Virus record (IMG/VR): IMGVR_UViG_2921473944_000002
Coordinates: 32,001 to 96,000 of that record
Direction: 5' to 3' (one strand)
Length of the DNA: 64,000 bases
DNA from: a virus
Taxonomy: Duplodnaviria; Caudoviricetes
The notes under the pieces are model-generated. The model did no database searches. It had not been told where the DNA came from and was given only the letters and a program-made list of their open reading frames with translations. Positions 1-64,000 of the stretch are shown here, in pieces (position 1 is the stretch's first letter; every line of letters begins with the position of its first letter). A program made the translations under genes and the position numbers.

Positions 1-28
1 GTTTGCCCGGTAATCGTAGTTACGCCAC

Positions 29-478
29 TCATATGTGTAAGTCCGTCAGATCCCCAGTATTAAAGGAATACTCTCGAATCATCTGAGTATAATCCTTTTT
101 CGCATCTGCATATGCGTTCCCTACACGCAAAAGCAGTTCGGCAGGAGAGTAGGTTGTGAAATCTTGCGTATTAATAGCATTTTCCAATAACTCCTGCTTG
201 TACACATATGGCTTTAACCACTGTACAATCATTCCTTCTGAAACAATGTCTGCGATTTCAGTTAAATCATCATCCGAAATATCCACGTTAAACATTCTTG
301 TCTCATCATCACCAGTAGTTGAAAAGTCATATTGACAAATTTTCCTAAATCCGCTGATTGCTCGCTTCATGTAACCAATAACGATACTATCTCTATTTGA
401 TTGTTCCAAAGAGAGGAGATCGCGTTCAGTTACTTTTTCGAGAAAAGAGCCGATGAATACGTCGTAAGAAACGCTCAT
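29..478 (-). CDS. Putative head-tail adaptor/virion structural protein
   Basis: 149-aa ORF with GGAGG RBS, two genes downstream of the major capsid gene; assignment is positional only. Confidence 0.4.
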   Translation of the reverse strand: MSVSYDVFIGSFLEKVTERDLLSLEQSNRDSIVIGYMKRAISGFRKICQYDFSTTGDDETRMFNVDISDDDLTEIADIVSEGMIVQWLKPYVYKQELLENAINTQDFTTYSPAELLLRVGNAYADAKKDYTQMIREYSFNTGDLTDLHI

Positions 479-489
479 ACAAGACCCTC

Positions 490-1077
490 CTATCTTTCAA
501 TCAGCTCTACCCCAAGAGATTCCTCTAATGCGGAAATTGCTTTGTTAGAATCAATCGCTCCATCAGCAATCAGAACTCTTGCACGATATGCTACGGATTT
601 CTTCTGACCATCGGACATTCCTCCAATAATCTGAGAGATGGTCTCAGCATCTTTCTGGAAAATCTCGTCGAAATCTTCAATGCGTACTGCGTTTCGATAG
701 AATCTCTGTACGCCGAGATAATCTACGATCCAGTCCTCATCGAACATGAACCAGTTGTTTTCAAAGAATTTCTTATATGAGTTCTTTGCATTCTTCAGCT
801 CTCTGAGTTCCATTTCCTGCTCAGCTCCGAACTGATCCCATACAAATCTTTCTCCTGTATGCTTGCTAATATATACCAATCGCCCCTGAAAACCGTTGCG
901 AACAGTTACATACTGTTCAGGGTCAATATTTTTTGTAACAATAGGCTTCACAGTTTTTTCAGTAGCCTTTCTAGTCCGAGTCTTTCTCTTTGGAGTTTCG
1001 ACAGCTACGGATTCTGTAACTGAATTCTGTTCCACAACCTGAGTTTCAGTTTTATCTTGCATAATTACTCCTTCCAT
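490..1077 (-). CDS. Hypothetical phage protein (head module); true start probably 1062 (MQDK)
   Basis: ORF directly after the capsid gene; GGAAGGAG RBS precedes MQDK. Confidence 0.6.
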   Translation of the reverse strand: MEGVIMQDKTETQVVEQNSVTESVAVETPKRKTRTRKATEKTVKPIVTKNIDPEQYVTVRNGFQGRLVYISKHTGERFVWDQFGAEQEMELRELKNAKNSYKKFFENNWFMFDEDWIVDYLGVQRFYRNAVRIEDFDEIFQKDAETISQIIGGMSDGQKKSVAYRARVLIADGAIDSNKAISALEESLGVELIER

Positions 1078-1082
1078 TCATT

Positions 1083-1107
1083 AACGGGAGCTGCAATGGC
1101 TCCCGTT
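1083..1107. terminator. Stem-loop after the major capsid gene
   Basis: AACGGGAGC-N7-GCTCCCGTT perfect 9-bp inverted repeat. Confidence 0.55.
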
Positions 1108-1122
1108 GTATTTTTATTGCGA

Positions 1123-2139
1123 TTACGCATTCATTTCGTAACGACCAACACCAGCGTTACCACCAGCCAGAACAATACCCATTCCGTATTTCTCACCGTA
1201 CAGGTATTCCTGAGTGAAGTCTGCGTTGTTCATCGGGTCACCCATGAGAACAATCGGACTTCCTTCGTATACGACTTTAATCGGCTTATCATCACCAGCG
1301 ATGATAGTGATAACATCGTCATCGAATACGAACTCAGTAGAACCTACTTTATGGCGCTGCGGAGCAGCTACTACAGGAGTTCCATAGAACTTACCATAAT
1401 ATCCCATATTGTAGAGATCGTCTTTAGCACCATCATTCTGGATGGAAGCTTTCAGTTTACGCAGTGCTTTCTTTGTTCCGATGATTGTAGCCTGCTGTCC
1501 ATTAGCAGCTGCCTCTACGTGAGAGATCAGGTCTAACAGCTCGTCCTCGTCATATGCACCTGCGACCGGGAAGTATGTAGTACCACCGAACTGGTCAGCA
1601 GTAGCTCCACTCCACAGAGTATAGATGTCATTCAGAAGTTTCTGACGGAAAGATTCAGATACTTTGTTGATAAAGTCATTGAAGTCAACACGACCTGCAA
1701 GCACACGATTCAGTTCCTCGTAAATTCTGACTGTCTTGAGAGAAGTCGGAATAGATGTCTCAGATACACCGCCAAGTCTCTGACGTCTGATACCCTGAGT
1801 ACCATCAGCTGCCTCAGAAACTACGAACAGATTTCTATCCTCAACGAGGAAGATGTTCTTATCACCTTCAGGAACATTACGGAAATCAACCAAAGCATTG
1901 AAATATTCATCGCCCTGAAGCCCCTCAACAACAGTTTTGCTAAGTGTTTCCTCCAGAAGAGAGAACAGTCCCGCACATTTACCGTCTCTGATCTTCTTGT
2001 AGTCCAGAACGGTGCTTCCGCCGTTTGCCTCAATAAGAGCCTGTCTAAGCAGCTCCTGAGACTGACCTACGGAATATTTTTCAACCTTGCCTTTATAACC
2101 ATCAACAGCAAGTTTTACAATATCTTTAATTTCAGCCAT
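1123..2139 (-). CDS. Major capsid protein
   Basis: 338 aa, strong RBS, position after terminase-portal-protease-decoration genes, followed by a hairpin. Confidence 0.75.
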   Translation of the reverse strand: MAEIKDIVKLAVDGYKGKVEKYSVGQSQELLRQALIEANGGSTVLDYKKIRDGKCAGLFSLLEETLSKTVVEGLQGDEYFNALVDFRNVPEGDKNIFLVEDRNLFVVSEAADGTQGIRRQRLGGVSETSIPTSLKTVRIYEELNRVLAGRVDFNDFINKVSESFRQKLLNDIYTLWSGATADQFGGTTYFPVAGAYDEDELLDLISHVEAAANGQQATIIGTKKALRKLKASIQNDGAKDDLYNMGYYGKFYGTPVVAAPQRHKVGSTEFVFDDDVITIIAGDDKPIKVVYEGSPIVLMGDPMNNADFTQEYLYGEKYGMGIVLAGGNAGVGRYEMNA

Positions 2140-2155
2140 TATAAAATCCTCCTTG

Positions 2156-2174
2156 TAAATTATTCAATTAGCAT
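2156..2174. promoter_or_regulatory. 19-bp box (TAAATTATTCAATTAGCAT) upstream of the capsid gene
   Basis: 17/19 match to the exact 19-bp repeat at 17234 and 17344. Confidence 0.6.
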
Positions 2175-2186
2175 GACTATTTATTT

Positions 2187-2699
2187 TTAGTCAACTTTGA
2201 TAACATAGTATGTATATCTACCAGCAATCTCAACGTCGATAATTTTTCCAACAGTTGTTGTACTTGCAGTAGCAGCAGCTACTACGTTAAGTTTTGTAGC
2301 TTTGTCAGCAAGTTCTACTACATTTCCTTTTGCAGGAGATGCGAGACCTGTGAGAGCTTCTTTTGTAAGTGAGAAAATATTCCCTGAATGGAGTCTATAT
2401 CCTCTGCAAGCTTTTCCAGCTACGTTGATGAATTCATCCAGATTGCGAAGTCTTTCATCATACGGTACTTCCGGAGCAGCAATTAATACAACCTCACGAA
2501 TTGGTGTATCTTTTGATACCTGCTCTCCAATAAACACTTCACGCTCGCCATCTGCGAGTTCAGAAGCCTTCAGAACGCTTCCGTTTTCAATTTCGGTAGC
2601 AGTTTTCTTATTTTCACCCATATATTTAACAGATACGAGTTCACTACGAACATCAGTACCAGTCATATTGTCTGTTCTAACAACACCATATTTAGCCAT
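2187..2699 (-). CDS. Putative capsid decoration/auxiliary head protein
   Basis: 170-aa beta-rich ORF between the scaffold and capsid genes. Confidence 0.5.
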   Translation of the reverse strand: MAKYGVVRTDNMTGTDVRSELVSVKYMGENKKTATEIENGSVLKASELADGEREVFIGEQVSKDTPIREVVLIAAPEVPYDERLRNLDEFINVAGKACRGYRLHSGNIFSLTKEALTGLASPAKGNVVELADKATKLNVVAAATASTTTVGKIIDVEIAGRYTYYVIKVD

Positions 2700-2714
2700 A
2701 AATTTTTTACCTCC

Positions 2715-4289
2715 TTATTCTTTAGCAGAGAAGCCATACTCCTCAAAAAGACCACCATAAGGCTGGTCTGCCTTGTTATTCTCTGGTGTTTCGATAGGCA
2801 GTTTTGGAGCTTTCTGACTGAAATTCATTTTAGCCTGTACTCCGCGTCTACCACGAATTGCATAACATTTCTCCTCAAGAGCATCCATTTCAAATTTCAT
2901 GCAGTCAGCATCGCAATCTGTTTTCAGATTTTCAAATGCTTCTACGCCTGCAAGGTCTTCAAACTTAGCGAATACTTCCGCAATTTCGGATTTACGAGCT
3001 TTCTCCATATCAGCTGTTTCTGTATCAGCTTTAAATTTACGAAGTTCCTCAAGCTCTGCCTCCATAGAAGTAATCGTCTCAGATGCGTTCTGGTATTTTG
3101 CTTCAAATTCAGCAGAAGCAGCAGATTTGTCAGTAATTACCTGTTCCATCCGCTCAAATACCTGTGCGATAGGAGAAACCTGCTCGCCCTCATCAAAGTC
3201 AGCGATTACATATTTCTTACGCTTTTTGTTCTCAAAATCGATTTCAATACTGTCTCCGTTCATCTTGTAAGAAAATCCATAGAGCAGCCAATCGGTTCTG
3301 TCCCAGCAGTAAACTTCCATAGCGTCAAAGTCGCAATCTACAAAGAAATAGCGACTACATTCGCCCCATTCACACTGGATTTGCTCTGCATCGAGTGCTC
3401 GCATGATTTCATCAACGACGTTACTTGTAAGGGCGAATTTATTTTTATCTGTATCAACCTCTGGGTCAGACTTCTTGTCAGCCTCTGCGATTGCTTTGAA
3501 TTTTTCTTCAAGCTCCTCAACAGTAAAATCATCAATGGAGAAATCAAGAGTATTAACATCAATGCCATACTTTTCAATTAAATTCTGTTTATCCAATCCT
3601 TTACTTCCTCCTTCCATTGAGTATTTGTGTGAGTGTATATTGCCAGTCTCATTAGAGACAGTGACATCTTTTAAACTATCCTTTAGCTCAAGCATCATCT
3701 TAGAAAATTCCTGTTTGAAATCCTGTTTTGAAAATGCAAGAGATGCAGATTCATAGCACGGTTCAACACCGATCAATGCAAATGCTGTAAACTCGAAATC
3801 CTTAATACAGTAAATCCCATTGATGGTTTCACCATCCTTGACGGTAATTTCCATGCTTTGAGCTGTAATTCCATCTTTTTTGATTTTTCTGTAAGCCTCC
3901 TGGCGCTTCCAGATCAGAACCTCAGCGCACAGATACTCGTTTACAGTACCGTCATCTTCCTCGACAGTTTCCCAGTATACTTTTGCTGTCTGTGGAACTA
4001 CGCCAATAGGCTGAGTTAGATTCACAAGAATCAAACTGCCGTCATCCTTACGGACAAGTTCCATGTCATGACCGCCGAGAGTATCAGTCTCTCTGTCGTA
4101 ATTACATACAACTGGACAGTTATAAATCGTCTTGATGCATCTTTCAAATACATCTTTGGAAATAGAACTGCCATTGCGGTTATCTCCCGTATATGCAATA
4201 CGAAGAATCCCGGAATCAAAAGAAGAGTTAATCTCGCATAAATCGGTTAAAGATGATGCATATGTCAGATTTAAAATCTCTGTTTTCAT
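2715..4289 (-). CDS. Prohead protease-scaffold fusion
   Basis: N-terminal protease-like region (NRNGS, GGHD, QSMEI) and an acidic coiled-coil C-terminus; lies after the portal. Confidence 0.65.
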   Translation of the reverse strand: MKTEILNLTYASSLTDLCEINSSFDSGILRIAYTGDNRNGSSISKDVFERCIKTIYNCPVVCNYDRETDTLGGHDMELVRKDDGSLILVNLTQPIGVVPQTAKVYWETVEEDDGTVNEYLCAEVLIWKRQEAYRKIKKDGITAQSMEITVKDGETINGIYCIKDFEFTAFALIGVEPCYESASLAFSKQDFKQEFSKMMLELKDSLKDVTVSNETGNIHSHKYSMEGGSKGLDKQNLIEKYGIDVNTLDFSIDDFTVEELEEKFKAIAEADKKSDPEVDTDKNKFALTSNVVDEIMRALDAEQIQCEWGECSRYFFVDCDFDAMEVYCWDRTDWLLYGFSYKMNGDSIEIDFENKKRKKYVIADFDEGEQVSPIAQVFERMEQVITDKSAASAEFEAKYQNASETITSMEAELEELRKFKADTETADMEKARKSEIAEVFAKFEDLAGVEAFENLKTDCDADCMKFEMDALEEKCYAIRGRRGVQAKMNFSQKAPKLPIETPENNKADQPYGGLFEEYGFSAKE

Positions 4290-4334
4290 CTATAACCTCC
4301 ATAATACAAAGACCCGTATGAATAATCATACGGG

Positions 4335-4511
4335 CTAAAAAGTCAAAGTGTCTGAAAGAACAAAAGTTCCTTCATTCATTGAGAAACATAATTCCTCTTT
4401 GTTTTTAAATACATATATTTTCTTTATGTTATCTGCATTCAGTAGAATATATCCGAGAGACAGGAGAGTGTCTTTATCCGATTCGCCGAAAGCATATATG
4501 AACTTTTTCAT
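4335..4511 (-). CDS. Small hypothetical protein (58 aa, MKKFIYAFGES...SDTLTF)
   Basis: Translated by hand; below the ORF-track cutoff; fills the portal-protease gap with an upstream GGTGGTG RBS. Confidence 0.55.
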   Translation of the reverse strand: MKKFIYAFGESDKDTLLSLGYILLNADNIKKIYVFKNKEELCFSMNEGTFVLSDTLTF

Positions 4512-4524
4512 GAATCATCACCAC

Positions 4525-6036
4525 CTATCCCCAATCAGAACTCTGCTCAGAAGATTGTTCTCCACTATCAGTTAGATCTGTTTCATCCGACGGCGGTCTG
4601 CCACCCTCATCAGTCGGAGCATCACTATCTGTAGCATTGCCACTCATCTGTGTAGAACTTTGAATCGGTCTAAACATATCTTGCAGACCCATAACATCAG
4701 TTTCAAGGAAACTCATAGCATCAAGTTCTGCTTGTCCGAGACCTTGCGATGCAGCGTACATTGCAATAGTAGGCAGCCCATAAGAAGCAGCTTTGAGATA
4801 TGCATCTCCCATTTCTTTCCTGTTATATGGTGATACATCCAAGAAAGTAACTTTGAAATTCTTTCCGTAACTCTGAGCCTGTATAAATCTGTTTACAGCA
4901 TCTTCAATACTTCGCACGATACCAAATGTGAGACTTTGGTCAGCTTTTATTGATAATGAAAGAGCATTTGCAGACGCCTTTTCATTATTAAACAAGAGCG
5001 AAGATACTCCAGCCGATGTGAAGATATTTTGCTCTGCATCTGCAATGGTGTTTGTATCTCCGGTGTTTGATTTTTCAAAACCAATCTTTGTAATAGGCAT
5101 TGGAGTAAGAATAGATCCGACTTCTTCAGGAAGTACAGAATCTAAATTCTGCCAGAATTCCTTTGCTTTATTCAAATCAATACCCCAGTTGCCGTCTTTA
5201 TCCATCGGCAGAGCCATTACAAGCATCGCATAATTTTCCAATGCTGTTTTTGTCAACTTCAATTGTTTGTAATCCTCTAGGTCATACAGCTCTCTTAATA
5301 TACCGATAAACGGAGGAAGAGAGTATGACAAAATATCATTATTGACCTTGATAGCGAATGAAGTTGGCGAATCCAATTCAATCCATCTTGATGTACGCTG
5401 CTTCTGATAGACAGCATACTTTGTTTTAAATTCCTGTGGATAAAATTCAAGTAATGCGCTATGAGAGTCAAAATACGAGAAGTCGAATGATACATTCAAT
5501 ACATTGCCCTCGATTGTGGATATAGCGCAATAGTCACTAGGCAACTGCTGAATAGTGATATTGTCATTTGTTACCCACATAGTTCCATAGAATGTATCCT
5601 CTCGTAAACAGACGGTTAGGATTTTTGGGAACTGCGTCTTAATACTCATTGCTGAAAGAGCATTTAATACCTTTCGATAATTCCGATTTATCGTTTTAGC
5701 ATTACTAGATTTAGGGTCAATCTTATATGGAGATACTACATATGCTAAATCGGACAAGCTTGAAAAATATTGAATAATTCTTCTAAAATGAGAAGAAGCA
5801 CCATATATATATGTAACAGCATTACGAATCTGTTTTTCGTATGTATATGGGTTAGCAAGATACCCCTGTACGTCTTCTTTGGAATACAAAGAGAATGTCG
5901 GGGTGGTAGTGTTATTGTTCAGATCTCTGGTTATCAATCTATTAAGAACAGCAAACTTACTAGAAATACCTATCATACCGGAGAAATCTTTAACACTAGA
6001 ATCTCCAACTTGTTTTTGTTCTGCCATACAATCCAT
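4525..6036 (-). CDS. Portal protein
   Basis: ~500 aa directly after the terminase large subunit; acidic C-terminal tail with GGRP motif typical of portals. Confidence 0.7.
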   Translation of the reverse strand: MDCMAEQKQVGDSSVKDFSGMIGISSKFAVLNRLITRDLNNNTTTPTFSLYSKEDVQGYLANPYTYEKQIRNAVTYIYGASSHFRRIIQYFSSLSDLAYVVSPYKIDPKSSNAKTINRNYRKVLNALSAMSIKTQFPKILTVCLREDTFYGTMWVTNDNITIQQLPSDYCAISTIEGNVLNVSFDFSYFDSHSALLEFYPQEFKTKYAVYQKQRTSRWIELDSPTSFAIKVNNDILSYSLPPFIGILRELYDLEDYKQLKLTKTALENYAMLVMALPMDKDGNWGIDLNKAKEFWQNLDSVLPEEVGSILTPMPITKIGFEKSNTGDTNTIADAEQNIFTSAGVSSLLFNNEKASANALSLSIKADQSLTFGIVRSIEDAVNRFIQAQSYGKNFKVTFLDVSPYNRKEMGDAYLKAASYGLPTIAMYAASQGLGQAELDAMSFLETDVMGLQDMFRPIQSSTQMSGNATDSDAPTDEGGRPPSDETDLTDSGEQSSEQSSDWG

Positions 6037-7783
6037 TCACCGCCTTTCTGTGATAATTTGGAGCTTTGATTATGAACATATCGGATGCTCCGTCTCCGAT
6101 GCTCTGTCGCTTACTCATTTTATTTTCTATTTGCATAGCAACATAGTAGTTATACGAAAGACTGGAATATCTATCTTTACGCATTCCAGCACGTTCTGTA
6201 ATTTTGATTTTCCCACCAGACTCTTCGTATAAAAGTTTTGTCAGCTCATCTACGAGAAGAGTTGTATGGACATATGGAAGCTGAAGTGACATTTTGTCTG
6301 AATCGGAAATTGAATTGTATCCACGTATTTCAGACAGATATTTTTCAGCATCATATTCTGTTGAGAGTAATCTCATTCGACCACTACGGAATGCTTCTCT
6401 TAACATAAAGGCGCAGTCTGAGTTGAACTGAGCACTTGCTTTAATTGACCAAATGACCTTCTTCGCACCGATGACAGTGCATCTCGAAGCCATTTCAGCA
6501 TTATTGCAACACGATAATGCAGGATACAATTCGCCTGTATCCGGGTTGACCATATCTCTTGCTAAAGCATCATATACACCAAGACCAAGCCCGTTTGTAT
6601 CCAGTACAATATAATCACAGTTGTAATCTTCATACAGCTTGCGAATATATAATGCCTGCTCGTCAGTTCTCATTCCTTCACAAGCGTCCGCATATACAAT
6701 ATTGCTTGAATATCGACCAGCTCTTGAAGGCTTCATCTGATTAATAAAGATAGCAGTAGCATCATTATTGTTCTTTCGGCTTGACATTAATGCAATATCC
6801 GCAGAAAGAACTCGTATTTCACCATTGTTTTTCTCTTGAATTCGGATATTCTGAGAATTATTCAGCTTAGAAGCAATTTCGTCTGGCAACATCGGATATT
6901 TAATAGTTCTGTTTTTAGATATAGTAGGGAAGTCAAAGAATGCTCCGTCCTCTGAACCATACCACAGAGCATCCATTTCCATGCTCCATTTGATTTCGCT
7001 AAAATCACTCTCTGACATGTCATCAGCAACAGTCTCAGGGTCGAGTAATCCTTCTTCAATAGACAGTTCGTACGGAAATCCACATACAAATTGATGTCTG
7101 TTTTCATCTTTCATGATATCGAAGGTATCCATGCACTTTGTGTATGACCAGTGGTCTTTGAAATAAGCAGAAGACAAGTACATAGTCAAGTTCTTTTCTT
7201 TTGCATATTCAATCTTTTTCTCGTCATCAGTCAACTCTTCATATCTTGGCATACGCCTTAATGTAAGGAATTTTTTCAAAACAGTATCAATCGTGTCTTT
7301 GGAAATCAGTCGATACTCGTCCAGAAGTAATACATTACACCGATTACCTCTGGCGTTATCAGAAGCAGTAACTACCTTGATGACACTCGTATTGAAAAAT
7401 ACAATCTGTGCATTTGTTCCATTGATTTTCGATTGCTTATCATCTATTTCAGCTCTCAGTTCTTCGGACTGAGGTTTTAGTTCAAGAAGTATCTTTTCAA
7501 GCACGTTGATAGCCTGTCCTCTGGTGCCGGATGCGATACAAATTTTTGTACCAGGATATAAAATACATCTTACGACGCAGTAAATAGCACTGATGTATGT
7601 CTTACCAAGACCACGACAAGCAATTAACACAAACGTGGTACTCCAAAACATCATTGCAAGTAAGATTCGCTGAAATAGTCTTAACTGAATATGTAAATAA
7701 TCTTCGGCAAACTTATCCGGATTGGCACGATAAAAGGCGCCCCATATAGCAGCGCCTTCCATGACAGATTCATATCTATCCAT
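5996..7783 (-). CDS. Terminase large subunit
   Basis: Walker A (CRGLGKT), Walker B (LLLDE), motif III (YLSSA), RNase H-fold nuclease (SADIA...KDRYSS). Confidence 0.9.
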   Translation of the reverse strand: MDRYESVMEGAAIWGAFYRANPDKFAEDYLHIQLRLFQRILLAMMFWSTTFVLIACRGLGKTYISAIYCVVRCILYPGTKICIASGTRGQAINVLEKILLELKPQSEELRAEIDDKQSKINGTNAQIVFFNTSVIKVVTASDNARGNRCNVLLLDEYRLISKDTIDTVLKKFLTLRRMPRYEELTDDEKKIEYAKEKNLTMYLSSAYFKDHWSYTKCMDTFDIMKDENRHQFVCGFPYELSIEEGLLDPETVADDMSESDFSEIKWSMEMDALWYGSEDGAFFDFPTISKNRTIKYPMLPDEIASKLNNSQNIRIQEKNNGEIRVLSADIALMSSRKNNNDATAIFINQMKPSRAGRYSSNIVYADACEGMRTDEQALYIRKLYEDYNCDYIVLDTNGLGLGVYDALARDMVNPDTGELYPALSCCNNAEMASRCTVIGAKKVIWSIKASAQFNSDCAFMLREAFRSGRMRLLSTEYDAEKYLSEIRGYNSISDSDKMSLQLPYVHTTLLVDELTKLLYEESGGKIKITERAGMRKDRYSSLSYNYYVAMQIENKMSKRQSIGDGASDMFIIKAPNYHRKAVNGLYGRTKTSWRF

Positions 7784-8811
7784 TATTCATCACCATCCTG
7801 ACCTTCTGAGTACGCATTTATCAGTAAAGACTCGTCGTCCTCATCTTCGTATTCAGGCTTTTCTACGCGGAGCCTATTGATTTCCTCCTCGTACATCTTT
7901 GTATATCCGTTCTTTACACCACACATTTTGCATATATGTCCAAGCCATGTGAACACATATTTTTTTATACGGTTGACATCCTGTAAAGATTTATCAATTT
8001 CAGGTAATGGACGTTTATTTTCATACCTGAACAGCCATACACCAAGTGGTGTGTTTGCTATTGAAGCATCCAATTCATCAGATTTCTTCTGAGCTGGCTT
8101 GAGGTTTAAACTACCAATCAATGTATTCAGTGAATTTACACTCTTGTCAATAGAGCGTCCGGCAGCAGCATCCTTTGATATACTTACTTCGAGATTACAT
8201 AGTTGCCTCATTAATACGTCACTACCAATATCATTTCCTCCAACATCAGAAAAGGCATCTGGAAATTTTGAACTGTAATATTTGCGACGCTGTTCGAGCT
8301 GCTCGTACATTTCTGGAGAATATCCTGCTCCCCAGAAATCAATTACTTCTTGTGCTACAGCAACCGGCTCATCTATATCTGGCTTGCTTGTGTCGTCTGA
8401 TTCTATATCTTGTGGCTCTGCTACAACCTGTGTAGCATCAAAAGACCACAGTATGCCCTCGTCGAGCAAAGTATCATCATAACTTTTCCCAGCACATGAT
8501 ACGCTGTTTGTGCGAACAATATACTGTGTCATCAATGATCGTATTGAACTTTTTTTGGCAACGCTGTCAAAGATATTTTCGTTCCAATATAAGTCCAATT
8601 TTCGGCATGTTTGCCGTACAGCCATTTTTGAATCCTTGCATTGAGCAAGATATTGGCTATATATTTTATCTATGCATGACCTGCAATACGGAATATATCC
8701 AAGTCCTTTGTATAATTCTCCATAGCTTACCGGGAAGAACCCCTTTCGCTTAGAGTAACCAGTACCGCATGTAGGGCATATTACTTTGTCTGTATTCATT
8801 TCTAAAGCCAT
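7783..8811 (-). CDS. Zn-finger protein, possible terminase small subunit
   Basis: CPTC...CRSC at the N-terminus; translationally coupled to the large terminase gene. Confidence 0.45.
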   Translation of the reverse strand: MALEMNTDKVICPTCGTGYSKRKGFFPVSYGELYKGLGYIPYCRSCIDKIYSQYLAQCKDSKMAVRQTCRKLDLYWNENIFDSVAKKSSIRSLMTQYIVRTNSVSCAGKSYDDTLLDEGILWSFDATQVVAEPQDIESDDTSKPDIDEPVAVAQEVIDFWGAGYSPEMYEQLEQRRKYYSSKFPDAFSDVGGNDIGSDVLMRQLCNLEVSISKDAAAGRSIDKSVNSLNTLIGSLNLKPAQKKSDELDASIANTPLGVWLFRYENKRPLPEIDKSLQDVNRIKKYVFTWLGHICKMCGVKNGYTKMYEEEINRLRVEKPEYEDEDDESLLINAYSEGQDGDE

Positions 8812-9275
8812 TATTCATCACCATCCGTTTCTTCAGGTACTGATGACTCATAACGTGACAACCTTTCAGCCAGAGATAATTCATACATTTTTGCACACAT
8901 CTTTAAATCCTTTCCAGACTCAAATTTTGGCACATATCTTCCAGATACCTCAACTTCTTCATGCGTTACCGGATGCTTGTTTTTTCTTGGCTTCCTATAG
9001 TTCAATGAGAGAGTACCAAATCCTCTGATAGAAATTGATTCACCACGCTTTAAACTATCACCTATAACTGCAAGGCACGTATCCATGACAGCCTCTACAT
9101 CGTCATATGTAAATAGGACGCCTTTATCAGTTTTCTTGACAACAAAATCCTTTGTGTTTCCATCGTCATCAGATATATGGAAGACCTGTTTCTGAGACGA
9201 GACAGGCTTCCGAATATTATTTTCTCGCATTACGTTTGAAATGCGACGGACTAATTCCTTTCTATTCATATCCAT
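8811..9275 (-). CDS. HU/IHF-like DNA-binding protein
   Basis: MNRKEL..., GESISIRGFGT, HPVT, PKFESGKDLK motifs with an insertion. Confidence 0.8.
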   Translation of the reverse strand: MDMNRKELVRRISNVMRENNIRKPVSSQKQVFHISDDDGNTKDFVVKKTDKGVLFTYDDVEAVMDTCLAVIGDSLKRGESISIRGFGTLSLNYRKPRKNKHPVTHEEVEVSGRYVPKFESGKDLKMCAKMYELSLAERLSRYESSVPEETDGDE

Positions 9276-9295
9276 AATCTCCTTTAACTCTTTAT

Positions 9296-10324
9296 CTACA
9301 AATCTCCTAAACCTTTCTGCTCTGGAGCAACAATATCGCCATCTTTAAAGTACATTCCTATCTGTTCATCAGCGTCAATATCCTTATATAGTTGCACCAT
9401 ATCAGATGATTCCCACGCAACGATGCTCTGAATTACTCCGTCCGGTATTCCTGCCTTTGCGAGGCTAGTTGTGAAATAATGACGCAGACTGTGAATATAT
9501 GCAGGCTTGCCTGATAATCTTGAGAATGTGTTTGACCAACTATTGATGGTTGAAATTTGGATATGTTCTTTTGGATTTTTAGCATCCGGGAATAACCATT
9601 CACTATCTCCATATTTGTCCAATCGTATATTTCGCCACATGTCGAGATAAGGTTTGAATTTTTTGGCGAGAGTGTAGCAGTTAATCATTTTCCCGCCGCT
9701 TTTACCCTTGGTTTTGATTGGATCGCTCTTGTAAAGAGCACCATCGCATACTAATTTATCATTATTAAAATCAGAAATTTTAAACCTGCATAGTTCTGAT
9801 TTGCGTCTACCGCTATACATGGCAAGCGCAAGATAGCAGGCTTTCTCGTAATCTTTACGCTCAACTAATTTATTTAGCAGCGATTCAAGTTCTGAGTCTT
9901 CCCAAACCGTTTTTTCTCTAACAGGTTTATTTGCAGGGCTTTCTACTTTATTAATAATGTTCCTAAAGTTTGGAAATTCATCATCGAGAATATTTTCAAT
10001 AAAGTTACTCATTGATGAGAGAGAAGCTTTTAGTCTTCTGATTCTTGCTGGACTATTTTCATTTGAATTGAGCAGCCAATTCTGATAAGCAACAACATTT
10101 CTTTTTGTCCAACTTACAAAGAATGCGTTGTTGTTATGTTGCAAACACCATACAAATGCAATTTGAATGTCGTTTTCATATCCTGCAATTGTTGTTTCGC
10201 TTCTTTGAACCGAGCGAAGATAGTCCTTGAAGTCTTCAAGCAACTGTGTGTTTTCTGGATTCACTTGCGCCAGAAGCTCTTGGCTAGTGATAGAGTTCAT
10301 TTTCGTCTTACGTCCCATGCGCAA
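9296..10324 (-). CDS. Tyrosine recombinase/integrase family protein
   Basis: SGRRKSEL, HSLRH, W...MVQLY catalytic residues; N-terminal SAM-like domain. Confidence 0.85.
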   Translation of the reverse strand: MRMGRKTKMNSITSQELLAQVNPENTQLLEDFKDYLRSVQRSETTIAGYENDIQIAFVWCLQHNNNAFFVSWTKRNVVAYQNWLLNSNENSPARIRRLKASLSSMSNFIENILDDEFPNFRNIINKVESPANKPVREKTVWEDSELESLLNKLVERKDYEKACYLALAMYSGRRKSELCRFKISDFNNDKLVCDGALYKSDPIKTKGKSGGKMINCYTLAKKFKPYLDMWRNIRLDKYGDSEWLFPDAKNPKEHIQISTINSWSNTFSRLSGKPAYIHSLRHYFTTSLAKAGIPDGVIQSIVAWESSDMVQLYKDIDADEQIGMYFKDGDIVAPEQKGLGDL

Positions 10325-10347
10325 GCACCTCCTTTACTATTATTGAA

Positions 10348-10430
10348 TGGGAAGTGATGGAGTCGAACCACCCGAGCCGTTAAGCAACAGATTTACAGTC
10401 TGCACCGCTACCTCTACGGGATAACTTCCC
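10348..10430 (-). tRNA. tRNA-Tyr (GTA)
   Basis: Reverse complement folds into a cloverleaf: GGGAAGT acceptor, CAGACT-GTA-AATCTG anticodon arm, long variable arm, GGTTCGACTCC T-arm. Confidence 0.9.
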
Positions 10431-10449
10431 AAAAAGAAAACCGGGGTAT

Positions 10450-10555
10450 TACACAACTCCGGTTTTATCTGCTATGTAGTTTTTAAATCAATGTCATAAT
10501 GATACACAACTCCGGTTTTATCTGCTATGTAGTTTTTAAATCAATGTCATAATGA
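10450..10555. repeat. Exact 53-bp tandem duplication
   Basis: 10450-10502 repeated at 10503-10555; covers the 3' end of the phosphoesterase gene and half of its terminator. Confidence 0.9.
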
Positions 10556-11733
10556 CACACAATTCCTGTGTCATCACAGACACATACCATCTGTTCTGGC
10601 GTACCATAAATTCTCTTTTGAACACAGAAATCATCTACGCCCATAAAACTTCCAGCCATAACAGTCTTGATTCCTTGTATTGATTCAACTCTATTATGAT
10701 GAAGGTGTCCAGATAGAATCGCATATACGGGTTTGCCAGCCAATGTTTGTAATGACTGCACTTTAGCAGCAGATCCGTCATAGTCACCATGTATGCCGAG
10801 ATATGTCTTTCCTCGGATATCGATGGTATACATTGTTTCATCAATCTTGTCATCCATCACAAAAACGTTATCGAAATTCTGCAGTCTCGCCTTGATATAC
10901 CATTCAACAAGATCATCTAACCGTTCGGTATGGAGAGAAGTTTCTTTATTAGGAGAAATTCTGCTGTGATTGCCAGCTACACTAATGAACGATACTGTGT
11001 TAAAATGTTTGCTTAGTTCTGCCAAAAACGTAGAAATTAGTTCAGATACACCAGTAATCTGTTGAATCACATTTTCTTTATTTGTAACCGCAATAGAATA
11101 GTGGATATTCCCGGAAATTAGATCGCCGTTCGCCCATACGATGCAATTTTCACTTGTATGTCTTTTCCCTATCTCGATGATACGGTCAAGATACGTGTTC
11201 ATCATTTCTGCACATATATCAGAATTGTATACATTCCATGCATTACGAATATTTGCTCCATAATGAACATCGTTCATACTTACAAGCAAATCATTGCCGG
11301 AGTGAATAATATCATGTGATTTGTATTCAAGTCCTTTCATACCACCAGACAAAATCGCACCAGTAAGAATTTCGTTTAGTTCTTCTTGTCTTGACCGTTC
11401 TCTAATAGAACGATTAAGTGCTGTTCTTTGGTCATATACCTTTTGCCTTTCCTTACGAAGCTCCAGTATTTTGGTATCTATTTCTGATACCATATCTTCA
11501 TCACTGATAGAAGCAGCGCGTGTACTATCAATGAGTTCCAGTGTTTTGCGACTCCCATACATCATACGACGTGCAACATCACTAGAATAAGGTTGACCAT
11601 AGACTTTTTCCGATAGTTCGACATAATCAACATCCGAAAGCGTCCGATCAACAAGTTTGCCATAAATAAGTCGCTTATGATAATCCATAAGCGACTCTTG
11701 TGGTTGTTGTTCTATATTCATATTGATAAGCAC
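10525..11733 (-). CDS. Calcineurin-like metallophosphoesterase with N-terminal coiled coil
   Basis: DVHYG, GDLISG, GNH, HGD, GHLHH motifs. Confidence 0.8.
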   Translation of the reverse strand: MLINMNIEQQPQESLMDYHKRLIYGKLVDRTLSDVDYVELSEKVYGQPYSSDVARRMMYGSRKTLELIDSTRAASISDEDMVSEIDTKILELRKERQKVYDQRTALNRSIRERSRQEELNEILTGAILSGGMKGLEYKSHDIIHSGNDLLVSMNDVHYGANIRNAWNVYNSDICAEMMNTYLDRIIEIGKRHTSENCIVWANGDLISGNIHYSIAVTNKENVIQQITGVSELISTFLAELSKHFNTVSFISVAGNHSRISPNKETSLHTERLDDLVEWYIKARLQNFDNVFVMDDKIDETMYTIDIRGKTYLGIHGDYDGSAAKVQSLQTLAGKPVYAILSGHLHHNRVESIQGIKTVMAGSFMGVDDFCVQKRIYGTPEQMVCVCDDTGIVCHYDIDLKTT

Positions 11734-11913
11734 CTACCCTTCGGCGCACACTTTATACTCATTGCGGTACGCTTTTAAAAACTCCATGATTTTATCGGAC
11801 TCCTCACAGAAATAATGATGTCTTCCGGGTTTATTTTTCATGGTTCTTCGGATATGCGCTTTTGGAAAGTGCTGTAAAATAGCTTCCTTTTCAACCTTTG
11901 ATACTCTAACCAT
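11734..11913 (-). CDS. Small basic hypothetical protein (59 aa, MVRVSKVEKEA...)
   Basis: Translated by hand; AAAGGAG RBS upstream. Confidence 0.55.
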   Translation of the reverse strand: MVRVSKVEKEAILQHFPKAHIRRTMKNKPGRHHYFCEESDKIMEFLKAYRNEYKVCAEG

Positions 11914-12058
11914 TTTTGATTCTCCTTTAACTCTTGTATTTATAGAACGTCACGTTCATATATTCCCTTCATACAAGCATCTCATCAAATCCCTATAATT
12001 GGTTGAGTATCAATAAGTTACAAGGTATAGCAAATTTATATCATGCTAAAAAAATAAT

Positions 12059-12847
12059 TTACACATCCGTATTTTTCCTTCTCATTATGTAGTTTACACG
12101 CTGTTGAACGGCTATTTCTGATGCGCAGGCTTTGCAGAACTTTTGTTTTCGCCCTTTATCTGGGTCTGAGTATTTTACGGTTATACCGCAATTTTCGCAT
12201 TCAAAGTACGGGTTATGTCTGTGTTTCCTGTATTTATATTTCATGTACTGGTATCCTAAATTACGAAAATCAGATATTGACAATACAGTAGGAGAGCAGT
12301 CATCGGAAACGAAACATACACGCACATTTGTGTTATCTATGCGTTTTGAGAAACGAAGAAGTCCTGCATCTTTAAGCATCCCGTATAGTAGGCATTGCCT
12401 TTTAATAGATGTATTAACATTAGCAAGTGCCATAATCTCATTATCCTTGTTGTTAACCCAGTAATCAGTTTCTGGTGATACAGTATACCAATATTTTGCA
12501 AGGCATAGTAATGTAAAAGCGAGCCGTTCTATTTGCACGCCACCAAGAGATTCTATCAATTTCAGTTCGTTTTCATAAATATCGATATGGTCGATATCTA
12601 CGGCTTCGTACTTGAAAGCACTTGATACGGCATATTCCAGAGCAGCGTCCCATTTTGGTAACGATGCAAGCGGATCGCATTGCAATAAGAAGATATCCAG
12701 TCTCTGACGCACTTCCTTTTTTTTGTCGTATCCGTTATCTATGTAATATCTAGCAATCCGACGCAATGTTTCGGATGGTTTCTTTCCTAATGATTTGGAC
12801 TGAATCATGTTTTCAGCCCAATCATTTTCTTTTAATACAATACTCAT
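12059..12847 (-). CDS. Hypothetical protein with C-terminal Zn ribbon, coupled to the RNAP gene
   Basis: CENC...CKAC; overlaps the RNAP stop codon. Confidence 0.6.
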   Translation of the reverse strand: MSIVLKENDWAENMIQSKSLGKKPSETLRRIARYYIDNGYDKKKEVRQRLDIFLLQCDPLASLPKWDAALEYAVSSAFKYEAVDIDHIDIYENELKLIESLGGVQIERLAFTLLCLAKYWYTVSPETDYWVNNKDNEIMALANVNTSIKRQCLLYGMLKDAGLLRFSKRIDNTNVRVCFVSDDCSPTVLSISDFRNLGYQYMKYKYRKHRHNPYFECENCGITVKYSDPDKGRKQKFCKACASEIAVQQRVNYIMRRKNTDV

Positions 12848-15591
12848 TCGTTCACCTCTAATTTCTTTGATACTATTTCAAATCTTTCGCCACAATATTT
12901 AATAGTTCCGTTAGATGCCAGTGTTGGGAAGCTAATTGTGTAATCATGGTTTAGTAGTAAATTATGTATAATTTCAGAACCGCACATATTCCATGCAAAT
13001 CTTTTGGAAGAGCTTTTTTGATAGCATAAATCCAAAACAATATTGCATAATGCAGATTCATTCTGGCAGATAATATCGCAAGATTTACGAAATTCTGCGT
13101 TCATTTCAGATAGCTCAGTAAATGCATCGTATTTATCTATCTTTTCGCTTTGTGCAAATACAGCATAGCTCTGCATCTTTTTATTGTAATCTTCATATAG
13201 CTTTTTGATTGCCTTGAATTGAGTCGTTGTATATTCCTCAGAAGGATTCTTCATAATAGTGTAATCAAACTTAATTTTAGAAGTGTGTTTTCTGATGTAC
13301 CCATCGAACTCTTGTTCAAATCGTCTGCATATTTTATTCATAACACAGTCTCCGGTTCCGACTGGCATTCGATAATCATAATACCTCAAGAAATCGGACT
13401 GTCGTTCTGTCAGTTCATTTGCTGGCAGCGATCTTAATTCATCAACCGTTAGTTGGAATTCTCGAAGGCAATTACGGTTTGTATTTTTTATGTATTGGTT
13501 GTATTGCTTCATAAGAGCGGGATAAATATATCGCATAAAGTATGGTTTTTTATCTGCCACAATGTTCCGATAGAACTCTCTAGTCACATCATCTTCAATC
13601 TTATTAGCTGCATGTCTGTCATGCCATGTGCGTGGCATTGGCTTACAAATAATACCCTTTGCCTTATCAATAGCATTCTGCTGATATAACTGACCGCATC
13701 TGATACGATAGGAGAGTGTGTCGTATTCAACACTTCCTTTTGGATGATGAGAGCGAACCTCAAACATCGATGTGATATAGTTTGTTGTCTGTCCAATGTC
13801 ATTACCAAAGCTTTCGATATTAGAGCGTACAAAATCATCTTCAGTAGGAATTGTCTTAGCTGCCTTTCGTTGAGCGCACATAAGAGCTGGAAGTGGTTCT
13901 AATTTCTCAACCAAAATTCTATTATCGCTCAGCATAACAAGGTCACCATCAAAATCCATTCCATTCAGAGCAGCTGCTGCAGTATCCCATGCATTAAAAA
14001 CCGTACATGTTTGCATATATCGATACCAATAATTCGCATCTGGATGATGAATTGGATGTACTAACCGGATGTTATTATGGCAAGTCATAGGCGCACGAAA
14101 ACATGCAAGTTTTTCCGCACCGGAATCTTTCCAATATTTGTTATACACTTCTCCAGATTTAAGGAGCCCGGTTATATTTAATCCAAACATACTCTGGCAT
14201 AAGGCATACGGGTCTCCGGATACAATGGAGTAGTTTCCATGCACTTTGAGTACACCTACTTTGGCTTCATCGATACGGTTCTTAATGAGCTGGTACACGG
14301 CATTCTGTATAAATGGGTCATCAATCATGCGCTCATCAATCATAATGGCTTTTACGAAGTCATCGTCTAAGTTTCTTATATTAGACTCATTCATTCCAAT
14401 GCCCTTTAGAAACAGAACTGTTTTTCGCCAATCACCGTGAAGGACATCCTTGATCTCATTCATCGTAGGGGCAATTAGTTCTTCAATCTCATCGTCAGAT
14501 AAATCGTAACTCTGAATGAACTGATAGTTTAAAGAATGTTCACTCTCTAATTCTTTCGGGCATGTCTTAGCAATTCCGAATGTATATCCATTGGATAGTG
14601 AATTCTGTACATAAGATTCGCAGCTATCATAGCTGTCCCAGAGCTTTACCATAGAAGTAGTGAGAATTAACTCTACGTCACGCACATCGAAATCATTTCC
14701 CCATGCATCTTTGATAATGTACTTGCCTCCGGCAATCTTTTCTGCAAAATCTACATAATCAAAAGTGAAAGCCATTCCCTTTTCAAATGAAAATCGCGTG
14801 TTAGCTCCGCTGACTGTGTAGTCAAGTCCAAGTTCTTTGCTCCAGCGTTCTGCGAGCGACGGGAGCATCATACCGAAACCATCTGATGCATCAAGATCAA
14901 CCTTTTGCTGTTTTTGTAAATCCATTGTTGGCTCACCGTCACATTCATCGGTCAGGTATACGATATCTGATAAGAAAGATGTCTCGCAATCATCTACAAC
15001 GGCAATTCCTTTAGGAAAAGAAACAGGAGTAGAAGCACTACATGTAAGAGCTTGATATGCTTCGAGTTTTGCTGTAACCAGTTCTTTTTCTGGATTGCGT
15101 CCATTAGAGATTCTGCGGTGTAATTCGTCTGCGACATTTTCACTGACAAATACAATAGTGCTGTTTTTAATCCCTCCGTTTGTGCCAAGTAGTCGTCGGT
15201 ATTTTACACCATTAATCTGAAACCCTTTGATAGCACGGTAGTAATCCTTTTCTTTATCGATAATCAACGTAACGTAATCTGCTTTATATTGTAATTGATC
15301 CAGCTCGTCATACAGTCTCCTAACGGCATGTCTGTTTTTTACACTATTCGTAGCAGTACGCAGACTACGAATTTCTTCTTTGATTTTCTTAGCTTTAGCA
15401 TCGGCGTCCGTAATATTGTTTAAAGAATCAATCCAACGCAATGTTTGGCTGTCTGCAAGTGATATCACCTCTTCATTTCTTCGCGCCTCTTCAATTGGAA
15501 GAGTTAGCCGCCAACGATGCTTGCGAAGACGGCTACTATGTAGTTTGTAAATAAATTTCTGACAAGTAAGTTGCTTGCTAATTTTAAACAC
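12844..15591 (-). CDS. YonO-like single-subunit (RdRP-fold, double-psi barrel) RNA polymerase
   Basis: 915 aa; SDGFG, FRAPMT, catalytic GMDFDGD and AIDKAKG motifs of the eukaryotic-RdRP/YonO family. Confidence 0.85.
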   Translation of the reverse strand: MFKISKQLTCQKFIYKLHSSRLRKHRWRLTLPIEEARRNEEVISLADSQTLRWIDSLNNITDADAKAKKIKEEIRSLRTATNSVKNRHAVRRLYDELDQLQYKADYVTLIIDKEKDYYRAIKGFQINGVKYRRLLGTNGGIKNSTIVFVSENVADELHRRISNGRNPEKELVTAKLEAYQALTCSASTPVSFPKGIAVVDDCETSFLSDIVYLTDECDGEPTMDLQKQQKVDLDASDGFGMMLPSLAERWSKELGLDYTVSGANTRFSFEKGMAFTFDYVDFAEKIAGGKYIIKDAWGNDFDVRDVELILTTSMVKLWDSYDSCESYVQNSLSNGYTFGIAKTCPKELESEHSLNYQFIQSYDLSDDEIEELIAPTMNEIKDVLHGDWRKTVLFLKGIGMNESNIRNLDDDFVKAIMIDERMIDDPFIQNAVYQLIKNRIDEAKVGVLKVHGNYSIVSGDPYALCQSMFGLNITGLLKSGEVYNKYWKDSGAEKLACFRAPMTCHNNIRLVHPIHHPDANYWYRYMQTCTVFNAWDTAAAALNGMDFDGDLVMLSDNRILVEKLEPLPALMCAQRKAAKTIPTEDDFVRSNIESFGNDIGQTTNYITSMFEVRSHHPKGSVEYDTLSYRIRCGQLYQQNAIDKAKGIICKPMPRTWHDRHAANKIEDDVTREFYRNIVADKKPYFMRYIYPALMKQYNQYIKNTNRNCLREFQLTVDELRSLPANELTERQSDFLRYYDYRMPVGTGDCVMNKICRRFEQEFDGYIRKHTSKIKFDYTIMKNPSEEYTTTQFKAIKKLYEDYNKKMQSYAVFAQSEKIDKYDAFTELSEMNAEFRKSCDIICQNESALCNIVLDLCYQKSSSKRFAWNMCGSEIIHNLLLNHDYTISFPTLASNGTIKYCGERFEIVSKKLEVNE

Positions 15592-15629
15592 CTCATTTCA
15601 AGTAAATTATCTTATTAGCATGATAAGTT

Positions 15630-15812
15630 TTAATTATTGAATTCGTAGATATATTCACGCCATGCTATCTCGAATTCATTGCGACCGTCTTCGACTAAAC
15701 GCTCTATGATAGCATCTGTCAGCGTATCCTCATCAGCAGGATAGAAGTCCTCACATGCTGTTGCTTCCCTACAGGTTTCGTTATATACACAGTTTTCACA
15801 TTTATGACTCAT
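15630..15812 (-). CDS. Small Cys-rich hypothetical protein
   Basis: 60-aa ORF coupled to the helicase gene. Confidence 0.5.
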   Translation of the reverse strand: MSHKCENCVYNETCREATACEDFYPADEDTLTDAIIERLVEDGRNEFEIAWREYIYEFNN

Positions 15813-17049
15813 TGATTAAATTTCCTCCTTGTATTGTTTCTTCAATCCAATTTTCTAGCAGATTTCTCATTCGCCTGCTTGGTATGTATAAATATATTTC
15901 GTCGCCGTCACGAATGGCGGAGCGCCAGATCCACTGTACCATAATGGACAAAGCATACATATCGTCGTCCGCTTCGATGCCGTGTTTATGATAGAATGTC
16001 TTTTCTCCAACATTCATAAAAAGGTTGACGAGATAGATCATGTAATGGCGGTTCCGGTATTCATTCGTCGCTTTCATATTGAATCGTAGGAACGACCTTG
16101 TATATCCTTTGCCGCTTATCTTGCATCTGCAGTCATTGAATGTTCCCCACATCTTTTCACCGGCTGGAGCATTTCTCCAAATATTATTGATGCAGTTGTT
16201 CACATTATTTTTGAGCTGCTCTACATTATCCTCATCTCTGCCGAACCAGCTCATTGATAGTGCATGATAATTATCCCCGATGCTGTTCATCCTATCGTTA
16301 TCCAGAATATGAATCATGTCTTTTAAATGGCAGACATATTCCGGCGTGTATCCCGGGTACTCGCAAAAACGATATTGCCCCGAGTCTGTTTTTTGGATAC
16401 CAATGTATTCGTATGGCAGTTGATACATCTGCAAGAAATGATGAAGTGACTGCCCTTTAAATATGTATGTTAGTATAATCACATCTTTGAAAGCCGTGAT
16501 GAGCTCTGGCGGCAGTACCCAGTAGAAGAGGTGCGTGCCAGCACTGTCTTCCATTTGAATTAACTGGCGAACTTTCAGGAATTGCCGAAGCTCGTGATAA
16601 AGCCTTCCATTATAATCTTCCTTTGCAAGATAATAGGTATCTTCGTCCCGGATAATTAGTCCAGAGTCAATTGCCAACTGGATATCATCTGGATGGAAAT
16701 CATATTTCTCCAAAACATCTACATTCTCATCGATAATTAGTCGATACCCGTATTCGCGGATATCGTCAAGCATATCTTCCGTATATCGCTTAAATGCCTG
16801 ATGCGTGGTTGTAATATTCTTTCCTTGTTTAATAAGAGCAGCAGTATGCTCACTCTTTTTAAATCCATACTGTTTCAGCTTATCGCTTGGCTCTACGAAA
16901 TGCATTGCCTTACATCCTTTTTTAATTCGATCAGCCTCTTCCAAGTACGGTGTGATGTATATGAACTTTTCGTTCTGATGCTCGTTCATATACGTGATAG
17001 CAGCACTGGATTTGCCAGTACCCATAATTGCATCACAAACTTGGATCAT
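15802..17049 (-). CDS. SF2 helicase-like protein
   Basis: DAIMGTGKS Walker A, LIIDE Walker B, QWIWRSAIR motif VI-like. Confidence 0.7.
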   Translation of the reverse strand: MIQVCDAIMGTGKSSAAITYMNEHQNEKFIYITPYLEEADRIKKGCKAMHFVEPSDKLKQYGFKKSEHTAALIKQGKNITTTHQAFKRYTEDMLDDIREYGYRLIIDENVDVLEKYDFHPDDIQLAIDSGLIIRDEDTYYLAKEDYNGRLYHELRQFLKVRQLIQMEDSAGTHLFYWVLPPELITAFKDVIILTYIFKGQSLHHFLQMYQLPYEYIGIQKTDSGQYRFCEYPGYTPEYVCHLKDMIHILDNDRMNSIGDNYHALSMSWFGRDEDNVEQLKNNVNNCINNIWRNAPAGEKMWGTFNDCRCKISGKGYTRSFLRFNMKATNEYRNRHYMIYLVNLFMNVGEKTFYHKHGIEADDDMYALSIMVQWIWRSAIRDGDEIYLYIPSRRMRNLLENWIEETIQGGNLINES

Positions 17050-17233
17050 TTCAAACCTCCTTTTTACGATTTATTTTTTTGATTTTACAACCTAAAAGTT
17101 GTAACTCATTTCTTAACCCGTTGATACTCAATGTGTTGCAAGGTGGTTCCTAACAACTATAGAAAAACACCATCTTTGCTTTTGATACAACGCTATTTGA
17201 TAGAGCATTACATGCACAGCGGATTCTACATTG

Positions 17234-17362
17234 TAAATAATTTAATTAGCATTATAATCCAAAAAATAAAATCTGCAGTTGAATATGAAGCAGATTATTT
17301 ATTTAGCATTATTATACCATTATTTGCTTGATGTGTCAATACATAAATAATTTAATTAGCAT
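17234..17362. promoter_or_regulatory. Three 19-bp operator-like boxes flanking the leftward promoter
   Basis: TAAATAATTTAATTAGCAT at 17234-17252 and 17344-17362 (identical); variant at 17291-17309. Confidence 0.7.
17311..17339 (-). promoter_or_regulatory. Consensus sigma-A promoter for the leftward operon
   Basis: Minus strand reads TTGACA-N17-TATAAT with an extended -10 TG. Confidence 0.85.
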
Positions 17363-17685
17363 GTAAAAAGCATCTAATTATTTTGCGGGATCAGGCTCGC
17401 TGGTTACCGTCTTTTCTTATTGGATAGGTAATATTGATAATCAATAGAAGCATAAGAAAATCCAATAACCAGCGGTGAGCCTAAGTGAAAATAAGGCTGA
17501 TTTTGGGAGTTTAAGCTGTATGTGGGAGATGAAGCGACTTCCTTATAATAGCAATAGACAGCAAGCAAAAATACCATAACCACGGGGCTATGTGATATAG
17601 TGGGAAAAGAGAACATAGAAATAAGGACTTCCAAAAAGTTTACCTTACGGGTTACGGTTAGAAAATGAAACGTTATAGAATTAGC

Positions 17686-17715
17686 TTGACATTTTTAAAT
17701 GTTTCATGTTATTGT
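17686..17715 (+). promoter_or_regulatory. Probable sigma-A promoter of the HTH regulator
   Basis: TTGACA-N18-TATTGT with TG extension. Confidence 0.55.
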
Positions 17716-17807
17716 ATAGTTCCAAGATATATTTTTTATCTTGACAACAACCACAATAACATTTAAACCAGTGCAACAGCACACCACAAGAAAAGGAGAC
17801 AAGCGAA

Positions 17808-18956
17808 ATGACAAAACAGCAGACAGCAACAACCACAACATTCGAAACTTTATTAGTGGATTTCTGTAATGAATACAGAAAAGACAGTAACAGCGAAAAA
17901 TTTACAGCAGTAGCGACAGACCTTGCAACGGCGGTTACATTCTCTGTACTTCGAAAATGTTTAGACCCACAAGCGAAAAGCGATAAACCTAGTAACAGTG
18001 GTTGCAATCCACAACTTGACGAAGTGAAAAGAAGTATTTACAGAGATACGAAAACACTTAAAAACATTGACTACAGTTGTAAAAAAGCATTTGTAACAGT
18101 GTACAACGAAGACGGAGACAGACAGACGAAGACAGCAGACAGTGACTACAGACATGCATATAACAAACTAACACAGCAGACACTTGGAGACGGTCTTGAC
18201 CTTGTAAACACTGCAATCGTTTCACTATTGGATGAATGCACGAAAGTAGACACAACAACAGAGAACTTTCTTGAAACTGCATACACGGTGCGAAGACTTA
18301 AAAAGAAAGTTTGGATAAAAGTTGAAGACAGCGTAAATGGTTGGGAAACGGTGGAAACTTCACCGATTAGAGAAGTTTATAAGGCAGTACGTAGAGAAGT
18401 AGCGAACAATCGTTCTTTAAATATTGGCCCGTCAAATGGTTATATGTATCTTGAAGACCTTGCAAGGGATGAAGAAAGCAACGAAGAAACAACCATTTAC
18501 AGACGTTTAAACAAGTTTAGTGATTTAGCAGGAAACGTGACAGATTTTAATGGGGCGGTCAAGTTTGAAACGGTAGACGGTGCAAGCGTTACAGACTATG
18601 ACACAATGGTAGAAAGATTGGAACTAACCACAAGACAAGCGAAAGTATTAGAATTAAGAATGGGCGGCTATGGATATGATGCAATAGCCACATATTTAGG
18701 CATACACAAACAGAGTGTCAAAAACGTGTTGGAAAACATTCAGAAAAAAGCGATTGAAAAACTTGAACTTTCTGACTACTTAATTAAGACATTGACGGCA
18801 ACACCAACAACAGCGAAAAAGAAATTGACAGACGAAGACAAAAAGACAATAGAACTGTTGTTCGCTGATGGTCATTCTATGAAATTCATTGCAGACCGTT
18901 TCAATATTTCAAAAATGACAGTCAGCAGAGTTATAAACGGACGAAAAGACAGATAA
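17808..18956 (+). CDS. DNA-binding regulator with two C-terminal HTH domains (LuxR/sigma region-4-like)
   Basis: LTTRQAKVLEL...YDAIATYLGI and LTDEDKK...SMKFIADRFNISKMTVSRVING. Confidence 0.7.
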   Translation: MTKQQTATTTTFETLLVDFCNEYRKDSNSEKFTAVATDLATAVTFSVLRKCLDPQAKSDKPSNSGCNPQLDEVKRSIYRDTKTLKNIDYSCKKAFVTVYNEDGDRQTKTADSDYRHAYNKLTQQTLGDGLDLVNTAIVSLLDECTKVDTTTENFLETAYTVRRLKKKVWIKVEDSVNGWETVETSPIREVYKAVRREVANNRSLNIGPSNGYMYLEDLARDEESNEETTIYRRLNKFSDLAGNVTDFNGAVKFETVDGASVTDYDTMVERLELTTRQAKVLELRMGGYGYDAIATYLGIHKQSVKNVLENIQKKAIEKLELSDYLIKTLTATPTTAKKKLTDEDKKTIELLFADGHSMKFIADRFNISKMTVSRVINGRKDR

Positions 18957-18967
18957 TAAAAGCATTT

Positions 18968-18999
18968 AGGGCGGTACAATAACCGCCCTTTTTTATTTT
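18968..18999 (+). terminator. Rho-independent terminator
   Basis: AGGGCGGT-acaata-ACCGCCCT followed by a T-run. Confidence 0.85.
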
Positions 19000-19022
19000 G
19001 GATAACGTCCAAAAAGTAACCC

Positions 19023-19276
19023 GTGGAAACACGACAGACAACCGCCCAACGTGGTTTACCTTACGGGTTACGGTTGTAGGTGTGGAAACACGACAGACAA
19101 CCGCCCAACGTGGTTTACCTTACGGGTTACGGTTGTAGGTGTGGAAACACGACAGACAACCGCCCAACGTGGTTTACCTTACGGGTTACGGTTGTAGGTG
19201 TGGAAACACGACAGACAACCGCCCAACGTGGTTTACCTTACGGGTTACGGTTGTAGGTGTGGAAACACGACAGACA
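19023..19276. repeat. 59-bp tandem repeat, ~4.3 identical copies
   Basis: GTGGAAACACGACAGACAACCGCCCAACGTGGTTTACCTTACGGGTTACGGTTGTAGGT starting at 19023, 19082, 19141, 19200 and (partial) 19259. Confidence 0.95.
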
Positions 19277-19289
19277 GAGCGAAAAAGCT

Positions 19290-20141
19290 GAGAATCCAGA
19301 GAGTTCGCCTATGTCAGATGCGCGGTATATAAATATAATCTGACATAGTATACAAACCGCCATATAATGCAAGATACGGAACGGATGAGCATGGGCGCTC
19401 TATAAAGGTAAATCCGTTGGTTAATTGATACGAAAATCCTTGCTAATAAGTTCTTAACGAAGAGTCTCTCTATTGAGGGGCTTTTCTTTATGGGCTTATG
19501 TCCATACGACTGTGAGGTCTACCTGCTCACAGGTAATAAGTGCATATATCGGTATCTTTCGGGGTATCGTGAGGGCTACCTGCGTGATAGGAAATAAGTG
19601 AACTATACCAGTTGAAGCGTTCAATATGGGAAATCCGGCAAAAGGACGCTATACAAACAGTTTCGGTGAGCCGACCTGCCGACGGCTTTAGAATATCGGT
19701 AAAACTCTGCGGTTATCGTGGATTCCTTTAACCGATTTGAGGGAGTACATCTGCTATCAGATGCGTCGATGGTGCATGAGAGTTAGGCTCATGGTTTCGA
19801 GATAGTGAAAATCCCCATAGTTAGGCAGAGTTAGATGTGAAATATATGCCGCATTATCCTGAGTGCGTCAAAATGAGGGATAGCTTGAAAATCTACAAAG
19901 GATTTCCAATCATGACGGTATCAGTACCCGAGGGTACGTCGGCTATGTTCCAAGGAATTAAATGCCGGACTGTTGTGGGATTTCCGATGATAGACAGAGT
20001 ATAGCGAGAAAATTGAATATTGAACGGAATGCGTAAGCATTCTGATAAACCTATATTGAGCGTCCGAGATTGTGCATATCGCATGGTTTCGGGCGTTCTC
20101 TTATGGGCTTATCCCATATAAAAATCAGAGAATCCAGAGAG
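19290..20141 (+). ncRNA. Candidate large structured non-coding RNA region
   Basis: ~850 bp with no credible ORF and many hairpins; bounded by a 14-bp direct repeat. Confidence 0.4.
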
Positions 20142-20151
20142 GAGAATCATT

Positions 20152-20898
20152 ATGGCAGAAGAAAAGAAAATGACAAAGGAAGAACTGCGTGAGTACGTAG
20201 AGAAATTATGTCGTGAATACAACGAAAATGTACAGGACGGGAATTTTGCAGAGTCTGCAAGCTTGAACGATAAGATTGAGCAGGCGGTAAATGAATATAC
20301 GTCTATCGCTCGTGAAGAATGCTTCGCAGTTCTCAAGGCATCTGAAAATCCTATGATTGAGGCTGTAAAACAGCTGACATTTCCTACAATTCGTGCGAAA
20401 GACACGAAACAGGGAGATGAGAAGATTCCGGTTCGTGTGGTTGAGGATATTGAACGTCCTATCGACCTGCTTAAATTACATAAGGCAACTGAAGGCGGTA
20501 TCGGTGCTGACAAGAACTGGGCTTATGCGGTTGAGAAACTTAACTTCTTATTGACAGCGCAGAAAGCGAAAGATCTGGGAATCGACCCGAAAGATGTAAA
20601 TGACTCATTCGCTATGGCTGATATTTCCAAGAACTTCGATATGGGTAAAAATCCGACATCAAAGACAAACCTGCTGAAGACTTTGAACATCGTTGTTCAG
20701 GCTATGATTGGCGAGGAATACAAGGCAGTGAGCCATGATGTGAACTTCTTAATGTCAGTATTTTCACGGAAAAACAGAGCAGCTCTGACGGTAACTTGCG
20801 CAAATCACAAGTATATGCGCCAGTATTGTGCGGAAATTTGTCATCGTATCGTGATGGGCGAAACTTATAAGATTGAATTCCGCAAGGTTCGTAAGTAG
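20152..20898 (+). CDS. Hypothetical protein
   Basis: 248 aa, GAGGAG RBS. Confidence 0.75.
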   Translation: MAEEKKMTKEELREYVEKLCREYNENVQDGNFAESASLNDKIEQAVNEYTSIAREECFAVLKASENPMIEAVKQLTFPTIRAKDTKQGDEKIPVRVVEDIERPIDLLKLHKATEGGIGADKNWAYAVEKLNFLLTAQKAKDLGIDPKDVNDSFAMADISKNFDMGKNPTSKTNLLKTLNIVVQAMIGEEYKAVSHDVNFLMSVFSRKNRAALTVTCANHKYMRQYCAEICHRIVMGETYKIEFRKVRK

Positions 20899-20908
20899 GA
20901 GGTGCGAT

Positions 20909-21160
20909 ATGAGACTAACAGCATGTGAAATGCCTATCTATAGACCAGGGCGAGGAACTAATCAGGCATTGATTGAGGAATTTTCAGAGTCAGGGAATCA
21001 GTGCATGATGATAGAAGGCTGGGATGAGTCGCATCAGAGTATGAAGTCCGCCCAGTCAGCGCTAATTCAGGCGGCAAAACGTTTAGGGAAAATGCATATC
21101 AAATGTGTATCATCAGGTGGAAATTTATTTCTGATTAATACATTAACCTCCCCACACTGA
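20909..21160 (+). CDS. Hypothetical protein
   Basis: AGGAGG RBS before the ATG at 20909. Confidence 0.6.
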   Translation: MRLTACEMPIYRPGRGTNQALIEEFSESGNQCMMIEGWDESHQSMKSAQSALIQAAKRLGKMHIKCVSSGGNLFLINTLTSPH

Positions 21161-21205
21161 TGAGCCGGTAACGGCGAAACCGTCGGGAATCCGGCGGTCT
21201 GTGGG
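21151..21205 (+). ncRNA. Type I hammerhead ribozyme
   Basis: Stem I CCCACA/TGTGGG, CTGATGA core, stem II GCCG-gtaa-CGGC, GAAA, stem III CCGTCGG-gaat-CCGGCGG, GTC cleavage triplet at 21197-21199. Confidence 0.92.
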
Positions 21206-21247
21206 TATCACAAACAAATAGCGAAAGCCGTATGGCGAAAGCGGAAA

Positions 21248-21694
21248 GTGAGGGAATCTATGAAATCAATGAATATTGATGAAATGCGGGAATATATGTC
21301 CCGTCCAGAGGGAAATTGTTGGGTAGGCGTGAATACGGCTGATGGCAATATGGCTATGGTTTCTCGCTACGGAACGACAGAGGAATTTATCTGTGAGTAT
21401 GATGGAAAATTATGCGGTGATGAAATGGAAACTACAGACATCGAAAAGGCTTTGAGATGGTTATGGAATCGTAAGGCAAATAAAGGCGGTATGAGTTTCT
21501 TGGTATTCCGTCGCAGAGTTGATGGAATGATAAAGAAAGCTGGTGGTGGGATTTCTGTATCATACAGAGCAGATAGAGAAAACGGCAGGCATATTGCTCA
21601 ATGCTCTGACGGCACAAAGATCATCGGCAGTACAAGCAGCTTGCGAGTTTCCGTCCGTTGGGGAGCAGGACACGCTGCTACGGCAGAATTGTAA
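21248..21694 (+). CDS. Hypothetical protein
   Basis: ORF in the plus-strand gene string. Confidence 0.6.
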   Translation: MRESMKSMNIDEMREYMSRPEGNCWVGVNTADGNMAMVSRYGTTEEFICEYDGKLCGDEMETTDIEKALRWLWNRKANKGGMSFLVFRRRVDGMIKKAGGGISVSYRADRENGRHIAQCSDGTKIIGSTSSLRVSVRWGAGHAATAEL

Positions 21695-21700
21695 GGATTA

Positions 21701-22000
21701 TTGTATATGAGTAAAAAGATGTATCACGCAAGATATGATGAGTGCGACGGCATGAGTCGCGAGGAATACATAGAATATCGCCGGGAAATTCAGAGAGAGA
21801 AGAGAAAGGCGGAAGTAGAAAGGAAGAAAAAGATGATTAAGCAGAGATTGATGGGCATTGGAATGCTTTTAATTAGCGTTCTGATTTTTGTTATGGCAAG
21901 TCACGCTCAGGTTCGAGGAGATATTGACGGAACTCCATTGTTAATCACGGTTCCGATGGGATTATATATGTTGTTCTCGAAAGAGTGCTGCATAATTTAG
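21701..22000 (+). CDS. Small membrane protein
   Basis: Two C-terminal hydrophobic segments. Confidence 0.6.
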   Translation: MYMSKKMYHARYDECDGMSREEYIEYRREIQREKRKAEVERKKKMIKQRLMGIGMLLISVLIFVMASHAQVRGDIDGTPLLITVPMGLYMLFSKECCII

Positions 22001-22010
22001 GAGGTGTGCT

Positions 22011-22601
22011 ATGAAGGTATATAGAACTTCCGAGGTATTAGCCGGAGGAAGATATGAAGTAGGAGATATCGTCAGATATACATTGGAAACTGGCGAGGAA
22101 GTTGAGGCAATAGCGGTAAAAGAGGAATATATAGGGAATTATGAGCCGTGCATGACGTTCATGCTTTTGGATTGTTTGAAAGATACTTGTCGCATGAATC
22201 GTGGCGATACGAATGAAGGCGGATACGAAAAATCATATCTTAGAGAATGGCTTAATAAGGAATGTATTGAAAAATTCCCATTTGCCATGAGAATGAACAT
22301 GATTCCGTTTGAGAATGGAGATCTGCTGAGCATTCCGACAGAACGTGAGATTTTTGGACAGAATATATATGGTGAGGAAGAGCCGGACACAGTAGAACAG
22401 TTTGAACCGATGAAAAAGAGACGAAATCGATTAGCTTCCGATGGATTAAATGGAGGGTATCAGTATTACTGGCTGAAGAATAAACGTGTGGGGTCTGCGG
22501 CTTACTTCTGCTATGTGTACTACATCGGCGTTGCGGGCGGCTACGGCGCGTCTTATTCTCTTGGCGTTCGTCCGCTTTATCGTCTTCGTAACTATCGGTA
22601 A
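22011..22601 (+). CDS. DUF6273-like protein
   Basis: SYLREWLN...YWL...GVRP pattern. Confidence 0.6.
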   Translation: MKVYRTSEVLAGGRYEVGDIVRYTLETGEEVEAIAVKEEYIGNYEPCMTFMLLDCLKDTCRMNRGDTNEGGYEKSYLREWLNKECIEKFPFAMRMNMIPFENGDLLSIPTEREIFGQNIYGEEEPDTVEQFEPMKKRRNRLASDGLNGGYQYYWLKNKRVGSAAYFCYVYYIGVAGGYGASYSLGVRPLYRLRNYR

Positions 22602-22815
22602 TCTAGCCACCATTTATGGTGGCGAATGGCTTTCCAAACGGAGGTGGTCTAATGGATTTAACCGTAAGGTTTGTGGTTGTAGAAACCAATACAGTAGTTG
22701 ACAAAACATTTAGCAATTACCTAGAGTGCAGGCGATTTGTAAATAGGTGCAGGCATTCCAGAAAGATAAAGTTGATATTTTACCCTACATTCAGGGATTA
22801 AGGAGAAATGGGAAT

Positions 22816-23331
22816 ATGTCAGATAAGATGAAACAAGATAGAGCGATTTCTGTAGGAGAAAAGATATTTTTATCTGTTGCGATAATTATTATTGTAATGG
22901 TTCTTGCAACTCTAACAATTACTCAAGGAAAATCTACGGAGCATACATATGAAGTAGATACAGAAGAAATAACTGTCGATTATTCAGATGCAGAGAAATT
23001 CTTTTTAATGGATTTTGAACAGAGATATCCAGATTATCAAATATATGATTCCGGAGATTTAACAGCTGAGATTCTTGAAAACAGGAATGGGAAAGTAATT
23101 GTTGAAAGATGTGTGGGAATTGTAACCGATTCAGAGACAGGTGACGGGATGATATTGAACACAGACCCGGATCACTACTACATATCATATGCAGGAGTTG
23201 ACGGCGTTACGGACGGAACTGTTATTGTATCATACATGGTTTACAGTACAAAGAATAATTCCACTGATGATATCGAAGAAAGATATGATTATATTGCATC
23301 GAGGGAATATGAACAGGAGGTATGGATGTGA
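22816..23331 (+). CDS. Membrane-anchored hypothetical protein
   Basis: N-terminal transmembrane segment; AGGAG RBS upstream. Confidence 0.55.
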   Translation: MSDKMKQDRAISVGEKIFLSVAIIIIVMVLATLTITQGKSTEHTYEVDTEEITVDYSDAEKFFLMDFEQRYPDYQIYDSGDLTAEILENRNGKVIVERCVGIVTDSETGDGMILNTDPDHYYISYAGVDGVTDGTVIVSYMVYSTKNNSTDDIEERYDYIASREYEQEVWM

Positions 23332-23609
23332 TTAAAGAAGAGATGATGGCAAAGATTGCAAGCGACACGATGATTAGTCGTGGAATCGTAGAAGATGTCG
23401 TAAATTCGCTGCTAGAAAATATTGAGCAATCTTTAGTAAATGGTGAAAACGTAGTATTCAGAGGATTTGGCACTTTTGAAGCTAAAGAAAGAAAAGCAAA
23501 GATAGGAAGAAATGTGAAAGCAGGCATTCCTGTTCAGATTCCAGCGCATATTACTCCAGTATTTAAAGCAAGTGACGCATTAAAGAAAAAAGTATATAGA
23601 GAGGTGTAG
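23322..23609 (+). CDS. HU family DNA-binding protein
   Basis: GENVVFRGFGTFEAKERKAKIGRN...PVFKASDALK. Confidence 0.9.
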   Translation: MDVIKEEMMAKIASDTMISRGIVEDVVNSLLENIEQSLVNGENVVFRGFGTFEAKERKAKIGRNVKAGIPVQIPAHITPVFKASDALKKKVYREV

Positions 23610-23611
23610 TT

Positions 23612-24223
23612 ATGCAGAATATAGATGTCACAGCTTCTGAAATTTGGGATTACTGCCTAAATCATCAAGAAGCACTTTCGAGAAATCAGCATTTGATGGC
23701 AGAAAATCCAGATTACGGGATGGAAGTCTGGCTAACGATGATAAATGGTTCCCCGGAGCTTATTGTGGAATGTGATGGTAGTGAAATCTATCGGGAGGAT
23801 ATCCTGAATGAAAAGGATGCAAAGAAAACAGCTGATAGGATATATGAAGATTATCTGAGCATCAAAGCAATTGAAACATTGACTGACGATGGCAACATGA
23901 CGGTTGATGAAGATACAACGGTTTATATCGAGGATGAAGAAGATGATGAGCAGTCATTGATTGATGAGAGAGAAGATGAGATTGAGTTATCTGTCAGGGA
24001 TTTTGTAAGTGTAGTGTCAGATACAGGGTGTTACAACGTAGAAGATGAAGTCATCGATGATTTAAAAGAACATTTCCTTGAGTATATGTATCGAAAATGG
24101 GGAATCGGAATCTATAGACCGATGTACCTTGAAGATGCAGATACAGGAGAGGATTATTTTACGGAATATCCATACGATGATCTGGTATATGAGGATGATA
24201 ATCCAATATATAAACAAGAGTAG
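23612..24223 (+). CDS. Acidic hypothetical protein
   Basis: 203-aa D/E-rich ORF. Confidence 0.65.
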   Translation: MQNIDVTASEIWDYCLNHQEALSRNQHLMAENPDYGMEVWLTMINGSPELIVECDGSEIYREDILNEKDAKKTADRIYEDYLSIKAIETLTDDGNMTVDEDTTVYIEDEEDDEQSLIDEREDEIELSVRDFVSVVSDTGCYNVEDEVIDDLKEHFLEYMYRKWGIGIYRPMYLEDADTGEDYFTEYPYDDLVYEDDNPIYKQE

Positions 24224-24341
24224 TTAAAGCCGACGATTATCGTCGGTATGCTTACCAATGCTCGGCTTCCGGGATGCCAACCCAAGCGTAAGCGGATAGC
24301 GCAAACGGAGTAAATATAAGAGAAAAAAGGAGATAAAAATT

Positions 24342-24731
24342 ATGGCAAAAGTAAAAACAATGGGACAGGCAATCGTAGTAGTATCTGATGTGAAACTTGA
24401 GGATATCAAGAAGATTGAGAAGTATCGTCCAGATGCGCTGGTTCTTAAAGGCGGCGAGGACAATAAAGAAGAAATCTTCAGAATCGGTACAGGTAGCAGC
24501 AGTATCAATACATACGGAGCTTCTTTCTGTGAAGAGACTCGTGATGATGATAAAAAGGCTGTTATTACTATGACAACAGGTTACAACGGAGATGATATCA
24601 AAGGGTTCATCGCAGATGAGCTTGGTGCAGCTCTGACAAACCTCGGAAAGCTTGAAAAAACTATCCCAGCAGTCATCGATGCTATCGACAAAGAAAGAGA
24701 AGCTATTATGTCTGGCATTACAGTTGCGTAG
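24342..24731 (+). CDS. Hypothetical protein
   Basis: 129 aa, strong RBS, followed by a terminator hairpin (24745-24774). Confidence 0.7.
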   Translation: MAKVKTMGQAIVVVSDVKLEDIKKIEKYRPDALVLKGGEDNKEEIFRIGTGSSSINTYGASFCEETRDDDKKAVITMTTGYNGDDIKGFIADELGAALTNLGKLEKTIPAVIDAIDKEREAIMSGITVA

Positions 24732-24831
24732 TCTTGCAGCATGTGGCTACCGTCTAGTTGCGGTAGCCATTTTTAAAAACTGAATATGGTACAAAATACA
24801 TAATTTTTAATGAAGAAAAGGAGATCAAACC

Positions 24832-25059
24832 ATGATTAAAGTTACAGTAGGAAATAACGTAAAAAGAAACAGCGTAATCGTAGATGAGGCAACAACTCTG
24901 AGATCAGTGCTCGAAACAAATGAAATTGATTACACAAGAGGAACAATGCATCTTGATGGTTCTACACTGCAGCCGGGAGACCTTGATAAGTCATTCTCTG
25001 ACATGGGAATCAGAGAAAAATGCTTCCTTCTGAACGTAGTAAAAGCTGATAATGCGTAA
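24832..25059 (+). CDS. Ubiquitin-like (beta-grasp) protein
   Basis: 75 aa with Ubl/ThiS-like pattern (MIKVTV...TLRSVL...LDG...LDKSFSDMGI...LLNVV-tail); upstream of E2-like, JAB and E1 genes. Confidence 0.6.
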   Translation: MIKVTVGNNVKRNSVIVDEATTLRSVLETNEIDYTRGTMHLDGSTLQPGDLDKSFSDMGIREKCFLLNVVKADNA

Positions 25060-25159
25060 GTAGTTAAAGCCGACGATTATCGTCGGTATGCTTACCAATG
25101 CTCGGCTTCCGGGGAGAAATAATCTCCCCGGTATTATAGGTAATCACGGAGGCGCTACT

Positions 25160-25804
25160 ATGGCAAAGAAAAAGAACAACTTTTATGCGGTAAAGAAAGG
25201 AAAGATTCCCGGTTTATATAAAACATGGGATGAGTGTAAAGCGCAGGTTGATGGCTTTAGTGGCGCTTTATACAAAGGGTTCTCAACAAGGAAAGAGGCT
25301 GAGAATTACTTGGATGGCAATATTGAATCAGAAGAAGATTCTTTAAACGAGGCGGAGGTTACAATATATGTAGACGGAAGCTATGATGAAAACACCAAGG
25401 TGTATGGATATGGTTTTGTGGTTATCAATAAAGACGGAACCGTAGAAAAATATTATGGAGCAGGAAATAATCACGAGTCTGCAAAATTAAGAAATGTAGC
25501 AGGAGAGATGCTTGCGTCTATGAACGCTGTTAGATATGCAATTCAACACGGGTATAAGTCTGTGAAAATTTATTATGATTACAGTGGTATAGAAATGTGG
25601 GCGACTAAGGAATGGAAAACAAAGAATAATTTAACCACGAAGTACGCTTGCGCAATGCAAGAATGGATGTCAGAAATTTTAATTTCGTTCCAGAAAGTCG
25701 CAGCTCATACAGGCGTCGAATACAATGAAGCCGTAGATCAGCTTGCAAAATTTGCGGTAAGTAATTTTTGTAAGGAAAACAGTATAGGGAATGGAATGCG
25801 TTGA
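25160..25804 (+). CDS. Ribonuclease HI with N-terminal hybrid-binding (Cauli_VI) domain
   Basis: FYAVKKGKIPGLYKTWDECKAQVDG; YVDGS, RNVAGE, YYDYSG, KVAAH...NEAVDQLAK. Confidence 0.9.
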   Translation: MAKKKNNFYAVKKGKIPGLYKTWDECKAQVDGFSGALYKGFSTRKEAENYLDGNIESEEDSLNEAEVTIYVDGSYDENTKVYGYGFVVINKDGTVEKYYGAGNNHESAKLRNVAGEMLASMNAVRYAIQHGYKSVKIYYDYSGIEMWATKEWKTKNNLTTKYACAMQEWMSEILISFQKVAAHTGVEYNEAVDQLAKFAVSNFCKENSIGNGMR

Positions 25805-25942
25805 GGCGCTGATAGATGGTTCGATTCCATCCGTTCCATCTATCTCATAGATGGAAATGAGATATGAGGAGGCTGTCCGAGATGTAAGAAACAGTCGGCT
25901 TGTGGATTGCCGGTACAAATATGCTGAAAATCCATATTAAAC

Positions 25943-26016
25943 GGATTGTTAGCTCAGGTGGTTAGAGCAACCGGCTCATAACCGGTCGGTCATCCGTTCG
26001 AGTCGGATACGATCCA
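25943..26016 (+). tRNA. tRNA with CAT anticodon, most likely tRNA-Ile2
   Basis: Cloverleaf; CCGGCT-CAT-AACCGG anticodon arm typical of Firmicute tRNA-Ile2. Confidence 0.85.
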
Positions 26017-26043
26017 TTGAATATTTAAAAAGGAGGAATTAAA

Positions 26044-27609
26044 ATGTTCAGACCAACCATTAACAATACGCCATTGACATCACAAATGGCAAATAGCTAT
26101 TTCCAAAATATTTATGGAGATAACTTTAATTCTGATGTAACTTTTGTTTCAACATTAAGAGCATTGGTTGCAAATAGAATCAAAGACGATGAAAGAGTAG
26201 TACTTAAGTTCAGGAATAGTTCGTTCGATAAAGACACAATTGAAGGCGCAAGCGATATAAATGTGTTGAATGCTGTATGTAATCCAATGAACTATGCAAA
26301 CGGTACAATCATTGTGCATAATTTTAGAGGAAATGCACAAGGGAATTTGGCATCTTTCCGAGTAATGGAAAGAGGATTCACATCAACATATAGTGGATTT
26401 GAGAGAATCGTTAAAGTAACAGAGTTTTTTAGAAAAACTTTTTACTCGTTATGTTTTGTTAACCCTAACACTAAGCAGGTTGTAATATTCATAGACAACC
26501 TAAATATCCGTCGTATGCATTATTTACAGTGCGCCATTTTTGCATTTATGCCTTGGTATTTTGATCCAAGTGAAGGTGTTACGGCAGATGAAATGGAACT
26601 GATTCAATCGTTAAGAGAGACAACGCCTGACAGATATATGGCTGCGATTGCAAAGATTGCATCTGCATATGATTTTAGATCCATGCATATCAGAAACGAA
26701 CTTAAAGGTTTCGAAACAATATACGAGAAAAGACAGTGCGCAGAACTCGAACAAAATATCGAATCGTATCTCCGCAATATTAGAGACTATAACGATCAAA
26801 TTGCGAATATTCTTAGACAAAAATACGATGCTGAAATTAGATTGCTTGGGCTGAAAGATAAAATTGCGGCATCAGAAGGGGAAGATTCAGAGATTATGGA
26901 ATACTTCCTCTGCAATTCGAAGCTCGATTTGGAGTATGTTAATAACTCTGACCTGACATTTGTTGTCAAGGATTATCTTATGTATTTCGATGAAGATATG
27001 GCAAAGACAATTATTGATAACAATCGAAGCTATATATATCGAAATTCCAGAGATTTTGATGCAGACGATGTGAAGAAGCTGATGTATGCGATTTTCATTG
27101 ACCAGACAATCAGGCTGCGATTCTGCTGTGCGTATACACTCCGGTTAGGAGAGCGTGTCAGAGGATTAAGCGATTACGATTATAATGAAACCTATAGTAC
27201 ATATATGCCAAATCCACATATCGACAGATATAGTTGTCTGGGAAATTACGAGCGAACAATGAACGAAAGACTTAGAGATAATGATGCTATTGGAGCAATA
27301 GAATTATGTATTTCTTCGTGTAAGAGTTTGAATTTCAGTGACAGTACGGTTATGGAAACTTTCATGGCTCGCATGACTGGGGAACATGGATATAGACACA
27401 ATAAATGCATTGAACTCCCAGATGGAAGTGTTGTAGATATGAAAGGTGCTATTGCGTGGATGAAAGAACAGGAAGAAGCTACTGAGCAGAAAGAAGAAAC
27501 TACAGAAAATGAGCAGGAAGTTCCTGAAAGACCGGAACAGGCGGCAGATACAGTTGAAGAGCCAATCGAAGATGATATTGATTTGCCAGACGACGAATTT
27601 GAATTCTAA
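26044..27609 (+). CDS. Coiled-coil protein with putative C-terminal prokaryotic E2-like domain
   Basis: NPHIDRYSCLG resembles the E2 HPH/N...C active site; lies between the Ubl and JAB/E1 genes. Confidence 0.5.
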   Translation: MFRPTINNTPLTSQMANSYFQNIYGDNFNSDVTFVSTLRALVANRIKDDERVVLKFRNSSFDKDTIEGASDINVLNAVCNPMNYANGTIIVHNFRGNAQGNLASFRVMERGFTSTYSGFERIVKVTEFFRKTFYSLCFVNPNTKQVVIFIDNLNIRRMHYLQCAIFAFMPWYFDPSEGVTADEMELIQSLRETTPDRYMAAIAKIASAYDFRSMHIRNELKGFETIYEKRQCAELEQNIESYLRNIRDYNDQIANILRQKYDAEIRLLGLKDKIAASEGEDSEIMEYFLCNSKLDLEYVNNSDLTFVVKDYLMYFDEDMAKTIIDNNRSYIYRNSRDFDADDVKKLMYAIFIDQTIRLRFCCAYTLRLGERVRGLSDYDYNETYSTYMPNPHIDRYSCLGNYERTMNERLRDNDAIGAIELCISSCKSLNFSDSTVMETFMARMTGEHGYRHNKCIELPDGSVVDMKGAIAWMKEQEEATEQKEETTENEQEVPERPEQAADTVEEPIEDDIDLPDDEFEF

Positions 27610-27622
27610 GGAGCGTTGAATT

Positions 27623-28576
27623 ATGAGTAAAATGATAAAATTACCACAGGATATCCTTGATCAGTATACAAAGGAGTTTTACGAAACTTTAAGATCAGGA
27701 AAATTTCCAGATGGGAAAGTTAATTTTTCCAAGACATTAGGGACTGTTGATAGAAAAGCAACAGTCCTTTTTACAGAGTTGGCATGGCAGAAAATGCAGC
27801 TCCTTATCAGGGAATTTAACGATGAGGTAGCATGGCACGGCATCGCAACGAGATGTGAAGAGCAAGATACATATCTCATTTCTGATATTTTGGTGTATCC
27901 ACAGGAGGTTACAGGAACTACTGTTACTACAGATCAGGAAAAATATCAGATGTGGTTAATGGAGCAGGAAGACGATATATTTAATAACATTAGAATGCAG
28001 GGTCATTCTCATGTAAATATGGCAACCAGCCCATCCAGTGTGGACTTGAATCTATATGAAAGTATCCTAGATCAGCTCAGTGGTGATATGTTCTATATCT
28101 TTATGATTTGGAATAAGAGCGGGAGCAAAACTGTAAAAATTTACGACCTCAGAGAGAATATTCTATTTGAGACTTCTGATGTTACAGTATCCATTAAAGA
28201 TGTTGGCGATATGTCTGGATTTTTGAAAGAAGCAAAGGAATTGGTGCAGAGAAAAACATATACATCTACATATGGCGGAAATGGATATCCGTATTCAGGA
28301 TATGGTGGATACGGTGGCTATGGAGCCAAGAAAAAAGATGAAAAGAAAGATGTGACAAGCCTGGGAAAACACAAACCCCTTACGTCAGAAAATAAAAAAA
28401 GCAAAGGACGTAAGGGGAAGCGTAAGAAAGGAAATAAATCTACTAAACAGGTGACATTAGATGATTACTTCGGATTATCAACCCAAGACGTCGATGGATA
28501 TGATGACGCAGATCTTGATGGTCTGAGCGAGTATGAGGATGAATATTGGCGACGTAAATATGGTTTCGATTGCTAG
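27623..28576 (+). CDS. JAB/MPN+ (JAMM) metalloprotease
   Basis: Glu in EVAWHG plus GHSHVNMATSPSSVD (HxH-x7-S-x2-D). Confidence 0.85.
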   Translation: MSKMIKLPQDILDQYTKEFYETLRSGKFPDGKVNFSKTLGTVDRKATVLFTELAWQKMQLLIREFNDEVAWHGIATRCEEQDTYLISDILVYPQEVTGTTVTTDQEKYQMWLMEQEDDIFNNIRMQGHSHVNMATSPSSVDLNLYESILDQLSGDMFYIFMIWNKSGSKTVKIYDLRENILFETSDVTVSIKDVGDMSGFLKEAKELVQRKTYTSTYGGNGYPYSGYGGYGGYGAKKKDEKKDVTSLGKHKPLTSENKKSKGRKGKRKKGNKSTKQVTLDDYFGLSTQDVDGYDDADLDGLSEYEDEYWRRKYGFDC

Positions 28577-28589
28577 GGTGGTGAGATAA

Positions 28590-29066
28590 ATGACAAGAGA
28601 TGATTTTCAAAGGGACGTAAGTAGCTGGTCTGACCTGAGAGCATTCTGTAATGAATATGGGTGTTCGGTATGCGAAGATGTATATTCGCAAGAAGAAATG
28701 GATGAAGAGATTAGTTCAAATCTAGTACAAATGGCGAGAGATGCGAGTGATTGGCATGAACTCTATCATCAGCTTGAAGATATACCAGATGGGTATTATT
28801 TTTATCTTAAAAATGAGTATGATGAATTTTCTGGCGCTGATGATGATGACTTTGAAAGCTATCGCTCTGATGCTTTTGAGTGGGGCGAATACGAGGGAAT
28901 CTTCGAGGATGAAGAGGAAGAAGACGATGACTACGAGGAAGAACTCGAGGAGACAGAGGAGCATTGTGATCCAGATGACGAGTACGAGGTCGGAAATGAA
29001 GATATTCCAATTGCAGATCTTTTCATAGTACCGAAAAACGGAGATAGAGGAATTTATAATGTATAA
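28590..29066 (+). CDS. Highly acidic hypothetical protein
   Basis: 158 aa with D/E runs, between JAB and E1. Confidence 0.6.
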   Translation: MTRDDFQRDVSSWSDLRAFCNEYGCSVCEDVYSQEEMDEEISSNLVQMARDASDWHELYHQLEDIPDGYYFYLKNEYDEFSGADDDDFESYRSDAFEWGEYEGIFEDEEEEDDDYEEELEETEEHCDPDDEYEVGNEDIPIADLFIVPKNGDRGIYNV

Positions 29067-29081
29067 CACAAGGAGGACAAT

Positions 29082-29753
29082 ATGGATTTAAGTAAATCAT
29101 ATGAATTTTTTCAGCCAGAGAAAGATACAGCAAGAATCCACATCGTAGGATGTGGATCTGTTGGCTCAACAATCGCAGAGAATCTTGCAAGATGCGGAGT
29201 GACCAAAATGACATTGTGGGATTTCGATAAAGTTGAACCTCATAATATCGTAAATCAGATGTTTAATCAGAATGATGTTGGTAAATTCAAGGTAGATGCT
29301 CTGAAGGATATTTTGACAGATATTAATCCAGAGATCGCAGAAAAAATTGAGGTTAAGCCAGAAGGATGGCAGGGAAAATTGATGTCTGGATATATCTTCT
29401 TATGCGTAGACAGTATCGAACTTAGAAGAGAGATTGTTGAAAAGCATATGGATAGTCCGTATGTAAAAGCGGTATTTGATTTTAGAACACTGCTTGAAAG
29501 CGCACAGCATTATGCAGCTGACTGGTCTGATTCCAAAATGAAGGAAGATTTATTGAACTCGATGCAGTTCTCACATGATGAAGCTAAGGATGAGACACCA
29601 ATATCCGCTTGTGGTGTTACACTTGGTGTAGCGACAACAGTAAGATTGATTTCAGCTCTCGGTGTGAACAACTACATCAATTTCGTAAAAGGCGATGGAA
29701 TCAAGAAAATGATTATTATGGACGGGTTCAAATTTGACCTGTTGGCGTTTTAG
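29082..29753 (+). CDS. ThiF/E1-like adenylyltransferase
   Basis: IVGCGSVGS, DFDKVEPHNIVNQ, CVDSIELR, candidate catalytic Cys in SACG. Confidence 0.9.
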   Translation: MDLSKSYEFFQPEKDTARIHIVGCGSVGSTIAENLARCGVTKMTLWDFDKVEPHNIVNQMFNQNDVGKFKVDALKDILTDINPEIAEKIEVKPEGWQGKLMSGYIFLCVDSIELRREIVEKHMDSPYVKAVFDFRTLLESAQHYAADWSDSKMKEDLLNSMQFSHDEAKDETPISACGVTLGVATTVRLISALGVNNYINFVKGDGIKKMIIMDGFKFDLLAF

Positions 29754-29755
29754 CC

Positions 29756-29962
29756 ATGAGGGATAAGCAAAGAATCGACCTATTCTGCGAAATTTTATCG
29801 ACTGCGTGGAAAAGAGTACCAGACATGAGATTCGGTCAGCTAATGTATAACTTCTTTCACGACGAGTATAACTCTGATCCATTTTATATAGAAGATACAG
29901 AACTGATTCGTAGCTTCCAAGCATATGTCGATAAAATCAGCAAAAATATGCATTCAAGATAA
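29756..29962 (+). CDS. Small hypothetical protein (DUF1040/YihD-like)
   Basis: RID...W...PDMRFGQL...FYIED pattern. Confidence 0.55.
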   Translation: MRDKQRIDLFCEILSTAWKRVPDMRFGQLMYNFFHDEYNSDPFYIEDTELIRSFQAYVDKISKNMHSR

Positions 29963-29964
29963 AT

Positions 29965-29991
29965 AAACCGCCACCAAATGTGGCGGTTTTT
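29965..29991 (+). terminator. Rho-independent terminator
   Basis: AAACCGCCAC-caaat-GTGGCGGTTT-TT. Confidence 0.8.
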
Positions 29992-29994
29992 ATA

Positions 29995-30266
29995 AAGAAC
30001 GTGCAATGATATTTATCTCTTCGAGATAGCTTCTTACTGTTAGTGGAAGTAACAACTTGAGCAGTGGGACAACACCACGGAAATAGAAGGCGGGACATGC
30101 ATCTCCTCCAGAAACATAAATTGGAATAATACATAGAAACCGTCATCTTCAGAAATAAAGAACAAACGTATTGATAATCAACGGATTACAGGTCAGCCAA
30201 ATAAAAGTTGATCAGGAGGAGACTCCGCGGGATACAGTTATACACACATTAGATTGCAAGGTTCTT
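29995..30266 (+). ncRNA. Retron-like msr/msd ncRNA unit 1
   Basis: Terminal IR AAGAAC.TGCAAT/ATTGCA..GTTCTT, G at 30008 after the stem, two short hairpins, 32-nt core; lies immediately 5' of the RT. Confidence 0.8.
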
Positions 30267-30279
30267 GAAAGGAGAAAGT

Positions 30280-31419
30280 ATGTACTATATTACTGTAAAG
30301 CAGCCTCCGTCATACCATCAGATGACATTAGAAGAGTTCCTTTTTGGAGGCAATACGCAAACTAGACTAATAAATGAAAATCTTACAAATACAAGGACAT
30401 ATGAAGTAGAAAATATAAGCGAAAGATTTCTTCAGCTTGTAAATGTTGATAAACTTATCGAAAAACTTATATGGTTCAATGAAAGAACAGATTATCTGAG
30501 AGAAAAGCCTAGACGTGATTGGTATTATGAGTTCCATATACCAAAAAAGAGCGGCGGACTTAGGAAGATTGATGCCCCAGAACCAGAATTAAAAGAGGCG
30601 CTCAGTACTTTAAAAACTATATTTGAAGTAGATTTTCAGGCGCTTTATCACACATCGGCTTTTGCTTACATTCACAAAAGATGCATTATAGACCTGCTGA
30701 AAAGACATCAGGCGAATGAAAGCAAGTGGTTTGAAAAATTAGATTTATCAAACTTTTTTGGCAGTACAACGATGGAATGGGTATTACAAATGTTTTCAAT
30801 GGTATTTCCTTTTTCAGAAGTGCTCAAAGACGAAAGAGGTAGGGCAGAATTCGCAAAGGCTATTGAACTTGGATTTTTGGACGGCGGTTTGCCACAAGGG
30901 ACGCCGTTATCTCCAATAATCACTAATATTATGATGATTCCGGTTGATTTCGAGATAGCAAGAACATTAAGAGAGTATAATCATCAGAGGTTTGTATATA
31001 CAAGATATGCTGATGATTTTCAGATTTCATCTAAATATAGTTTTAGCTTCACAGAAATACAAAATGTAATTGTGTCCATCTTAAAGAATTTCAAAGCTCC
31101 ATTTACAATAAACAGTACAAAAACAAGATATGGTTCTTCGGCAGGGCAGAATTGGAATCTTGGTCTTATGTTGAATAAAGATAATGAAATTACAGTAGGG
31201 CATAAGAAAAAAAGACAATTTCAAGCAATGCTTTCTTCGTATGTTATGGATAGGAAGAATGGAATTGCTTGGGATAAGAGTGACATTCAAACAATGGAAG
31301 GATATCGAAACTACTATCGAATGGTTGAACGAGAGAAGATTGATGGAATCGTAAAACATTTAAGTGATAAGTTCGGAGTAGATATCGTAAAGGCAATTAA
31401 AGAAGACCTTGCGGCTTAG
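30280..31419 (+). CDS. Retron-like reverse transcriptase
   Basis: IPKKSGGLRKIDAP, SAFAY, KLDLSNFF, LPQGTPLSP, YTRYADD; ~379 aa with no extra domain. Confidence 0.92.
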   Translation: MYYITVKQPPSYHQMTLEEFLFGGNTQTRLINENLTNTRTYEVENISERFLQLVNVDKLIEKLIWFNERTDYLREKPRRDWYYEFHIPKKSGGLRKIDAPEPELKEALSTLKTIFEVDFQALYHTSAFAYIHKRCIIDLLKRHQANESKWFEKLDLSNFFGSTTMEWVLQMFSMVFPFSEVLKDERGRAEFAKAIELGFLDGGLPQGTPLSPIITNIMMIPVDFEIARTLREYNHQRFVYTRYADDFQISSKYSFSFTEIQNVIVSILKNFKAPFTINSTKTRYGSSAGQNWNLGLMLNKDNEITVGHKKKRQFQAMLSSYVMDRKNGIAWDKSDIQTMEGYRNYYRMVEREKIDGIVKHLSDKFGVDIVKAIKEDLAA

Positions 31420-31463
31420 GCTGTATGGTCTTCTAATAAATTGACCAAATAATTAAAATAAAA

Positions 31464-31724
31464 TCTATGCAATGAAATTACTGTTTTACAGTGCTTCTTA
31501 CTGTTAGTGGAAGTAACAACTTGAGAAGGAGAAGAACAGGGAACCAAGCAGACGACGCAGCGTGCAGTCCAGGATCCATCGCTTCCCAAAACCATAACGA
31601 TAAAATCGGGTAGAACCATCCATTGATAATCAATATAAATTCGCCCAGAATTAGGAGACCTAACTACCAGAAGGACGATCACCCGAATGAGAAATCAAAG
31701 CCCACACACACCAGATTGCATAGA
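31464..31724 (+). ncRNA. Retron-like msr/msd ncRNA unit 2
   Basis: Perfect 10-bp IR TCTATGCAAT/ATTGCATAGA; identical 32-nt core at 31493-31524. Confidence 0.8.
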
Positions 31725-31725
31725 G

Positions 31726-32007
31726 ATGTACAATGAAATTATATCCTTTGGATATGCTTCTAGCCGTCGGCGGAAGTGACAACTTGATAAGGAGATGGAT
31801 GACAGAAGACCACGAGCTCTGGAGCCAGAAAACGGGAAACCAGATCCAAAACATACGACTAACACATCAGGAACTAATTGTCAATAGCATAAGCAATTGG
31901 AAATCAATGAAATCTCGTAAACAACAGAGCTAAAGCACACATCTCGGATCTTCAGAGCTCAGCTGCAGCTTAAAGAAGACATCACCATTACATATTAGAT
32001 TGTACAT
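31726..32007 (+). ncRNA. Retron-like msr/msd ncRNA unit 3
   Basis: Perfect 9-bp IR ATGTACAAT/ATTGTACAT; core 25/32 identical with compensatory changes; followed by a T-run. Confidence 0.78.
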
Positions 32008-32043
32008 TGTTTTTTTTGAATAAATAATATTAAGGAGGAAGTT

Positions 32044-32502
32044 ATGTACATCAACACAAGTATTAACGCAATTAAAATTCCAAGAAAATTTAGTAATTCT
32101 ACTCCAAATGAAGATAAGATGGAGTCTTGCAGAAGATTCTATAAAGCTAACGGTATACTAGATAGAAATATCGTTGTAGATGAAAATATGGAATTAAAAG
32201 ATGGATATATTGGCTATCTAGTTTTGAAAGAGAGTAATGCATCGGTAGTAGGAGTTGACCAAAGAACAACAGAAAAGACAGTTATCGTATACGGTGTTCA
32301 TCCTGGTGTAGCCAAGGAATACTGCTGGAAAGTTGTCGAAGAAACGGAAGATAAGCAAAATCTTAGAGTCGGAGCACATGCGGTAGTAAGGACAAGATTC
32401 GGTGATACTGAAATTCTCATTACGAGAATCGAGCATATAACGAAAAGAAAGAAGAGACAAATGGGACATGTAAAAAGAGTTGTAAGATGCCTGATGGAGT
32501 AG
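32044..32502 (+). CDS. Hypothetical protein
   Basis: 152 aa, AGGAGG RBS. Confidence 0.65.
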   Translation: MYINTSINAIKIPRKFSNSTPNEDKMESCRRFYKANGILDRNIVVDENMELKDGYIGYLVLKESNASVVGVDQRTTEKTVIVYGVHPGVAKEYCWKVVEETEDKQNLRVGAHAVVRTRFGDTEILITRIEHITKRKKRQMGHVKRVVRCLME

Positions 32503-32649
32503 CTATATGAGATGTGTTTATTTAGAAAAGAAAGAAATACTTTCAAAGGAAGATATGCGTATTCATACGGCTAATATCTGCAGAAATAAAAAATCTGAAA
32601 AATACAAAATGTTTAGCATTGACAAAATGCTAAAGAAGTGGAGGGATAA

Positions 32650-33183
32650 ATGAATTACTACATATCAGATACTCATTTCGGTCATAAGAATATAATTCGG
32701 TATGACAATAGACCATTTGATTCAGCGGAAGAAATGGATGAAGCGATGATTCAATTATGGAATGAGACGGTTAACGATACTGATGCTGTATACATTCTTG
32801 GAGATTTTAGCTGGTATAAAGAGGATAAAACAGCATCAATATTAGGAAAACTTAAAGGTCATAAAATACTTATTAAAGGGAATCATGACCGTGTGTCTAG
32901 CAAGGTAGCAAGATATTTTGACAGAGTTTGCGATTATGCAGAAGTCAAAGATAACGGTAGAAAAGTTATTATGTCGCACTATCCAATGCCGTTCTGGAAT
33001 GGTCAACATAGAGATACGGTACACTTGTATGGTCATGTACATAATTCAAGTCAATATAATTACTGTCTTAGCATAGAAAAAGAACTAAGACAGTTACAGG
33101 ATATACCAATGAGAATGTTCAATGTTGGGTGTATGATGAAATACATGAATTATATACCTAGAACATTGGATGAAATTTTATAG
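32650..33183 (+). CDS. Calcineurin-like phosphoesterase (last ~10 codons displaced by the IS)
   Basis: SDTHFGH, LGDF, GNHD, HYP, YGHVH. Confidence 0.85.
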   Translation: MNYYISDTHFGHKNIIRYDNRPFDSAEEMDEAMIQLWNETVNDTDAVYILGDFSWYKEDKTASILGKLKGHKILIKGNHDRVSSKVARYFDRVCDYAEVKDNGRKVIMSHYPMPFWNGQHRDTVHLYGHVHNSSQYNYCLSIEKELRQLQDIPMRMFNVGCMMKYMNYIPRTLDEIL

Positions 33184-34737
33184 AGATGAGCAAAACACAT
33201 TGATCCAAAAGTAGAACTTGGCAGTTAGCTCCCATAAAGTTTGAGGTTGCGATTTTATGGCATAGCAAAGCTAACGTAAGTCCAAAACTTACGAAATCAT
33301 AAGACTATGAGAATTTTTTAATCAAGCAATTCGTTTTATTGTTTTTAGTTTGCGATAAGACTGACCAGAATGGCTAGTGATTGCGGCAACGGCAACTGCT
33401 AGTAAACTGATATGGGCAAGTGTGTTTAAGTTTGTAACAGATGCTTTATTTCTCACCCACATCCGCTCCTGACCAGTATTTTTAAAACGCGAATTATAGC
33501 GTTCACATTCTGTGCGGAGTGAATAATTACTTTCAAAATATTTGCTGTCCCTATCAATGGAAAGTCTTAAATCATCAGGAATGGTGAGATATTTCGTACA
33601 GCCACGATGCTTTTTACCATTATAGAAATTTTTGTGGTGGCATGGGCAAACGGTATCTTTACTTGATTTTAGAGGACAACAAAACTTTTGACGGGTACGA
33701 CCACAATCGGAAAACTTACCATCCTTCCACATGGCAAGCCCTGCTTCGCAAATGGGATTCCCTTGAGGAAGAAGTTTCGGATTTTTGGAATTACGTTTGT
33801 TTAATGGAATGATACATTCTCCATTGTAAAGATCCTTAACCTGATTGTAGATATTTTTGACATCGTAACCTTTGTCGGCAAGGAATGTGCAGTCCGTTAT
33901 TGGTTGAAAGGAATGGGTAGCAGCAAGGATATCTAAAGCGATGGTAGCATCATGAACTTCCGCGGTTGTGGTCATTTCATAAATAGGAAGACCTGAAATA
34001 CAGTCTACAAGGACATGATTTTTATAGCCCCAATAGAATTCATATTTTTTCTCGTTCGTTTGATTGGATGCAGTGTGGACGCCGAGTTTACAATCCGAAT
34101 CTGCCCTTGGTTGATTTCCGGGTTTAAACTTATTTGAGAGAAAAGATTTCGGATTATTCTGTGAAGTATTTGCAGAGACAGGGGTTGAATCTAAGCCAAT
34201 AAAAGAAGTGTCTACAATACCTTCTTTAGAAAGGAATAACACCTGAGTTTTCATGATTTCAGAGAGAACTTTGTTATCGAAATTTTTCAGGAAGCGATCA
34301 AAGGTCCAATAAGAAGGAAGTGGACGAGAAATATCAAAGCCACAAAAATGCGCAATCAGAAGATTATTGTGAAGATAATCGACAAGATCGGAAATCATGG
34401 AGAAGCCTTCGCATTTCATGACAATAAAGGAACAAATCATAGCGTGATTTGAAAAGCCTTTCCTTCCTGTCTTGGGGAATTCCGGAACAAAGGATAAATC
34501 AAGATTCAAAAAAAGAGAATCATAAAACTTTGCAACTGGTTGTGAAGTGAAAAGACGAATGTCTTTCAAAATTTCTTGACGATAGATAACAATCAGCTCC
34601 TTTCGGTGAATTGATTTTGACAACTTAATTATACCATTTGGAGTTGATTGTTACTATAAATTTGGAGTGATAAAAGAGGTTGCCATGCCTCGCAAACCCG
34701 CATAAATACTGAATGTGTGGAGTTTTGCTCATGGCTA
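33181..34737 (-). mobile_element. IS element (IS4/IS5-superfamily DDE), 1557 bp
   Basis: Terminal IRs TAGAGATGAGCAAAAC / GTTTTGCTCATGGCTA (14/16); target duplication TGAAATTTTA at 33171-33180 and 34738-34747. Confidence 0.9.
33322..34623 (-). CDS. DDE transposase
   Basis: LDSTP, ADKGYD, Y-2-R-3-E-6-K (YSLRTECERYNSRFK). Confidence 0.9.
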   Translation of the reverse strand: MSKSIHRKELIVIYRQEILKDIRLFTSQPVAKFYDSLFLNLDLSFVPEFPKTGRKGFSNHAMICSFIVMKCEGFSMISDLVDYLHNNLLIAHFCGFDISRPLPSYWTFDRFLKNFDNKVLSEIMKTQVLFLSKEGIVDTSFIGLDSTPVSANTSQNNPKSFLSNKFKPGNQPRADSDCKLGVHTASNQTNEKKYEFYWGYKNHVLVDCISGLPIYEMTTTAEVHDATIALDILAATHSFQPITDCTFLADKGYDVKNIYNQVKDLYNGECIIPLNKRNSKNPKLLPQGNPICEAGLAMWKDGKFSDCGRTRQKFCCPLKSSKDTVCPCHHKNFYNGKKHRGCTKYLTIPDDLRLSIDRDSKYFESNYSLRTECERYNSRFKNTGQERMWVRNKASVTNLNTLAHISLLAVAVAAITSHSGQSYRKLKTIKRIA

Positions 34738-34766
34738 TGAAATTTTATCTAATGGAGGTGACATAG

Positions 34767-35087
34767 ATGGACAGAAGTAGTTTTAATCCACAAGTGGGAG
34801 ATGACGTGAGAATTAGATCGTGGGATGATATGGTCTCTGAATTTGGATTAGATGACGACGGGAATATACCGTGTAGATTTTCTTTTGTAGGATATATGAG
34901 GGATATGTGTGGTCGGGAATTTACTATCACAAATATAAGTGATGGAAGATATATAGGATATCCAGAAGGAGAGGTATCTATATCCATTGATATGATTGAG
35001 CCGGTACCAGATGATGAAGTTGCTGCTGAGGAATTAGACGGTTTTTTAAGTGAAATCAAAATTATCAAGATGGAGGATATGTCATGA
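34767..35087 (+). CDS. Hypothetical protein
   Basis: GGAGG RBS. Confidence 0.6.
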   Translation: MDRSSFNPQVGDDVRIRSWDDMVSEFGLDDDGNIPCRFSFVGYMRDMCGREFTITNISDGRYIGYPEGEVSISIDMIEPVPDDEVAAEELDGFLSEIKIIKMEDMS

Positions 35088-35491
35088 AACTTATAGTAAT
35101 CACTGGTCAAGAAGGTGCTGATGCGGATAGTTTACTCAGACAGGTTATTGCTGATAATGGGTATTCGTATAGCGAAGCTCCAAGAATGGTTTTTCCAGAA
35201 AGATCTAATTTGCTTTACCATCCGAGAAGTCTTTACAACAATGTAAGGAAGGTTGTTAGAGACCATATTGATAATGATGAGGATTTGTTTGTGGTAACAT
35301 TTTCTGACTATACGATGTATGGCGTGAGAGCAGAGATAAGACAAGCCGGTTTCGAAGGGGCTATGTTATATCAGGCAGAGTCAGGCGGAGGTTTTGTGAT
35401 ATCTGAGATAGATAGTAATGGAAAATGTAGATATATTAACGGAGTGTTTGATGTTTTGAGAGACGCGCTCAACGAAGTACTTGGATGGTAA
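35084..35491 (+). CDS. Hypothetical protein
   Basis: Coupled ORF with RBS. Confidence 0.6.
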   Translation: MKLIVITGQEGADADSLLRQVIADNGYSYSEAPRMVFPERSNLLYHPRSLYNNVRKVVRDHIDNDEDLFVVTFSDYTMYGVRAEIRQAGFEGAMLYQAESGGGFVISEIDSNGKCRYINGVFDVLRDALNEVLGW

Positions 35492-35521
35492 AAAGATATT
35501 ATTGCATATAATGCATTAGTA

Positions 35522-35771
35522 TACTCACAATGAAAATGGATTGTTTCTTAGCGAAAGTAAAAATACGATAGTAATACATAATAACAATCACTCCTGCTGT
35601 TAGCGAGAGTTCGACAATGGTTCTTGCATCTCAGAATTTGATCAGTCTTAAAAAAGACTATTAACTGCGTTAATATTCAATTTTAAGACTAGATAAAATT
35701 ACTTCGATGGCATGGCTTAGCATATGCTAATCAAAGCGCACCACATTGATTACGCATACGGATTGTGAGTA
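35522..35771 (+). ncRNA. Divergent retron-like ncRNA unit 5
   Basis: Perfect 10-bp IR TACTCACAAT/ATTGTGAGTA with CAAT-GA and G-ATTG junctions; hairpin ACTC-ct-GCT-gtt-AGC-ga-GAGT; 250 nt. Confidence 0.6.
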
Positions 35772-35790
35772 AATATAAGGAGGATTTTGA

Positions 35791-36930
35791 ATGAAAGCAA
35801 TTAATTTAGGAGATAACACATACAGCATTTTTAGTGATGCGATGAGAGTATATGAGAAACTTCCGGCGCAAGTATATGTTGTAAGGTTTTCAGAAACACG
35901 AGGATTCTTTTTGGAAAAATACAATGATATGAATATAAAGGAATCGAGAGTTTATGGTATTCATGAGGAAAAAGTGAACAAAGTATTGAGTATGTTTGAG
36001 AATCAAGATCGAAATCTTGGAGTAATCTTGAGCGGAGATAAGGGAATTGGTAAATCGCTATTTGCTAAAATGCTTTCGAGCGTTGTTATTCAGAGGGGCA
36101 TTCCAACAATCATAGTAGATAGATACGTGCCGGGAATTGCTTCTTATATAGAAGATATTGAACAGGAAGTAATGGTGCTGTTTGATGAATTTGATAAGAC
36201 ATTTGGTGAGGTGAAGTCAAAAGACGGAGAAGCTTCTCCGCAAGCGAATCTGCTGTCGTTATTCGACGGGTTATCATCAGGAAAAAAGTTGTTTGTAGTG
36301 ACATGTAATGAACTACGAAAATTGAATGAATATCTTATCAATAGACCCGGCAGATTCCATTATCATTTCCGATTTGAATATCCGTCAGCGACTGAAATTC
36401 GTGAATATCTGCAGGATAAGCTTGATGAGGAATATTACGAAGAGATAAATGCAGTCGTGTCATTCTCAAATAAGGTTAGATTGAATTACGATTGTTTAAG
36501 ATCAATTGCGACTGAATTAAATACAGGGATTCCATTTTCAGAAGCAATTAAGGATCTCAATATTATAAATACAGAACTGCAAATGTATAATATTGCACTT
36601 AGATTCAATAATGGTGTAGTGTTTAGAGCACAGAATATAAGTATGGATATGTTCGGAGATGACGAAGACAAAACAGTCTATATGTATGATAAACGCGGAA
36701 GAAATGTCGTTGATATCACATTTAAACCATGTGATGCTATTTACGACACGATGAAATTTGCTCATGTAATTATTCCTGAGAATCTTAAAGTTGAGTATTA
36801 CTTTAAAGATGGAGACGATAAATACGACTATGAGGACGATAAAGCAATGGAAGAAGCAATCCGCGAGGCTGGTGTAGAATGCGTAGTGATTAATCGTAGG
36901 GATTCGAGAGGTATTCATTATAATGTATAA
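35791..36930 (+). CDS. AAA+ ATPase
   Basis: GDKGIGKS, LFDEFDK, TCN, NRPGRF. Confidence 0.85.
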   Translation: MKAINLGDNTYSIFSDAMRVYEKLPAQVYVVRFSETRGFFLEKYNDMNIKESRVYGIHEEKVNKVLSMFENQDRNLGVILSGDKGIGKSLFAKMLSSVVIQRGIPTIIVDRYVPGIASYIEDIEQEVMVLFDEFDKTFGEVKSKDGEASPQANLLSLFDGLSSGKKLFVVTCNELRKLNEYLINRPGRFHYHFRFEYPSATEIREYLQDKLDEEYYEEINAVVSFSNKVRLNYDCLRSIATELNTGIPFSEAIKDLNIINTELQMYNIALRFNNGVVFRAQNISMDMFGDDEDKTVYMYDKRGRNVVDITFKPCDAIYDTMKFAHVIIPENLKVEYYFKDGDDKYDYEDDKAMEEAIREAGVECVVINRRDSRGIHYNV

Positions 36931-36944
36931 ATGGTGGAAAGTAT

Positions 36945-38231
36945 ATGAGTTATAAAGATATATATAAATTACAATCTATTAGCGGAGCGAAAGCAAAATG
37001 TGATTTTATCAAAAGTCATGATGAAGATACATATTTTAAAAGGTTCCTATATTTTGCACTTAATCCGCTAATTACATACAACATATCGAAAAAATCATTA
37101 GATAAGCTGATGTTTGGCAATAATGCTGACGGTCAAAAGCTTATCTTTTTTAATGATATTTTTGAATGTTGTGAGTATCTGTCAAGACTAAGGAGTATGG
37201 ATGATGCAACTTTGAGGCAGATAAAAACGCTTTTAGATATGAAGTATTCGGATCAGGAAGAAAAAGAGCTGTATATGCAACTCTTATCTAAGACGGTTCG
37301 ACTCGGAATTACAGGAAAGACAATCAATAAGATTATTCCGAATCTTATTCCAGAGTGGGAAGTGCAACAGGCGTACCCAGTTGACAAATATCCGTTAAAA
37401 GTTGGAGCAGAGTTTTGGCTGACACAAAAACTTAACGGGGCGAGAGCAACCTTATATGAGGGGCAATTGCTTGCAAGAAGCGGTATGCCATACAAAGGGT
37501 TAGAGCATATTACGGATGCTCTCTCGTGGCTGAGGGTCGCCGGATTTGTTGCAGACGGAGAATTGACACTCAAGGATAAAGGAAGTCTGAGTGATAATGA
37601 AGCATTTAGAGTTGCAACAGGTGTTTTGAATTCAGATAGTGTTAATAAAACGGTGATTTGCTACACGATTTTTGACATGATTCCAATCAAAGATTTCGAT
37701 TCACCTACGCCACAGACTACATATCGCTATCGTAGAGAGATTCTAAATCAGTTTGCACAGAGAATCGGTGATACGGACGGCGCGGTTAAAGTTCTGCCTG
37801 TCCTGTACCACGGAACCGATCAATCCAAAATTGACGAACTTCTGGAACAGATGGTTCGTGAGGATAAAGAAGGGTTAATGATCAATACGGATGTTCCGTA
37901 TAGAAGGACACGACATAAAGGCATTCTCAAAGTGAAAAGATTCTATACTATGGATTTACCGATTATCAGATGCGAGGAAGGAACTGGAAGGCTTGATGGG
38001 ACACTCGGGGCTTTTGTCCTGAAATACAAGGGCAATGAAGTCAGGGTTGGTTCTGGATTTACTGACGAACAGAGAGAGCATTTCTGGAAAAATAAAGAAA
38101 ATCTGACAGGGGTGCTTTGTGAAGTAAAATATAAAGAGATTTCACAGGACAAGGGAACTGGGCTTGAGAGCTTACAATTCCCTGTTTTTATGGGATTGAG
38201 AACAGACAAAACAGAAGTAAGTTACGGGTAG
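36945..38231 (+). CDS. ATP-dependent DNA ligase
   Basis: KLNGAR, ADGEL, IFD, EGLM, LKVK, VGSGF, SLQFPVF. Confidence 0.9.
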   Translation: MSYKDIYKLQSISGAKAKCDFIKSHDEDTYFKRFLYFALNPLITYNISKKSLDKLMFGNNADGQKLIFFNDIFECCEYLSRLRSMDDATLRQIKTLLDMKYSDQEEKELYMQLLSKTVRLGITGKTINKIIPNLIPEWEVQQAYPVDKYPLKVGAEFWLTQKLNGARATLYEGQLLARSGMPYKGLEHITDALSWLRVAGFVADGELTLKDKGSLSDNEAFRVATGVLNSDSVNKTVICYTIFDMIPIKDFDSPTPQTTYRYRREILNQFAQRIGDTDGAVKVLPVLYHGTDQSKIDELLEQMVREDKEGLMINTDVPYRRTRHKGILKVKRFYTMDLPIIRCEEGTGRLDGTLGAFVLKYKGNEVRVGSGFTDEQREHFWKNKENLTGVLCEVKYKEISQDKGTGLESLQFPVFMGLRTDKTEVSYG

Positions 38232-38242
38232 CAAGGAGGGTT

Positions 38243-38704
38243 ATGATGTTGTTGCACAAACAGAAATCATTATACTACATGGATATGGAGGATAAAGAAA
38301 AAGATAATTTGAGAGACATGGTTCTTGTTGCAATCAACGAAGTCACAAAGTTCGACCAAGAAAATATGGATGAAGATAGATACGATGTCGGAGTTGATTT
38401 TTCCAATATTTCACCATTTAATCCACATATGATTTCATATGCATTACAGGATTTAGGATACGAGGAAGTTGATTTACGAATAAATGGATGGGAACATGAC
38501 TACTGGCAGAAATTCACACATCCAAACAGTAAGAAGTTTCCACCGATGCAGCTCACGGGAACTAGCTGGATACATAAATGTCAGATACATGGTGTTGAAG
38601 ATGATTATGAGACATATCTGCACCTAGAGAATGATCCGGAATATTCGAATCGTATTAAAAATGGTTTGAAACTGCTTTCAGAGGCTATGAATCGTGCGTC
38701 TTAA
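38243..38704 (+). CDS. Hypothetical protein
   Basis: AGGAGG RBS. Confidence 0.6.
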   Translation: MMLLHKQKSLYYMDMEDKEKDNLRDMVLVAINEVTKFDQENMDEDRYDVGVDFSNISPFNPHMISYALQDLGYEEVDLRINGWEHDYWQKFTHPNSKKFPPMQLTGTSWIHKCQIHGVEDDYETYLHLENDPEYSNRIKNGLKLLSEAMNRAS

Positions 38705-38874
38705 TTTACCAAAACAGAGTGATTATAATCGTAGAATCATAAAAATCAAATCACCAATAGGAGGGAAAGTATACGACATCACAGGAGATGTTACAGAGAA
38801 TCATAAGTGGATTTCGTGGTTGGAATATTCAAATAAACAATTAAAAGAGAAAATTACAAAAGAAAATATCATGT

Positions 38875-39132
38875 TTTAAACCGTAATGATATTACTGCTT
38901 TGCAGTGCTTCTTACTGTTAGTGGAAGTAACAACTTGAAAAGGAAAGGAGGAAACGCCTCCAGCACGGCAGGCGCTGCCGCATCCGGATCGAGCTTATAA
39001 AGAAACAAAGGATACAGGGAATCGCAAGATAACACATTGATTCTCAAATGCGCAAACTCAAAGCAAAGTCCCAGTACTCCGGCGATTTCGGCGACGTCAA
39101 ACAGGCTACCGTATATTAGATTACAGTTTAAA
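38875..39132 (+). ncRNA. Retron-like msr/msd ncRNA unit 4
   Basis: IR TTTAAACCGTAAT/ATTACAGTTTAAA; identical 32-nt core at 38907-38938; about 7.5 kb from the RT. Confidence 0.8.
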
Positions 39133-39221
39133 CAAAGAAAGGAGAAATATACAACATATGGCTGAAAAATATCTTATTGTCATGACAACTTGTGAATATC
39201 TCGACAGAAAGAAGGAGCAAA

Positions 39222-39392
39222 ATGAGTAGAGATAATACGTGCCTTTTCTGCAACGAATCAATCCCAGAGGGAAGAATGGTGTGCCCGGTGTGCGAGGAGG
39301 CATTGAGAAATATTCCTGCTGGAAAATATACAAAGAAATCATTCGTTGCTCGATTGAAGATGGAAGTAAAGAAATTGTTTAAAATCGCATAG
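39222..39392 (+). CDS. Small Zn-ribbon protein
   Basis: CLFC...CPVC; AAGGAG RBS. Confidence 0.55.
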   Translation: MSRDNTCLFCNESIPEGRMVCPVCEEALRNIPAGKYTKKSFVARLKMEVKKLFKIA

Positions 39393-39813
39393 GATTTTGC
39401 CCGGTTGAGATAACATACCACGGCTGTGAGTAGCGGTCGGATTCCAAGGTGGATATATAAGATGATATGTTGTGGTTGGTGCATATTATTTTTTATATAT
39501 CTGGGCGTAAAAGAAATAGAGGTTAGGTAGCGTTGCACTATCGAAGCGAGACGATGAGCTATCGCGAGGCGTAAGGCATTGCCTCAAAAGAGTCGTTATT
39601 CCTTCTCTGACTCTGAAATACCTTGGTAAGCTAAGGCGGGAAACACTAATCCCCCTGCTCCCCGGTAAGAAAGACTGAAAAGACTGTCGGCGACATACTT
39701 GACATGTTGTTGTAGTTAGAATATCGCCATGCGTAAAGGTGTTGGGTGAGGTCGGGAGTGGAGTTACTTATGCAATAGATTTGAAAAGAATAAACATATA
39801 TGAGGTGAAAATC

Positions 39814-42027
39814 ATGAGAGTTTTGTTGTTATTAAGAGGAAGTGCGGGATGCGGGAAATCAACATGGATTGAACAGCATGGTTTAAAGCAGTATGCATTA
39901 TCTGCTGATGATATCAGAATGATGTGTTCAAGTCCTCAGATGATGCCAGACGGAACACATGCAATCAATCAGGCAAATGACGGAGTGGTGTGGAAGACAC
40001 TGTTTAATATTCTGGAAACTAGAATGAGAAATGGGGAGTTTACAGTAATTGATGCCACAAACTCCAAAACAGCAGAGATGAATAGATACAAGAAGATGTG
40101 CGACGACTACAGATATAGAATGTATTGCGTTGATTTTACCACAATTCCTATTGAAGTCACAAAAGAAAGAAACCGTGGACGGCAGGAATTGAAAAGAGTG
40201 CCGGAAGAAGTAATCGATAAGATGTATGCGAGATTTGAGACACAGAAAATTCCATCAGGAATCAAGGTTATTAAGCCAGATGAGTTAAACGCTGTTTTGG
40301 TGAAGTTGAAAGATGAAATATTTCCGTACTTCTTTTCTTTGATGTGTTTGTTGCGACGTAATTCAAAAATCCATTCCCCGACAGAATCCGCATTAGGCTC
40401 TAACTTCTCTGGCTCTCTAAATACGGTATTCTGTACCTCGACAGGAACGAAAGACCCATCGTTATCGAGAATAGCTGCTCTAAGATTTCCACCAAACTCG
40501 ACTCTTCCTTCAAGATTGAAGACATGATCGTTGACTTTTACTGGAAGACCTTTGGTATTTCTATGACCATGAACCTGATAGAATCCATCACCCATCTTTT
40601 CAGCAAATGTAGATGCGACCTGTTCTGCGTCATTGTATCTTCCAACACCTTTAATCATCTGACTTGTGGCAACTGTGGTTAAATTATCCGGGATAAAACT
40701 CAAACCCGCATGTGTTGCAAGCACTGTTTTTCCACGAAATTCATAGTAAGCACACTGTCCCATTCTTCTGTAAAGCTTTCTGATTGACTTCTTGTCGATT
40801 TCAGCATCTTCGATCTCGGCTTTTGTATGGAACTCAAATTCCTTTGAATTACTTACTTTATCATGCGCCCAGTCCCATAACCACCGTTCGTGATTTCCTT
40901 CAAGCAGTAAAACATTCGGCTTATCGCAGGTTGAAAGGAGAAATTTCAGGACATCAGCATTTTCGATGCCGCGATCTGTATAATCTCCGCAGAAAATATA
41001 AAACTCATCATCTTTAAAACCGCCATTCATCTCGAAATATGTATCCAGCGCAGTCATACATCCATGAATATCTCCAATGTGATGAATGCGCTTGTACTGG
41101 TTCAAATCAAATTTCTTCATAAATACAGCGTTTTATGATGGTATTTGGGATTCTCAGACTACAAAGGCGAGAGGTTTGTATATTGATATTCCAAAGCAGA
41201 AAATAGTAGCCAGAGCATATGATAAGTTCTTCAATGTGAATGAACGACCAGAGACAAAACTTGAAATGCTGCAGGATAAACTGTCATTCCCGGTGAGAGT
41301 GTATGTTAAGGAGAATGGATATCTTGGAATTGTTGCAAATAATCCAGAAACAGGAGAACTGTTTGTAACTACGAAATCCAATCCGGAAGGATCATTCGCA
41401 GAATGGTTTATGGAGGCGCTTCAGAAACAGCTCGGAACAGAAACACTCAACAAGGTAAATGAGTATTCAAAAGAGCACAATGTATCCTTCGTGTTTGAAA
41501 ACGTAGATATGGAACGCGATCCACACATCATTAAATATCCAGAAAGTAAAGTATTTCTTCTTGATATTGTGGTAAACGATATGAATTTCCAGAAGCTGAA
41601 TTATGAGGATATGTGCAATGTTGCTGACTCAATGAACATTCCTCACAAAGAGCTTGGTTATGAGATTGATACATGGCAGGAGTTCTTTGATTGGTATAAC
41701 GAAGTAATGGCAGAAGATTATAGATACAATGGAAGACTTATTGAAGGATTTGTTGTAGAGGATTCGAATGGATATATGGTCAAGCTGAAATTAGCATACT
41801 ACCATTTTTGGAAGTTCATGAGATCTATTGCTCATGAGGCAATTAGAAAAGGATATATTGATCCAAAAAGAACGGCTGCACTTGTAACGCCTGTTGCAAA
41901 TCAGTTCTATGCCTGGGTGAAAACACTTCATGATTCGGAAGATTTGGACAGCGTTCCGAGGGATATCTGCACACTGAGAGATATGTTTTACGAATCAGAT
42001 TCAGGCAAGAAATTCAAATATGAATAG
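39814..42027 (+). pseudogene. Pnkp-type RNA repair enzyme (kinase-phosphatase-ligase) interrupted by an internal inversion (~40296-41124)
   Basis: P-loop kinase (GSAGCGKS) on +, phosphoesterase (GDIHG, GDYTDRG, GNHE) on -, ligase (KARG, KENG, EGFV) on +; re-inversion restores one 737-aa ORF. Confidence 0.85.
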
Positions 42028-42176
42028 GAGATGATTATTCATGACGGTAGTTATTGTCGGAGCGGTTTGTTTCGGTGTCGGTCTTTTGACCGGCGTCGGA
42101 CTTGTTTGTCTAGTCAGTATAGACAGAGTAAACCGTGAGAACAATTGATGAAGAATTTAGATAAAGGAGGACAATT

Positions 42177-42818
42177 ATGAATTTAAAAGAAGCGTTTAGA
42201 TACCAGAATTTTTTGGATAGAATTTTTGGAGCAGCTTGTGTTAGTATTGAGAAAAGAGACCACTGTCTAACTCAGACAAGAAATCATCTTTATAATAAGG
42301 TGAATCCAGATATGGAAAATGTCAAAGAAGAGGTCAAAACAGAAGAAGATTTCTTTGCGAATGATGATGTGATTCAGGCGATGTTATTTCTGATTGAAGA
42401 AAAGGAAAAGCTTTCAATTGCAATCAATAAAGCAAAGGAATCCATTGATATGGATATTGATGCTGCGGTATCTGTTAATAAGTATAGACAGTTGCTTAAT
42501 AAGTCCGTTGCTTTTATGATGCGATTAAACCCATGCACTCGAATCGAAACAGGAATCGCACAGAAGTTCAATTCAACAGGTGATCCAGTAGATTATAAAT
42601 ATGATGTAGAGGTTACGAGTGTCGAAGCCTATGACAGAAAAGCTGCAAAGAAGATTATGAAAAAAGTAATCTCGGAGGCAGACAAAACATCAGCAGCTAT
42701 TGACTTTGTAAAGGTAAACACTACAGTCGATTATACACCTGTATTCGATGTAAATGATTCATTTGAAGATGTGATGAATACATTTTTAGAGATGCAGGGA
42801 AATAAAGAACAGAAGTAG
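42177..42818 (+). CDS. Hypothetical helical protein
   Basis: 213 aa, AGGAGG RBS. Confidence 0.7.
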   Translation: MNLKEAFRYQNFLDRIFGAACVSIEKRDHCLTQTRNHLYNKVNPDMENVKEEVKTEEDFFANDDVIQAMLFLIEEKEKLSIAINKAKESIDMDIDAAVSVNKYRQLLNKSVAFMMRLNPCTRIETGIAQKFNSTGDPVDYKYDVEVTSVEAYDRKAAKKIMKKVISEADKTSAAIDFVKVNTTVDYTPVFDVNDSFEDVMNTFLEMQGNKEQK

Positions 42819-42824
42819 GGAGCC

Positions 42825-43305
42825 ATCGGCTCTCTGATTTGGGCAGTAATTTAGGACGGTATAATATCAGTGTCTGACAGTACATAACTGTTAGTCTTCA
42901 GCGATGGAGACTTATAATGCAGGAAACATCTTTTAGATGTTTACAATAAATCTAAGTAAAAGAATATTGAATTTCTAGCGAAATTTGACTGGTTTCTCCA
43001 AATGTTTTGCTATGCGTTACATGCCATAACACGATAAATTCATAATCATATAACACCAATATATAGCATACATCATGCATTAAGTATTTGCCATGCGACA
43101 CAGATATGCTATTTTCTTTCAAAGGATAAAGGATATTGAATTTAATTTAGTTAAAGACACATATGGTAAATAAAAATTGAAAACATGTACGATTATTTGG
43201 TTATAATGACTGATAATGGTATTTTGCAATTTTTGGTTGCGTAGCTCATAGAGCATTTCTGATATTCATATTAGAATAAATTGCTGTTCAAATCAGGGAG
43301 CTGAT
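42825..43305 (+). ncRNA. Candidate structured RNA closed by a 29-bp stem
   Basis: 42825-42853 pairs with 43277-43305; all differences are G-U compatible on the + strand. Confidence 0.5.
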
Positions 43306-43322
43306 AGAAAGAGGTATATAAT

Positions 43323-43784
43323 ATGGAAACATTTGTAGGTGTTCAATTGAAGTCCGATTCAACATTAGCCTATTGGTTCTCTGTCCCGGAAGAGTTGCGA
43401 GAGGATATCCGCATGGGTTGCAACGTGATATGTACAACTGTAAGAGGAAACCCAGAAGGAAAAATTGTGAAGATTCTTGATGGAATAAGCAACAATGATG
43501 CTTTGAAAATTATACCGGAGCGGTACTTTCCTTTAAAAGAAATTATAGCTGTTTCAAGACAGTATGATCTCAAAGATATTTATATTCCGATGGAATTAGA
43601 GATGGTGTCGATTAAGCCAGAGGATATAGCAAATCGTATGAAAGAATTTTATGATACAGGTAGATTTTCAAAAGTAATTGTGAAATCTGGCGGTCAGTTA
43701 GTTGATGGATACGATGCTGTTCTTGTGGCGAGAATGTTTGGACACGATTCGATACTGGGATGGACGTTAAAATTCGACGAATGA
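43323..43784 (+). CDS. Hypothetical protein
   Basis: GAGG RBS. Confidence 0.6.
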   Translation: METFVGVQLKSDSTLAYWFSVPEELREDIRMGCNVICTTVRGNPEGKIVKILDGISNNDALKIIPERYFPLKEIIAVSRQYDLKDIYIPMELEMVSIKPEDIANRMKEFYDTGRFSKVIVKSGGQLVDGYDAVLVARMFGHDSILGWTLKFDE

Positions 43785-43954
43785 TAGGGGTGATAAAGTG
43801 ATTGATGCGTGTTTGCAATTGATTGTATCAATTATAGCTTTACTATGCATAATCTTGGTAATTAAGGCTATATCAAACAATCCAGATGCAAGATGTCAAT
43901 ACGGCAATTGTGATGAATGCCCATTCCCTAGATGCAGAAAGGAGATGCGCAAAC

Positions 43955-44716
43955 ATGGGCGTATACATAACAGGAGATTGCCACGGAGAATGGCAAAAAC
44001 TCATTTATTATAGCAGATGCAAAAATCTCACTGACAAGGATTTTATTATTGTATGTGGAGACTTTGGGATTTGGAATGATTCTGACGGATACGAGACGAT
44101 GAAATTAAATATGTTATCTAAAATTAAACCAATGGTAGTGTTCGTTGATGGAAATCATGAAAATTTTGACAGACTTTATAGTGATGAATTTGAGACGGTT
44201 GATTTTTGTGGTGGTAAGGCGCAGAAAATTAGAGATAATATATATCATCTACTTAGGGGATATGTATTTGAATTCTGCGGAAAGAAATTCTTTGCCTTTG
44301 GAGGGGCTAGTAGTCATGATATAGATGACGGTATTCTTAATCCAGATGAGTATGAATGTTGGCATGATTTTATGGAAGTTGTAAATGAGTGGGATAAGAA
44401 GAGAATGATGTTCCGCATCAAAGGGATGTCTTGGTGGGAAAGAGAACTCCCGACAGAAGAGGAAATGAATTTTGGAAAAGAGATGCTTGTTGAAAATGAT
44501 AATGAAGTTGATTTTATCATTTCACATTGTTGTCCGCAACAGATTGCAGCTCTGTTTTCTCATGGCATGTACAAGCAAGATGCGCTGACAAATTATTTCG
44601 ATGAGATTATGGATAATACGAAGTTTACCCGGTGGTATTTTGGTCATTACCATGATGACAGAACTATTATGGGTAAATTCATCATGCTATATGACTCATT
44701 TGAAAGAGTGGTGTAG
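43955..44716 (+). CDS. Metallophosphoesterase
   Basis: GDCHG, GDFG, GNHE, HCCP, GHYH. Confidence 0.85.
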   Translation: MGVYITGDCHGEWQKLIYYSRCKNLTDKDFIIVCGDFGIWNDSDGYETMKLNMLSKIKPMVVFVDGNHENFDRLYSDEFETVDFCGGKAQKIRDNIYHLLRGYVFEFCGKKFFAFGGASSHDIDDGILNPDEYECWHDFMEVVNEWDKKRMMFRIKGMSWWERELPTEEEMNFGKEMLVENDNEVDFIISHCCPQQIAALFSHGMYKQDALTNYFDEIMDNTKFTRWYFGHYHDDRTIMGKFIMLYDSFERVV

Positions 44717-44717
44717 G

Positions 44718-45317
44718 ATGGAGGTTAAAATTAGTAGCGGAAATTCAAAGCTTGGCAAGATTCCAAGCGTATCGTTACCAGCAGGGATTACCTGTAGAAA
44801 TGATTGTGAATGCAGCAAGAAGTGTTATGCGAAAAAGCTGGAGAGATTACGGAGAACCGTAAGAGAAGCATATCAACATAATTACGATTTGCTGAAAAAT
44901 AAACCAGATGTGTATTGGAGAGAGGTCGAGGCGTCAATTATGATGTCTCGATTTTTTAGATTCCATGTTTCTGGAGATATCCCTGATGAGGAGTATTTGA
45001 TACATATGATTGAAGTAGCTGAAAGAAATCCGCATTGTGAGATTCTATGTTTCACAAAGAAGTATGAGATTGTAAATAAAATACTACTTTTATATCCGAT
45101 TCCAGCCAATTTACATTTGATTTTAAGTGGATGGGTAGGATTTAAAATGGAGAACCCTCTTAATCTGCCAGAAGCTCATGTAAGGTATAGAGATGGGACA
45201 ACAACGGCAAAAGAAGATGCGGTTGAATGTGCAGGCAATTGTACTGAATGTGCGATTACTGATGGCGGATGTTGGTCTTTGCAAAATGGAGAGCAGGTTG
45301 TTTTTAATGAACATTAG
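44718..45317 (+). CDS. Gp88-like Cys-rich phage protein
   Basis: GNSKLG, CYAKK, FRFHVSGD, C-terminal Cys cluster. Confidence 0.6.
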   Translation: MEVKISSGNSKLGKIPSVSLPAGITCRNDCECSKKCYAKKLERLRRTVREAYQHNYDLLKNKPDVYWREVEASIMMSRFFRFHVSGDIPDEEYLIHMIEVAERNPHCEILCFTKKYEIVNKILLLYPIPANLHLILSGWVGFKMENPLNLPEAHVRYRDGTTTAKEDAVECAGNCTECAITDGGCWSLQNGEQVVFNEH

Positions 45318-45320
45318 GAG

Positions 45321-45662
45321 GTGATGAAATTGAATAGGGATAAACGTAGAAAATTTATTAAGGAAGCGAAAAAGAAAGGGATCCCAAAGGAGTATATTGA
45401 TGCTTACCTTACTATGATGAATAGCAATGAGACAAATGACGAAATCAAAGAGAATGAAAAAGTTATGGTGAATGTTGAACGTGTTACATCATCCAAAAAT
45501 TACGATTCAATGAATGGCAGATATAAAGAATTCATTCAGAATTGTATTGGTCAGATCTTTACAGCTCATATAGAAGACAATGGTCTAATCAGCCTTAAAG
45601 AAAATCCAGAATGGTTGTTTTGGGGCGGAGATTTAATTAAATGCAGAGGAGATGACGTTTAA
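45321..45662 (+). CDS. Hypothetical protein
   Basis: AGGAGG RBS. Confidence 0.6.
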   Translation: MMKLNRDKRRKFIKEAKKKGIPKEYIDAYLTMMNSNETNDEIKENEKVMVNVERVTSSKNYDSMNGRYKEFIQNCIGQIFTAHIEDNGLISLKENPEWLFWGGDLIKCRGDDV

Positions 45663-45672
45663 CTGATAAAAT

Positions 45673-45954
45673 TTGATTATGGAGGTGGTCAAAACGGATG
45701 CTGTAGAAACACTGAAAAAAGAGCTATGCAAATTTGCAAGTAATAAACTACATGCAAGCTATGCAGATCTTCTATCAATTATAAGTATCATTGACAAATA
45801 TAACACTCATGCCGGAGTAATAGAAGGAATTCCAATTGATTGCATTACCATACATAATCGAGTGCTTGCTCTTAGGTACGATGAAAATTACACACTTGAT
45901 GATGTGAGATGTACAGGCATCCATTTTACGAAGGCAGAGCTTGGAATTGGCTGA
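45673..45954 (+). CDS. Hypothetical protein
   Basis: ORF in the gene string. Confidence 0.45.
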   Translation: MIMEVVKTDAVETLKKELCKFASNKLHASYADLLSIISIIDKYNTHAGVIEGIPIDCITIHNRVLALRYDENYTLDDVRCTGIHFTKAELGIG

Positions 45955-46076
45955 ATGAAGAAATAATGCGTAATTTCCAATTAAATATATAGAGAAATAT
46001 ATTCGGTCATGAATGATGAGCGTGCAGAAATGTATGTCTCATCATTTTTTGATAAATAAAAGAAAGGAGAAAACTA

Positions 46077-48668
46077 ATGAATGGATTAAGTAGCAAGGAG
46101 GTTTTAGATAGCAGAAAACTTCACGGGAGTAATAAGCTACCGGAACCGAAAATGAAGAAGTGGTATGACTTTGCAAAAGAAGCACTGAGCGAGAAGATCA
46201 CAATGATTCTTATTGCAATTGCTGTTTTGCAGTTATTCCTCGGATTCATGGGAGTAATGGAACTTTCTGATCCGATCATGATTCTTGTGGTACTTGCAAT
46301 CGTGACAGCGATTGCTGTAAAGACTGGACTTGGTGTTCAGAAGTCAGCAGCAGAGTTGCGAGCAAAGACGTCGGTCAGGTACTGCGATGTAATTCGTGAT
46401 GGGAAAGTTCAGACAATCAACAAGGATGAGTTGGTTGTTGGAGATTTAGTATGTGTAGGTATGGGACAGGAGATTTTCGCCGATGGTTATATTGTAGATG
46501 GAAAAATCTCAGTGAATAATGCAGCAATCAATGGAGAGACAAAAGAGTGTAAGAAGACGCCGATTCAAGGATACATACACGCAAAAACTACATCAACATC
46601 TGCATATACAAACCCGAACTGCTTGTTTGCAGGAACTACGGTTATGTCAGGCGAGGGCAAGATGATTGTCACAGATGTGGGCGTAAATACAGTCAACGGG
46701 GATACGATGGTTAAGATGCAGACATTGGAATCTCCAAAAACAGCTCTTGATATCGCACTCGATAATTTGAGTGACTTTATTTCAAAATGGGGAACCGTCG
46801 CAGCTGTGGTAACATTTGCAGTTTTAACAATGACTGGCATCATGAGTGTTGGGTTCAGCAACTATTTCGGAGGACATGTTTTAGATGTGATCAAGAAAAT
46901 CGCACAGAATTTCTCTGTCGCATTAACAATTATTGTAGCAGCAGTTCCGGAGGGACTTCCACTGATTGTAAAACTCGTAACAAAGCAAAATGTTCGGACG
47001 ATGGAGACGTTTAATATTCTGGCGAAGAATCCAGGCAAAATTCCAGAGCTTGCTTACGTGGATATTATTTGTACGGATAAGACTGGTACGCTTACAACCG
47101 GAGTCATGACTCCAAAGAAAATAATCGATGCATTTGTAGATGAAGTCGATGAGTCATCTGAATTATGGAAAGCTATGGTCAATAATATCTGTGTCAATAA
47201 CAGTGCGGTGTTTGATGGCAATGGAGAAATTACTGGAGGTAATTCTATTGACCGTGCGGTATTAACTTTGACGGATTCTGAAGAGTATGGGAAAATCGGG
47301 AATGACTTACAGGTCAAAGCGAAACAGGTCTTCAATAGTTCTAATAAATATTCCGCAGTAAGTTGTTCAAATGAAGTTACCTATTATAAAGGTGCTCCAG
47401 AAAAACTCATTGAGCATTGCACGACAGCTCTTGGAGATGGGATTCAGACGTTTACAGACATCGATAAAATCAGACTGCTTGAGAACATTAAAGAAATGAC
47501 AACGAAGTCAATGAGGTGCATTGCTCTTACACAGTCGAAGGAAGAACTTGTTGAGAATGAACTTCCAAATAACATGACATTATTAGGAATTATCGGAGTT
47601 GTAGATCCGGTGAGAGAGGAAGTTCCAAATGCAGTAGCAATGGCTCATAAAGCAGGTATTCAGGTAATCGAGATTACAGGGGATTGTCTTGAAACTGCAC
47701 AGGCAGTAGCTGCTGAATGCGGTATCTATATGCCGGGTGATTTAGCCATTACAAATGATGAATTTGAATCGATGTCAGACGACGAGGTTAAGAGTATTAT
47801 TCCACGATTGAGAGTTATTTCCAGATGTTCACCGAACACAAAGCTGAGATTGGTAACTCTTGCACAGGAGATTGGGAAATCTGTGGCAATGACAGGTGAC
47901 GGAGTGAATGATTCTCCAGCGTTGAAGAGAGCAGATGTTGGATTTGGAATGCAAGGTGGGTCTGACGTGGCGAAAGAAGCGTCAGATATCGTATTGACTG
48001 ATGATAACTTTGCAAGTGTTGTCAAAGCAGTAGAGCTTGGAAGAACGTTCATGCATAACATCATGATGTTTCTTGAATTCCAGCTCCCAATCAACATTGC
48101 ACTTTTGATTTTGAGTGTGATTTATCCAATGATTGCAACAGGAGCGCTGCTTGCATCAGTTCAGATTTTAATTATCAACATTATTATGGACTCTTTGAAT
48201 TCACTGTCATTTGGTGGCGAACCTCCAAAAGAGGAGTATATGTCAGAGAAACCTATTAAAAAAGGTTCTGGACTTTTTATTCGAGGAGCAAAAAAACGGA
48301 TTGCAATTAGTACAGCAGCCTTTATTGCACTGTACGGAATTATCACATTTAGTCCAGTATCAAATATGTTTGCTTCAGATGCTGAATCTATGACAGCAAG
48401 ATTCGCATTGCTATGTTTTATGGCAGTGTTCAATGGATTTAATATTCGTACTGAACATATGAACTTATTCAAAGGCATTGGAAAAAACAAGCTGTTTGCG
48501 TATATTGCAATTGGCATTTTTGCAATGACGGTTATTTTGTGTGATTTTGTAGGAACTCTTATCAAAGCAACACCGCTTGATGTGATGCATTGGTTAGTAA
48601 TTATTGCAATCGCATTTTTAGTTATCCCAGTCGATCTTGTAAGAAAGGCTGTTGATAATAGAAAGTAA
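46077..48668 (+). CDS. P-type (Ca2+-type, P2) ATPase
   Basis: VPEGL, DKTGTLT, KGAPE, TGD, TGDGVND and multiple TM helices. Confidence 0.93.
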   Translation: MNGLSSKEVLDSRKLHGSNKLPEPKMKKWYDFAKEALSEKITMILIAIAVLQLFLGFMGVMELSDPIMILVVLAIVTAIAVKTGLGVQKSAAELRAKTSVRYCDVIRDGKVQTINKDELVVGDLVCVGMGQEIFADGYIVDGKISVNNAAINGETKECKKTPIQGYIHAKTTSTSAYTNPNCLFAGTTVMSGEGKMIVTDVGVNTVNGDTMVKMQTLESPKTALDIALDNLSDFISKWGTVAAVVTFAVLTMTGIMSVGFSNYFGGHVLDVIKKIAQNFSVALTIIVAAVPEGLPLIVKLVTKQNVRTMETFNILAKNPGKIPELAYVDIICTDKTGTLTTGVMTPKKIIDAFVDEVDESSELWKAMVNNICVNNSAVFDGNGEITGGNSIDRAVLTLTDSEEYGKIGNDLQVKAKQVFNSSNKYSAVSCSNEVTYYKGAPEKLIEHCTTALGDGIQTFTDIDKIRLLENIKEMTTKSMRCIALTQSKEELVENELPNNMTLLGIIGVVDPVREEVPNAVAMAHKAGIQVIEITGDCLETAQAVAAECGIYMPGDLAITNDEFESMSDDEVKSIIPRLRVISRCSPNTKLRLVTLAQEIGKSVAMTGDGVNDSPALKRADVGFGMQGGSDVAKEASDIVLTDDNFASVVKAVELGRTFMHNIMMFLEFQLPINIALLILSVIYPMIATGALLASVQILIINIIMDSLNSLSFGGEPPKEEYMSEKPIKKGSGLFIRGAKKRIAISTAAFIALYGIITFSPVSNMFASDAESMTARFALLCFMAVFNGFNIRTEHMNLFKGIGKNKLFAYIAIGIFAMTVILCDFVGTLIKATPLDVMHWLVIIAIAFLVIPVDLVRKAVDNRK

Positions 48669-48682
48669 GGAGGTATAAGGAA

Positions 48683-49261
48683 ATGTCAATTAATTTAGTG
48701 AAGGGTCAGAAAATTGACCTTACAAAAGGAAATGCAGGACTCAAGAAAGTAGTCTTTGCGCTTGGATGGGATACAAATAGATATGATGGAGATGCAGAAT
48801 TTGATCTTGATGTATCTGCATTCTTTACAGATGATTCAGGGAAGGTAACAGGGGAGCAGGATTTTGTGTTCTACGGACAGCCGCAGCATCCTAGCGGAGC
48901 GCTTACATATTCCGGAGATAATAGAACAGGGGCTGGTGATGGAGATGATGAAACAATGGTTGTTGAACTGGATAAAATTCCAGCAAATATCTCTAAGATT
49001 AGCTTTGCTACTACTATCTACGATGCTGAAAACAGATTACAGAATTTTGGCATGGTAGACAATTCATACATTAGAGCATATGATGCCGAAACAAATGAAG
49101 AATTGTTCAAATATGAATTAAACGAAGACTTTTCTTTGGAAACAGGGGTTGTAGCAGGTGAACTGTACCGTAGAAATGGAGAATGGAAATTCAACGCAGT
49201 TGGCTCTGGATTTGCCGGAGGTCTTTCGGCAGTCGGTCGAAATTTTGGATTGGATTTATAA
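48683..49261 (+). CDS. TerD family protein
   Basis: LGWD, FDLD, GDNRTGAGDGDDE, WKFNAVG. Confidence 0.9.
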   Translation: MSINLVKGQKIDLTKGNAGLKKVVFALGWDTNRYDGDAEFDLDVSAFFTDDSGKVTGEQDFVFYGQPQHPSGALTYSGDNRTGAGDGDDETMVVELDKIPANISKISFATTIYDAENRLQNFGMVDNSYIRAYDAETNEELFKYELNEDFSLETGVVAGELYRRNGEWKFNAVGSGFAGGLSAVGRNFGLDL

Positions 49262-49278
49262 GAAGGGAGTATTTAGAT

Positions 49279-49851
49279 ATGTCAGTAAATTTGGTAAAAG
49301 GTCAGAAACTTAATCTGTCAAAAGAAGTAGCCGGTTTGAAAAAAGTAATTGTTGGTCTCGGATGGGATGCAGTAAAGCAGGGGTTATTTGGTCATCAGCC
49401 AAACATTGATTGCGACGCTTCCGCAATCATCTTAGGTAAAAAAGGAAAGTACAGAGACACTGTTTACTTCGGAAACAGATCTTCGGAACAGGGATGCGTA
49501 TTCCATCATGGAGACAATCTTACAGGAGACGGAGATGGCGACGACGAACAGATTACAGTAAATTTGGAGAAAATGCCGGATGACGTAGAAAAGGTTGTTT
49601 TTGTCGTAAATATTTACGCATGTGAATCCAGAAAGCAGGATTTTGGTCTTATTAAAAATGCCTTTATCAGACTGGTTGATAATTCGACAGGGAAAGAGAT
49701 TTGCCGATATAATCTTTCTGAAGATTATGCAGGAAAAACTGCTATGGTATTTGCTGAGGTATATAAGAAAGATGGAGAGTGGAGATTTAATGCAATCGGG
49801 CAAGGAACAAATGACACAAGTGTCAGCGAACTCGCCAACAGATATAAATAA
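49279..49851 (+). CDS. TerD/TerZ family protein
   Basis: [25 protein letters not shown]. Confidence 0.9.
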
Positions 49852-49861
49852 GGAGAGAAGT

Positions 49862-50443
49862 ATGTCAATATCATTAAGTAAAGGACAGAGGGTTGACCTT
49901 ACAAAAGGTCGCCCTTCATTAAAGAATATTTTTGTAGGTCTTGGTTGGGATATTAACCATTATGACGGAGAGGCTGATTTTGATCTTGATGCTTCTGCGT
50001 TTATGATCAAAGAAAATGGAAAGGTTAGAAATGATGAAGATTTCATCTTTTATGGTAACTTATCACATTCTTCAAAAAGCGTGATTCATATGGGTGATAA
50101 TCGAACCGGAGAAGGAGATGGCGATGATGAAGTTATCAATATTAAACTTGATCAAGTTCCTATTGATTATGAGACAGTCGCTATTACGGTAACAATTTAT
50201 GATGCAGAAAACAGACTTCAGAATTTCGGAATGGTTGAGAATGCATATGTCAGAGTTGTAGATGCTGATACAGGAGAAGAACTGATGAAATTTGATTTAA
50301 GTGAAGATTTTTCAACCGAAACTGCTTTAGTTGTAGCGGAGGTTTATCGTCATAATGGCGAGTGGAAATTTAAAGCTGTTGGAAGTGGATACAGCGGAGG
50401 TCTTAAAGCTCTTTGCGGTCAGTATGGTATTGATGCGGAATAG
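49862..50443 (+). CDS. TerD family protein
   Basis: [25 protein letters not shown]. Confidence 0.9.
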
Positions 50444-50454
50444 GAGGCATTATT

Positions 50455-51201
50455 ATGACTAATTTCATGTTTATTGTGATTGTTGTAATCGTGTTGGCTG
50501 TGGTTGTTTTGTTCGGCACGGTTTTTGGGAAACAGCTTCGCGTTAAGATGAGAGGAAGAACAGACGAAATGATGAGGCAGGATGCCCAGACACCAGAAGG
50601 AGCAAAGGACTATTACAATGCAGCAATCAGAGAAAAGGAAGAATTTTACAATCGGGCTTCTGTGAGTTTTGCAGAAATATCCGGGAAGCGTAAAGCAACG
50701 CAAGATGATTTACATCAGGCTAATAAAGATATTATGCAGGTCACTAATAATATGAATGCATGTATCGATGGGAATAAAGATGATGAGGCAATGCAGTATG
50801 CAAGAAAGAAATCGACGCTTGAGAATAAAATCAACGTATTGAAGGACACACTTGTGGAAATGAAAGAAGCTGAAGCACATCAGAAAGAGATTATGGAACA
50901 GGCGGCTGAAGAACTGCAGAGGCTTAGAGAAGAAAAAGAACAGGTGATTTTTCAGATGGAAGCAGATAGTCAGATAATCGAACTTCATCAGAGCATGGAT
51001 TCTCTCAGCATGAACAATGAGAGCGAGAGAATGCTGGAAAGAGTTAGAGAGGGAGCAAAGAAAACAAGAGAAAGAGCTGAAGGAAGCAGAATCGCGTATG
51101 ATTCAAGCTCTCAGGCTGCGGATCGAAGACTTGCTGCTTCTGAAAGAGAAAGAAATGCTCGTCAGATTCTCGAAGAGGCAAGGAGACAGCGAGGAAAGTA
51201 A
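50455..51201 (+). CDS. Membrane-anchored PspA/IM30-like coiled-coil protein
   Basis: N-terminal TM segment followed by a long coiled coil. Confidence 0.6.
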   Translation: MTNFMFIVIVVIVLAVVVLFGTVFGKQLRVKMRGRTDEMMRQDAQTPEGAKDYYNAAIREKEEFYNRASVSFAEISGKRKATQDDLHQANKDIMQVTNNMNACIDGNKDDEAMQYARKKSTLENKINVLKDTLVEMKEAEAHQKEIMEQAAEELQRLREEKEQVIFQMEADSQIIELHQSMDSLSMNNESERMLERVREGAKKTRERAEGSRIAYDSSSQAADRRLAASERERNARQILEEARRQRGK

Positions 51202-51214
51202 TTCCGGTGATAAT

Positions 51215-51568
51215 ATGTTCAGAGTAATAATTGCAGGTAGCCGATCATTTGCGAACTACGAAATGTTAAAAGCAAATATGAATTGTCTGTTGCAGAATAT
51301 CAGTGATGAAATATCCATAGTATGCGGAACCGCAAGAGGAGCAGACAGGCTGGGAGAGAAGTATGCGAAAGAAATGGGTTTCCATGTTGCATACTTCCCG
51401 GCAGACTGGGAGCGGTATGGCAAAGCGGCTGGATATATAAGAAATAAAGAGATGGCTCAAAACGCCGATGCTTTGGTAGCATTTTGGGACGGAGAAAGTA
51501 GAGGAACAAAATCAATGATAGACCTGGCTAAAGAGTATGATCTCGCTGTCAGGGTTTTAAAATTCTGA
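51215..51568 (+). CDS. YspA/SLOG family protein
   Basis: IAGSRSF, GTARGAD, AGYIRN.EM, FWDGESRGT. Confidence 0.8.
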   Translation: MFRVIIAGSRSFANYEMLKANMNCLLQNISDEISIVCGTARGADRLGEKYAKEMGFHVAYFPADWERYGKAAGYIRNKEMAQNADALVAFWDGESRGTKSMIDLAKEYDLAVRVLKF

Positions 51569-51762
51569 CGGAGGTAATATCGATATGGACGAAGATGAGC
51601 TTGACTATTGCTATGAGTGCGGAGGCTACGGAGATGATTACTCCGTAGACGAGAACGGCGAACTTGTGTGTAATTGTGATACATGTCTGATGAATCCATT
51701 TAGAGGTGATTGGGATGATTAACGATAGTGAGATAGAATGATTTTAATATGAGGAGTTAAAG

Positions 51763-52113
51763 ATGCAGAAAGACAAAATTATCTATACGGTTAAACACAG
51801 AAAAGCATTCAGAAGAGTAGAGAAAGAACTGCTTGGACATAACACCTTGAGAGGAATCCTTCATGATTTGGATAAGGTGTTTCTGTATATGATTTTTGAT
51901 TATAAATCAGTGCATAACTGGCATAGGAATCATTCCAGACATCATTCTATTAAGGCAAAGACACATAGTGATTTTGTCCAGATGGTAGTGGACTGGGAAT
52001 GTGCTAGGTATACAAAGCCGGACAAACTTTTGAATGCAAGGGATACACTTGATAAGTTCTATCCTGAATTAAAAGACAAGGTTTTACCTGTCATTCAGGA
52101 ACTTGGTTTATAA
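51763..52113 (+). CDS. HD-domain-like protein
   Basis: H...HDLDK...H...HH...DW. Confidence 0.6.
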   Translation: MQKDKIIYTVKHRKAFRRVEKELLGHNTLRGILHDLDKVFLYMIFDYKSVHNWHRNHSRHHSIKAKTHSDFVQMVVDWECARYTKPDKLLNARDTLDKFYPELKDKVLPVIQELGL

Positions 52114-52447
52114 ATTTGATGTTTGATAGGGTAGAGTCACATCTGCCCTATTGATTTTCTACGGCAGACAATAGTTGGTGTCTGTAACGACTATTGTAGA
52201 AGACTTTGCTCGGTATATGACTTCTTCAGTGCATGAAAACAGATAAGTGCATTGATAACGAGCGACACTCCAAAAGTCTTGGGTAGTTTTTGAGGAGAGA
52301 ACCCTTCCGACTTAGGTGATATCGGTATCCGGGTTACGGGAGAATAGTTTGGAGCCTGCAGAAGCGACGTAACCGCGTGACCAGACATAGGAGGAAATGA
52401 GCCTCCTACCGCCAGTAAACAGGGCGATAGCTGGATGGATTTTTTTC

Positions 52448-52777
52448 GGGGCTGTAAAGGTTTCGACAGGGGTATGAAAGTTATGAGTTCGCTTAGAGTG
52501 ATGACTTAATCATCAAACTTTAAATACAAACGCAAACAGACAGATGTTAGCAGTAGCCTAAGTTGCTACACCAAAATACATTGAGATATTGCTGGTAGAT
52601 GTTGAGGTTCAAAAACAAGCATATTCAGTATACGGTTCCCTGTATATGAATACCTGCATTGGTTGAGATAGTTAAGAACAGGGTGGTGGATGAGAAATCA
52701 GTACATGATTCCAAAACAGCGTAAAGATTCATAGTGAGTAGTATTTTTGGACAGGGGTTCGATTCCCCTCAGCTCCA
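52448..52777 (+). ncRNA. ssrA: tmRNA
   Basis: 5' GGGGCTGTAAAGGTTTCGAC, 3' GGGGTTCGATTCCCCTCAGCTCCA; tag ORF (A)ANRQMLAVA* at 52532-52561. Confidence 0.93.
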
Positions 52778-52805
52778 TTCAAATTTAAGAAAGGCGGTGT
52801 TTATT

Positions 52806-53042
52806 ATGATGAAAAGGGTAATTATGATGTTATGTTTGATATCTATTGTATTTACCGGATGTGAGACGAAGCAGCAAAAGGATTGTAATCATCAGTGGAA
52901 TATCGTAAAGGAATCTACAGGAAGATATAACACGAAATATTATACAGTATATTGTCCAAAATGTAAGCTGGAGAAGTTATATGTATATGAAGACGAATGG
53001 AAAGAACTTCAGTTAGACATGGATTACTACGAGGATAAGTAA
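52806..53042 (+). CDS. Small lipoprotein
   Basis: Signal peptide with FTGC lipobox. Confidence 0.55.
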   Translation: MMKRVIMMLCLISIVFTGCETKQQKDCNHQWNIVKESTGRYNTKYYTVYCPKCKLEKLYVYEDEWKELQLDMDYYEDK

Positions 53043-53141
53043 TTATAATGCGGTAGCGGAATAGCTGATGGGAGAGTTACAAAAAAATGGATATAACGGC
53101 AGTAGGGATTGCAAAAGAGTAAAAATGAGGAGATTAAGTGA

Positions 53142-53631
53142 TATGAAAACATTAATAAAGTATTTACTAAAAGAGGATACTGTTATTTTCTTCGATGTGG
53201 ATGGTGTACTTGCGCCTTATGAATTTGGAGAAAATAGACACTGTATCGACGATGCGGAATGGGATAGAAAGATGGAAAATGGAGAAGATATGTATTCAAC
53301 AGTTGCTCCTGTTAAGCTATTTCAACAGTTTATCTCTCAAAAGGGTATAGATAATGTATATGTTTGTTCAAAAGCTAATCCGGAAGAATATGAATCCAAA
53401 ATGAAATTTTGTCATGACGGATATGGAATCCCGATGGATCACATTATTATGGTTTCTTCTAAAAATGATAAACTTGCGATATTAAAAGCATTCGCAGAAG
53501 CTAATTCTATTCCAGAAAATAAAATTGCAATGGTAGAAGATACAACGAAGACACTAGATATGATTGCTAAAGGAAGTAAATGCTCTACTATACATGTATC
53601 TTCGTTTCTTGATTACAGTCATGAGGAGTAG
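53142..53631 (+). CDS. HAD superfamily hydrolase
   Basis: FFDVDGVL motif I, MVED motif IV. Confidence 0.7.
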
Positions 53632-53632
53632 T

Positions 53633-54661
53633 ATGGATTTACAACAGATTAAAAGTTTGGTTAAGTCAGATGAATATGTGTTCCTAAAAGACAATGCGCA
53701 CTTGGGAGACAGAATCATCATGCTAGGGCTTGGCGGGAGCTATGCCTATGGAACAAATGTAGAAACTTCGGATCTTGATGTTCGTGGGTGTGCTTTAAAT
53801 AATAAAGAAGAGATTTTAACTAATCAGAATTTTGAACAGTTTGTTGACGAACGCACGGACACCACAATATATGCATTCAATAAATTAGTAAGTTTGCTAT
53901 GTAATTGCAATCCAAATACGGTAGAGATGCTCGGGTTAAAGCCTGAGCATTATTTATATCTATCGTCAATTGGAAAAGAACTACTGGATAATAAACAATT
54001 ATTTCTTTCAAAGAAAGCGGCTCAGGCATTTGGAGGATATGCAACAGCGCAGCTCAGAAGACTTGACAATAAAGCAGCTAGGCTTGTTGGACAGGCTCAA
54101 AAAGAACAGCACGTTTTGAATAGCATCAATAATGTAATGGCTGATTTTAATGAAAGATATACACCATATGCAGATGATGCGATCAAATTATATATTGATA
54201 AATCAGACAAAGAAGATATGGAATCTGAAATTTATATGGATGTAAATCTTACGAGGTATCCTTTACGAGACTATAAATCCATGTGGTCTGAGATGAATAA
54301 TGTAGTTAAGGATTATTCCAAAATCGGCAAAAGAAATCAGCACGCGATTGAGCACAATAAGCTTGGTAAGCATATGATGCATCTGATCAGACTCTATATG
54401 ATGTGCTTGGATATCTTAGAAAACAAAGAAATAGTAACATTCAGAAGTAAAGAGCACAACTTACTGATGTCAATTAGAAATGGCGAATATTTGGATGAAA
54501 ATAGACAGCCAATTCCTGAATTTTTTGAAATGGTTGATGAATATGAGAAGAAAATGAAGTATGCAAAAGAGAATACAGATCTTCCAGAAAAGCCGGATTA
54601 CAAAAGGATACAGGAATTTGTGATGAGTGTTAATGAAAGAATTGTAAGAGGATTAGCATAG
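53633..54661 (+). CDS. Pol-beta-fold nucleotidyltransferase (YcgL/RlaP-like)
   Basis: GGSYAYGTNVETSDLDVRG, NPN..E, KHMMHLIRL. Confidence 0.8.
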   Translation: MDLQQIKSLVKSDEYVFLKDNAHLGDRIIMLGLGGSYAYGTNVETSDLDVRGCALNNKEEILTNQNFEQFVDERTDTTIYAFNKLVSLLCNCNPNTVEMLGLKPEHYLYLSSIGKELLDNKQLFLSKKAAQAFGGYATAQLRRLDNKAARLVGQAQKEQHVLNSINNVMADFNERYTPYADDAIKLYIDKSDKEDMESEIYMDVNLTRYPLRDYKSMWSEMNNVVKDYSKIGKRNQHAIEHNKLGKHMMHLIRLYMMCLDILENKEIVTFRSKEHNLLMSIRNGEYLDENRQPIPEFFEMVDEYEKKMKYAKENTDLPEKPDYKRIQEFVMSVNERIVRGLA

Positions 54662-54672
54662 GAGGTGTAGCT

Positions 54673-55488
54673 TTGGGTGAGATAGTAAGTATCGTAGATG
54701 CAAAAAACAAGGTAATTGATTTACATGCATTACAAAGGAATAAGGTAAAGTCAGCAGCCGGTTTAATAGCTCCTGCGGCAGAAGAAACCCATTGCGAATT
54801 AGCCCCAGAACATGCTGCGGAGCCGATTAAAAGTCTTGACGATATCTATGCAATTTCAGAATTTCTCATTTCTAATAAAAGATACAGAGATAATATGCTG
54901 TTTATCGTAGGGATAAATTTTGGCTTACGAGTGAGCGATTTAAGAATGCTCAGGTTCTCTAATCTAATCAATGATAATTTCACATTTCGTGATAATTTCC
55001 CAGTGTTTGAGAAGAAAACAAGAAATACAAGGAAAAGAAAAAAGAATAGATATATCACAATCAATACCGCCGTTATAGAGGCGGTAACTTTGTATCTGGA
55101 GAATAAGCCAAATGTTACACTAAGTGATTATCTATTCAGGAGCGAATCCAACAGAGGAAAATCATTGAACCAGCCATTATCAAATCAGTCTATTGATAGG
55201 ATTTTAAAAGGAATAGCTGTTGATTTACATCTAAACATTAGGATAGCAACTCATAGTTTGAGAAAAACATTCTGTTATCATCAGATGGTTATGTCAAACA
55301 ACGATAGCAGGAAACTTCTTCTGCTACAGAAGATGCTCAATCATTCATCGCCTGCACAGACGTTAGATTATATAGGAATTACGTCTGAGGAAATTGAAGA
55401 AGCGTATAAGGCATTGAATCTTGGAGGACGTACTAGGAATTATCTGGTTGACAGTAATCTTGTCGAGGCTGAAAGTTCGGCAGGTTAA
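54673..55488 (+). CDS. Tyrosine recombinase (catalytic domain only)
   Basis: GLRVSDL, HSLRKT, LNHSS...TLDYIG. Confidence 0.88.
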   Translation: MGEIVSIVDAKNKVIDLHALQRNKVKSAAGLIAPAAEETHCELAPEHAAEPIKSLDDIYAISEFLISNKRYRDNMLFIVGINFGLRVSDLRMLRFSNLINDNFTFRDNFPVFEKKTRNTRKRKKNRYITINTAVIEAVTLYLENKPNVTLSDYLFRSESNRGKSLNQPLSNQSIDRILKGIAVDLHLNIRIATHSLRKTFCYHQMVMSNNDSRKLLLLQKMLNHSSPAQTLDYIGITSEEIEEAYKALNLGGRTRNYLVDSNLVEAESSAG

Positions 55489-55502
55489 GAGAGGAGGTCA
55501 CG

Positions 55503-55697
55503 ATGGCATTAGATAAAGCAATCCAGCATGGGAAGGAGCATAGAAAACCATATACCGGAGGTAAAGCTATTGACCGCACATGCAGGAATCATGGAAGTTG
55601 TGATTGGTGCAAGGGCAATAGGCTACATGCTTCTAATGTACAGGAAGAAATTGCCGATGCGAAGTTGGCAGAATATGAGAAAGGAGGGAGTGGATGA
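55503..55697 (+). CDS. Small hypothetical protein
   Basis: CRNHGSCDWC; RBS present. Confidence 0.55.
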   Translation: MALDKAIQHGKEHRKPYTGGKAIDRTCRNHGSCDWCKGNRLHASNVQEEIADAKLAEYEKGGSG

Positions 55698-56011
55698 AAA
55701 AGTGGTTTTATATCGTTATGTTGTCTCTGATGATTGTATTTGGGATAATCGGATGCACATCAAAGGATGATGAAACACAGGGTGGTAAGCAAGATGAGGC
55801 TACACCAATACATATTACGATTCCAAAAAGAAGACGTGGTGATTTCACAGCAGAAATCGATACCGTGTCTGTCACGGATGAGAACGGAGAGATATTGTTT
55901 GAATGTGACACAGAAGGAGGAGTTACTATCAAACTAAATGATAGTGTTCTTACAGTTGTCGTTCCAGAACGAAATGACAGCTGTTTTGATAATGGAAAAT
56001 TAGCAGAATAA
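55694..56011 (+). CDS. Putative lipoprotein
   Basis: IIGC lipobox. Confidence 0.55.
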   Translation: MKKWFYIVMLSLMIVFGIIGCTSKDDETQGGKQDEATPIHITIPKRRRGDFTAEIDTVSVTDENGEILFECDTEGGVTIKLNDSVLTVVVPERNDSCFDNGKLAE

Positions 56012-56024
56012 GGAGGAATAGGAA

Positions 56025-56546
56025 ATGAAAAATGTACTTATTGTAGTAGACGTTCAGAATGATTTTGTTGATGGTGCTCTTGGAAGCAAAGAAGCGCAAG
56101 CAATCATTCCAGCTGTGAAAGCAAAGATTGAGAAATATGATAAATACGGTAGAGAGATTCTTTTCACAAGAGACTCACACGATGGGGATTATCTGTACAC
56201 TTCTGAAGGAAGAAAACTGCCTATTAAACACTGCATTATGGGGACTCGCGGACATAGAATTGTAGATGGTCTTGAAACACATAATAGCAGGCATATTGAT
56301 AAGCAGACATTCGGATACACTGGATGGGATGAGGTGTTAGATATGCTTGGAAATCCGGATAGCATTGAGATGATTGGTCTTGATACCGATATTTGTGTTG
56401 TTGCAAATGCATTGATTATTAAAACATTAAGACCAGATATTGAAATCACAGTGGATGCAGGATGCTGTGCAGGATCGACACCAGAAAAGCACAAAGCAGC
56501 ACTAGAAGTAATGAAGAGTTGTCAGATTGATGTGATTGGAGAATAA
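56025..56546 (+). CDS. Nicotinamidase/isochorismatase family cysteine hydrolase
   Basis: VDVQNDF, DSH, HC, K, TDICV. Confidence 0.85.
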   Translation: MKNVLIVVDVQNDFVDGALGSKEAQAIIPAVKAKIEKYDKYGREILFTRDSHDGDYLYTSEGRKLPIKHCIMGTRGHRIVDGLETHNSRHIDKQTFGYTGWDEVLDMLGNPDSIEMIGLDTDICVVANALIIKTLRPDIEITVDAGCCAGSTPEKHKAALEVMKSCQIDVIGE

Positions 56547-56552
56547 AAAGAA

Positions 56553-57380
56553 ATGATTATTTTGGATGGAACAGAAGTAAATGTAGCGCATTTTCCAGAT
56601 GGTACTCAGAGAATTATACTAGAAAATCTTCCAAAGATGGAGTGGAGAAATATACACGAAATTACATGGAAATTTGAAAGAGAGGAAGAACTGTCTACTT
56701 TAATTTATGTTACGAGACATTTGAGAAACATGCCGTGTATACAGGAAATATATCTTAATTTGCTATATCTCCCAAATGCAAGAATGGATCGTATACATCA
56801 TCATGAAGAAGTATTCACGCTTAGAGGGTTCGCCGATGCAATTAACTGGTTGCGATTTGATGTTGTGAGGGTTCTTGATGTTCATAGCAATGTTGGAGCA
56901 GCCTTACTTAATAATGTGTTGGTTTGTACACCGGAGAAGTATTTAAAAGAAGTAATGGAACAGATAGATGAAACCGTACCATTAGTTTTATATTTCCCAG
57001 ATGAAGGAGCAGCAAAACGGTATTCCGATTTATTCCCTGGTATGCGGTATTGCTATGGAGAGAAGAAGAGAGACTGGAAGACGGGTAAAATTCTCGGACT
57101 AGATATTATGACAAACGGCATTGATTTGCAGAAGCAGACCGTATTGATGATAGACGATATCATCGCTTATGGAGGTTCTTTATACTATAGTGCAAAAGAG
57201 TTGAAGCGCAGAGGAGTTGGTACGATTTATGCTTATGCGACACATACAGAAAACTCTATACTCGATGACGAGAAGGGAACTTTGATTAAGTTATTAGAAG
57301 ACAATACAGTGGAGAGGCTGTATACAACAGGAAGTCTTTTTGCAGGGAAACATGACAAAATTACAGTTTTGGAGGTGTAA
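56553..57380 (+). CDS. PRPP-synthetase-like protein (Adps-like)
   Basis: FPDG, ARMDR, DVHS, PDEGA, IDDIIAYGGS. Confidence 0.85.
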   Translation: MIILDGTEVNVAHFPDGTQRIILENLPKMEWRNIHEITWKFEREEELSTLIYVTRHLRNMPCIQEIYLNLLYLPNARMDRIHHHEEVFTLRGFADAINWLRFDVVRVLDVHSNVGAALLNNVLVCTPEKYLKEVMEQIDETVPLVLYFPDEGAAKRYSDLFPGMRYCYGEKKRDWKTGKILGLDIMTNGIDLQKQTVLMIDDIIAYGGSLYYSAKELKRRGVGTIYAYATHTENSILDDEKGTLIKLLEDNTVERLYTTGSLFAGKHDKITVLEV

Positions 57381-57382
57381 TA

Positions 57383-58846
57383 ATGGATAATACAATGGCT
57401 TTATTATTGTCAGACACATATAAACAGTGCCATGACAGGATGTATCCAAAAGGATTGACAAAGCTTGTTTCTTATTGGGTTCCAAGAAGATCCATGCTGA
57501 AAAATCAGGATAAGATGGTTTTCTTTGGGCTGCAGGCATTCATTAAAGAGTATCTGTTAGGTTATTTTCAGACAAACTTCTTTGATGTTAATGAGGAGGA
57601 AGTTGTCAAACAATACACGGATGCAATGAACATTCAAATCGGGTCAGGGAATTACGATGTAGATAAGATCGTGCAATTACATCGTCTCGGATATCTTCCT
57701 TTGGAAATCAGAGCGCTTCCAGAAGGAACACTTGTTACAATGGGAATTCCATGTATCGAAATCACAAACACTACAGAGGAATTTGCGTGGCTCGTGCAGT
57801 GGATTGAATGTATCTTGCAGGTAGAATTGTGGAAACCTTGCTGCCACGCAACAATCGGTTATATGTACAGAAATATTGCGGACTATTGGTATAACAAAAC
57901 AACAGACGGTCTGGATGGAGCAATGGCTTGTGCCGATTTCGGCATGAGAGGAATGTCATGCATGGATGAAGCAATAAGATGTTCGGCTTCGTGGCTGTTA
58001 TCATTTAATAAGACATCTACAATTCCAGCCATTTCATATATTGACAAATATTACAATGCAGATTGTAAACACAACAGAATTGGTATCGGAGCAGTATCAA
58101 CAGAGCATAGCGTTATGGGTGCAAATTTCTCAATCGATGGTGATGAAATTACATTTGTAAAAAGATTGCTTACTGAATTATATCCAGACACATCGTTCAG
58201 TATGGTATCAGATACATATGATTACTGGAATCTAGTGAATAATATCCTGCCTCAGTGCAAAGAAGAGATTATGAACCACAATGGAAAACTCTTAGTTAGA
58301 CCAGACAGCGGAGATATTGTGGAAATCTCAGTTAAAACAGTTGAAAGACTGTGGGAAATTTTCGGAGGAACTGAAAATTCCAAAGGGTACAAGGTATTAG
58401 ACCCTCATATTGGAATTATTTACGGAGATGGATGTACATTATCCAATGTCGAAACTATTTGGGAAGAACTTGAAAAGCGCGGATTTGCTGCGAATAACAT
58501 CGCATATGGAGTTGGGGCATTTTGCTTTACAGCAATCGTAGAAGATGGAAAGCTTGTGGTCGCTACCAGAGATACATTTGGCATTGCAATGAAAGCAACA
58601 TACGGTGTTATTAACGGTAAAAAACTGATGATCTATAAAGACCCGAAGACAGACACAAGCCATTTAAAGAAATCGCATAAAGGTTGTTGCCGAGTATACA
58701 AAGAAGATGGACAGCTGAAGTGCCAGGATCAGCTGACGGAGATGAGCGATGATAGCTTGCTCACAACAGTTTTCAAGGATGGCAAGCTTGCTAAAGAGGA
58801 GTCATTTATGGATATTAGAGAAAGGATGTATGGAGTAAATGATTAA
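57383..58846 (+). CDS. Nampt/NadV-fold phosphoribosyltransferase (Namat-like)
   Basis: DTYKQCH, DFGMRG, TEHSVM, SDTYD, RPDSG, YGDG, KDPKTD. Confidence 0.88.
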   Translation: MDNTMALLLSDTYKQCHDRMYPKGLTKLVSYWVPRRSMLKNQDKMVFFGLQAFIKEYLLGYFQTNFFDVNEEEVVKQYTDAMNIQIGSGNYDVDKIVQLHRLGYLPLEIRALPEGTLVTMGIPCIEITNTTEEFAWLVQWIECILQVELWKPCCHATIGYMYRNIADYWYNKTTDGLDGAMACADFGMRGMSCMDEAIRCSASWLLSFNKTSTIPAISYIDKYYNADCKHNRIGIGAVSTEHSVMGANFSIDGDEITFVKRLLTELYPDTSFSMVSDTYDYWNLVNNILPQCKEEIMNHNGKLLVRPDSGDIVEISVKTVERLWEIFGGTENSKGYKVLDPHIGIIYGDGCTLSNVETIWEELEKRGFAANNIAYGVGAFCFTAIVEDGKLVVATRDTFGIAMKATYGVINGKKLMIYKDPKTDTSHLKKSHKGCCRVYKEDGQLKCQDQLTEMSDDSLLTTVFKDGKLAKEESFMDIRERMYGVND

Positions 58847-59300
58847 AATTATTGATGGTGATTTACTCGCATCCAAAACAGATATTATTGCACACCAGGT
58901 TAATTGCAAAGGTGCTTTTAACTCTGGTGTTGCAAGGGCAATACGGGAATATGATGTTCAGGTTTTCCATGATTATCGTGCGTACTGCTCCGGTAAAACG
59001 GCAGATGATCTTATAGGAGATGTGAGATATTTCCAATCAGATATGGATGACAAAATATACGCAAACCTATTTGCTCAGAAATCTTATGGATATGATGGCA
59101 AACAATATACAGATTTGGAAGCGTTGAAAAAGTGCTTTGAAAATCTGCGGGATTATGCAATGGAGAGAAATATGAGTATTGCAATGCCTTATAAGATTGG
59201 AAGCGTTAGAGGAGGCGCAAACTGGGAAGATGTTTATGCTTTAATTGAAACTACATTTCGAGAAGTAAATGTAGAATTATGGAGGCTTGATAAAGGATGA
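58839..59300 (+). CDS. Macro domain protein
   Basis: GDLL, HQVNC.G...GVA, PYKIG..RGG..W. Confidence 0.85.
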   Translation: MIKIIDGDLLASKTDIIAHQVNCKGAFNSGVARAIREYDVQVFHDYRAYCSGKTADDLIGDVRYFQSDMDDKIYANLFAQKSYGYDGKQYTDLEALKKCFENLRDYAMERNMSIAMPYKIGSVRGGANWEDVYALIETTFREVNVELWRLDKG

Positions 59301-59713
59301 TAAGTGCGTTTAGAGGAAAATATTATTTTTTAAGCAATTTTTATGCAGCTCCTGTGGTGTGGGACGGTGTTTCTTATAAGAATAATGAAGCTGCGTTTCA
59401 ATCTGCTAAAGTAGGAAGAGAGTACAGGCAGGAATTTGCAGAGTTAACCGCTTCAGAAGCTAAGAAATTAGGTAGGAAGGTTCCGCTTAGACCAGACTGG
59501 GAGAACGTTAAGGAAAGAATTATGTATGAGATTTGCCTTGCTAAATTCTCCCAGAATGAAGAACTCAAAGAAAAATTACTTTTAACAGGAGAATGTGCCT
59601 TAGAAGAAGGTAATACATGGGGTGACAAAGTATGGGGAACGGTGAATGGTGAAGGAGAAAATAAACTTGGAAAGATTCTGATGAAAATACGGGAGGAACT
59701 AAGACATGAGTAA
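59297..59713 (+). CDS. NADAR family protein
   Basis: FLSNFY, EAAFQSAK, KFSQN, WG...GENKLGKILM. Confidence 0.9.
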   Translation: MISAFRGKYYFLSNFYAAPVVWDGVSYKNNEAAFQSAKVGREYRQEFAELTASEAKKLGRKVPLRPDWENVKERIMYEICLAKFSQNEELKEKLLLTGECALEEGNTWGDKVWGTVNGEGENKLGKILMKIREELRHE

Positions 59714-60719
59714 ATTTAATGCAAAGGCAGTAAAAGATGACATCGTAAAATGGATTAGAGAATTCTTTGAGCAGAATGGTAAAGGATGTAGTGCTGTAGT
59801 CGGGATTTCCGGAGGAAAGGATTCCAGTGTGGTTGCAGCTTTGTGCGTAGAAGCTCTTGGCAAAGATAAGGTTTTCGGAGTGCTTATGCCGAATGGGGAG
59901 CAAGTTGATATTGACACATCGTATTCTCTAGTAAAGCATCTCGGGATTGACTATTGTGTGGTTAATATTCATGAAGCAATTAGATCACTGAAGCATGAGA
60001 TCAAACCGCAGCTCGGAGATCATTGGTCTGTACAGACTTCTGTAAATCTTCCGGCAAGAATTAGAATGGCTACATTGTATGCAGTATCTCAAACAATCGG
60101 TGGGAGAGTCGCCAATACCTGCAATTTATCAGAAGATTGGGTTGGATATGCTACGAGATATGGAGACGGAGCCGGGGACTTTAGTCCGTTATCAAAGCTC
60201 ACTGTAACTGAAGTTAAAGCAATCGGACGTGAGCTTGGTCTTCCAGAAGAATTAGTTGAAAAGGTTCCTACAGATGGTCTGTGTGGTCATACGGACGAAG
60301 ATAACCTTGGATTTACATATGCAGTTCTGGACAGATACATTAGAACCAGTGAAATCGATGATATGCATACAAAAGAAAGAATTGATACCATGCATAAAAA
60401 GAATTTGTTCAAGTTGGCTCTTATGCCGTCGTTTGAATACACAAATCCTGTAGAAACAGTAGTGTTAGATGGTAAGCAGACTGGATATGGTATCGTAAGT
60501 GAGTATATTAAAAAATACTGGGAACATCACTGCACTGAAGACGTGATTGTATCAATCGAAATATCCAGAGACGGGAAGAATTACGAACGTCTTAATGAAG
60601 TCGCAAGCCCATACGATATGTATGATGTAGAATATTTAAACGATTGGTGGGAAGGCGAGAAATATATCAGGGTAACAGATATACAAGGCATATCCGATAT
60701 AAAAATCAAGAAATTATAG
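59706..60719 (+). CDS. nadE: NH3-dependent NAD+ synthetase with ~90-aa C-terminal extension
   Basis: GISGGKDS, NLPARIRM, GYATRYGDG, KVPTDGL, TDEDNLG. Confidence 0.88.
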   Translation: MSKFNAKAVKDDIVKWIREFFEQNGKGCSAVVGISGGKDSSVVAALCVEALGKDKVFGVLMPNGEQVDIDTSYSLVKHLGIDYCVVNIHEAIRSLKHEIKPQLGDHWSVQTSVNLPARIRMATLYAVSQTIGGRVANTCNLSEDWVGYATRYGDGAGDFSPLSKLTVTEVKAIGRELGLPEELVEKVPTDGLCGHTDEDNLGFTYAVLDRYIRTSEIDDMHTKERIDTMHKKNLFKLALMPSFEYTNPVETVVLDGKQTGYGIVSEYIKKYWEHHCTEDVIVSIEISRDGKNYERLNEVASPYDMYDVEYLNDWWEGEKYIRVTDIQGISDIKIKKL

Positions 60720-60731
60720 AAAGGAACAATT

Positions 60732-60965
60732 ATGGACACATCAGCACTTGCGAAAGGAATGAAGAAGTATGAAGCAGTGCCGAAGAATACGTTAATGAGA
60801 AGAACGCCCGTAATCATCAGAGTTGATGGTCGGGCGTTTCATATTAAAAGAAAAATACTGATTATAAGAACAAGATGGGTTATTGATACAGAGATTCCAA
60901 TCTTTAAAGGAGAGGGCAGAGATTATATCGACAGATTAGTGTGTATTGGAGGTGTTGAAAATTGA
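60732..60965 (+). pseudogene. Internally deleted tRNA(His) guanylyltransferase (Thg1-like) remnant
   Basis: MKKYE...PVIIRVDGRAFH N-terminus joined directly to a W.ID.EIPIF C-terminus in 77 aa. Confidence 0.6.
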
Positions 60966-61312
60966 AATGGCTTGAAGCAAAAGATAAAGCAAAAGACAAA
61001 GTATGGGCTTTCTTAGAATTACGTCCGACAGGTAAAGTTTTGACGAAAGAACAGTATGATTACGCAATGTATTATGCCAAGCATACAGGAATTGATTGCA
61101 GCTATGTAAGATCGTTTGAAGAAGAGAAGGGGAAATATCTGCGACTGGGTAGCTGGTTTGGCGGTGCATCATATTACTTTTTCTTCGGAGATCAGCCGGA
61201 AGGCATTATCGAGACGGCTGTTACAAATGAATGGAAAGTTATTGAAACTTTCAAAGAATATTACGAGGATTTTTCTTATGGTAAATTAGGGAAAATCGAA
61301 TTTGATGAGTAG
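60962..61312 (+). CDS. Hypothetical protein
   Basis: GGAGG RBS. Confidence 0.55.
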   Translation: MKWLEAKDKAKDKVWAFLELRPTGKVLTKEQYDYAMYYAKHTGIDCSYVRSFEEEKGKYLRLGSWFGGASYYFFFGDQPEGIIETAVTNEWKVIETFKEYYEDFSYGKLGKIEFDE

Positions 61313-61783
61313 GTGATACATATGAAATGTAAGCAATGTGAAGGAAAAGGAATGATTGGTCTTGGAGTAGGAATCAGAGGGGTAACAAAATGTCCAGTAT
61401 GTAATGGCAAAGGCGAGGTTCCGGATAATTCTACTACAAAGGTAGCTGTTATATTCGATAGATGGTTCATCGCGCCAGACGAATTAAATGAATTCTGTCA
61501 AAGTATCGGGTACGAAAACCCGGATTACCCAAACGACTTTGATTTAATGTTTGACCCAAGAGTTGTTCAATTTTGTCAGCAGAATTTGACTAGATTATGG
61601 GGAGAACATGTATACAGAGGACGAGAAAGCTGCGATTTCAGATGTGGTTTTGCAGGAGCTGGCTATATCAGACAAATAGATACATCTAAGACATGGAGAT
61701 TGTCTTACAATCATGTGGACGCTCCGGTGATTGACTATGTGCAGGTTAGCACGAATAAATACGGATACCTTTCCGTATTATAA
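61313..61783 (+). CDS. Hypothetical protein with N-terminal CxxCxGxG Zn finger
   Basis: CKQCEGKG...CPVCNGKG. Confidence 0.6.
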   Translation: MIHMKCKQCEGKGMIGLGVGIRGVTKCPVCNGKGEVPDNSTTKVAVIFDRWFIAPDELNEFCQSIGYENPDYPNDFDLMFDPRVVQFCQQNLTRLWGEHVYRGRESCDFRCGFAGAGYIRQIDTSKTWRLSYNHVDAPVIDYVQVSTNKYGYLSVL

Positions 61784-61793
61784 GGAGGAATTT

Positions 61794-62993
61794 ATGATTT
61801 ACTTAGATAACTCAGCAACAACTCCGATTCACCCGGATGTGCTCAATGCTATGATGCCATACTTAAAGGGTGGATATGGGAATGCGGGGGCTGTTTATAG
61901 GATTGGACGAGAATCTGCAAAAGCTATTCAGAAAGCAAGAGAGCAGGTTGCTCAGTTATTTAATGCTTCCGCCGATCAGATTGTATTTACATCTGGAGGA
62001 AGCGAAGGAAACAATATGGTGTTCTCATACGGCATGAGATGTATGCTTGAAGAGCTGGGAAAGAAACATGTTGTGATTTCTCAGATTGAACATGATTCAG
62101 TGTATGAAGCAGCGACGCACATGTTCAAACAATCTGGGAATGTGAATATAAAAGACGACTTTTATACACAGTTTATACATACAAAAAGAGACGGGACGGT
62201 CGATGTAGAGCATTTAGAGTCATTATTAGACGAAGATGCCAACATCGGTCTCGTATCGGTAATGTATGTAAATAATGAAACAGGAGCTGTAAATCCTATA
62301 AATCGCATAGGCGAAATGTGTAAGGAAAGAGGAATATTGTTTCATACAGATTGTGTACAGGCAGCAGGATGCCACGTAATTGATGTTAATACGATTGGTT
62401 GCGATTATGCAACCATATCCGGTCATAAGATTTATGCTCCTAAAGGAATTGGCGCTATATATATAAGAGACAGTAAACTTGCTCGATCACTTGTATACGG
62501 TGGTGCTAATCAGGAATTCGGGTTCCGTGGAGGTACTGAGAATGTTGCAAGTATCGTAGGTCTTGGCAAGTCATGTGATATGATTTGTTCAGATTTCGGC
62601 GCGCAGAGAGTGGCGGTGTCTTTATTAAAGCGGCTATTTTATGAAAATATAGTCTCCGGTCTGAAGTCCAGTGGCTTAGACGAGAGAGTCCATGTTAATG
62701 GTGCGGCAGCAGGCGATGTTGGGAAGACATTGAATTTAAGAATCGAGAATATTGATAGCGAGACTTTGGTTCTAATGTTAGATGCGAAAGGAGTATGCAT
62801 ATCTGCCGGGTCTGCGTGTCATAGTCATGAGTCACAGCCTAGCAGAGTTTTAACATCTATGGGGCTTTCGGACGATGAAGCGAGAGACTCTGTTAGAATT
62901 TCGTTTTCATCTGCAAATACACCGGAAGAAGTCGAGGAAGCTGCTGCAATATTTTCTTCATGTGTCAAAGCATTAGCCGGATTGCAGAGGTAA
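61794..62993 (+). CDS. IscS/NifS-type cysteine desulfurase
   Basis: YLDNSATT, FTSGGSE, NNETG, SGHK, SAGSAC. Confidence 0.9.
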   Translation: MIYLDNSATTPIHPDVLNAMMPYLKGGYGNAGAVYRIGRESAKAIQKAREQVAQLFNASADQIVFTSGGSEGNNMVFSYGMRCMLEELGKKHVVISQIEHDSVYEAATHMFKQSGNVNIKDDFYTQFIHTKRDGTVDVEHLESLLDEDANIGLVSVMYVNNETGAVNPINRIGEMCKERGILFHTDCVQAAGCHVIDVNTIGCDYATISGHKIYAPKGIGAIYIRDSKLARSLVYGGANQEFGFRGGTENVASIVGLGKSCDMICSDFGAQRVAVSLLKRLFYENIVSGLKSSGLDERVHVNGAAAGDVGKTLNLRIENIDSETLVLMLDAKGVCISAGSACHSHESQPSRVLTSMGLSDDEARDSVRISFSSANTPEEVEEAAAIFSSCVKALAGLQR

Positions 62994-63026
62994 TATTTTA
63001 ATGATAAAATAAAGGAGGTACGCTGC

Positions 63027-63425
63027 ATGGATATATTAGGAACTCAGATTGATTTTAGCTTTTTAAGTTCATCTGATAAGAAATGGATTATAGATACAGC
63101 TAATGATGTATTAAAGAATAATCCAGATGTAGACAAAGCACGTATATGCCAGATATTGTACAGTTATCTGGCTTTACGTCATATAACTAAAGGTCGAAAT
63201 GTGAAAGTAGGATATAAGTTGTTTGAACCGTCAAAAAATATGGGGTATATCAGTGTCATAGGACGAAGAGTTGACTATCATGATAGCAAGGTATTTAGAA
63301 CAGTGACATCATTTGCAACAAATTTTGAGGTGTATCCAAAAACAAACGGGACAGTGCAACTTAATTTCACGTTTCACAAATTAAGAAAGAAACGAGGAGA
63401 TGGTTGCGATGGAAAGTGCAGTTAA
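63027..63425 (+). CDS. Hypothetical protein
   Basis: AGGAGG RBS. Confidence 0.6.
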   Translation: MDILGTQIDFSFLSSSDKKWIIDTANDVLKNNPDVDKARICQILYSYLALRHITKGRNVKVGYKLFEPSKNMGYISVIGRRVDYHDSKVFRTVTSFATNFEVYPKTNGTVQLNFTFHKLRKKRGDGCDGKCS

Positions 63426-63768
63426 ATGTTTTGATGTAGTAAATATGGTAGTTGAGGAGGCAAGTGAGCAGTTCAAACCAATATGGAGAGTTGATAACGA
63501 AAAGTTGGATATTCTTCATGAATATTGCGATGCAATAGATGGAATTTTAAAGGAATTTGATGGCGATTCGATTGATGTGGATATTGATGAGATCAAGATG
63601 ACAATTAATATTACCATTGAGTGTGAGGATTTAACAATAGAATCAAAAGAACATCAGTTCCATCAGCTTGTTGAGAGAGCTGTGAAATTTGGTTTCTCTA
63701 AATCGAAAGAAAGAGAAGCGATGTGTGTTAATTTCGTATTTCCGAGTGTATGGGACAAGGCGATGTAG
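63409..63768 (+). CDS. Hypothetical protein
   Basis: GAGGAG RBS. Confidence 0.6.
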   Translation: MESAVKCFDVVNMVVEEASEQFKPIWRVDNEKLDILHEYCDAIDGILKEFDGDSIDVDIDEIKMTINITIECEDLTIESKEHQFHQLVERAVKFGFSKSKEREAMCVNFVFPSVWDKAM

Positions 63769-63784
63769 GCTGGAGGTAACCTGC

Positions 63785-64000
63785 ATGAATAATAAACGGC
63801 GTGAACTGTTAAAAGATGCAACAGATTTACTTGGCAGAGCGTCCAATATGGTACAAAGGGCATTGGATGACGAACAGGACTGTTTGGATAATATGCCAGA
63901 AAATTTATTGGATAGTGAAAGATGTCAGAAGATGGAAGATGCGATAGATAGATTAGAGGAGGCTTTAGATCAGATGGAGAGCGCAAAAGACTGTATCGGA
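63785..64000 (+). CDS. Hypothetical protein, truncated by the window end
   Basis: MNNKRRELLKDATDLL... after a GGAGG RBS. Confidence 0.55.
   Translation, partial: MNNKRRELLKDATDLLGRASNMVQRALDDEQDCLDNMPENLLDSERCQKMEDAIDRLEEALDQMESAKDCIG

Follow-up and report, generated by a model that had tools for sequence, protein, structure and literature searches.

The temperate gut phage examined here carries what is probably a complete ubiquitin-like (Ubl) protein-tagging cassette, composed of a predicted ubiquitin-fold tag, a ThiF-type activating enzyme (E1), a probable transfer enzyme (E2-like) and a predicted trimming protease of the JAB/JAMM type, which in every related locus with enough flanking sequence is inherited together with a retron-type reverse transcriptase (RT), a pairing that we found in none of the papers searched. 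The window analysed is a 64,000-nucleotide stretch of an IMG/VR record (IMGVR_UViG_2921473944_000002) of 117 kb that is 99% complete, and the presence of terminase, portal and ligase genes confirms that it is phage DNA. The initial annotation, made from the sequence alone, had proposed a phage-encoded Ubl, E2-like, JAB and E1 module with an unusual Ala-terminated Ubl; all five of its open reading frames are where it placed them and co-oriented, no thiamine or molybdopterin genes lie beside them, and the core of its interpretation is supported. It had, however, left out an RNase H1 gene and a tRNA-Met between the Ubl and the 521-aa gene and a conserved gene upstream of the Ubl, and what it described as a coiled coil in the 521-aa protein is one long helix. 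The features of the locus are collected in Table 1.

Table 1. Features of the cassette and its flanks, in coordinates of the 64,000-nucleotide window.
Coordinates	Strand	Feature	Description
24342..24731	+	p129	Conserved 129-aa protein of unknown fold, directly upstream of the Ubl
24832..25059	+	Ubl	75-aa predicted ubiquitin-fold tag; flexible tail ending K-A-D-N-A (VVKADNA)
25088..25804	+	RNase H1-type protein	Cauli_VI N-terminal domain plus RNase_H; at this position only in the window's own subclade
25943..26016	+	tRNA-Met (CAT)	Occupies a conserved tRNA slot just upstream of the E2-like gene
26044..27609	+	E2-like protein	521 aa; N-terminal alpha/beta domain (about 1-220), long helix (223-277), predicted C-terminal UBC/RWD-like domain (about 280-465), acidic disordered tail; contains NPHIDRYSCLG
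27623..28576	+	JAB/JAMM metalloprotease (predicted)	317 aa; globular part about 1-200, then a Gly/Tyr-rich, a Lys-rich and an acidic tail
28590..29066	+	Acidic protein	158 aa; conserved N-terminal MTRxEF...W.EL..FC.D..C..CEDIY motif
29082..29753	+	E1	223-aa ThiF-type adenylating enzyme; SAC176G
29756..29962	+	p68	Small ORF, only in the window's subclade
29965..29989	+	Hairpin	GC-rich, 10 bp, followed by a T-tract (terminator-like)
30265..31419	+	RT	Retron-type reverse transcriptase, outside the coordinates of the initial annotation

The tag is predicted to fold as ubiquitin (pLDDT 92), with ubiquitin or Ubl domains as all of its top-50 PDB matches, and it is the most conserved gene of the block. 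Its tail is flexible (the mean pLDDT of the last block is 60) but, in contrast to the Gly or Gly-Gly end expected of Ubl modifiers, it ends in Ala in nearly all family members. About 13% of 120 homologues carry short, unrelated extensions of 1 to 22 residues after ...DNA, the hallmark of a processed Ubl precursor, and the same is seen in distant loci. Ala-ended substrates are conjugated by Cap2 (PMC10097602). It is very unlikely that the Ubl is instead a sulfur carrier, thiocarboxylated by the E1 as ThiS, MoaD and TtuB are in order to thiolate a tRNA or another nucleic acid, although this might explain the tRNA gene inside the block: no rhodanese, cysteine desulfurase or TtuA-type gene was found among the nine proteins scanned, the 521-aa protein has no SGGxDS PP-loop motif, known sulfur carriers end in Gly-Gly, nearly all fold matches are of ubiquitin or SUMO type, and the identity of the tRNA varies.

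The E1 is a clear ThiF-type enzyme (Pfam ThiF 2.7e-24, 86.1 bits against a cut-off of 28.1), and its matches include UBA5 (5e-12), MoeB (1.5e-9) and Cap2 (2.6e-6) in the PDB and the Cap2-type E1-E2 model in PADLOC (4e-20). GCGxxG, D48, N55, K71, D110 and C176 are at least 95% conserved in 51 sequences, but the set of ATP/Mg-binding residues is not the full one, as the Arg of the NxxRQ motif is Asn58 in all 51. MccB is also among the PDB matches (4.6e-8) and Asn is the penultimate residue of the tag in almost all members, which raises the possibility that JAB removes the last Ala and that the E1 modifies the exposed Asn (succinimide, then a nucleotide adduct) as MccB does on microcin C7, producing a protein-nucleotide conjugate. 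We consider this improbable, as the UBA5, MoeB and Cap2-type E1 matches are as good or better, some distant tags lack the Asn (...DGAAI) while the Ala is kept, and a conserved E1 Cys and an E2-like Cys point to thioester relay.

The protease has a complete JAMM motif, with E68, H128, S129, H130, S138 and D141 (E...HSH-x7-S-x2-D) invariant in 23 homologues, yet it gives no hit to the Pfam JAB or Prok-JAB models at E up to 0.1, and its family profile finds no JAB in the PDB. Only marginal similarities were seen, to Rpn11 (E 0.6, phmmer, with the motif aligned) and, by hhalign, to PRTRC-A with the HSH...S..D motif in register (P 0.02), while the nearest language-model neighbour in the Atlas is a viral JAB-domain cluster at 0.95 with 202 of 256 shared features.

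In the 521-aa E2-like protein, P389 is nearly invariant, and N390, H392, C398 and G400 are invariant in 76 diverged members; these are four of only seven invariant residues, forming PN-x-H-x5-C-x-G, with the same Asn-to-Cys spacing as Prok-E2_D and, it would appear, as the canonical HPN...C motif of E2 enzymes. The structural neighbours of the C-terminal domain are RWD and E2 domains, all members of the UBC superfamily, although the fold matches are weak, and the Atlas points to Prok-E2_D as the nearest named family. On the other hand, none of the 76 members hits any E2 family (Prok-E2_A to E, UQ_con) at E up to 1, a member-by-member Pfam scan returning only coiled-coil noise, and PF14460 finds nothing in the genome. 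Foldseek with the whole 521-aa model found nothing, a wide VIA search was swamped by the single long helix, and an exhaustive profile search listed only full-length family members so that no bridging relatives were seen. It is possible, though unlikely, that the Ubl, E1 and JAB form a SAMP/UbaA- or TtuB/TtuC-like system that conjugates without an E2, much as archaeal and Thermus systems seem to work with an E1 alone (PMC2948915), and that the 521-aa protein is a cysteine-dependent enzyme, a scaffold or the main substrate that simply rides in the operon. Against this stand the E2 spacing of the PN-x7-C-L motif, the UBC-superfamily neighbours, the position of the gene, which is that of the E2 in the PRTRC cassette, and its tight coupling to JAB, whose start lies 13 nt after the E2-like stop.

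More generally, plain HMM searches (Pfam, NCBIfam, PHROGs, PADLOC) gave nothing for the Ubl, the 521-aa protein, JAB, the acidic protein, p129 or p68, and sequence and profile searches of the PDB were blank for the Ubl and the 521-aa protein. Comparisons by hhalign with single PRTRC proteins, and with small alignments of Prok-E2_D, Prok-E2_B, PRTRC-A, PRTRC-C and PRTRC-E, all gave low probabilities, but these negatives carry no weight as the method could not link even Prok-E2_B to Prok-E2_D in a control.

Each protein has over a thousand homologues, and the order p129 - Ubl - (tRNA) - E2-like - JAB - E1 - RT holds in every locus with enough flank among 72 related phage loci, down to 23-27% E2-like identity and including a record with different surroundings, far more than chance would allow. 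The RT, which lies downstream of the E1 at a median gap of 1163 nt, therefore belongs to the same inherited unit. The E2-like, JAB, (acidic) and E1 genes are packed 2-16 nt apart. p129 precedes the Ubl at a median gap of 82 nt in all loci with enough flank and retains a median 57% identity across distant phages, with no hhalign similarity to PRTRC-E or to the Ubl. A tRNA (identified here by ARAGORN and by Rfam at 62 bits, the only Rfam hit in 24000-32200) occupies its slot in 56 of 71 related loci, and is mostly Leu, with Met in this subclade and Tyr or Lys in a few. The acidic protein (55 D+E against 8 K+R) belongs to a real family and is not a composition artefact; it lies between JAB and E1 in 22 loci and about 3 kb after the RT in 37. 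The RNase H1-type gene (Pfam Cauli_VI 1e-20, RNase_H 5.6e-14) lies between the Ubl and the E2-like gene in only 7 loci and downstream of the RT in the related loci designated L001-L004, and p68 was found in 6 close loci, always 2 nt after the E1. The hairpin that follows it, noted in the initial annotation as a terminator separating the module from the RT, is real on the + strand when read directly from the sequence, although the automated scan lists it on the minus strand. The C-termini of the RT, JAB, E1, E2-like and acidic proteins are not conserved as Gly or Ala, and while p129 ends in a conserved NITV(A)(Q) motif, its Ala is not universal. A DNA-level search of deposited phages found only tRNA matches and a protein search found one unannotated faecal contig.

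Among known systems, the closest is the PRTRC cassette of plasmids and ICEs (ParB-related, ThiF-related; NCBIfam models such as TIGR03736; Prok_Ub, Prok-E2_D, DUF2016+Prok-JAB, ThiF), which encodes the same four activities as separate genes in the same order (C...B, A, ThiF), is likewise carried by a mobile element, and has a similarly short E1 without Zn-binding CxxC pairs and with a similar cysteine motif (TPSCS, against TPxSAC here). However, no phage protein reaches the curated PRTRC models, with PRTRC_ThiF at 32.5 bits against a cut-off of 144.75 and no other PRTRC model hit. The PRTRC Ubl ends in Gly (...GTKG), the phage E2-like protein is twice as long, with an extra N-terminal domain and a long helix, and the phage block adds p129, a tRNA, an acidic protein and an RT. 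In type II CBASS, Cap2 provides the best PADLOC and NCBIfam match to the E1 domain, Cap3 is a JAB that acts as trimming and deconjugating enzyme, the conjugated C-terminus may be Ala (PMC10097602), and the cascade serves a nucleic-acid or nucleotide-synthesising enzyme encoded beside it, which here would be the RT; but E1 and E2-like are here separate genes, there is a dedicated ubiquitin-fold tag rather than the enzyme's own tail, no CD-NTase or effector was found among the nine proteins scanned, and the block is carried by a phage, apparently as core equipment. With BilABCD, tested for membership only at the level of the Ubl fold, there is no sequence-level match, and the Ala terminus, the E2-like architecture, the phage location and the coupling to an RT are different. 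The phage tail-assembly pair TAPI/TAPK of lambda and T1 (Iyer et al., 2006; PMC1779556) also combines a phage-encoded beta-grasp protein with a JAB peptidase, but has no E1 or E2 and lies in the tail module, with a Ubl that ends in Gly and is fused to another domain, whereas the genes here sit in the DNA-metabolism arm. Finally, the RT is retron-type (Pfam RVT_1 1.5e-19; PADLOC RT_II-A 2.4e-47; NCBIfam retron St85 family 1.8e-49) but scores below the curated cut-off (168.6 against 235 bits), and we found no retron type with an E1/E2/JAB/Ubl partner in the papers searched.

The explanation we favour, with reasonable though not full confidence and with each chemical step and the biological role inferred, is that JAB trims the residues encoded after the Ala in some relatives to expose the reactive end, that the E1 adenylates the C-terminal Ala and probably holds it as a thioester on Cys176, and that the tag then passes to Cys398 in the UBC/RWD-like domain of the 521-aa protein, whose N-terminal domain and long helix would bind partners or substrates. 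From there it would go onto lysines of still unknown targets, and JAB would also reverse the tagging. As the cassette is inherited as one block with p129, a tRNA gene, the acidic Cys-motif protein and the RT, it most likely works with, or regulates, the RT/ncRNA system, much as Cap2/Cap3 regulate the CD-NTase in type II CBASS.

Whether the block serves the phage or excludes its competitors is a related question. The record is classed as a provirus and holds three tyrosine recombinases, the RT is retron-type, and known E1/E2/JAB systems (CBASS type II, Bil) are defensive (PMC10097602; PMC10557695), so that the block might be a retron-like anti-phage module carried by a temperate phage, with the Ubl cascade as its effector or regulator. 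We regard this as a less likely alternative, because every relative recovered has the block in one fixed place in the DNA-metabolism arm and its proteins have diverged to 23-27% identity in step with the phages, which looks like a core gene set and not a swappable defence island, although all these loci were recovered with the E2-like protein as query and phages that lack the block were thus not sampled. A further possibility, and one we hold only tentatively, is that the Ubl cascade and the RT form one machine that the phage uses for itself, in which tagging of the RT, of p129 or the acidic protein, or of host proteins would switch cDNA synthesis from the phage's ncRNA templates on or off, or the reverse. 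That would be the first coupling of reverse transcription to ubiquitin-like conjugation, and the first complete Ubl cascade used by a bacterial virus as core equipment rather than by the host for defence.

Bacterial E1/E2/JAB/Ubl systems have so far been studied as host weapons against phages (CBASS type II, Bil) or as unexplained plasmid cargo (PRTRC), and our searches of the literature found no paper describing a phage Ubl/E1/E2/JAB cassette. The block is very widespread, with over 2000 protein clusters at 50% identity for the E2-like protein alone, almost all from uncultured gut-type phages. Trypsin should cut after Lys71 and leave an A-D-N-A remnant on modified lysines, so the targets should be directly findable by mass spectrometry. 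If the chemistry is confirmed, viruses of bacteria would be shown to run their own ubiquitin-like tagging, a natural modifier with an Ala terminus and a very divergent, two-domain E2 would be available for study, and there would be a concrete handle on what phage-encoded retron-like RTs are for.

All of the ORFs named in the initial annotation are present and co-oriented, and they are listed in the table together with three features that it did not include but which also belong to the picture: a conserved 129-aa gene (p129) upstream of the small ubiquitin-like (Ubl) protein, and an RNase H1-type gene and a tRNA-Met that lie between the small protein and the 521-aa gene. The small protein ends VVKADNA, the 521-aa protein contains NPHIDRYSCLG, and the acidic protein has 55 Asp+Glu against 8 Lys+Arg. 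The GC hairpin that had been annotated as a terminator is followed by a T-tract and is real on the + strand.

Features of the cassette and of its surroundings, with positions in the window
Feature	Position	Strand	Length or note
tRNA-Tyr	10347-10431
ORF matching only PHROGs of unknown function	12844-15591	-	915 aa
p129	24342-24731		129 aa
Ubl	24832-25059	+	75 aa
RNase H1-type gene	25088-25804
tRNA-Met	25943-26016
E2-like protein	26044-27609	+	521 aa
JAB protease	27623-28576	+	317 aa
JAB tail	28238-28576		follows the globular domain
Acidic protein	28590-29066	+	158 aa
E1	29082-29753	+	223 aa
Terminator-like hairpin	29965-29989	+	followed by a T-tract
ORF with a transposase-like look	33322-34623	-	433 aa
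tmRNA gene	52448-52777		tag peptide ANRQMLAVA
Nicotinamide phosphoribosyltransferase and nucleotidyltransferase	57383-58846 and 53564-54661

The DNA is phage: the window holds a large terminase, a portal and a DNA ligase, and it is part of a 117,339-bp IMG/VR record that is classed as a provirus, is 99% complete and has three tyrosine recombinases. The phage also encodes a tmRNA, as well as a nicotinamide phosphoribosyltransferase (PHROG 1.4e-163) and a nucleotidyltransferase which together may be an NAD+ salvage or regeneration set of the kind used against NAD-depleting host defences. The 433-aa minus-strand ORF interrupts the plus-strand gene run between the reverse transcriptase (RT) region and the ligase. 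As for the 915-aa ORF, in a relative (locus L003, positions 1-245) the gene at the equivalent side of the locus, whether or not it is truly equivalent, carries Pfam RdRP (PF05183), the YonO-type single-subunit RNA polymerase family.

When modeled with an alignment of 32 homologues, the 75-aa protein is predicted with pLDDT 92 to fold as beta-beta-alpha-beta...beta, with low confidence for the last five residues, and all 50 of its best Foldseek matches in the PDB are ubiquitin or ubiquitin-like domains (prob 1.0, TM up to 0.72). Among 120 listed homologues the end ...VVKADNA is essentially invariant, yet about 13% carry short, unrelated extensions after it (A, K, AA, VA, HQ, KVDLKKK, LPIDPVE and others). 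In the most distant relatives the end is still ...N-A with zero to a few extra residues (...KLDNA, ...KTDNA-A, ...KLDNA-NA, ...AKAVNA, ...QGNA-I, ...MDNA-LAA); a conserved mature end followed by a variable stretch is what Ubl precursors look like. The Ubl is also the most conserved gene of the block, its median identity being 79% in phages where that of the E2-like protein has dropped to 47%. p129, always directly upstream, has a C-terminus with a conserved ...NITV-A motif followed by nothing or by one residue (Q, G or E), a pattern that loosely echoes the processed end of the Ubl although 11 of 56 members break it, and p129 is a possible substrate or second client of the E1.

The 223-aa protein is a ThiF-type E1 (Pfam ThiF 2.7e-24) whose best solved relatives are UBA5 (5e-12), MoeB, Uba1, MccB and Cap2, and whose best matches in the defence library are Cap2-type E1-E2 proteins (4e-20). 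In 51 non-redundant family members the GCGxxG loop, D48, N55, K71, D110 and Cys176 (in TPxSAC) are at least 95% conserved, and upon alignment with PRTRC ThiF proteins the cysteine motif corresponds to their TPSCS. One departure stands out: the Arg of the canonical N-x-x-R-Q ATP-binding motif is Asn in every member (residue 58), whereas PRTRC ThiF, a Cap2-like E1 and a Lactiplantibacillus ThiF keep the Arg. It may be that the ATP site is completed by another residue or by a partner protein.

In the 317-aa protein, E68, H128, S129, H130, S138 and D141 are invariant in 23 homologues, which is the complete JAMM signature E...HxH-x7-S-xx-D. Support beyond the motif is modest, as phmmer aligns the motif to Rpn11 only at E 0.6 and hhalign places it in register with the PRTRC-A motif at P 0.02, while a protein-language-model search gives a viral 'JAB domain-containing' cluster at 0.95. 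After its globular domain, the JAB has a tail that is conserved in kind, consisting of a Gly/Tyr-rich stretch, then a Lys/Arg-rich stretch and then an acidic Tyr-rich end, and it looks like a disordered region of the nucleic-acid-binding or condensate type.

The model of the 521-aa protein is confident (pLDDT 87) and shows an N-terminal alpha/beta domain, one helix of about 55 residues (223-277), a C-terminal alpha/beta domain (about 280-465) and an acidic disordered tail. The family is very large, with 2282 representatives at 50% clustering, but in 76 diverged members only seven columns are invariant; four of these are N390, H392, C398 and G400, and P389 is nearly so. The Asn-to-Cys spacing (8) equals that in Prok-E2_D (N-V-W-x-x-G-x-V-C) and, it would seem, that of the canonical HPN...C motif. 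The structural searches gave mixed results. Foldseek with the whole model found nothing and a wide VIA search saw only the long helix, whereas the nearest named cluster in the Atlas for residues 280-470 is Prok-E2_D (0.89), which we regard only as a lead. Comparison by hhalign with Prok-E2_D and Prok-E2_B alignments was negative, but as the same method failed to connect these two known E2 families to each other, this says nothing either way. A 420-aa uncharacterised siphovirus protein (BFVD entry A0A8S5PR93, Siphoviridae sp. ct96x5) is a distant structural relative (Foldseek E 1.8e-21, 17% identity) and could be a route to more remote members of the family.

We examined 72 related loci, comprising two metagenome contigs of 167 and 206 kb plus shorter copies, 67 IMG/VR loci, and one deposited faecal phage contig. 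The order p129 - Ubl - E2-like - JAB - E1 - RT is found in every locus with enough flank, down to 23-27% identity of the E2-like protein. The E2-like, JAB, (acidic) and E1 genes are packed 2-16 nt apart, the Ubl lies a median 150 nt upstream with p129 a median 82 nt before that, and the RT lies a median 1163 nt downstream. The acidic protein is a real family with an N-terminal Cys motif (W.EL..FC.D..C..CEDIY) that sits either between JAB and E1 (22 loci) or about 3 kb past the RT (37 loci); it stays in the neighbourhood but is not locked into the operon, and the RNase H is at the position seen here only in the closest relatives. A tRNA gene sits immediately upstream of the E2-like gene in 56 of 71 loci, and its identity changes between subclades (Leu in about 46, Met, as here, in 6, Tyr in 2 and Lys in 1); it could be an RNA-processing punctuation mark that uncouples expression of the Ubl from that of the enzymes, or it could be linked to the RT. 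In the most distant loci HU and p203 are no longer detected upstream and the surroundings differ, yet the six-gene block remains. In the distant faecal contig (MT835544.1), downstream of the block lies an array (9500-12300) of at least eight small paralogous proteins (about 65-100 aa), all ending ...C.C.SLL. The RT is thus part of the inherited unit, despite the terminator-like hairpin that precedes it in this window.

Among known systems, the nearest is the PRTRC cassette of plasmids and ICEs. An Azospira plasmid shows E - C (Prok_Ub) - two unknowns - B (Prok-E2_D) - A (DUF2016+Prok-JAB) - ThiF, which is the same polarity and order as here, with a similar short E1. However, the curated-model criteria that we could apply do not place the phage block within PRTRC, as the E1 reaches 32.5 bits against a cut-off of 144.75 and no other PRTRC model is hit, and the PRTRC Ubl also ends in Gly. 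Type II CBASS shares the E1 type, the JAB and the tolerance for an Ala terminus (PMC10097602), but it fuses E1 to E2 and tags with the CD-NTase's own tail. Bil shares separate genes and a structurally similar Ubl, and the phage tail-assembly TAPI/TAPK pairs have no E1 or E2 (PMC1779556). We found no paper describing a phage-borne full cascade or its pairing with a retron-type RT, in a search that reached few articles in subscription journals.

Our results support the initial reading of these genes as a phage-encoded Ubl - E2-like - JAB - E1 cassette with an Ala-terminated tag, although the E2 assignment is its weakest link and the chemistry and the targets are only inferred. The link to the RT is strong, and the block may serve either the phage's own cycle or superinfection exclusion.

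Follow-up and report, generated by a model that had tools for sequence, protein, structure and literature searches.

How might a phage use a nicotinamidase and an NAD+ synthetase encoded alongside what looks like the two-enzyme core of an NAD+ reconstitution pathway? In phages SPbetaL1, Bas63 and ICP1, the two enzymes Adps and Namat of the NARP1 pathway use ATP to rebuild NAD+ from ADP-ribose and nicotinamide (bioRxiv 10.1101/2024.02.11.579819; PMC12774641; PMC13586617). The window analyzed here, a 64,000-nucleotide stretch of the 117,339-base record of a gut phage, holds six + strand genes packed at 56025-60719, with intergenic gaps of at most 6 bases and overlaps of 4-8 bases:

56025..56546, + strand: PncA-like nicotinamidase, isochorismatase fold (173 aa; PF00857, 3.5e-26)
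56553..57380, + strand: predicted Adps-like ADP-ribose pyrophosphokinase, PRPS fold (275 aa; phrog_619, 1.8e-55)
57383..58846, + strand: Namat-like, Nampt-fold transferase with remodelled base pocket; proposed nicotinate ADP-ribose transferase (487 aa)
58839..59300, + strand: macro domain protein of the Poa1p-like family, probably Adpp, an ADPR-1''-phosphate phosphatase (phrog_335 'phosphatase', 1.1e-34)
59297..59713, + strand: NADAR domain protein, possibly an ADP-ribosyl-guanine glycohydrolase (138 aa; PF08719, 1.9e-27)
59706..60719, + strand: NH3-dependent NAD+ synthetase NadE with a C-terminal extension (337 aa; TIGR00552, PF02540)

The open reading frames coincide with those of the initial annotation, and family matches bear out all six of its assignments in order (nicotinamidase, PRPS-like, Nampt-fold, macro, NADAR, NadE). 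Its remark that the window contains no NadD/NMNAT extends to the entire record: the PF01467 profile for the NMNAT/NadD fold had no matches in 117,339 bases, while all 14 control genomes were positive. NARP2 is ruled out by the lack of an NMNAT-fold gene in the 117-kb record, and NARP3 is unlikely on the same ground, an adenylyltransferase fold of the NMNAT/NadR type being absent there. Hundreds of loci show this gene set again, placing the operon far beyond chance. Megablast of the 4.7-kb operon region against the phage collection returned no match, and all relatives of its genes were reached at the protein level. A scan of the operon for promoters and terminators found nothing exceeding shuffled expectation, and a host search among 401 genomes of the order Lachnospirales yielded relatives only about 50% identical.

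A Namat-like transferase with an altered base pocket

The transferase matches the NAPRTase and NAMPT_N profiles, phrog_448 (1.4e-163) and NF006629 (465 bits; cut-off 405), and its best PDB matches are SPbetaL1 Namat structures 9w5w/9w5x (6e-115). Residues 207-216, SFNKTSTIPA, align gaplessly with SFTGTDTIPA of SPbetaL1 Namat and with NFKGTDTVAG of mammalian NAMPT (PDB 2h3b). The Asp-to-Ser replacement proposed from the sequence thus falls where expected, Ser212 corresponding to Asp215 of SPbetaL1 Namat and Asp219 of NAMPT. Among the base-pocket ligand contacts of SPbetaL1 Namat, the only changes in the window enzyme are D215 to S212, A242 to S239 and G213 to K210. The core is kept (D11, Y13, F186, R189, R306, D308, H242, R396 and D397); the Namat core residues Asp13, Tyr15, Phe189, Arg192, Arg306, Asp308 and the catalytic His are all shared by the window protein and recur in 64-66 of 66 clade representatives. 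In those 66 sequences, the Asp215-equivalent residue is Ala (47), Ser (18, as in the window) or Val (1) and never Asp. The three pocket residues covary. Judged from these alignments, the pocket change in the window transferase is real and targeted.

The altered position is the one that reads the base in characterized enzymes. Asp215 of SPbetaL1 Namat hydrogen-bonds the nicotinamide amide, and D215A lowers NAD+ synthesis 8-fold (PMC12774641); in NAMPT, specificity is defined by Asp219 (PMC7096376). According to secondary accounts of Khan et al. 2006, D219A abolishes the activity of human NAMPT (tabulated in PMC4919578) and D219S switches its substrate affinity, reportedly towards nicotinic acid (PMC4919578, PMC7096376).

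We also compared the adenine selectivity clamp, whose signature consists of a GSxFxFxFTRD-type motif (GS-X-phi-X-phi-X-phi-TRD, with an aromatic X) plus Arg40. Relative to SPbetaL1 Namat, the window enzyme has M38 for R40 and A379 for S391, and 9 inserted residues in its clamp helix take the place of the Tyr396 region; its clamp reads GAFCFT, the 9-residue insertion, then ATRD, with the aromatic at position 3 and the TRD retained. Basal clade members carry the full Namat clamp signature, with Arg or Lys at position 40. Because its clamp has diverged, use of ADPR-PP is less certain in the window enzyme than in these basal members.

Partner enzymes and accessory genes

The Adps-like gene adjoins the transferase gene with a 2-base gap. 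Its product has a PRPS fold that lacks the C-terminal regulatory helices, is of Adps-like length and shares 32% identity with the validated Adps of SPbetaL1. It falls below all PRPS NCBIfam cut-offs (60-63 bits versus 113-296): the best PRPS-model score is 62.9 bits (cut-off 296) and TIGR01251 gives 60 (cut-off 113). By the ribose-phosphate diphosphokinase cut-offs the protein does not class as a canonical PRPP synthetase. The roles of ICP1 Adps residues, including catalytic Lys185 and the Asp212/Asp213 pair, have been described (PMC13586617); mapped from the ICP1 genome record, all seven (F18, R87, H121, D161, K185, D212 and D213) are conserved in the window protein. These residues are common to true PRPS and, as sequence features, do not prove an ADP-ribose acceptor.

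The nearest solved relative of the PncA-like protein is the Pyrococcus horikoshii pyrazinamidase/nicotinamidase 1ILW/1IM5 (1.2e-14), and alignment to 1ILW finds Asp9, Lys93, Cys124, Asp50, His52 and His69 in place. The first three are the catalytic triad and the last three the metal ligands. Against the NCBIfam equivalog NF008623 the protein scores 31 bits (cut-off 174). By these comparisons it has the nicotinamidase fold and active site and lies outside the E. coli-type equivalog. The downstream NadE scores 183 bits with TIGR00552 (cut-off 63.65) and 185 bits with PF02540 (1.6e-54; cut-off 21) over residues 12-237; its C-terminal extension is about 87 residues long, and in most relatives the match stops near residue 250.

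Homologues of the macro protein occur in 744 phage records, many annotated as Poa1p-like or Appr-1''-p processing, and in 24 Asp-type loci the macro gene found between Adps and Namat is its homologue (HMM E-values 1e-27 to 1e-49). In NARP1-AP, a Poa1p-like macro protein, Adpp, has been demonstrated to act as an ADPR-1''-phosphate phosphatase (bioRxiv 10.64898/2026.01.28.702374). Since the same Poa1p-like family is found inside Asp-type NARP1 operons, the macro domain, which the initial annotation had cast as a reverser of DarT-type ADP-ribosylation, is more probably an Adpp-like phosphatase. The same role, assigned to the NADAR protein as well, agrees with published phage NADARs. This protein matches PF08719 at 97 bits (cut-off 35.1), with a weak match to Phage_30_3, and its Glu31-x6-Lys38 spacing equals that of the catalytic E36/K43 pair of AdfN, the phage T4 NADAR (PMC11257639). 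It may reverse DarT1 modification. Both genes are variable accessories: the macro gene is present at 134/222 fully flanked non-Asp loci, and NADAR at 28/76 Ser-type, 2/146 Ala-type and 8/90 Asp-type loci.

Co-inheritance with PncA and NadE

We examined neighbours within 8.5 kb at 400 Namat-homologue loci, 149 with an Asp/Glu-type and 251 with an Ala/Ser-type transferase. PncA and NadE are both present at 234 of the 251 Ala/Ser-type loci, whereas neither gene is found near any of the 149 Asp/Glu-type transferases. The pattern is similar for loci with both flanks of at least 4 kb (216/222 non-Asp versus 0/104 Asp/Glu) and for clusters at 70% identity (18/19 versus 0/58). Fourteen Asp/Glu-type loci drawn from the IMG data set, the source of most non-Asp loci, are likewise without PncA and NadE. 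The linkage holds whether PncA comes first or last in the gene order and is still seen in Phass-1, at 33% identity. Moreover, the Adps partner is kept, with its catalytic residues intact, at 221/222 fully flanked non-Asp loci.

We rechecked five fully flanked exceptions: one is a 393-kb phage with both genes farther off, three are fragments, and one is a complete 355-kb phage that has the non-Asp enzyme and PncA without NadE. PncA alone or NadE alone was also found in gut-phage fragments without a nearby Namat. The non-Asp transferases form one deep clade and the tree needs a single change; the association is thus one evolutionary event long retained, not many independent ones. A scan seeded with basal clade members returned relatives of at most 43% identity, mostly Asp/Glu-type, and genomic context for the basal branches comes from Phass-1 only.

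The non-Asp clade extends to genomes of gut Clostridia, where the regulator NrtR follows the module in 61 of 80 loci; NrtR is released from DNA best by ADP-ribose (PMC2330246). NadD was found in all bacterial carriers checked. A canonical PncB is present in four of five bacterial carriers, so the transferase is not simply their only NAPRT; P. massiliensis is without a detectable PncB.

A candidate nicotinate-based route to NAD+

We infer every enzymatic step that follows, the third above all, from the genes present, the residues changed and how strictly these are inherited together. The loss of nicotinamide-reading residues in a transferase accompanied by a nicotinamidase and an NAD synthetase suggests that NAD+ is probably rebuilt via nicotinic acid. 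Likewise, ADP-ribose is the likely input, given the near-universal Adps partner, the macro gene in 134/222 operons, the clamp signature of basal members and the NrtR linkage. We put the probability of a deamidated (nicotinate-type) NARP1 variant at roughly 0.6. In such a pathway, a host defence NADase would split NAD+ into ADP-ribose and nicotinamide; PncA would convert nicotinamide to nicotinate (step 1), and the Adps-like enzyme would make ADPR-PP from ADP-ribose and ATP (step 2). The Namat-like transferase, its amide-reading Asp now Ser and the neighbouring Ala and Gly now Ser and Lys, would then join nicotinate and ADPR-PP into deamido-NAD (NaAD) with no need for NaMN or NadD (step 3), and NadE would produce NAD+ from NaAD, ATP and ammonia (step 4). 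The Adpp-like macro protein could feed the pathway by converting ADPR-1''-phosphate, the product of RES-type NADases, to ADP-ribose, and NADAR may free ADP-ribose from DarT1-modified DNA. A nicotinate route would burden the phage with an extra cost in ATP and ammonia. Overall, the initial proposal of a NARP variant running through nicotinate and deamido-NAD gains strong comparative support from the pocket-PncA/NadE linkage, the covarying residues, Adps and NrtR; its macro component calls for correction.

Three other readings of these genes need to be weighed. The operon could encode a PRPP-based Preiss-Handler shortcut in which the Adps-like protein is a dedicated PRPP synthetase and the transferase makes NaMN, to be adenylated by host NadD and finished by phage NadE; it would parallel NARP2 in deamidated form, with one step left to the host. 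SPbetaL1 Namat does convert PRPP at about half the rate of human NAMPT (PMC12774641), what the Adps-like protein conserves are PRPS residues too, and the diverged clamp of the window enzyme, the NadD of every bacterial carrier checked and the undetected PncB of P. massiliensis would all suit such a route. However, it sits poorly with an Adps-like protein that fails the PRPS cut-offs while having the length of, and 32% identity to, a validated Adps; it gives no role to the Adpp-type macro gene of 134/222 operons; and the full clamp signature of basal clade members, the PncB already present in 4/5 bacterial carriers and the link to an ADP-ribose-responsive regulator speak against it as well. We regard it as unlikely. 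Less probable still is an ordinary or relaxed NARP1, whose transferase still takes nicotinamide (perhaps both bases) while PncA and NadE ride along as passengers that boost host nicotinate salvage. An intact catalytic core, the ability of serine to hydrogen-bond an amide and the lone PncA and NadE genes of other gut-phage fragments are compatible with this, but most of the clade (47/66) has Ala rather than Ser, and D215A/D219A enzymes are strongly impaired with nicotinamide. Furthermore, a phage PncA would destroy the transferase's own substrate, and independent passengers are hard to square with 0/149 Asp-type Namat loci having PncA or NadE.

Finally, the base taken by the pocket might be neither nicotinamide nor nicotinate but a different pyridine or an analogue; or else the isochorismatase-fold protein might hydrolyze another amide. 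Either would yield an NAD analogue or decoy. This fold has many substrates, and the PncA-like protein lies far below the nicotinamidase equivalog cut-off (31 versus 174 bits). Against this, it has the nicotinamidase triad and metal ligands, the co-inherited NadE has NaAD as its known substrate, and the NAD regulator NrtR stands beside the bacterial operons; we consider the idea very improbable.

For the nicotinate-type pathway, a broader proposal would be that a Nampt-fold nicotinate ADP-ribose transferase, with its Adps partner, PncA and NadE, forms a four-enzyme recycling route to NAD+ that is chromosomal and NrtR/ADP-ribose-controlled in gut Clostridia, and that many gut phages took it up to counter immune systems that deplete NAD+, adding Adpp and NADAR to it. 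On these comparative data we see the odds for this scenario as about even. We found no publication on the conversion of nicotinate and ADPR-PP to NaAD or on a PncA/Adps/Namat/NadE module. If the proposal is right, the reaction would be a new one, the route a fourth way of NAD+ salvage, and NARP1 would have a second biochemical form, widespread among phages and Clostridia of the gut. The proposal would then account for 'prs-nadV-like' genes found beside pncA and nadE and next to NrtR, the ADP-ribose sensor, and anti-defence annotation tools would have to separate the two NARP1 forms by the three pocket residues.

Comparison with known systems

The operon resembles NARP1 in its phage context, its adjoining genes for a PRPS-fold Adps-like protein and a Nampt-fold transferase, and the conserved catalytic core of the latter. 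It differs in the transferase itself (Ser for the nicotinamide-binding Asp, Ala242 to Ser, Gly213 to Lys, Arg40 to Met and the 9-residue clamp-helix insertion) and in PncA and NadE, near-constant partners of the non-Asp transferase that accompany Asp/Glu-type Namat at 0/149 loci. With NARP1-AP of Vibrio phage Gary (Adps - Adpp macro phosphatase - Namat; bioRxiv 10.64898/2026.01.28.702374) it shares a Poa1p-like macro gene, one with homologues in Asp-type operons; here, however, that gene lies 3' of the transferase and is joined with a nicotinate-type core. Other phage-encoded systems of NAD+ restoration, NARP2 (NadV and NMNAT) and NARP3 (PnuC and NadR; PMC13464706), use PRPP or nicotinamide riboside, in contrast to the ADP-ribose-type chemistry proposed for this module, whose record is without an NMNAT/NadR-type fold.

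Among non-phage systems, the human NAMPT D219S mutant, as reported from Khan et al. 2006 in PMC4919578 and PMC7096376, has the same substitution at the same position. That enzyme is a PRPP-using laboratory point mutant, whereas the non-Asp change is natural, clade-wide and accompanied by two further pocket changes. The layout, with PncA first and NadE last, recalls the Preiss-Handler salvage I operons (pncA-pncB-nadD-nadE), such as the NrtR-controlled one of Clostridium acetobutylicum (PMC2330246), and the bacterial versions of the module are NrtR-linked too. Unlike in those operons, an Adps-like and Namat-like pair takes the place of PncB and NadD and, if our proposal is right, would make NaAD from ADP-ribose without passing through NaMN.

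The NAD+ operon and its genes

An NAD+ reconstitution operon had been proposed at 56025-60719, and ORF calls and profile searches bore out its six genes, with their families and order. The ORFs are consecutive on the + strand, each lying no more than 6 bases from the next or overlapping it by 4-8, a layout typical for a single translationally coupled operon:

First ORF, + strand: PncA-like nicotinamidase, isochorismatase fold (best solved relative P. horikoshii nicotinamidase 1ILW, 1.2e-14)
Second ORF, + strand: Adps-like PRPS-fold protein, 275 aa (phrog_619)
Third ORF, + strand: Nampt-fold transferase, 487 aa (best solved relatives SPbetaL1 Namat 9w5w/9w5x, 6e-115)
Fourth ORF, + strand: macro domain (phrog_335)
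Fifth ORF, + strand: NADAR (profile search)
Sixth ORF, + strand: NH3-type NadE (183 bits; cut-off 63.65)

Sequence comparison shows both the Asp-Lys-Cys triad and Asp/His/His metal ligands in the PncA-like protein. The Adps-like protein is 32% identical to validated SPbetaL1 Adps and reached no PRPP-synthetase cut-off in the profile search. The transferase matches mammalian NAMPT much more weakly (about 1e-58) than it does SPbetaL1 Namat. The reported absence of NadD/NMNAT extends to the full IMG/VR virus record (117,339 bases, rated about 99% complete), of which the window covers bases 32001-96000 and in which no gene of this fold was found. The sequence observations of the initial annotation (ORFs, families, residue change and NMNAT absence) are correct in every particular.

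The last 87 or so residues of NadE (60456-60719) form a C-terminal extension with only a weak DUF6120 match; in most relatives the NadE match stops near residue 250. ARAGORN calls a tmRNA gene (52448-52777, tag peptide ANRQMLAVA) about 3 kb upstream of the operon. Immediately upstream (53068-55488) lie genes for a HAD-like hydrolase (weak match), an RlaP-type nucleotidyltransferase and a tyrosine recombinase (Phage_integrase), and a class-V aminotransferase/cysteine desulfurase-like gene lies downstream (61731-62993).

Residue changes at the base pocket

Transferase residues 207-216 (SFNKTSTIPA) pair without gaps with SFTGTDTIPA in SPbetaL1 Namat and NFKGTDTVAG in mammalian NAMPT, so that Ser212 stands in place of Namat Asp215 and NAMPT Asp219, as had been read from the sequence. 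Asp215 hydrogen-bonds nicotinamide in Namat crystal structures, and the D215A mutation lowers NAD+ formation 8-fold (PMC12774641). Asp219 defines the substrate specificity of human NAMPT (PMC7096376); a table in PMC4919578, which credits Khan 2006, gives D219S as a switch of substrate affinity and D219A as devoid of activity.

The replacement of Asp215 is not isolated. We mapped published ligand contacts (SPbetaL1 numbering) onto 228 homologues sharing at most 80% identity, 66 of them non-Asp (Ala or Ser, in one homologue Val, at the Asp215 column) and 162 Asp/Glu-type. The nicotinamide contact Ala242 is Ser in 63/66 non-Asp sequences and Ala in 160/162 Asp/Glu-type ones; Gly213 is Asn or Lys in 54/66 and Gly in 160/162, respectively. 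Since mutations at the equivalent positions of human NAMPT, Gly217 and Ala244, block inhibitor binding (PMC4919578), both positions presumably line the pocket. Both groups keep Asp13, Tyr15, Phe189, Arg192, Arg306, Asp308, the catalytic His, Arg399 and Asp400 essentially unchanged. The non-Asp transferase resembles a functional enzyme in which the base pocket was remodelled rather than one that is decaying.

The Glu subgroup (23 loci, e.g. L140, L146, L150, L160 and L162) has the motif GSETIP and a clamp ending KSRDS, and its Namat homologues are linked to Adps, never to PncA or NadE. Many Namat/Nampt representatives (P0002-P0150) reach 550-1100 aa and align in two to four separate segments, with breaks near query residues 230-260 or 310-320, and several Bacillus phage genes likewise match in two pieces; the split matches in the long representatives suggest that large insertions, inteins or homing elements, have entered at recurring positions.

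Pocket residue and gene content

We scored the Asp215-column residue at 400 loci with a Namat homologue, taken from IMG/VR and a phage collection, and searched their flanks with profiles from the six window proteins. No PncA or NadE was found within 8.5 kb at the Asp-type (126) or Glu-type (23) loci, nearly all of which had Adps, whereas both genes were present at 234 of the 251 Ala-type (163) and Ser-type (88) loci. With at least 4 kb on each side, both occurred at 216/222 non-Asp versus 0/104 Asp/Glu loci, and in 18/19 versus 0/58 after collapse to 70%-identity clusters. Habitat is no explanation for this linkage: 14 Asp/Glu-type loci drawn from the IMG data set behind most of the non-Asp loci lack both genes as well. 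Across the whole phage collection a Namat/Nampt homologue occurs in 2045 records, NadE in only 52 and window-type PncA in 7. Among five rechecked exceptions (of six fully flanked non-Asp loci without both genes), one 393-kb phage has PncA and NadE farther away, three are fragments, and one complete 355-kb phage has PncA and lacks NadE. Other human-gut phage fragments (L084-L092) have a PncA or a NadE homologue alone, in stretches (up to 8 kb per side, less at record ends) that do not include Namat or Adps.

In a FastTree phylogeny of the 228 sequences, built with trait columns removed, all 66 non-Asp sequences lie on one side of a single branch (SH-like support 99), and the Asp215-column trait needs one change of state. 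The association of pocket with PncA and NadE thus goes back to a single ancient event rather than to repeated convergence, and the large locus counts are not to be read as independent trials; what carries weight is retention. Within the non-Asp clade identity falls as low as 33%, and the same four genes occur in Phass-1, a recoded gut phage on a basal branch; Ser and Ala have swapped repeatedly, and PncA stands first or last in the operon. Close relatives (L003-L082) are about 87% identical to the window in the transferase, but only 53-64% in PncA and Adps and 59-80% in NadE. The operon is a mosaic whose partners have been exchanged for distant alleles, always of the same kind of gene.

A bacterial genome scan returned 80 loci (L411-L490), nearly all from gut Clostridia such as Lachnospiraceae and Ruminococcus, and including the isolate Pseudoruminococcus massiliensis. 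In every transferase Asp215 is replaced by Ala and Ala242 by Ser, in 79/80 Gly213 is replaced by Asn, and PncA and NadE adjoin Adps and the transferase at 44 of the 46 fully flanked loci. A same-strand gene for NrtR (Nudix plus winged-helix), which ADP-ribose releases from DNA most effectively (PMC2330246), follows the module at 61/80 bacterial loci (e.g. L442:6632-12324) and was found at none of 409 viral loci. In P. massiliensis the module lies in chromosomal rather than phage-like surroundings: none of the neighbours (AgrB, Tim44-like proteins, aspartate-semialdehyde dehydrogenase) is a phage gene, and the NadE there is the 648-aa glutamine-dependent form. Canonical PncB was present in four of five bacterial carriers checked and NadD in all five.

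ADP-ribose or PRPP as input

Comparative genomics supports well, at a probability we put near 0.6, a NARP1 variant in which PncA would yield nicotinate, Adps would convert ADP-ribose to ADPR-PP, the transferase would form deamido-NAD (NaAD) and NadE would complete NAD+. ADP-ribose as the input is favoured by four observations, namely the retained Adps, the embedded macro gene, the basal adenine clamp and the bacterial loci with NrtR. Adps is kept at 221 of the 222 fully flanked non-Asp loci, and its residues implicated by ICP1 structures are all conserved (residue roles: PMC13586617). These are also PRPS residues, however, and the clamp of the window transferase has diverged (Arg40 to Met, Ser391 to Ala, and a 9-residue insertion replacing the Tyr396 region); together with P. 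massiliensis, where no PncB was detected, they keep live a PRPP/NaMN route completed by host NadD, which we consider unlikely. Basal members of the non-Asp clade retain the exact Namat clamp signature alongside the non-Asp pocket. Of the non-Asp operons, 134/222 include a Poa1p-like macro gene, homologous to the ones that Asp-type operons have between Adps and Namat; this is the arrangement of NARP1-AP, in which the macro protein has been shown to turn ADPR-1''-phosphate into ADP-ribose (bioRxiv 10.64898/2026.01.28.702374).

Macro and NADAR genes are variable across the collected loci. Both had been proposed to reverse DarT-type ADP-ribosylation, which is reasonable for NADAR: its catalytic Glu-x6-Lys pair is present, it weakly matches T4 gp30.3, and phage NADARs of that kind strip DarT1 ADP-ribose off DNA (PMC11257639). 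ADP-ribose freed in this way could feed into the nicotinate-type pathway. The macro protein is instead best read as a phosphatase like Adpp (ADPR-1''-phosphate phosphatase) that would supply ADP-ribose following RES-type NAD+ cleavage.

Full-text literature searches found no work linking NARP1 with nicotinamidase, NadE, NaAD or a deamidated route, and no NARP pathway beyond the published set of NARP1, NARP1-AP, NARP2, NARP3 and RyDEP. The window module shares its pathway logic with NARP1, but differs in its proposed base, in two extra obligatory enzymes and in the new transferase reaction that it implies.
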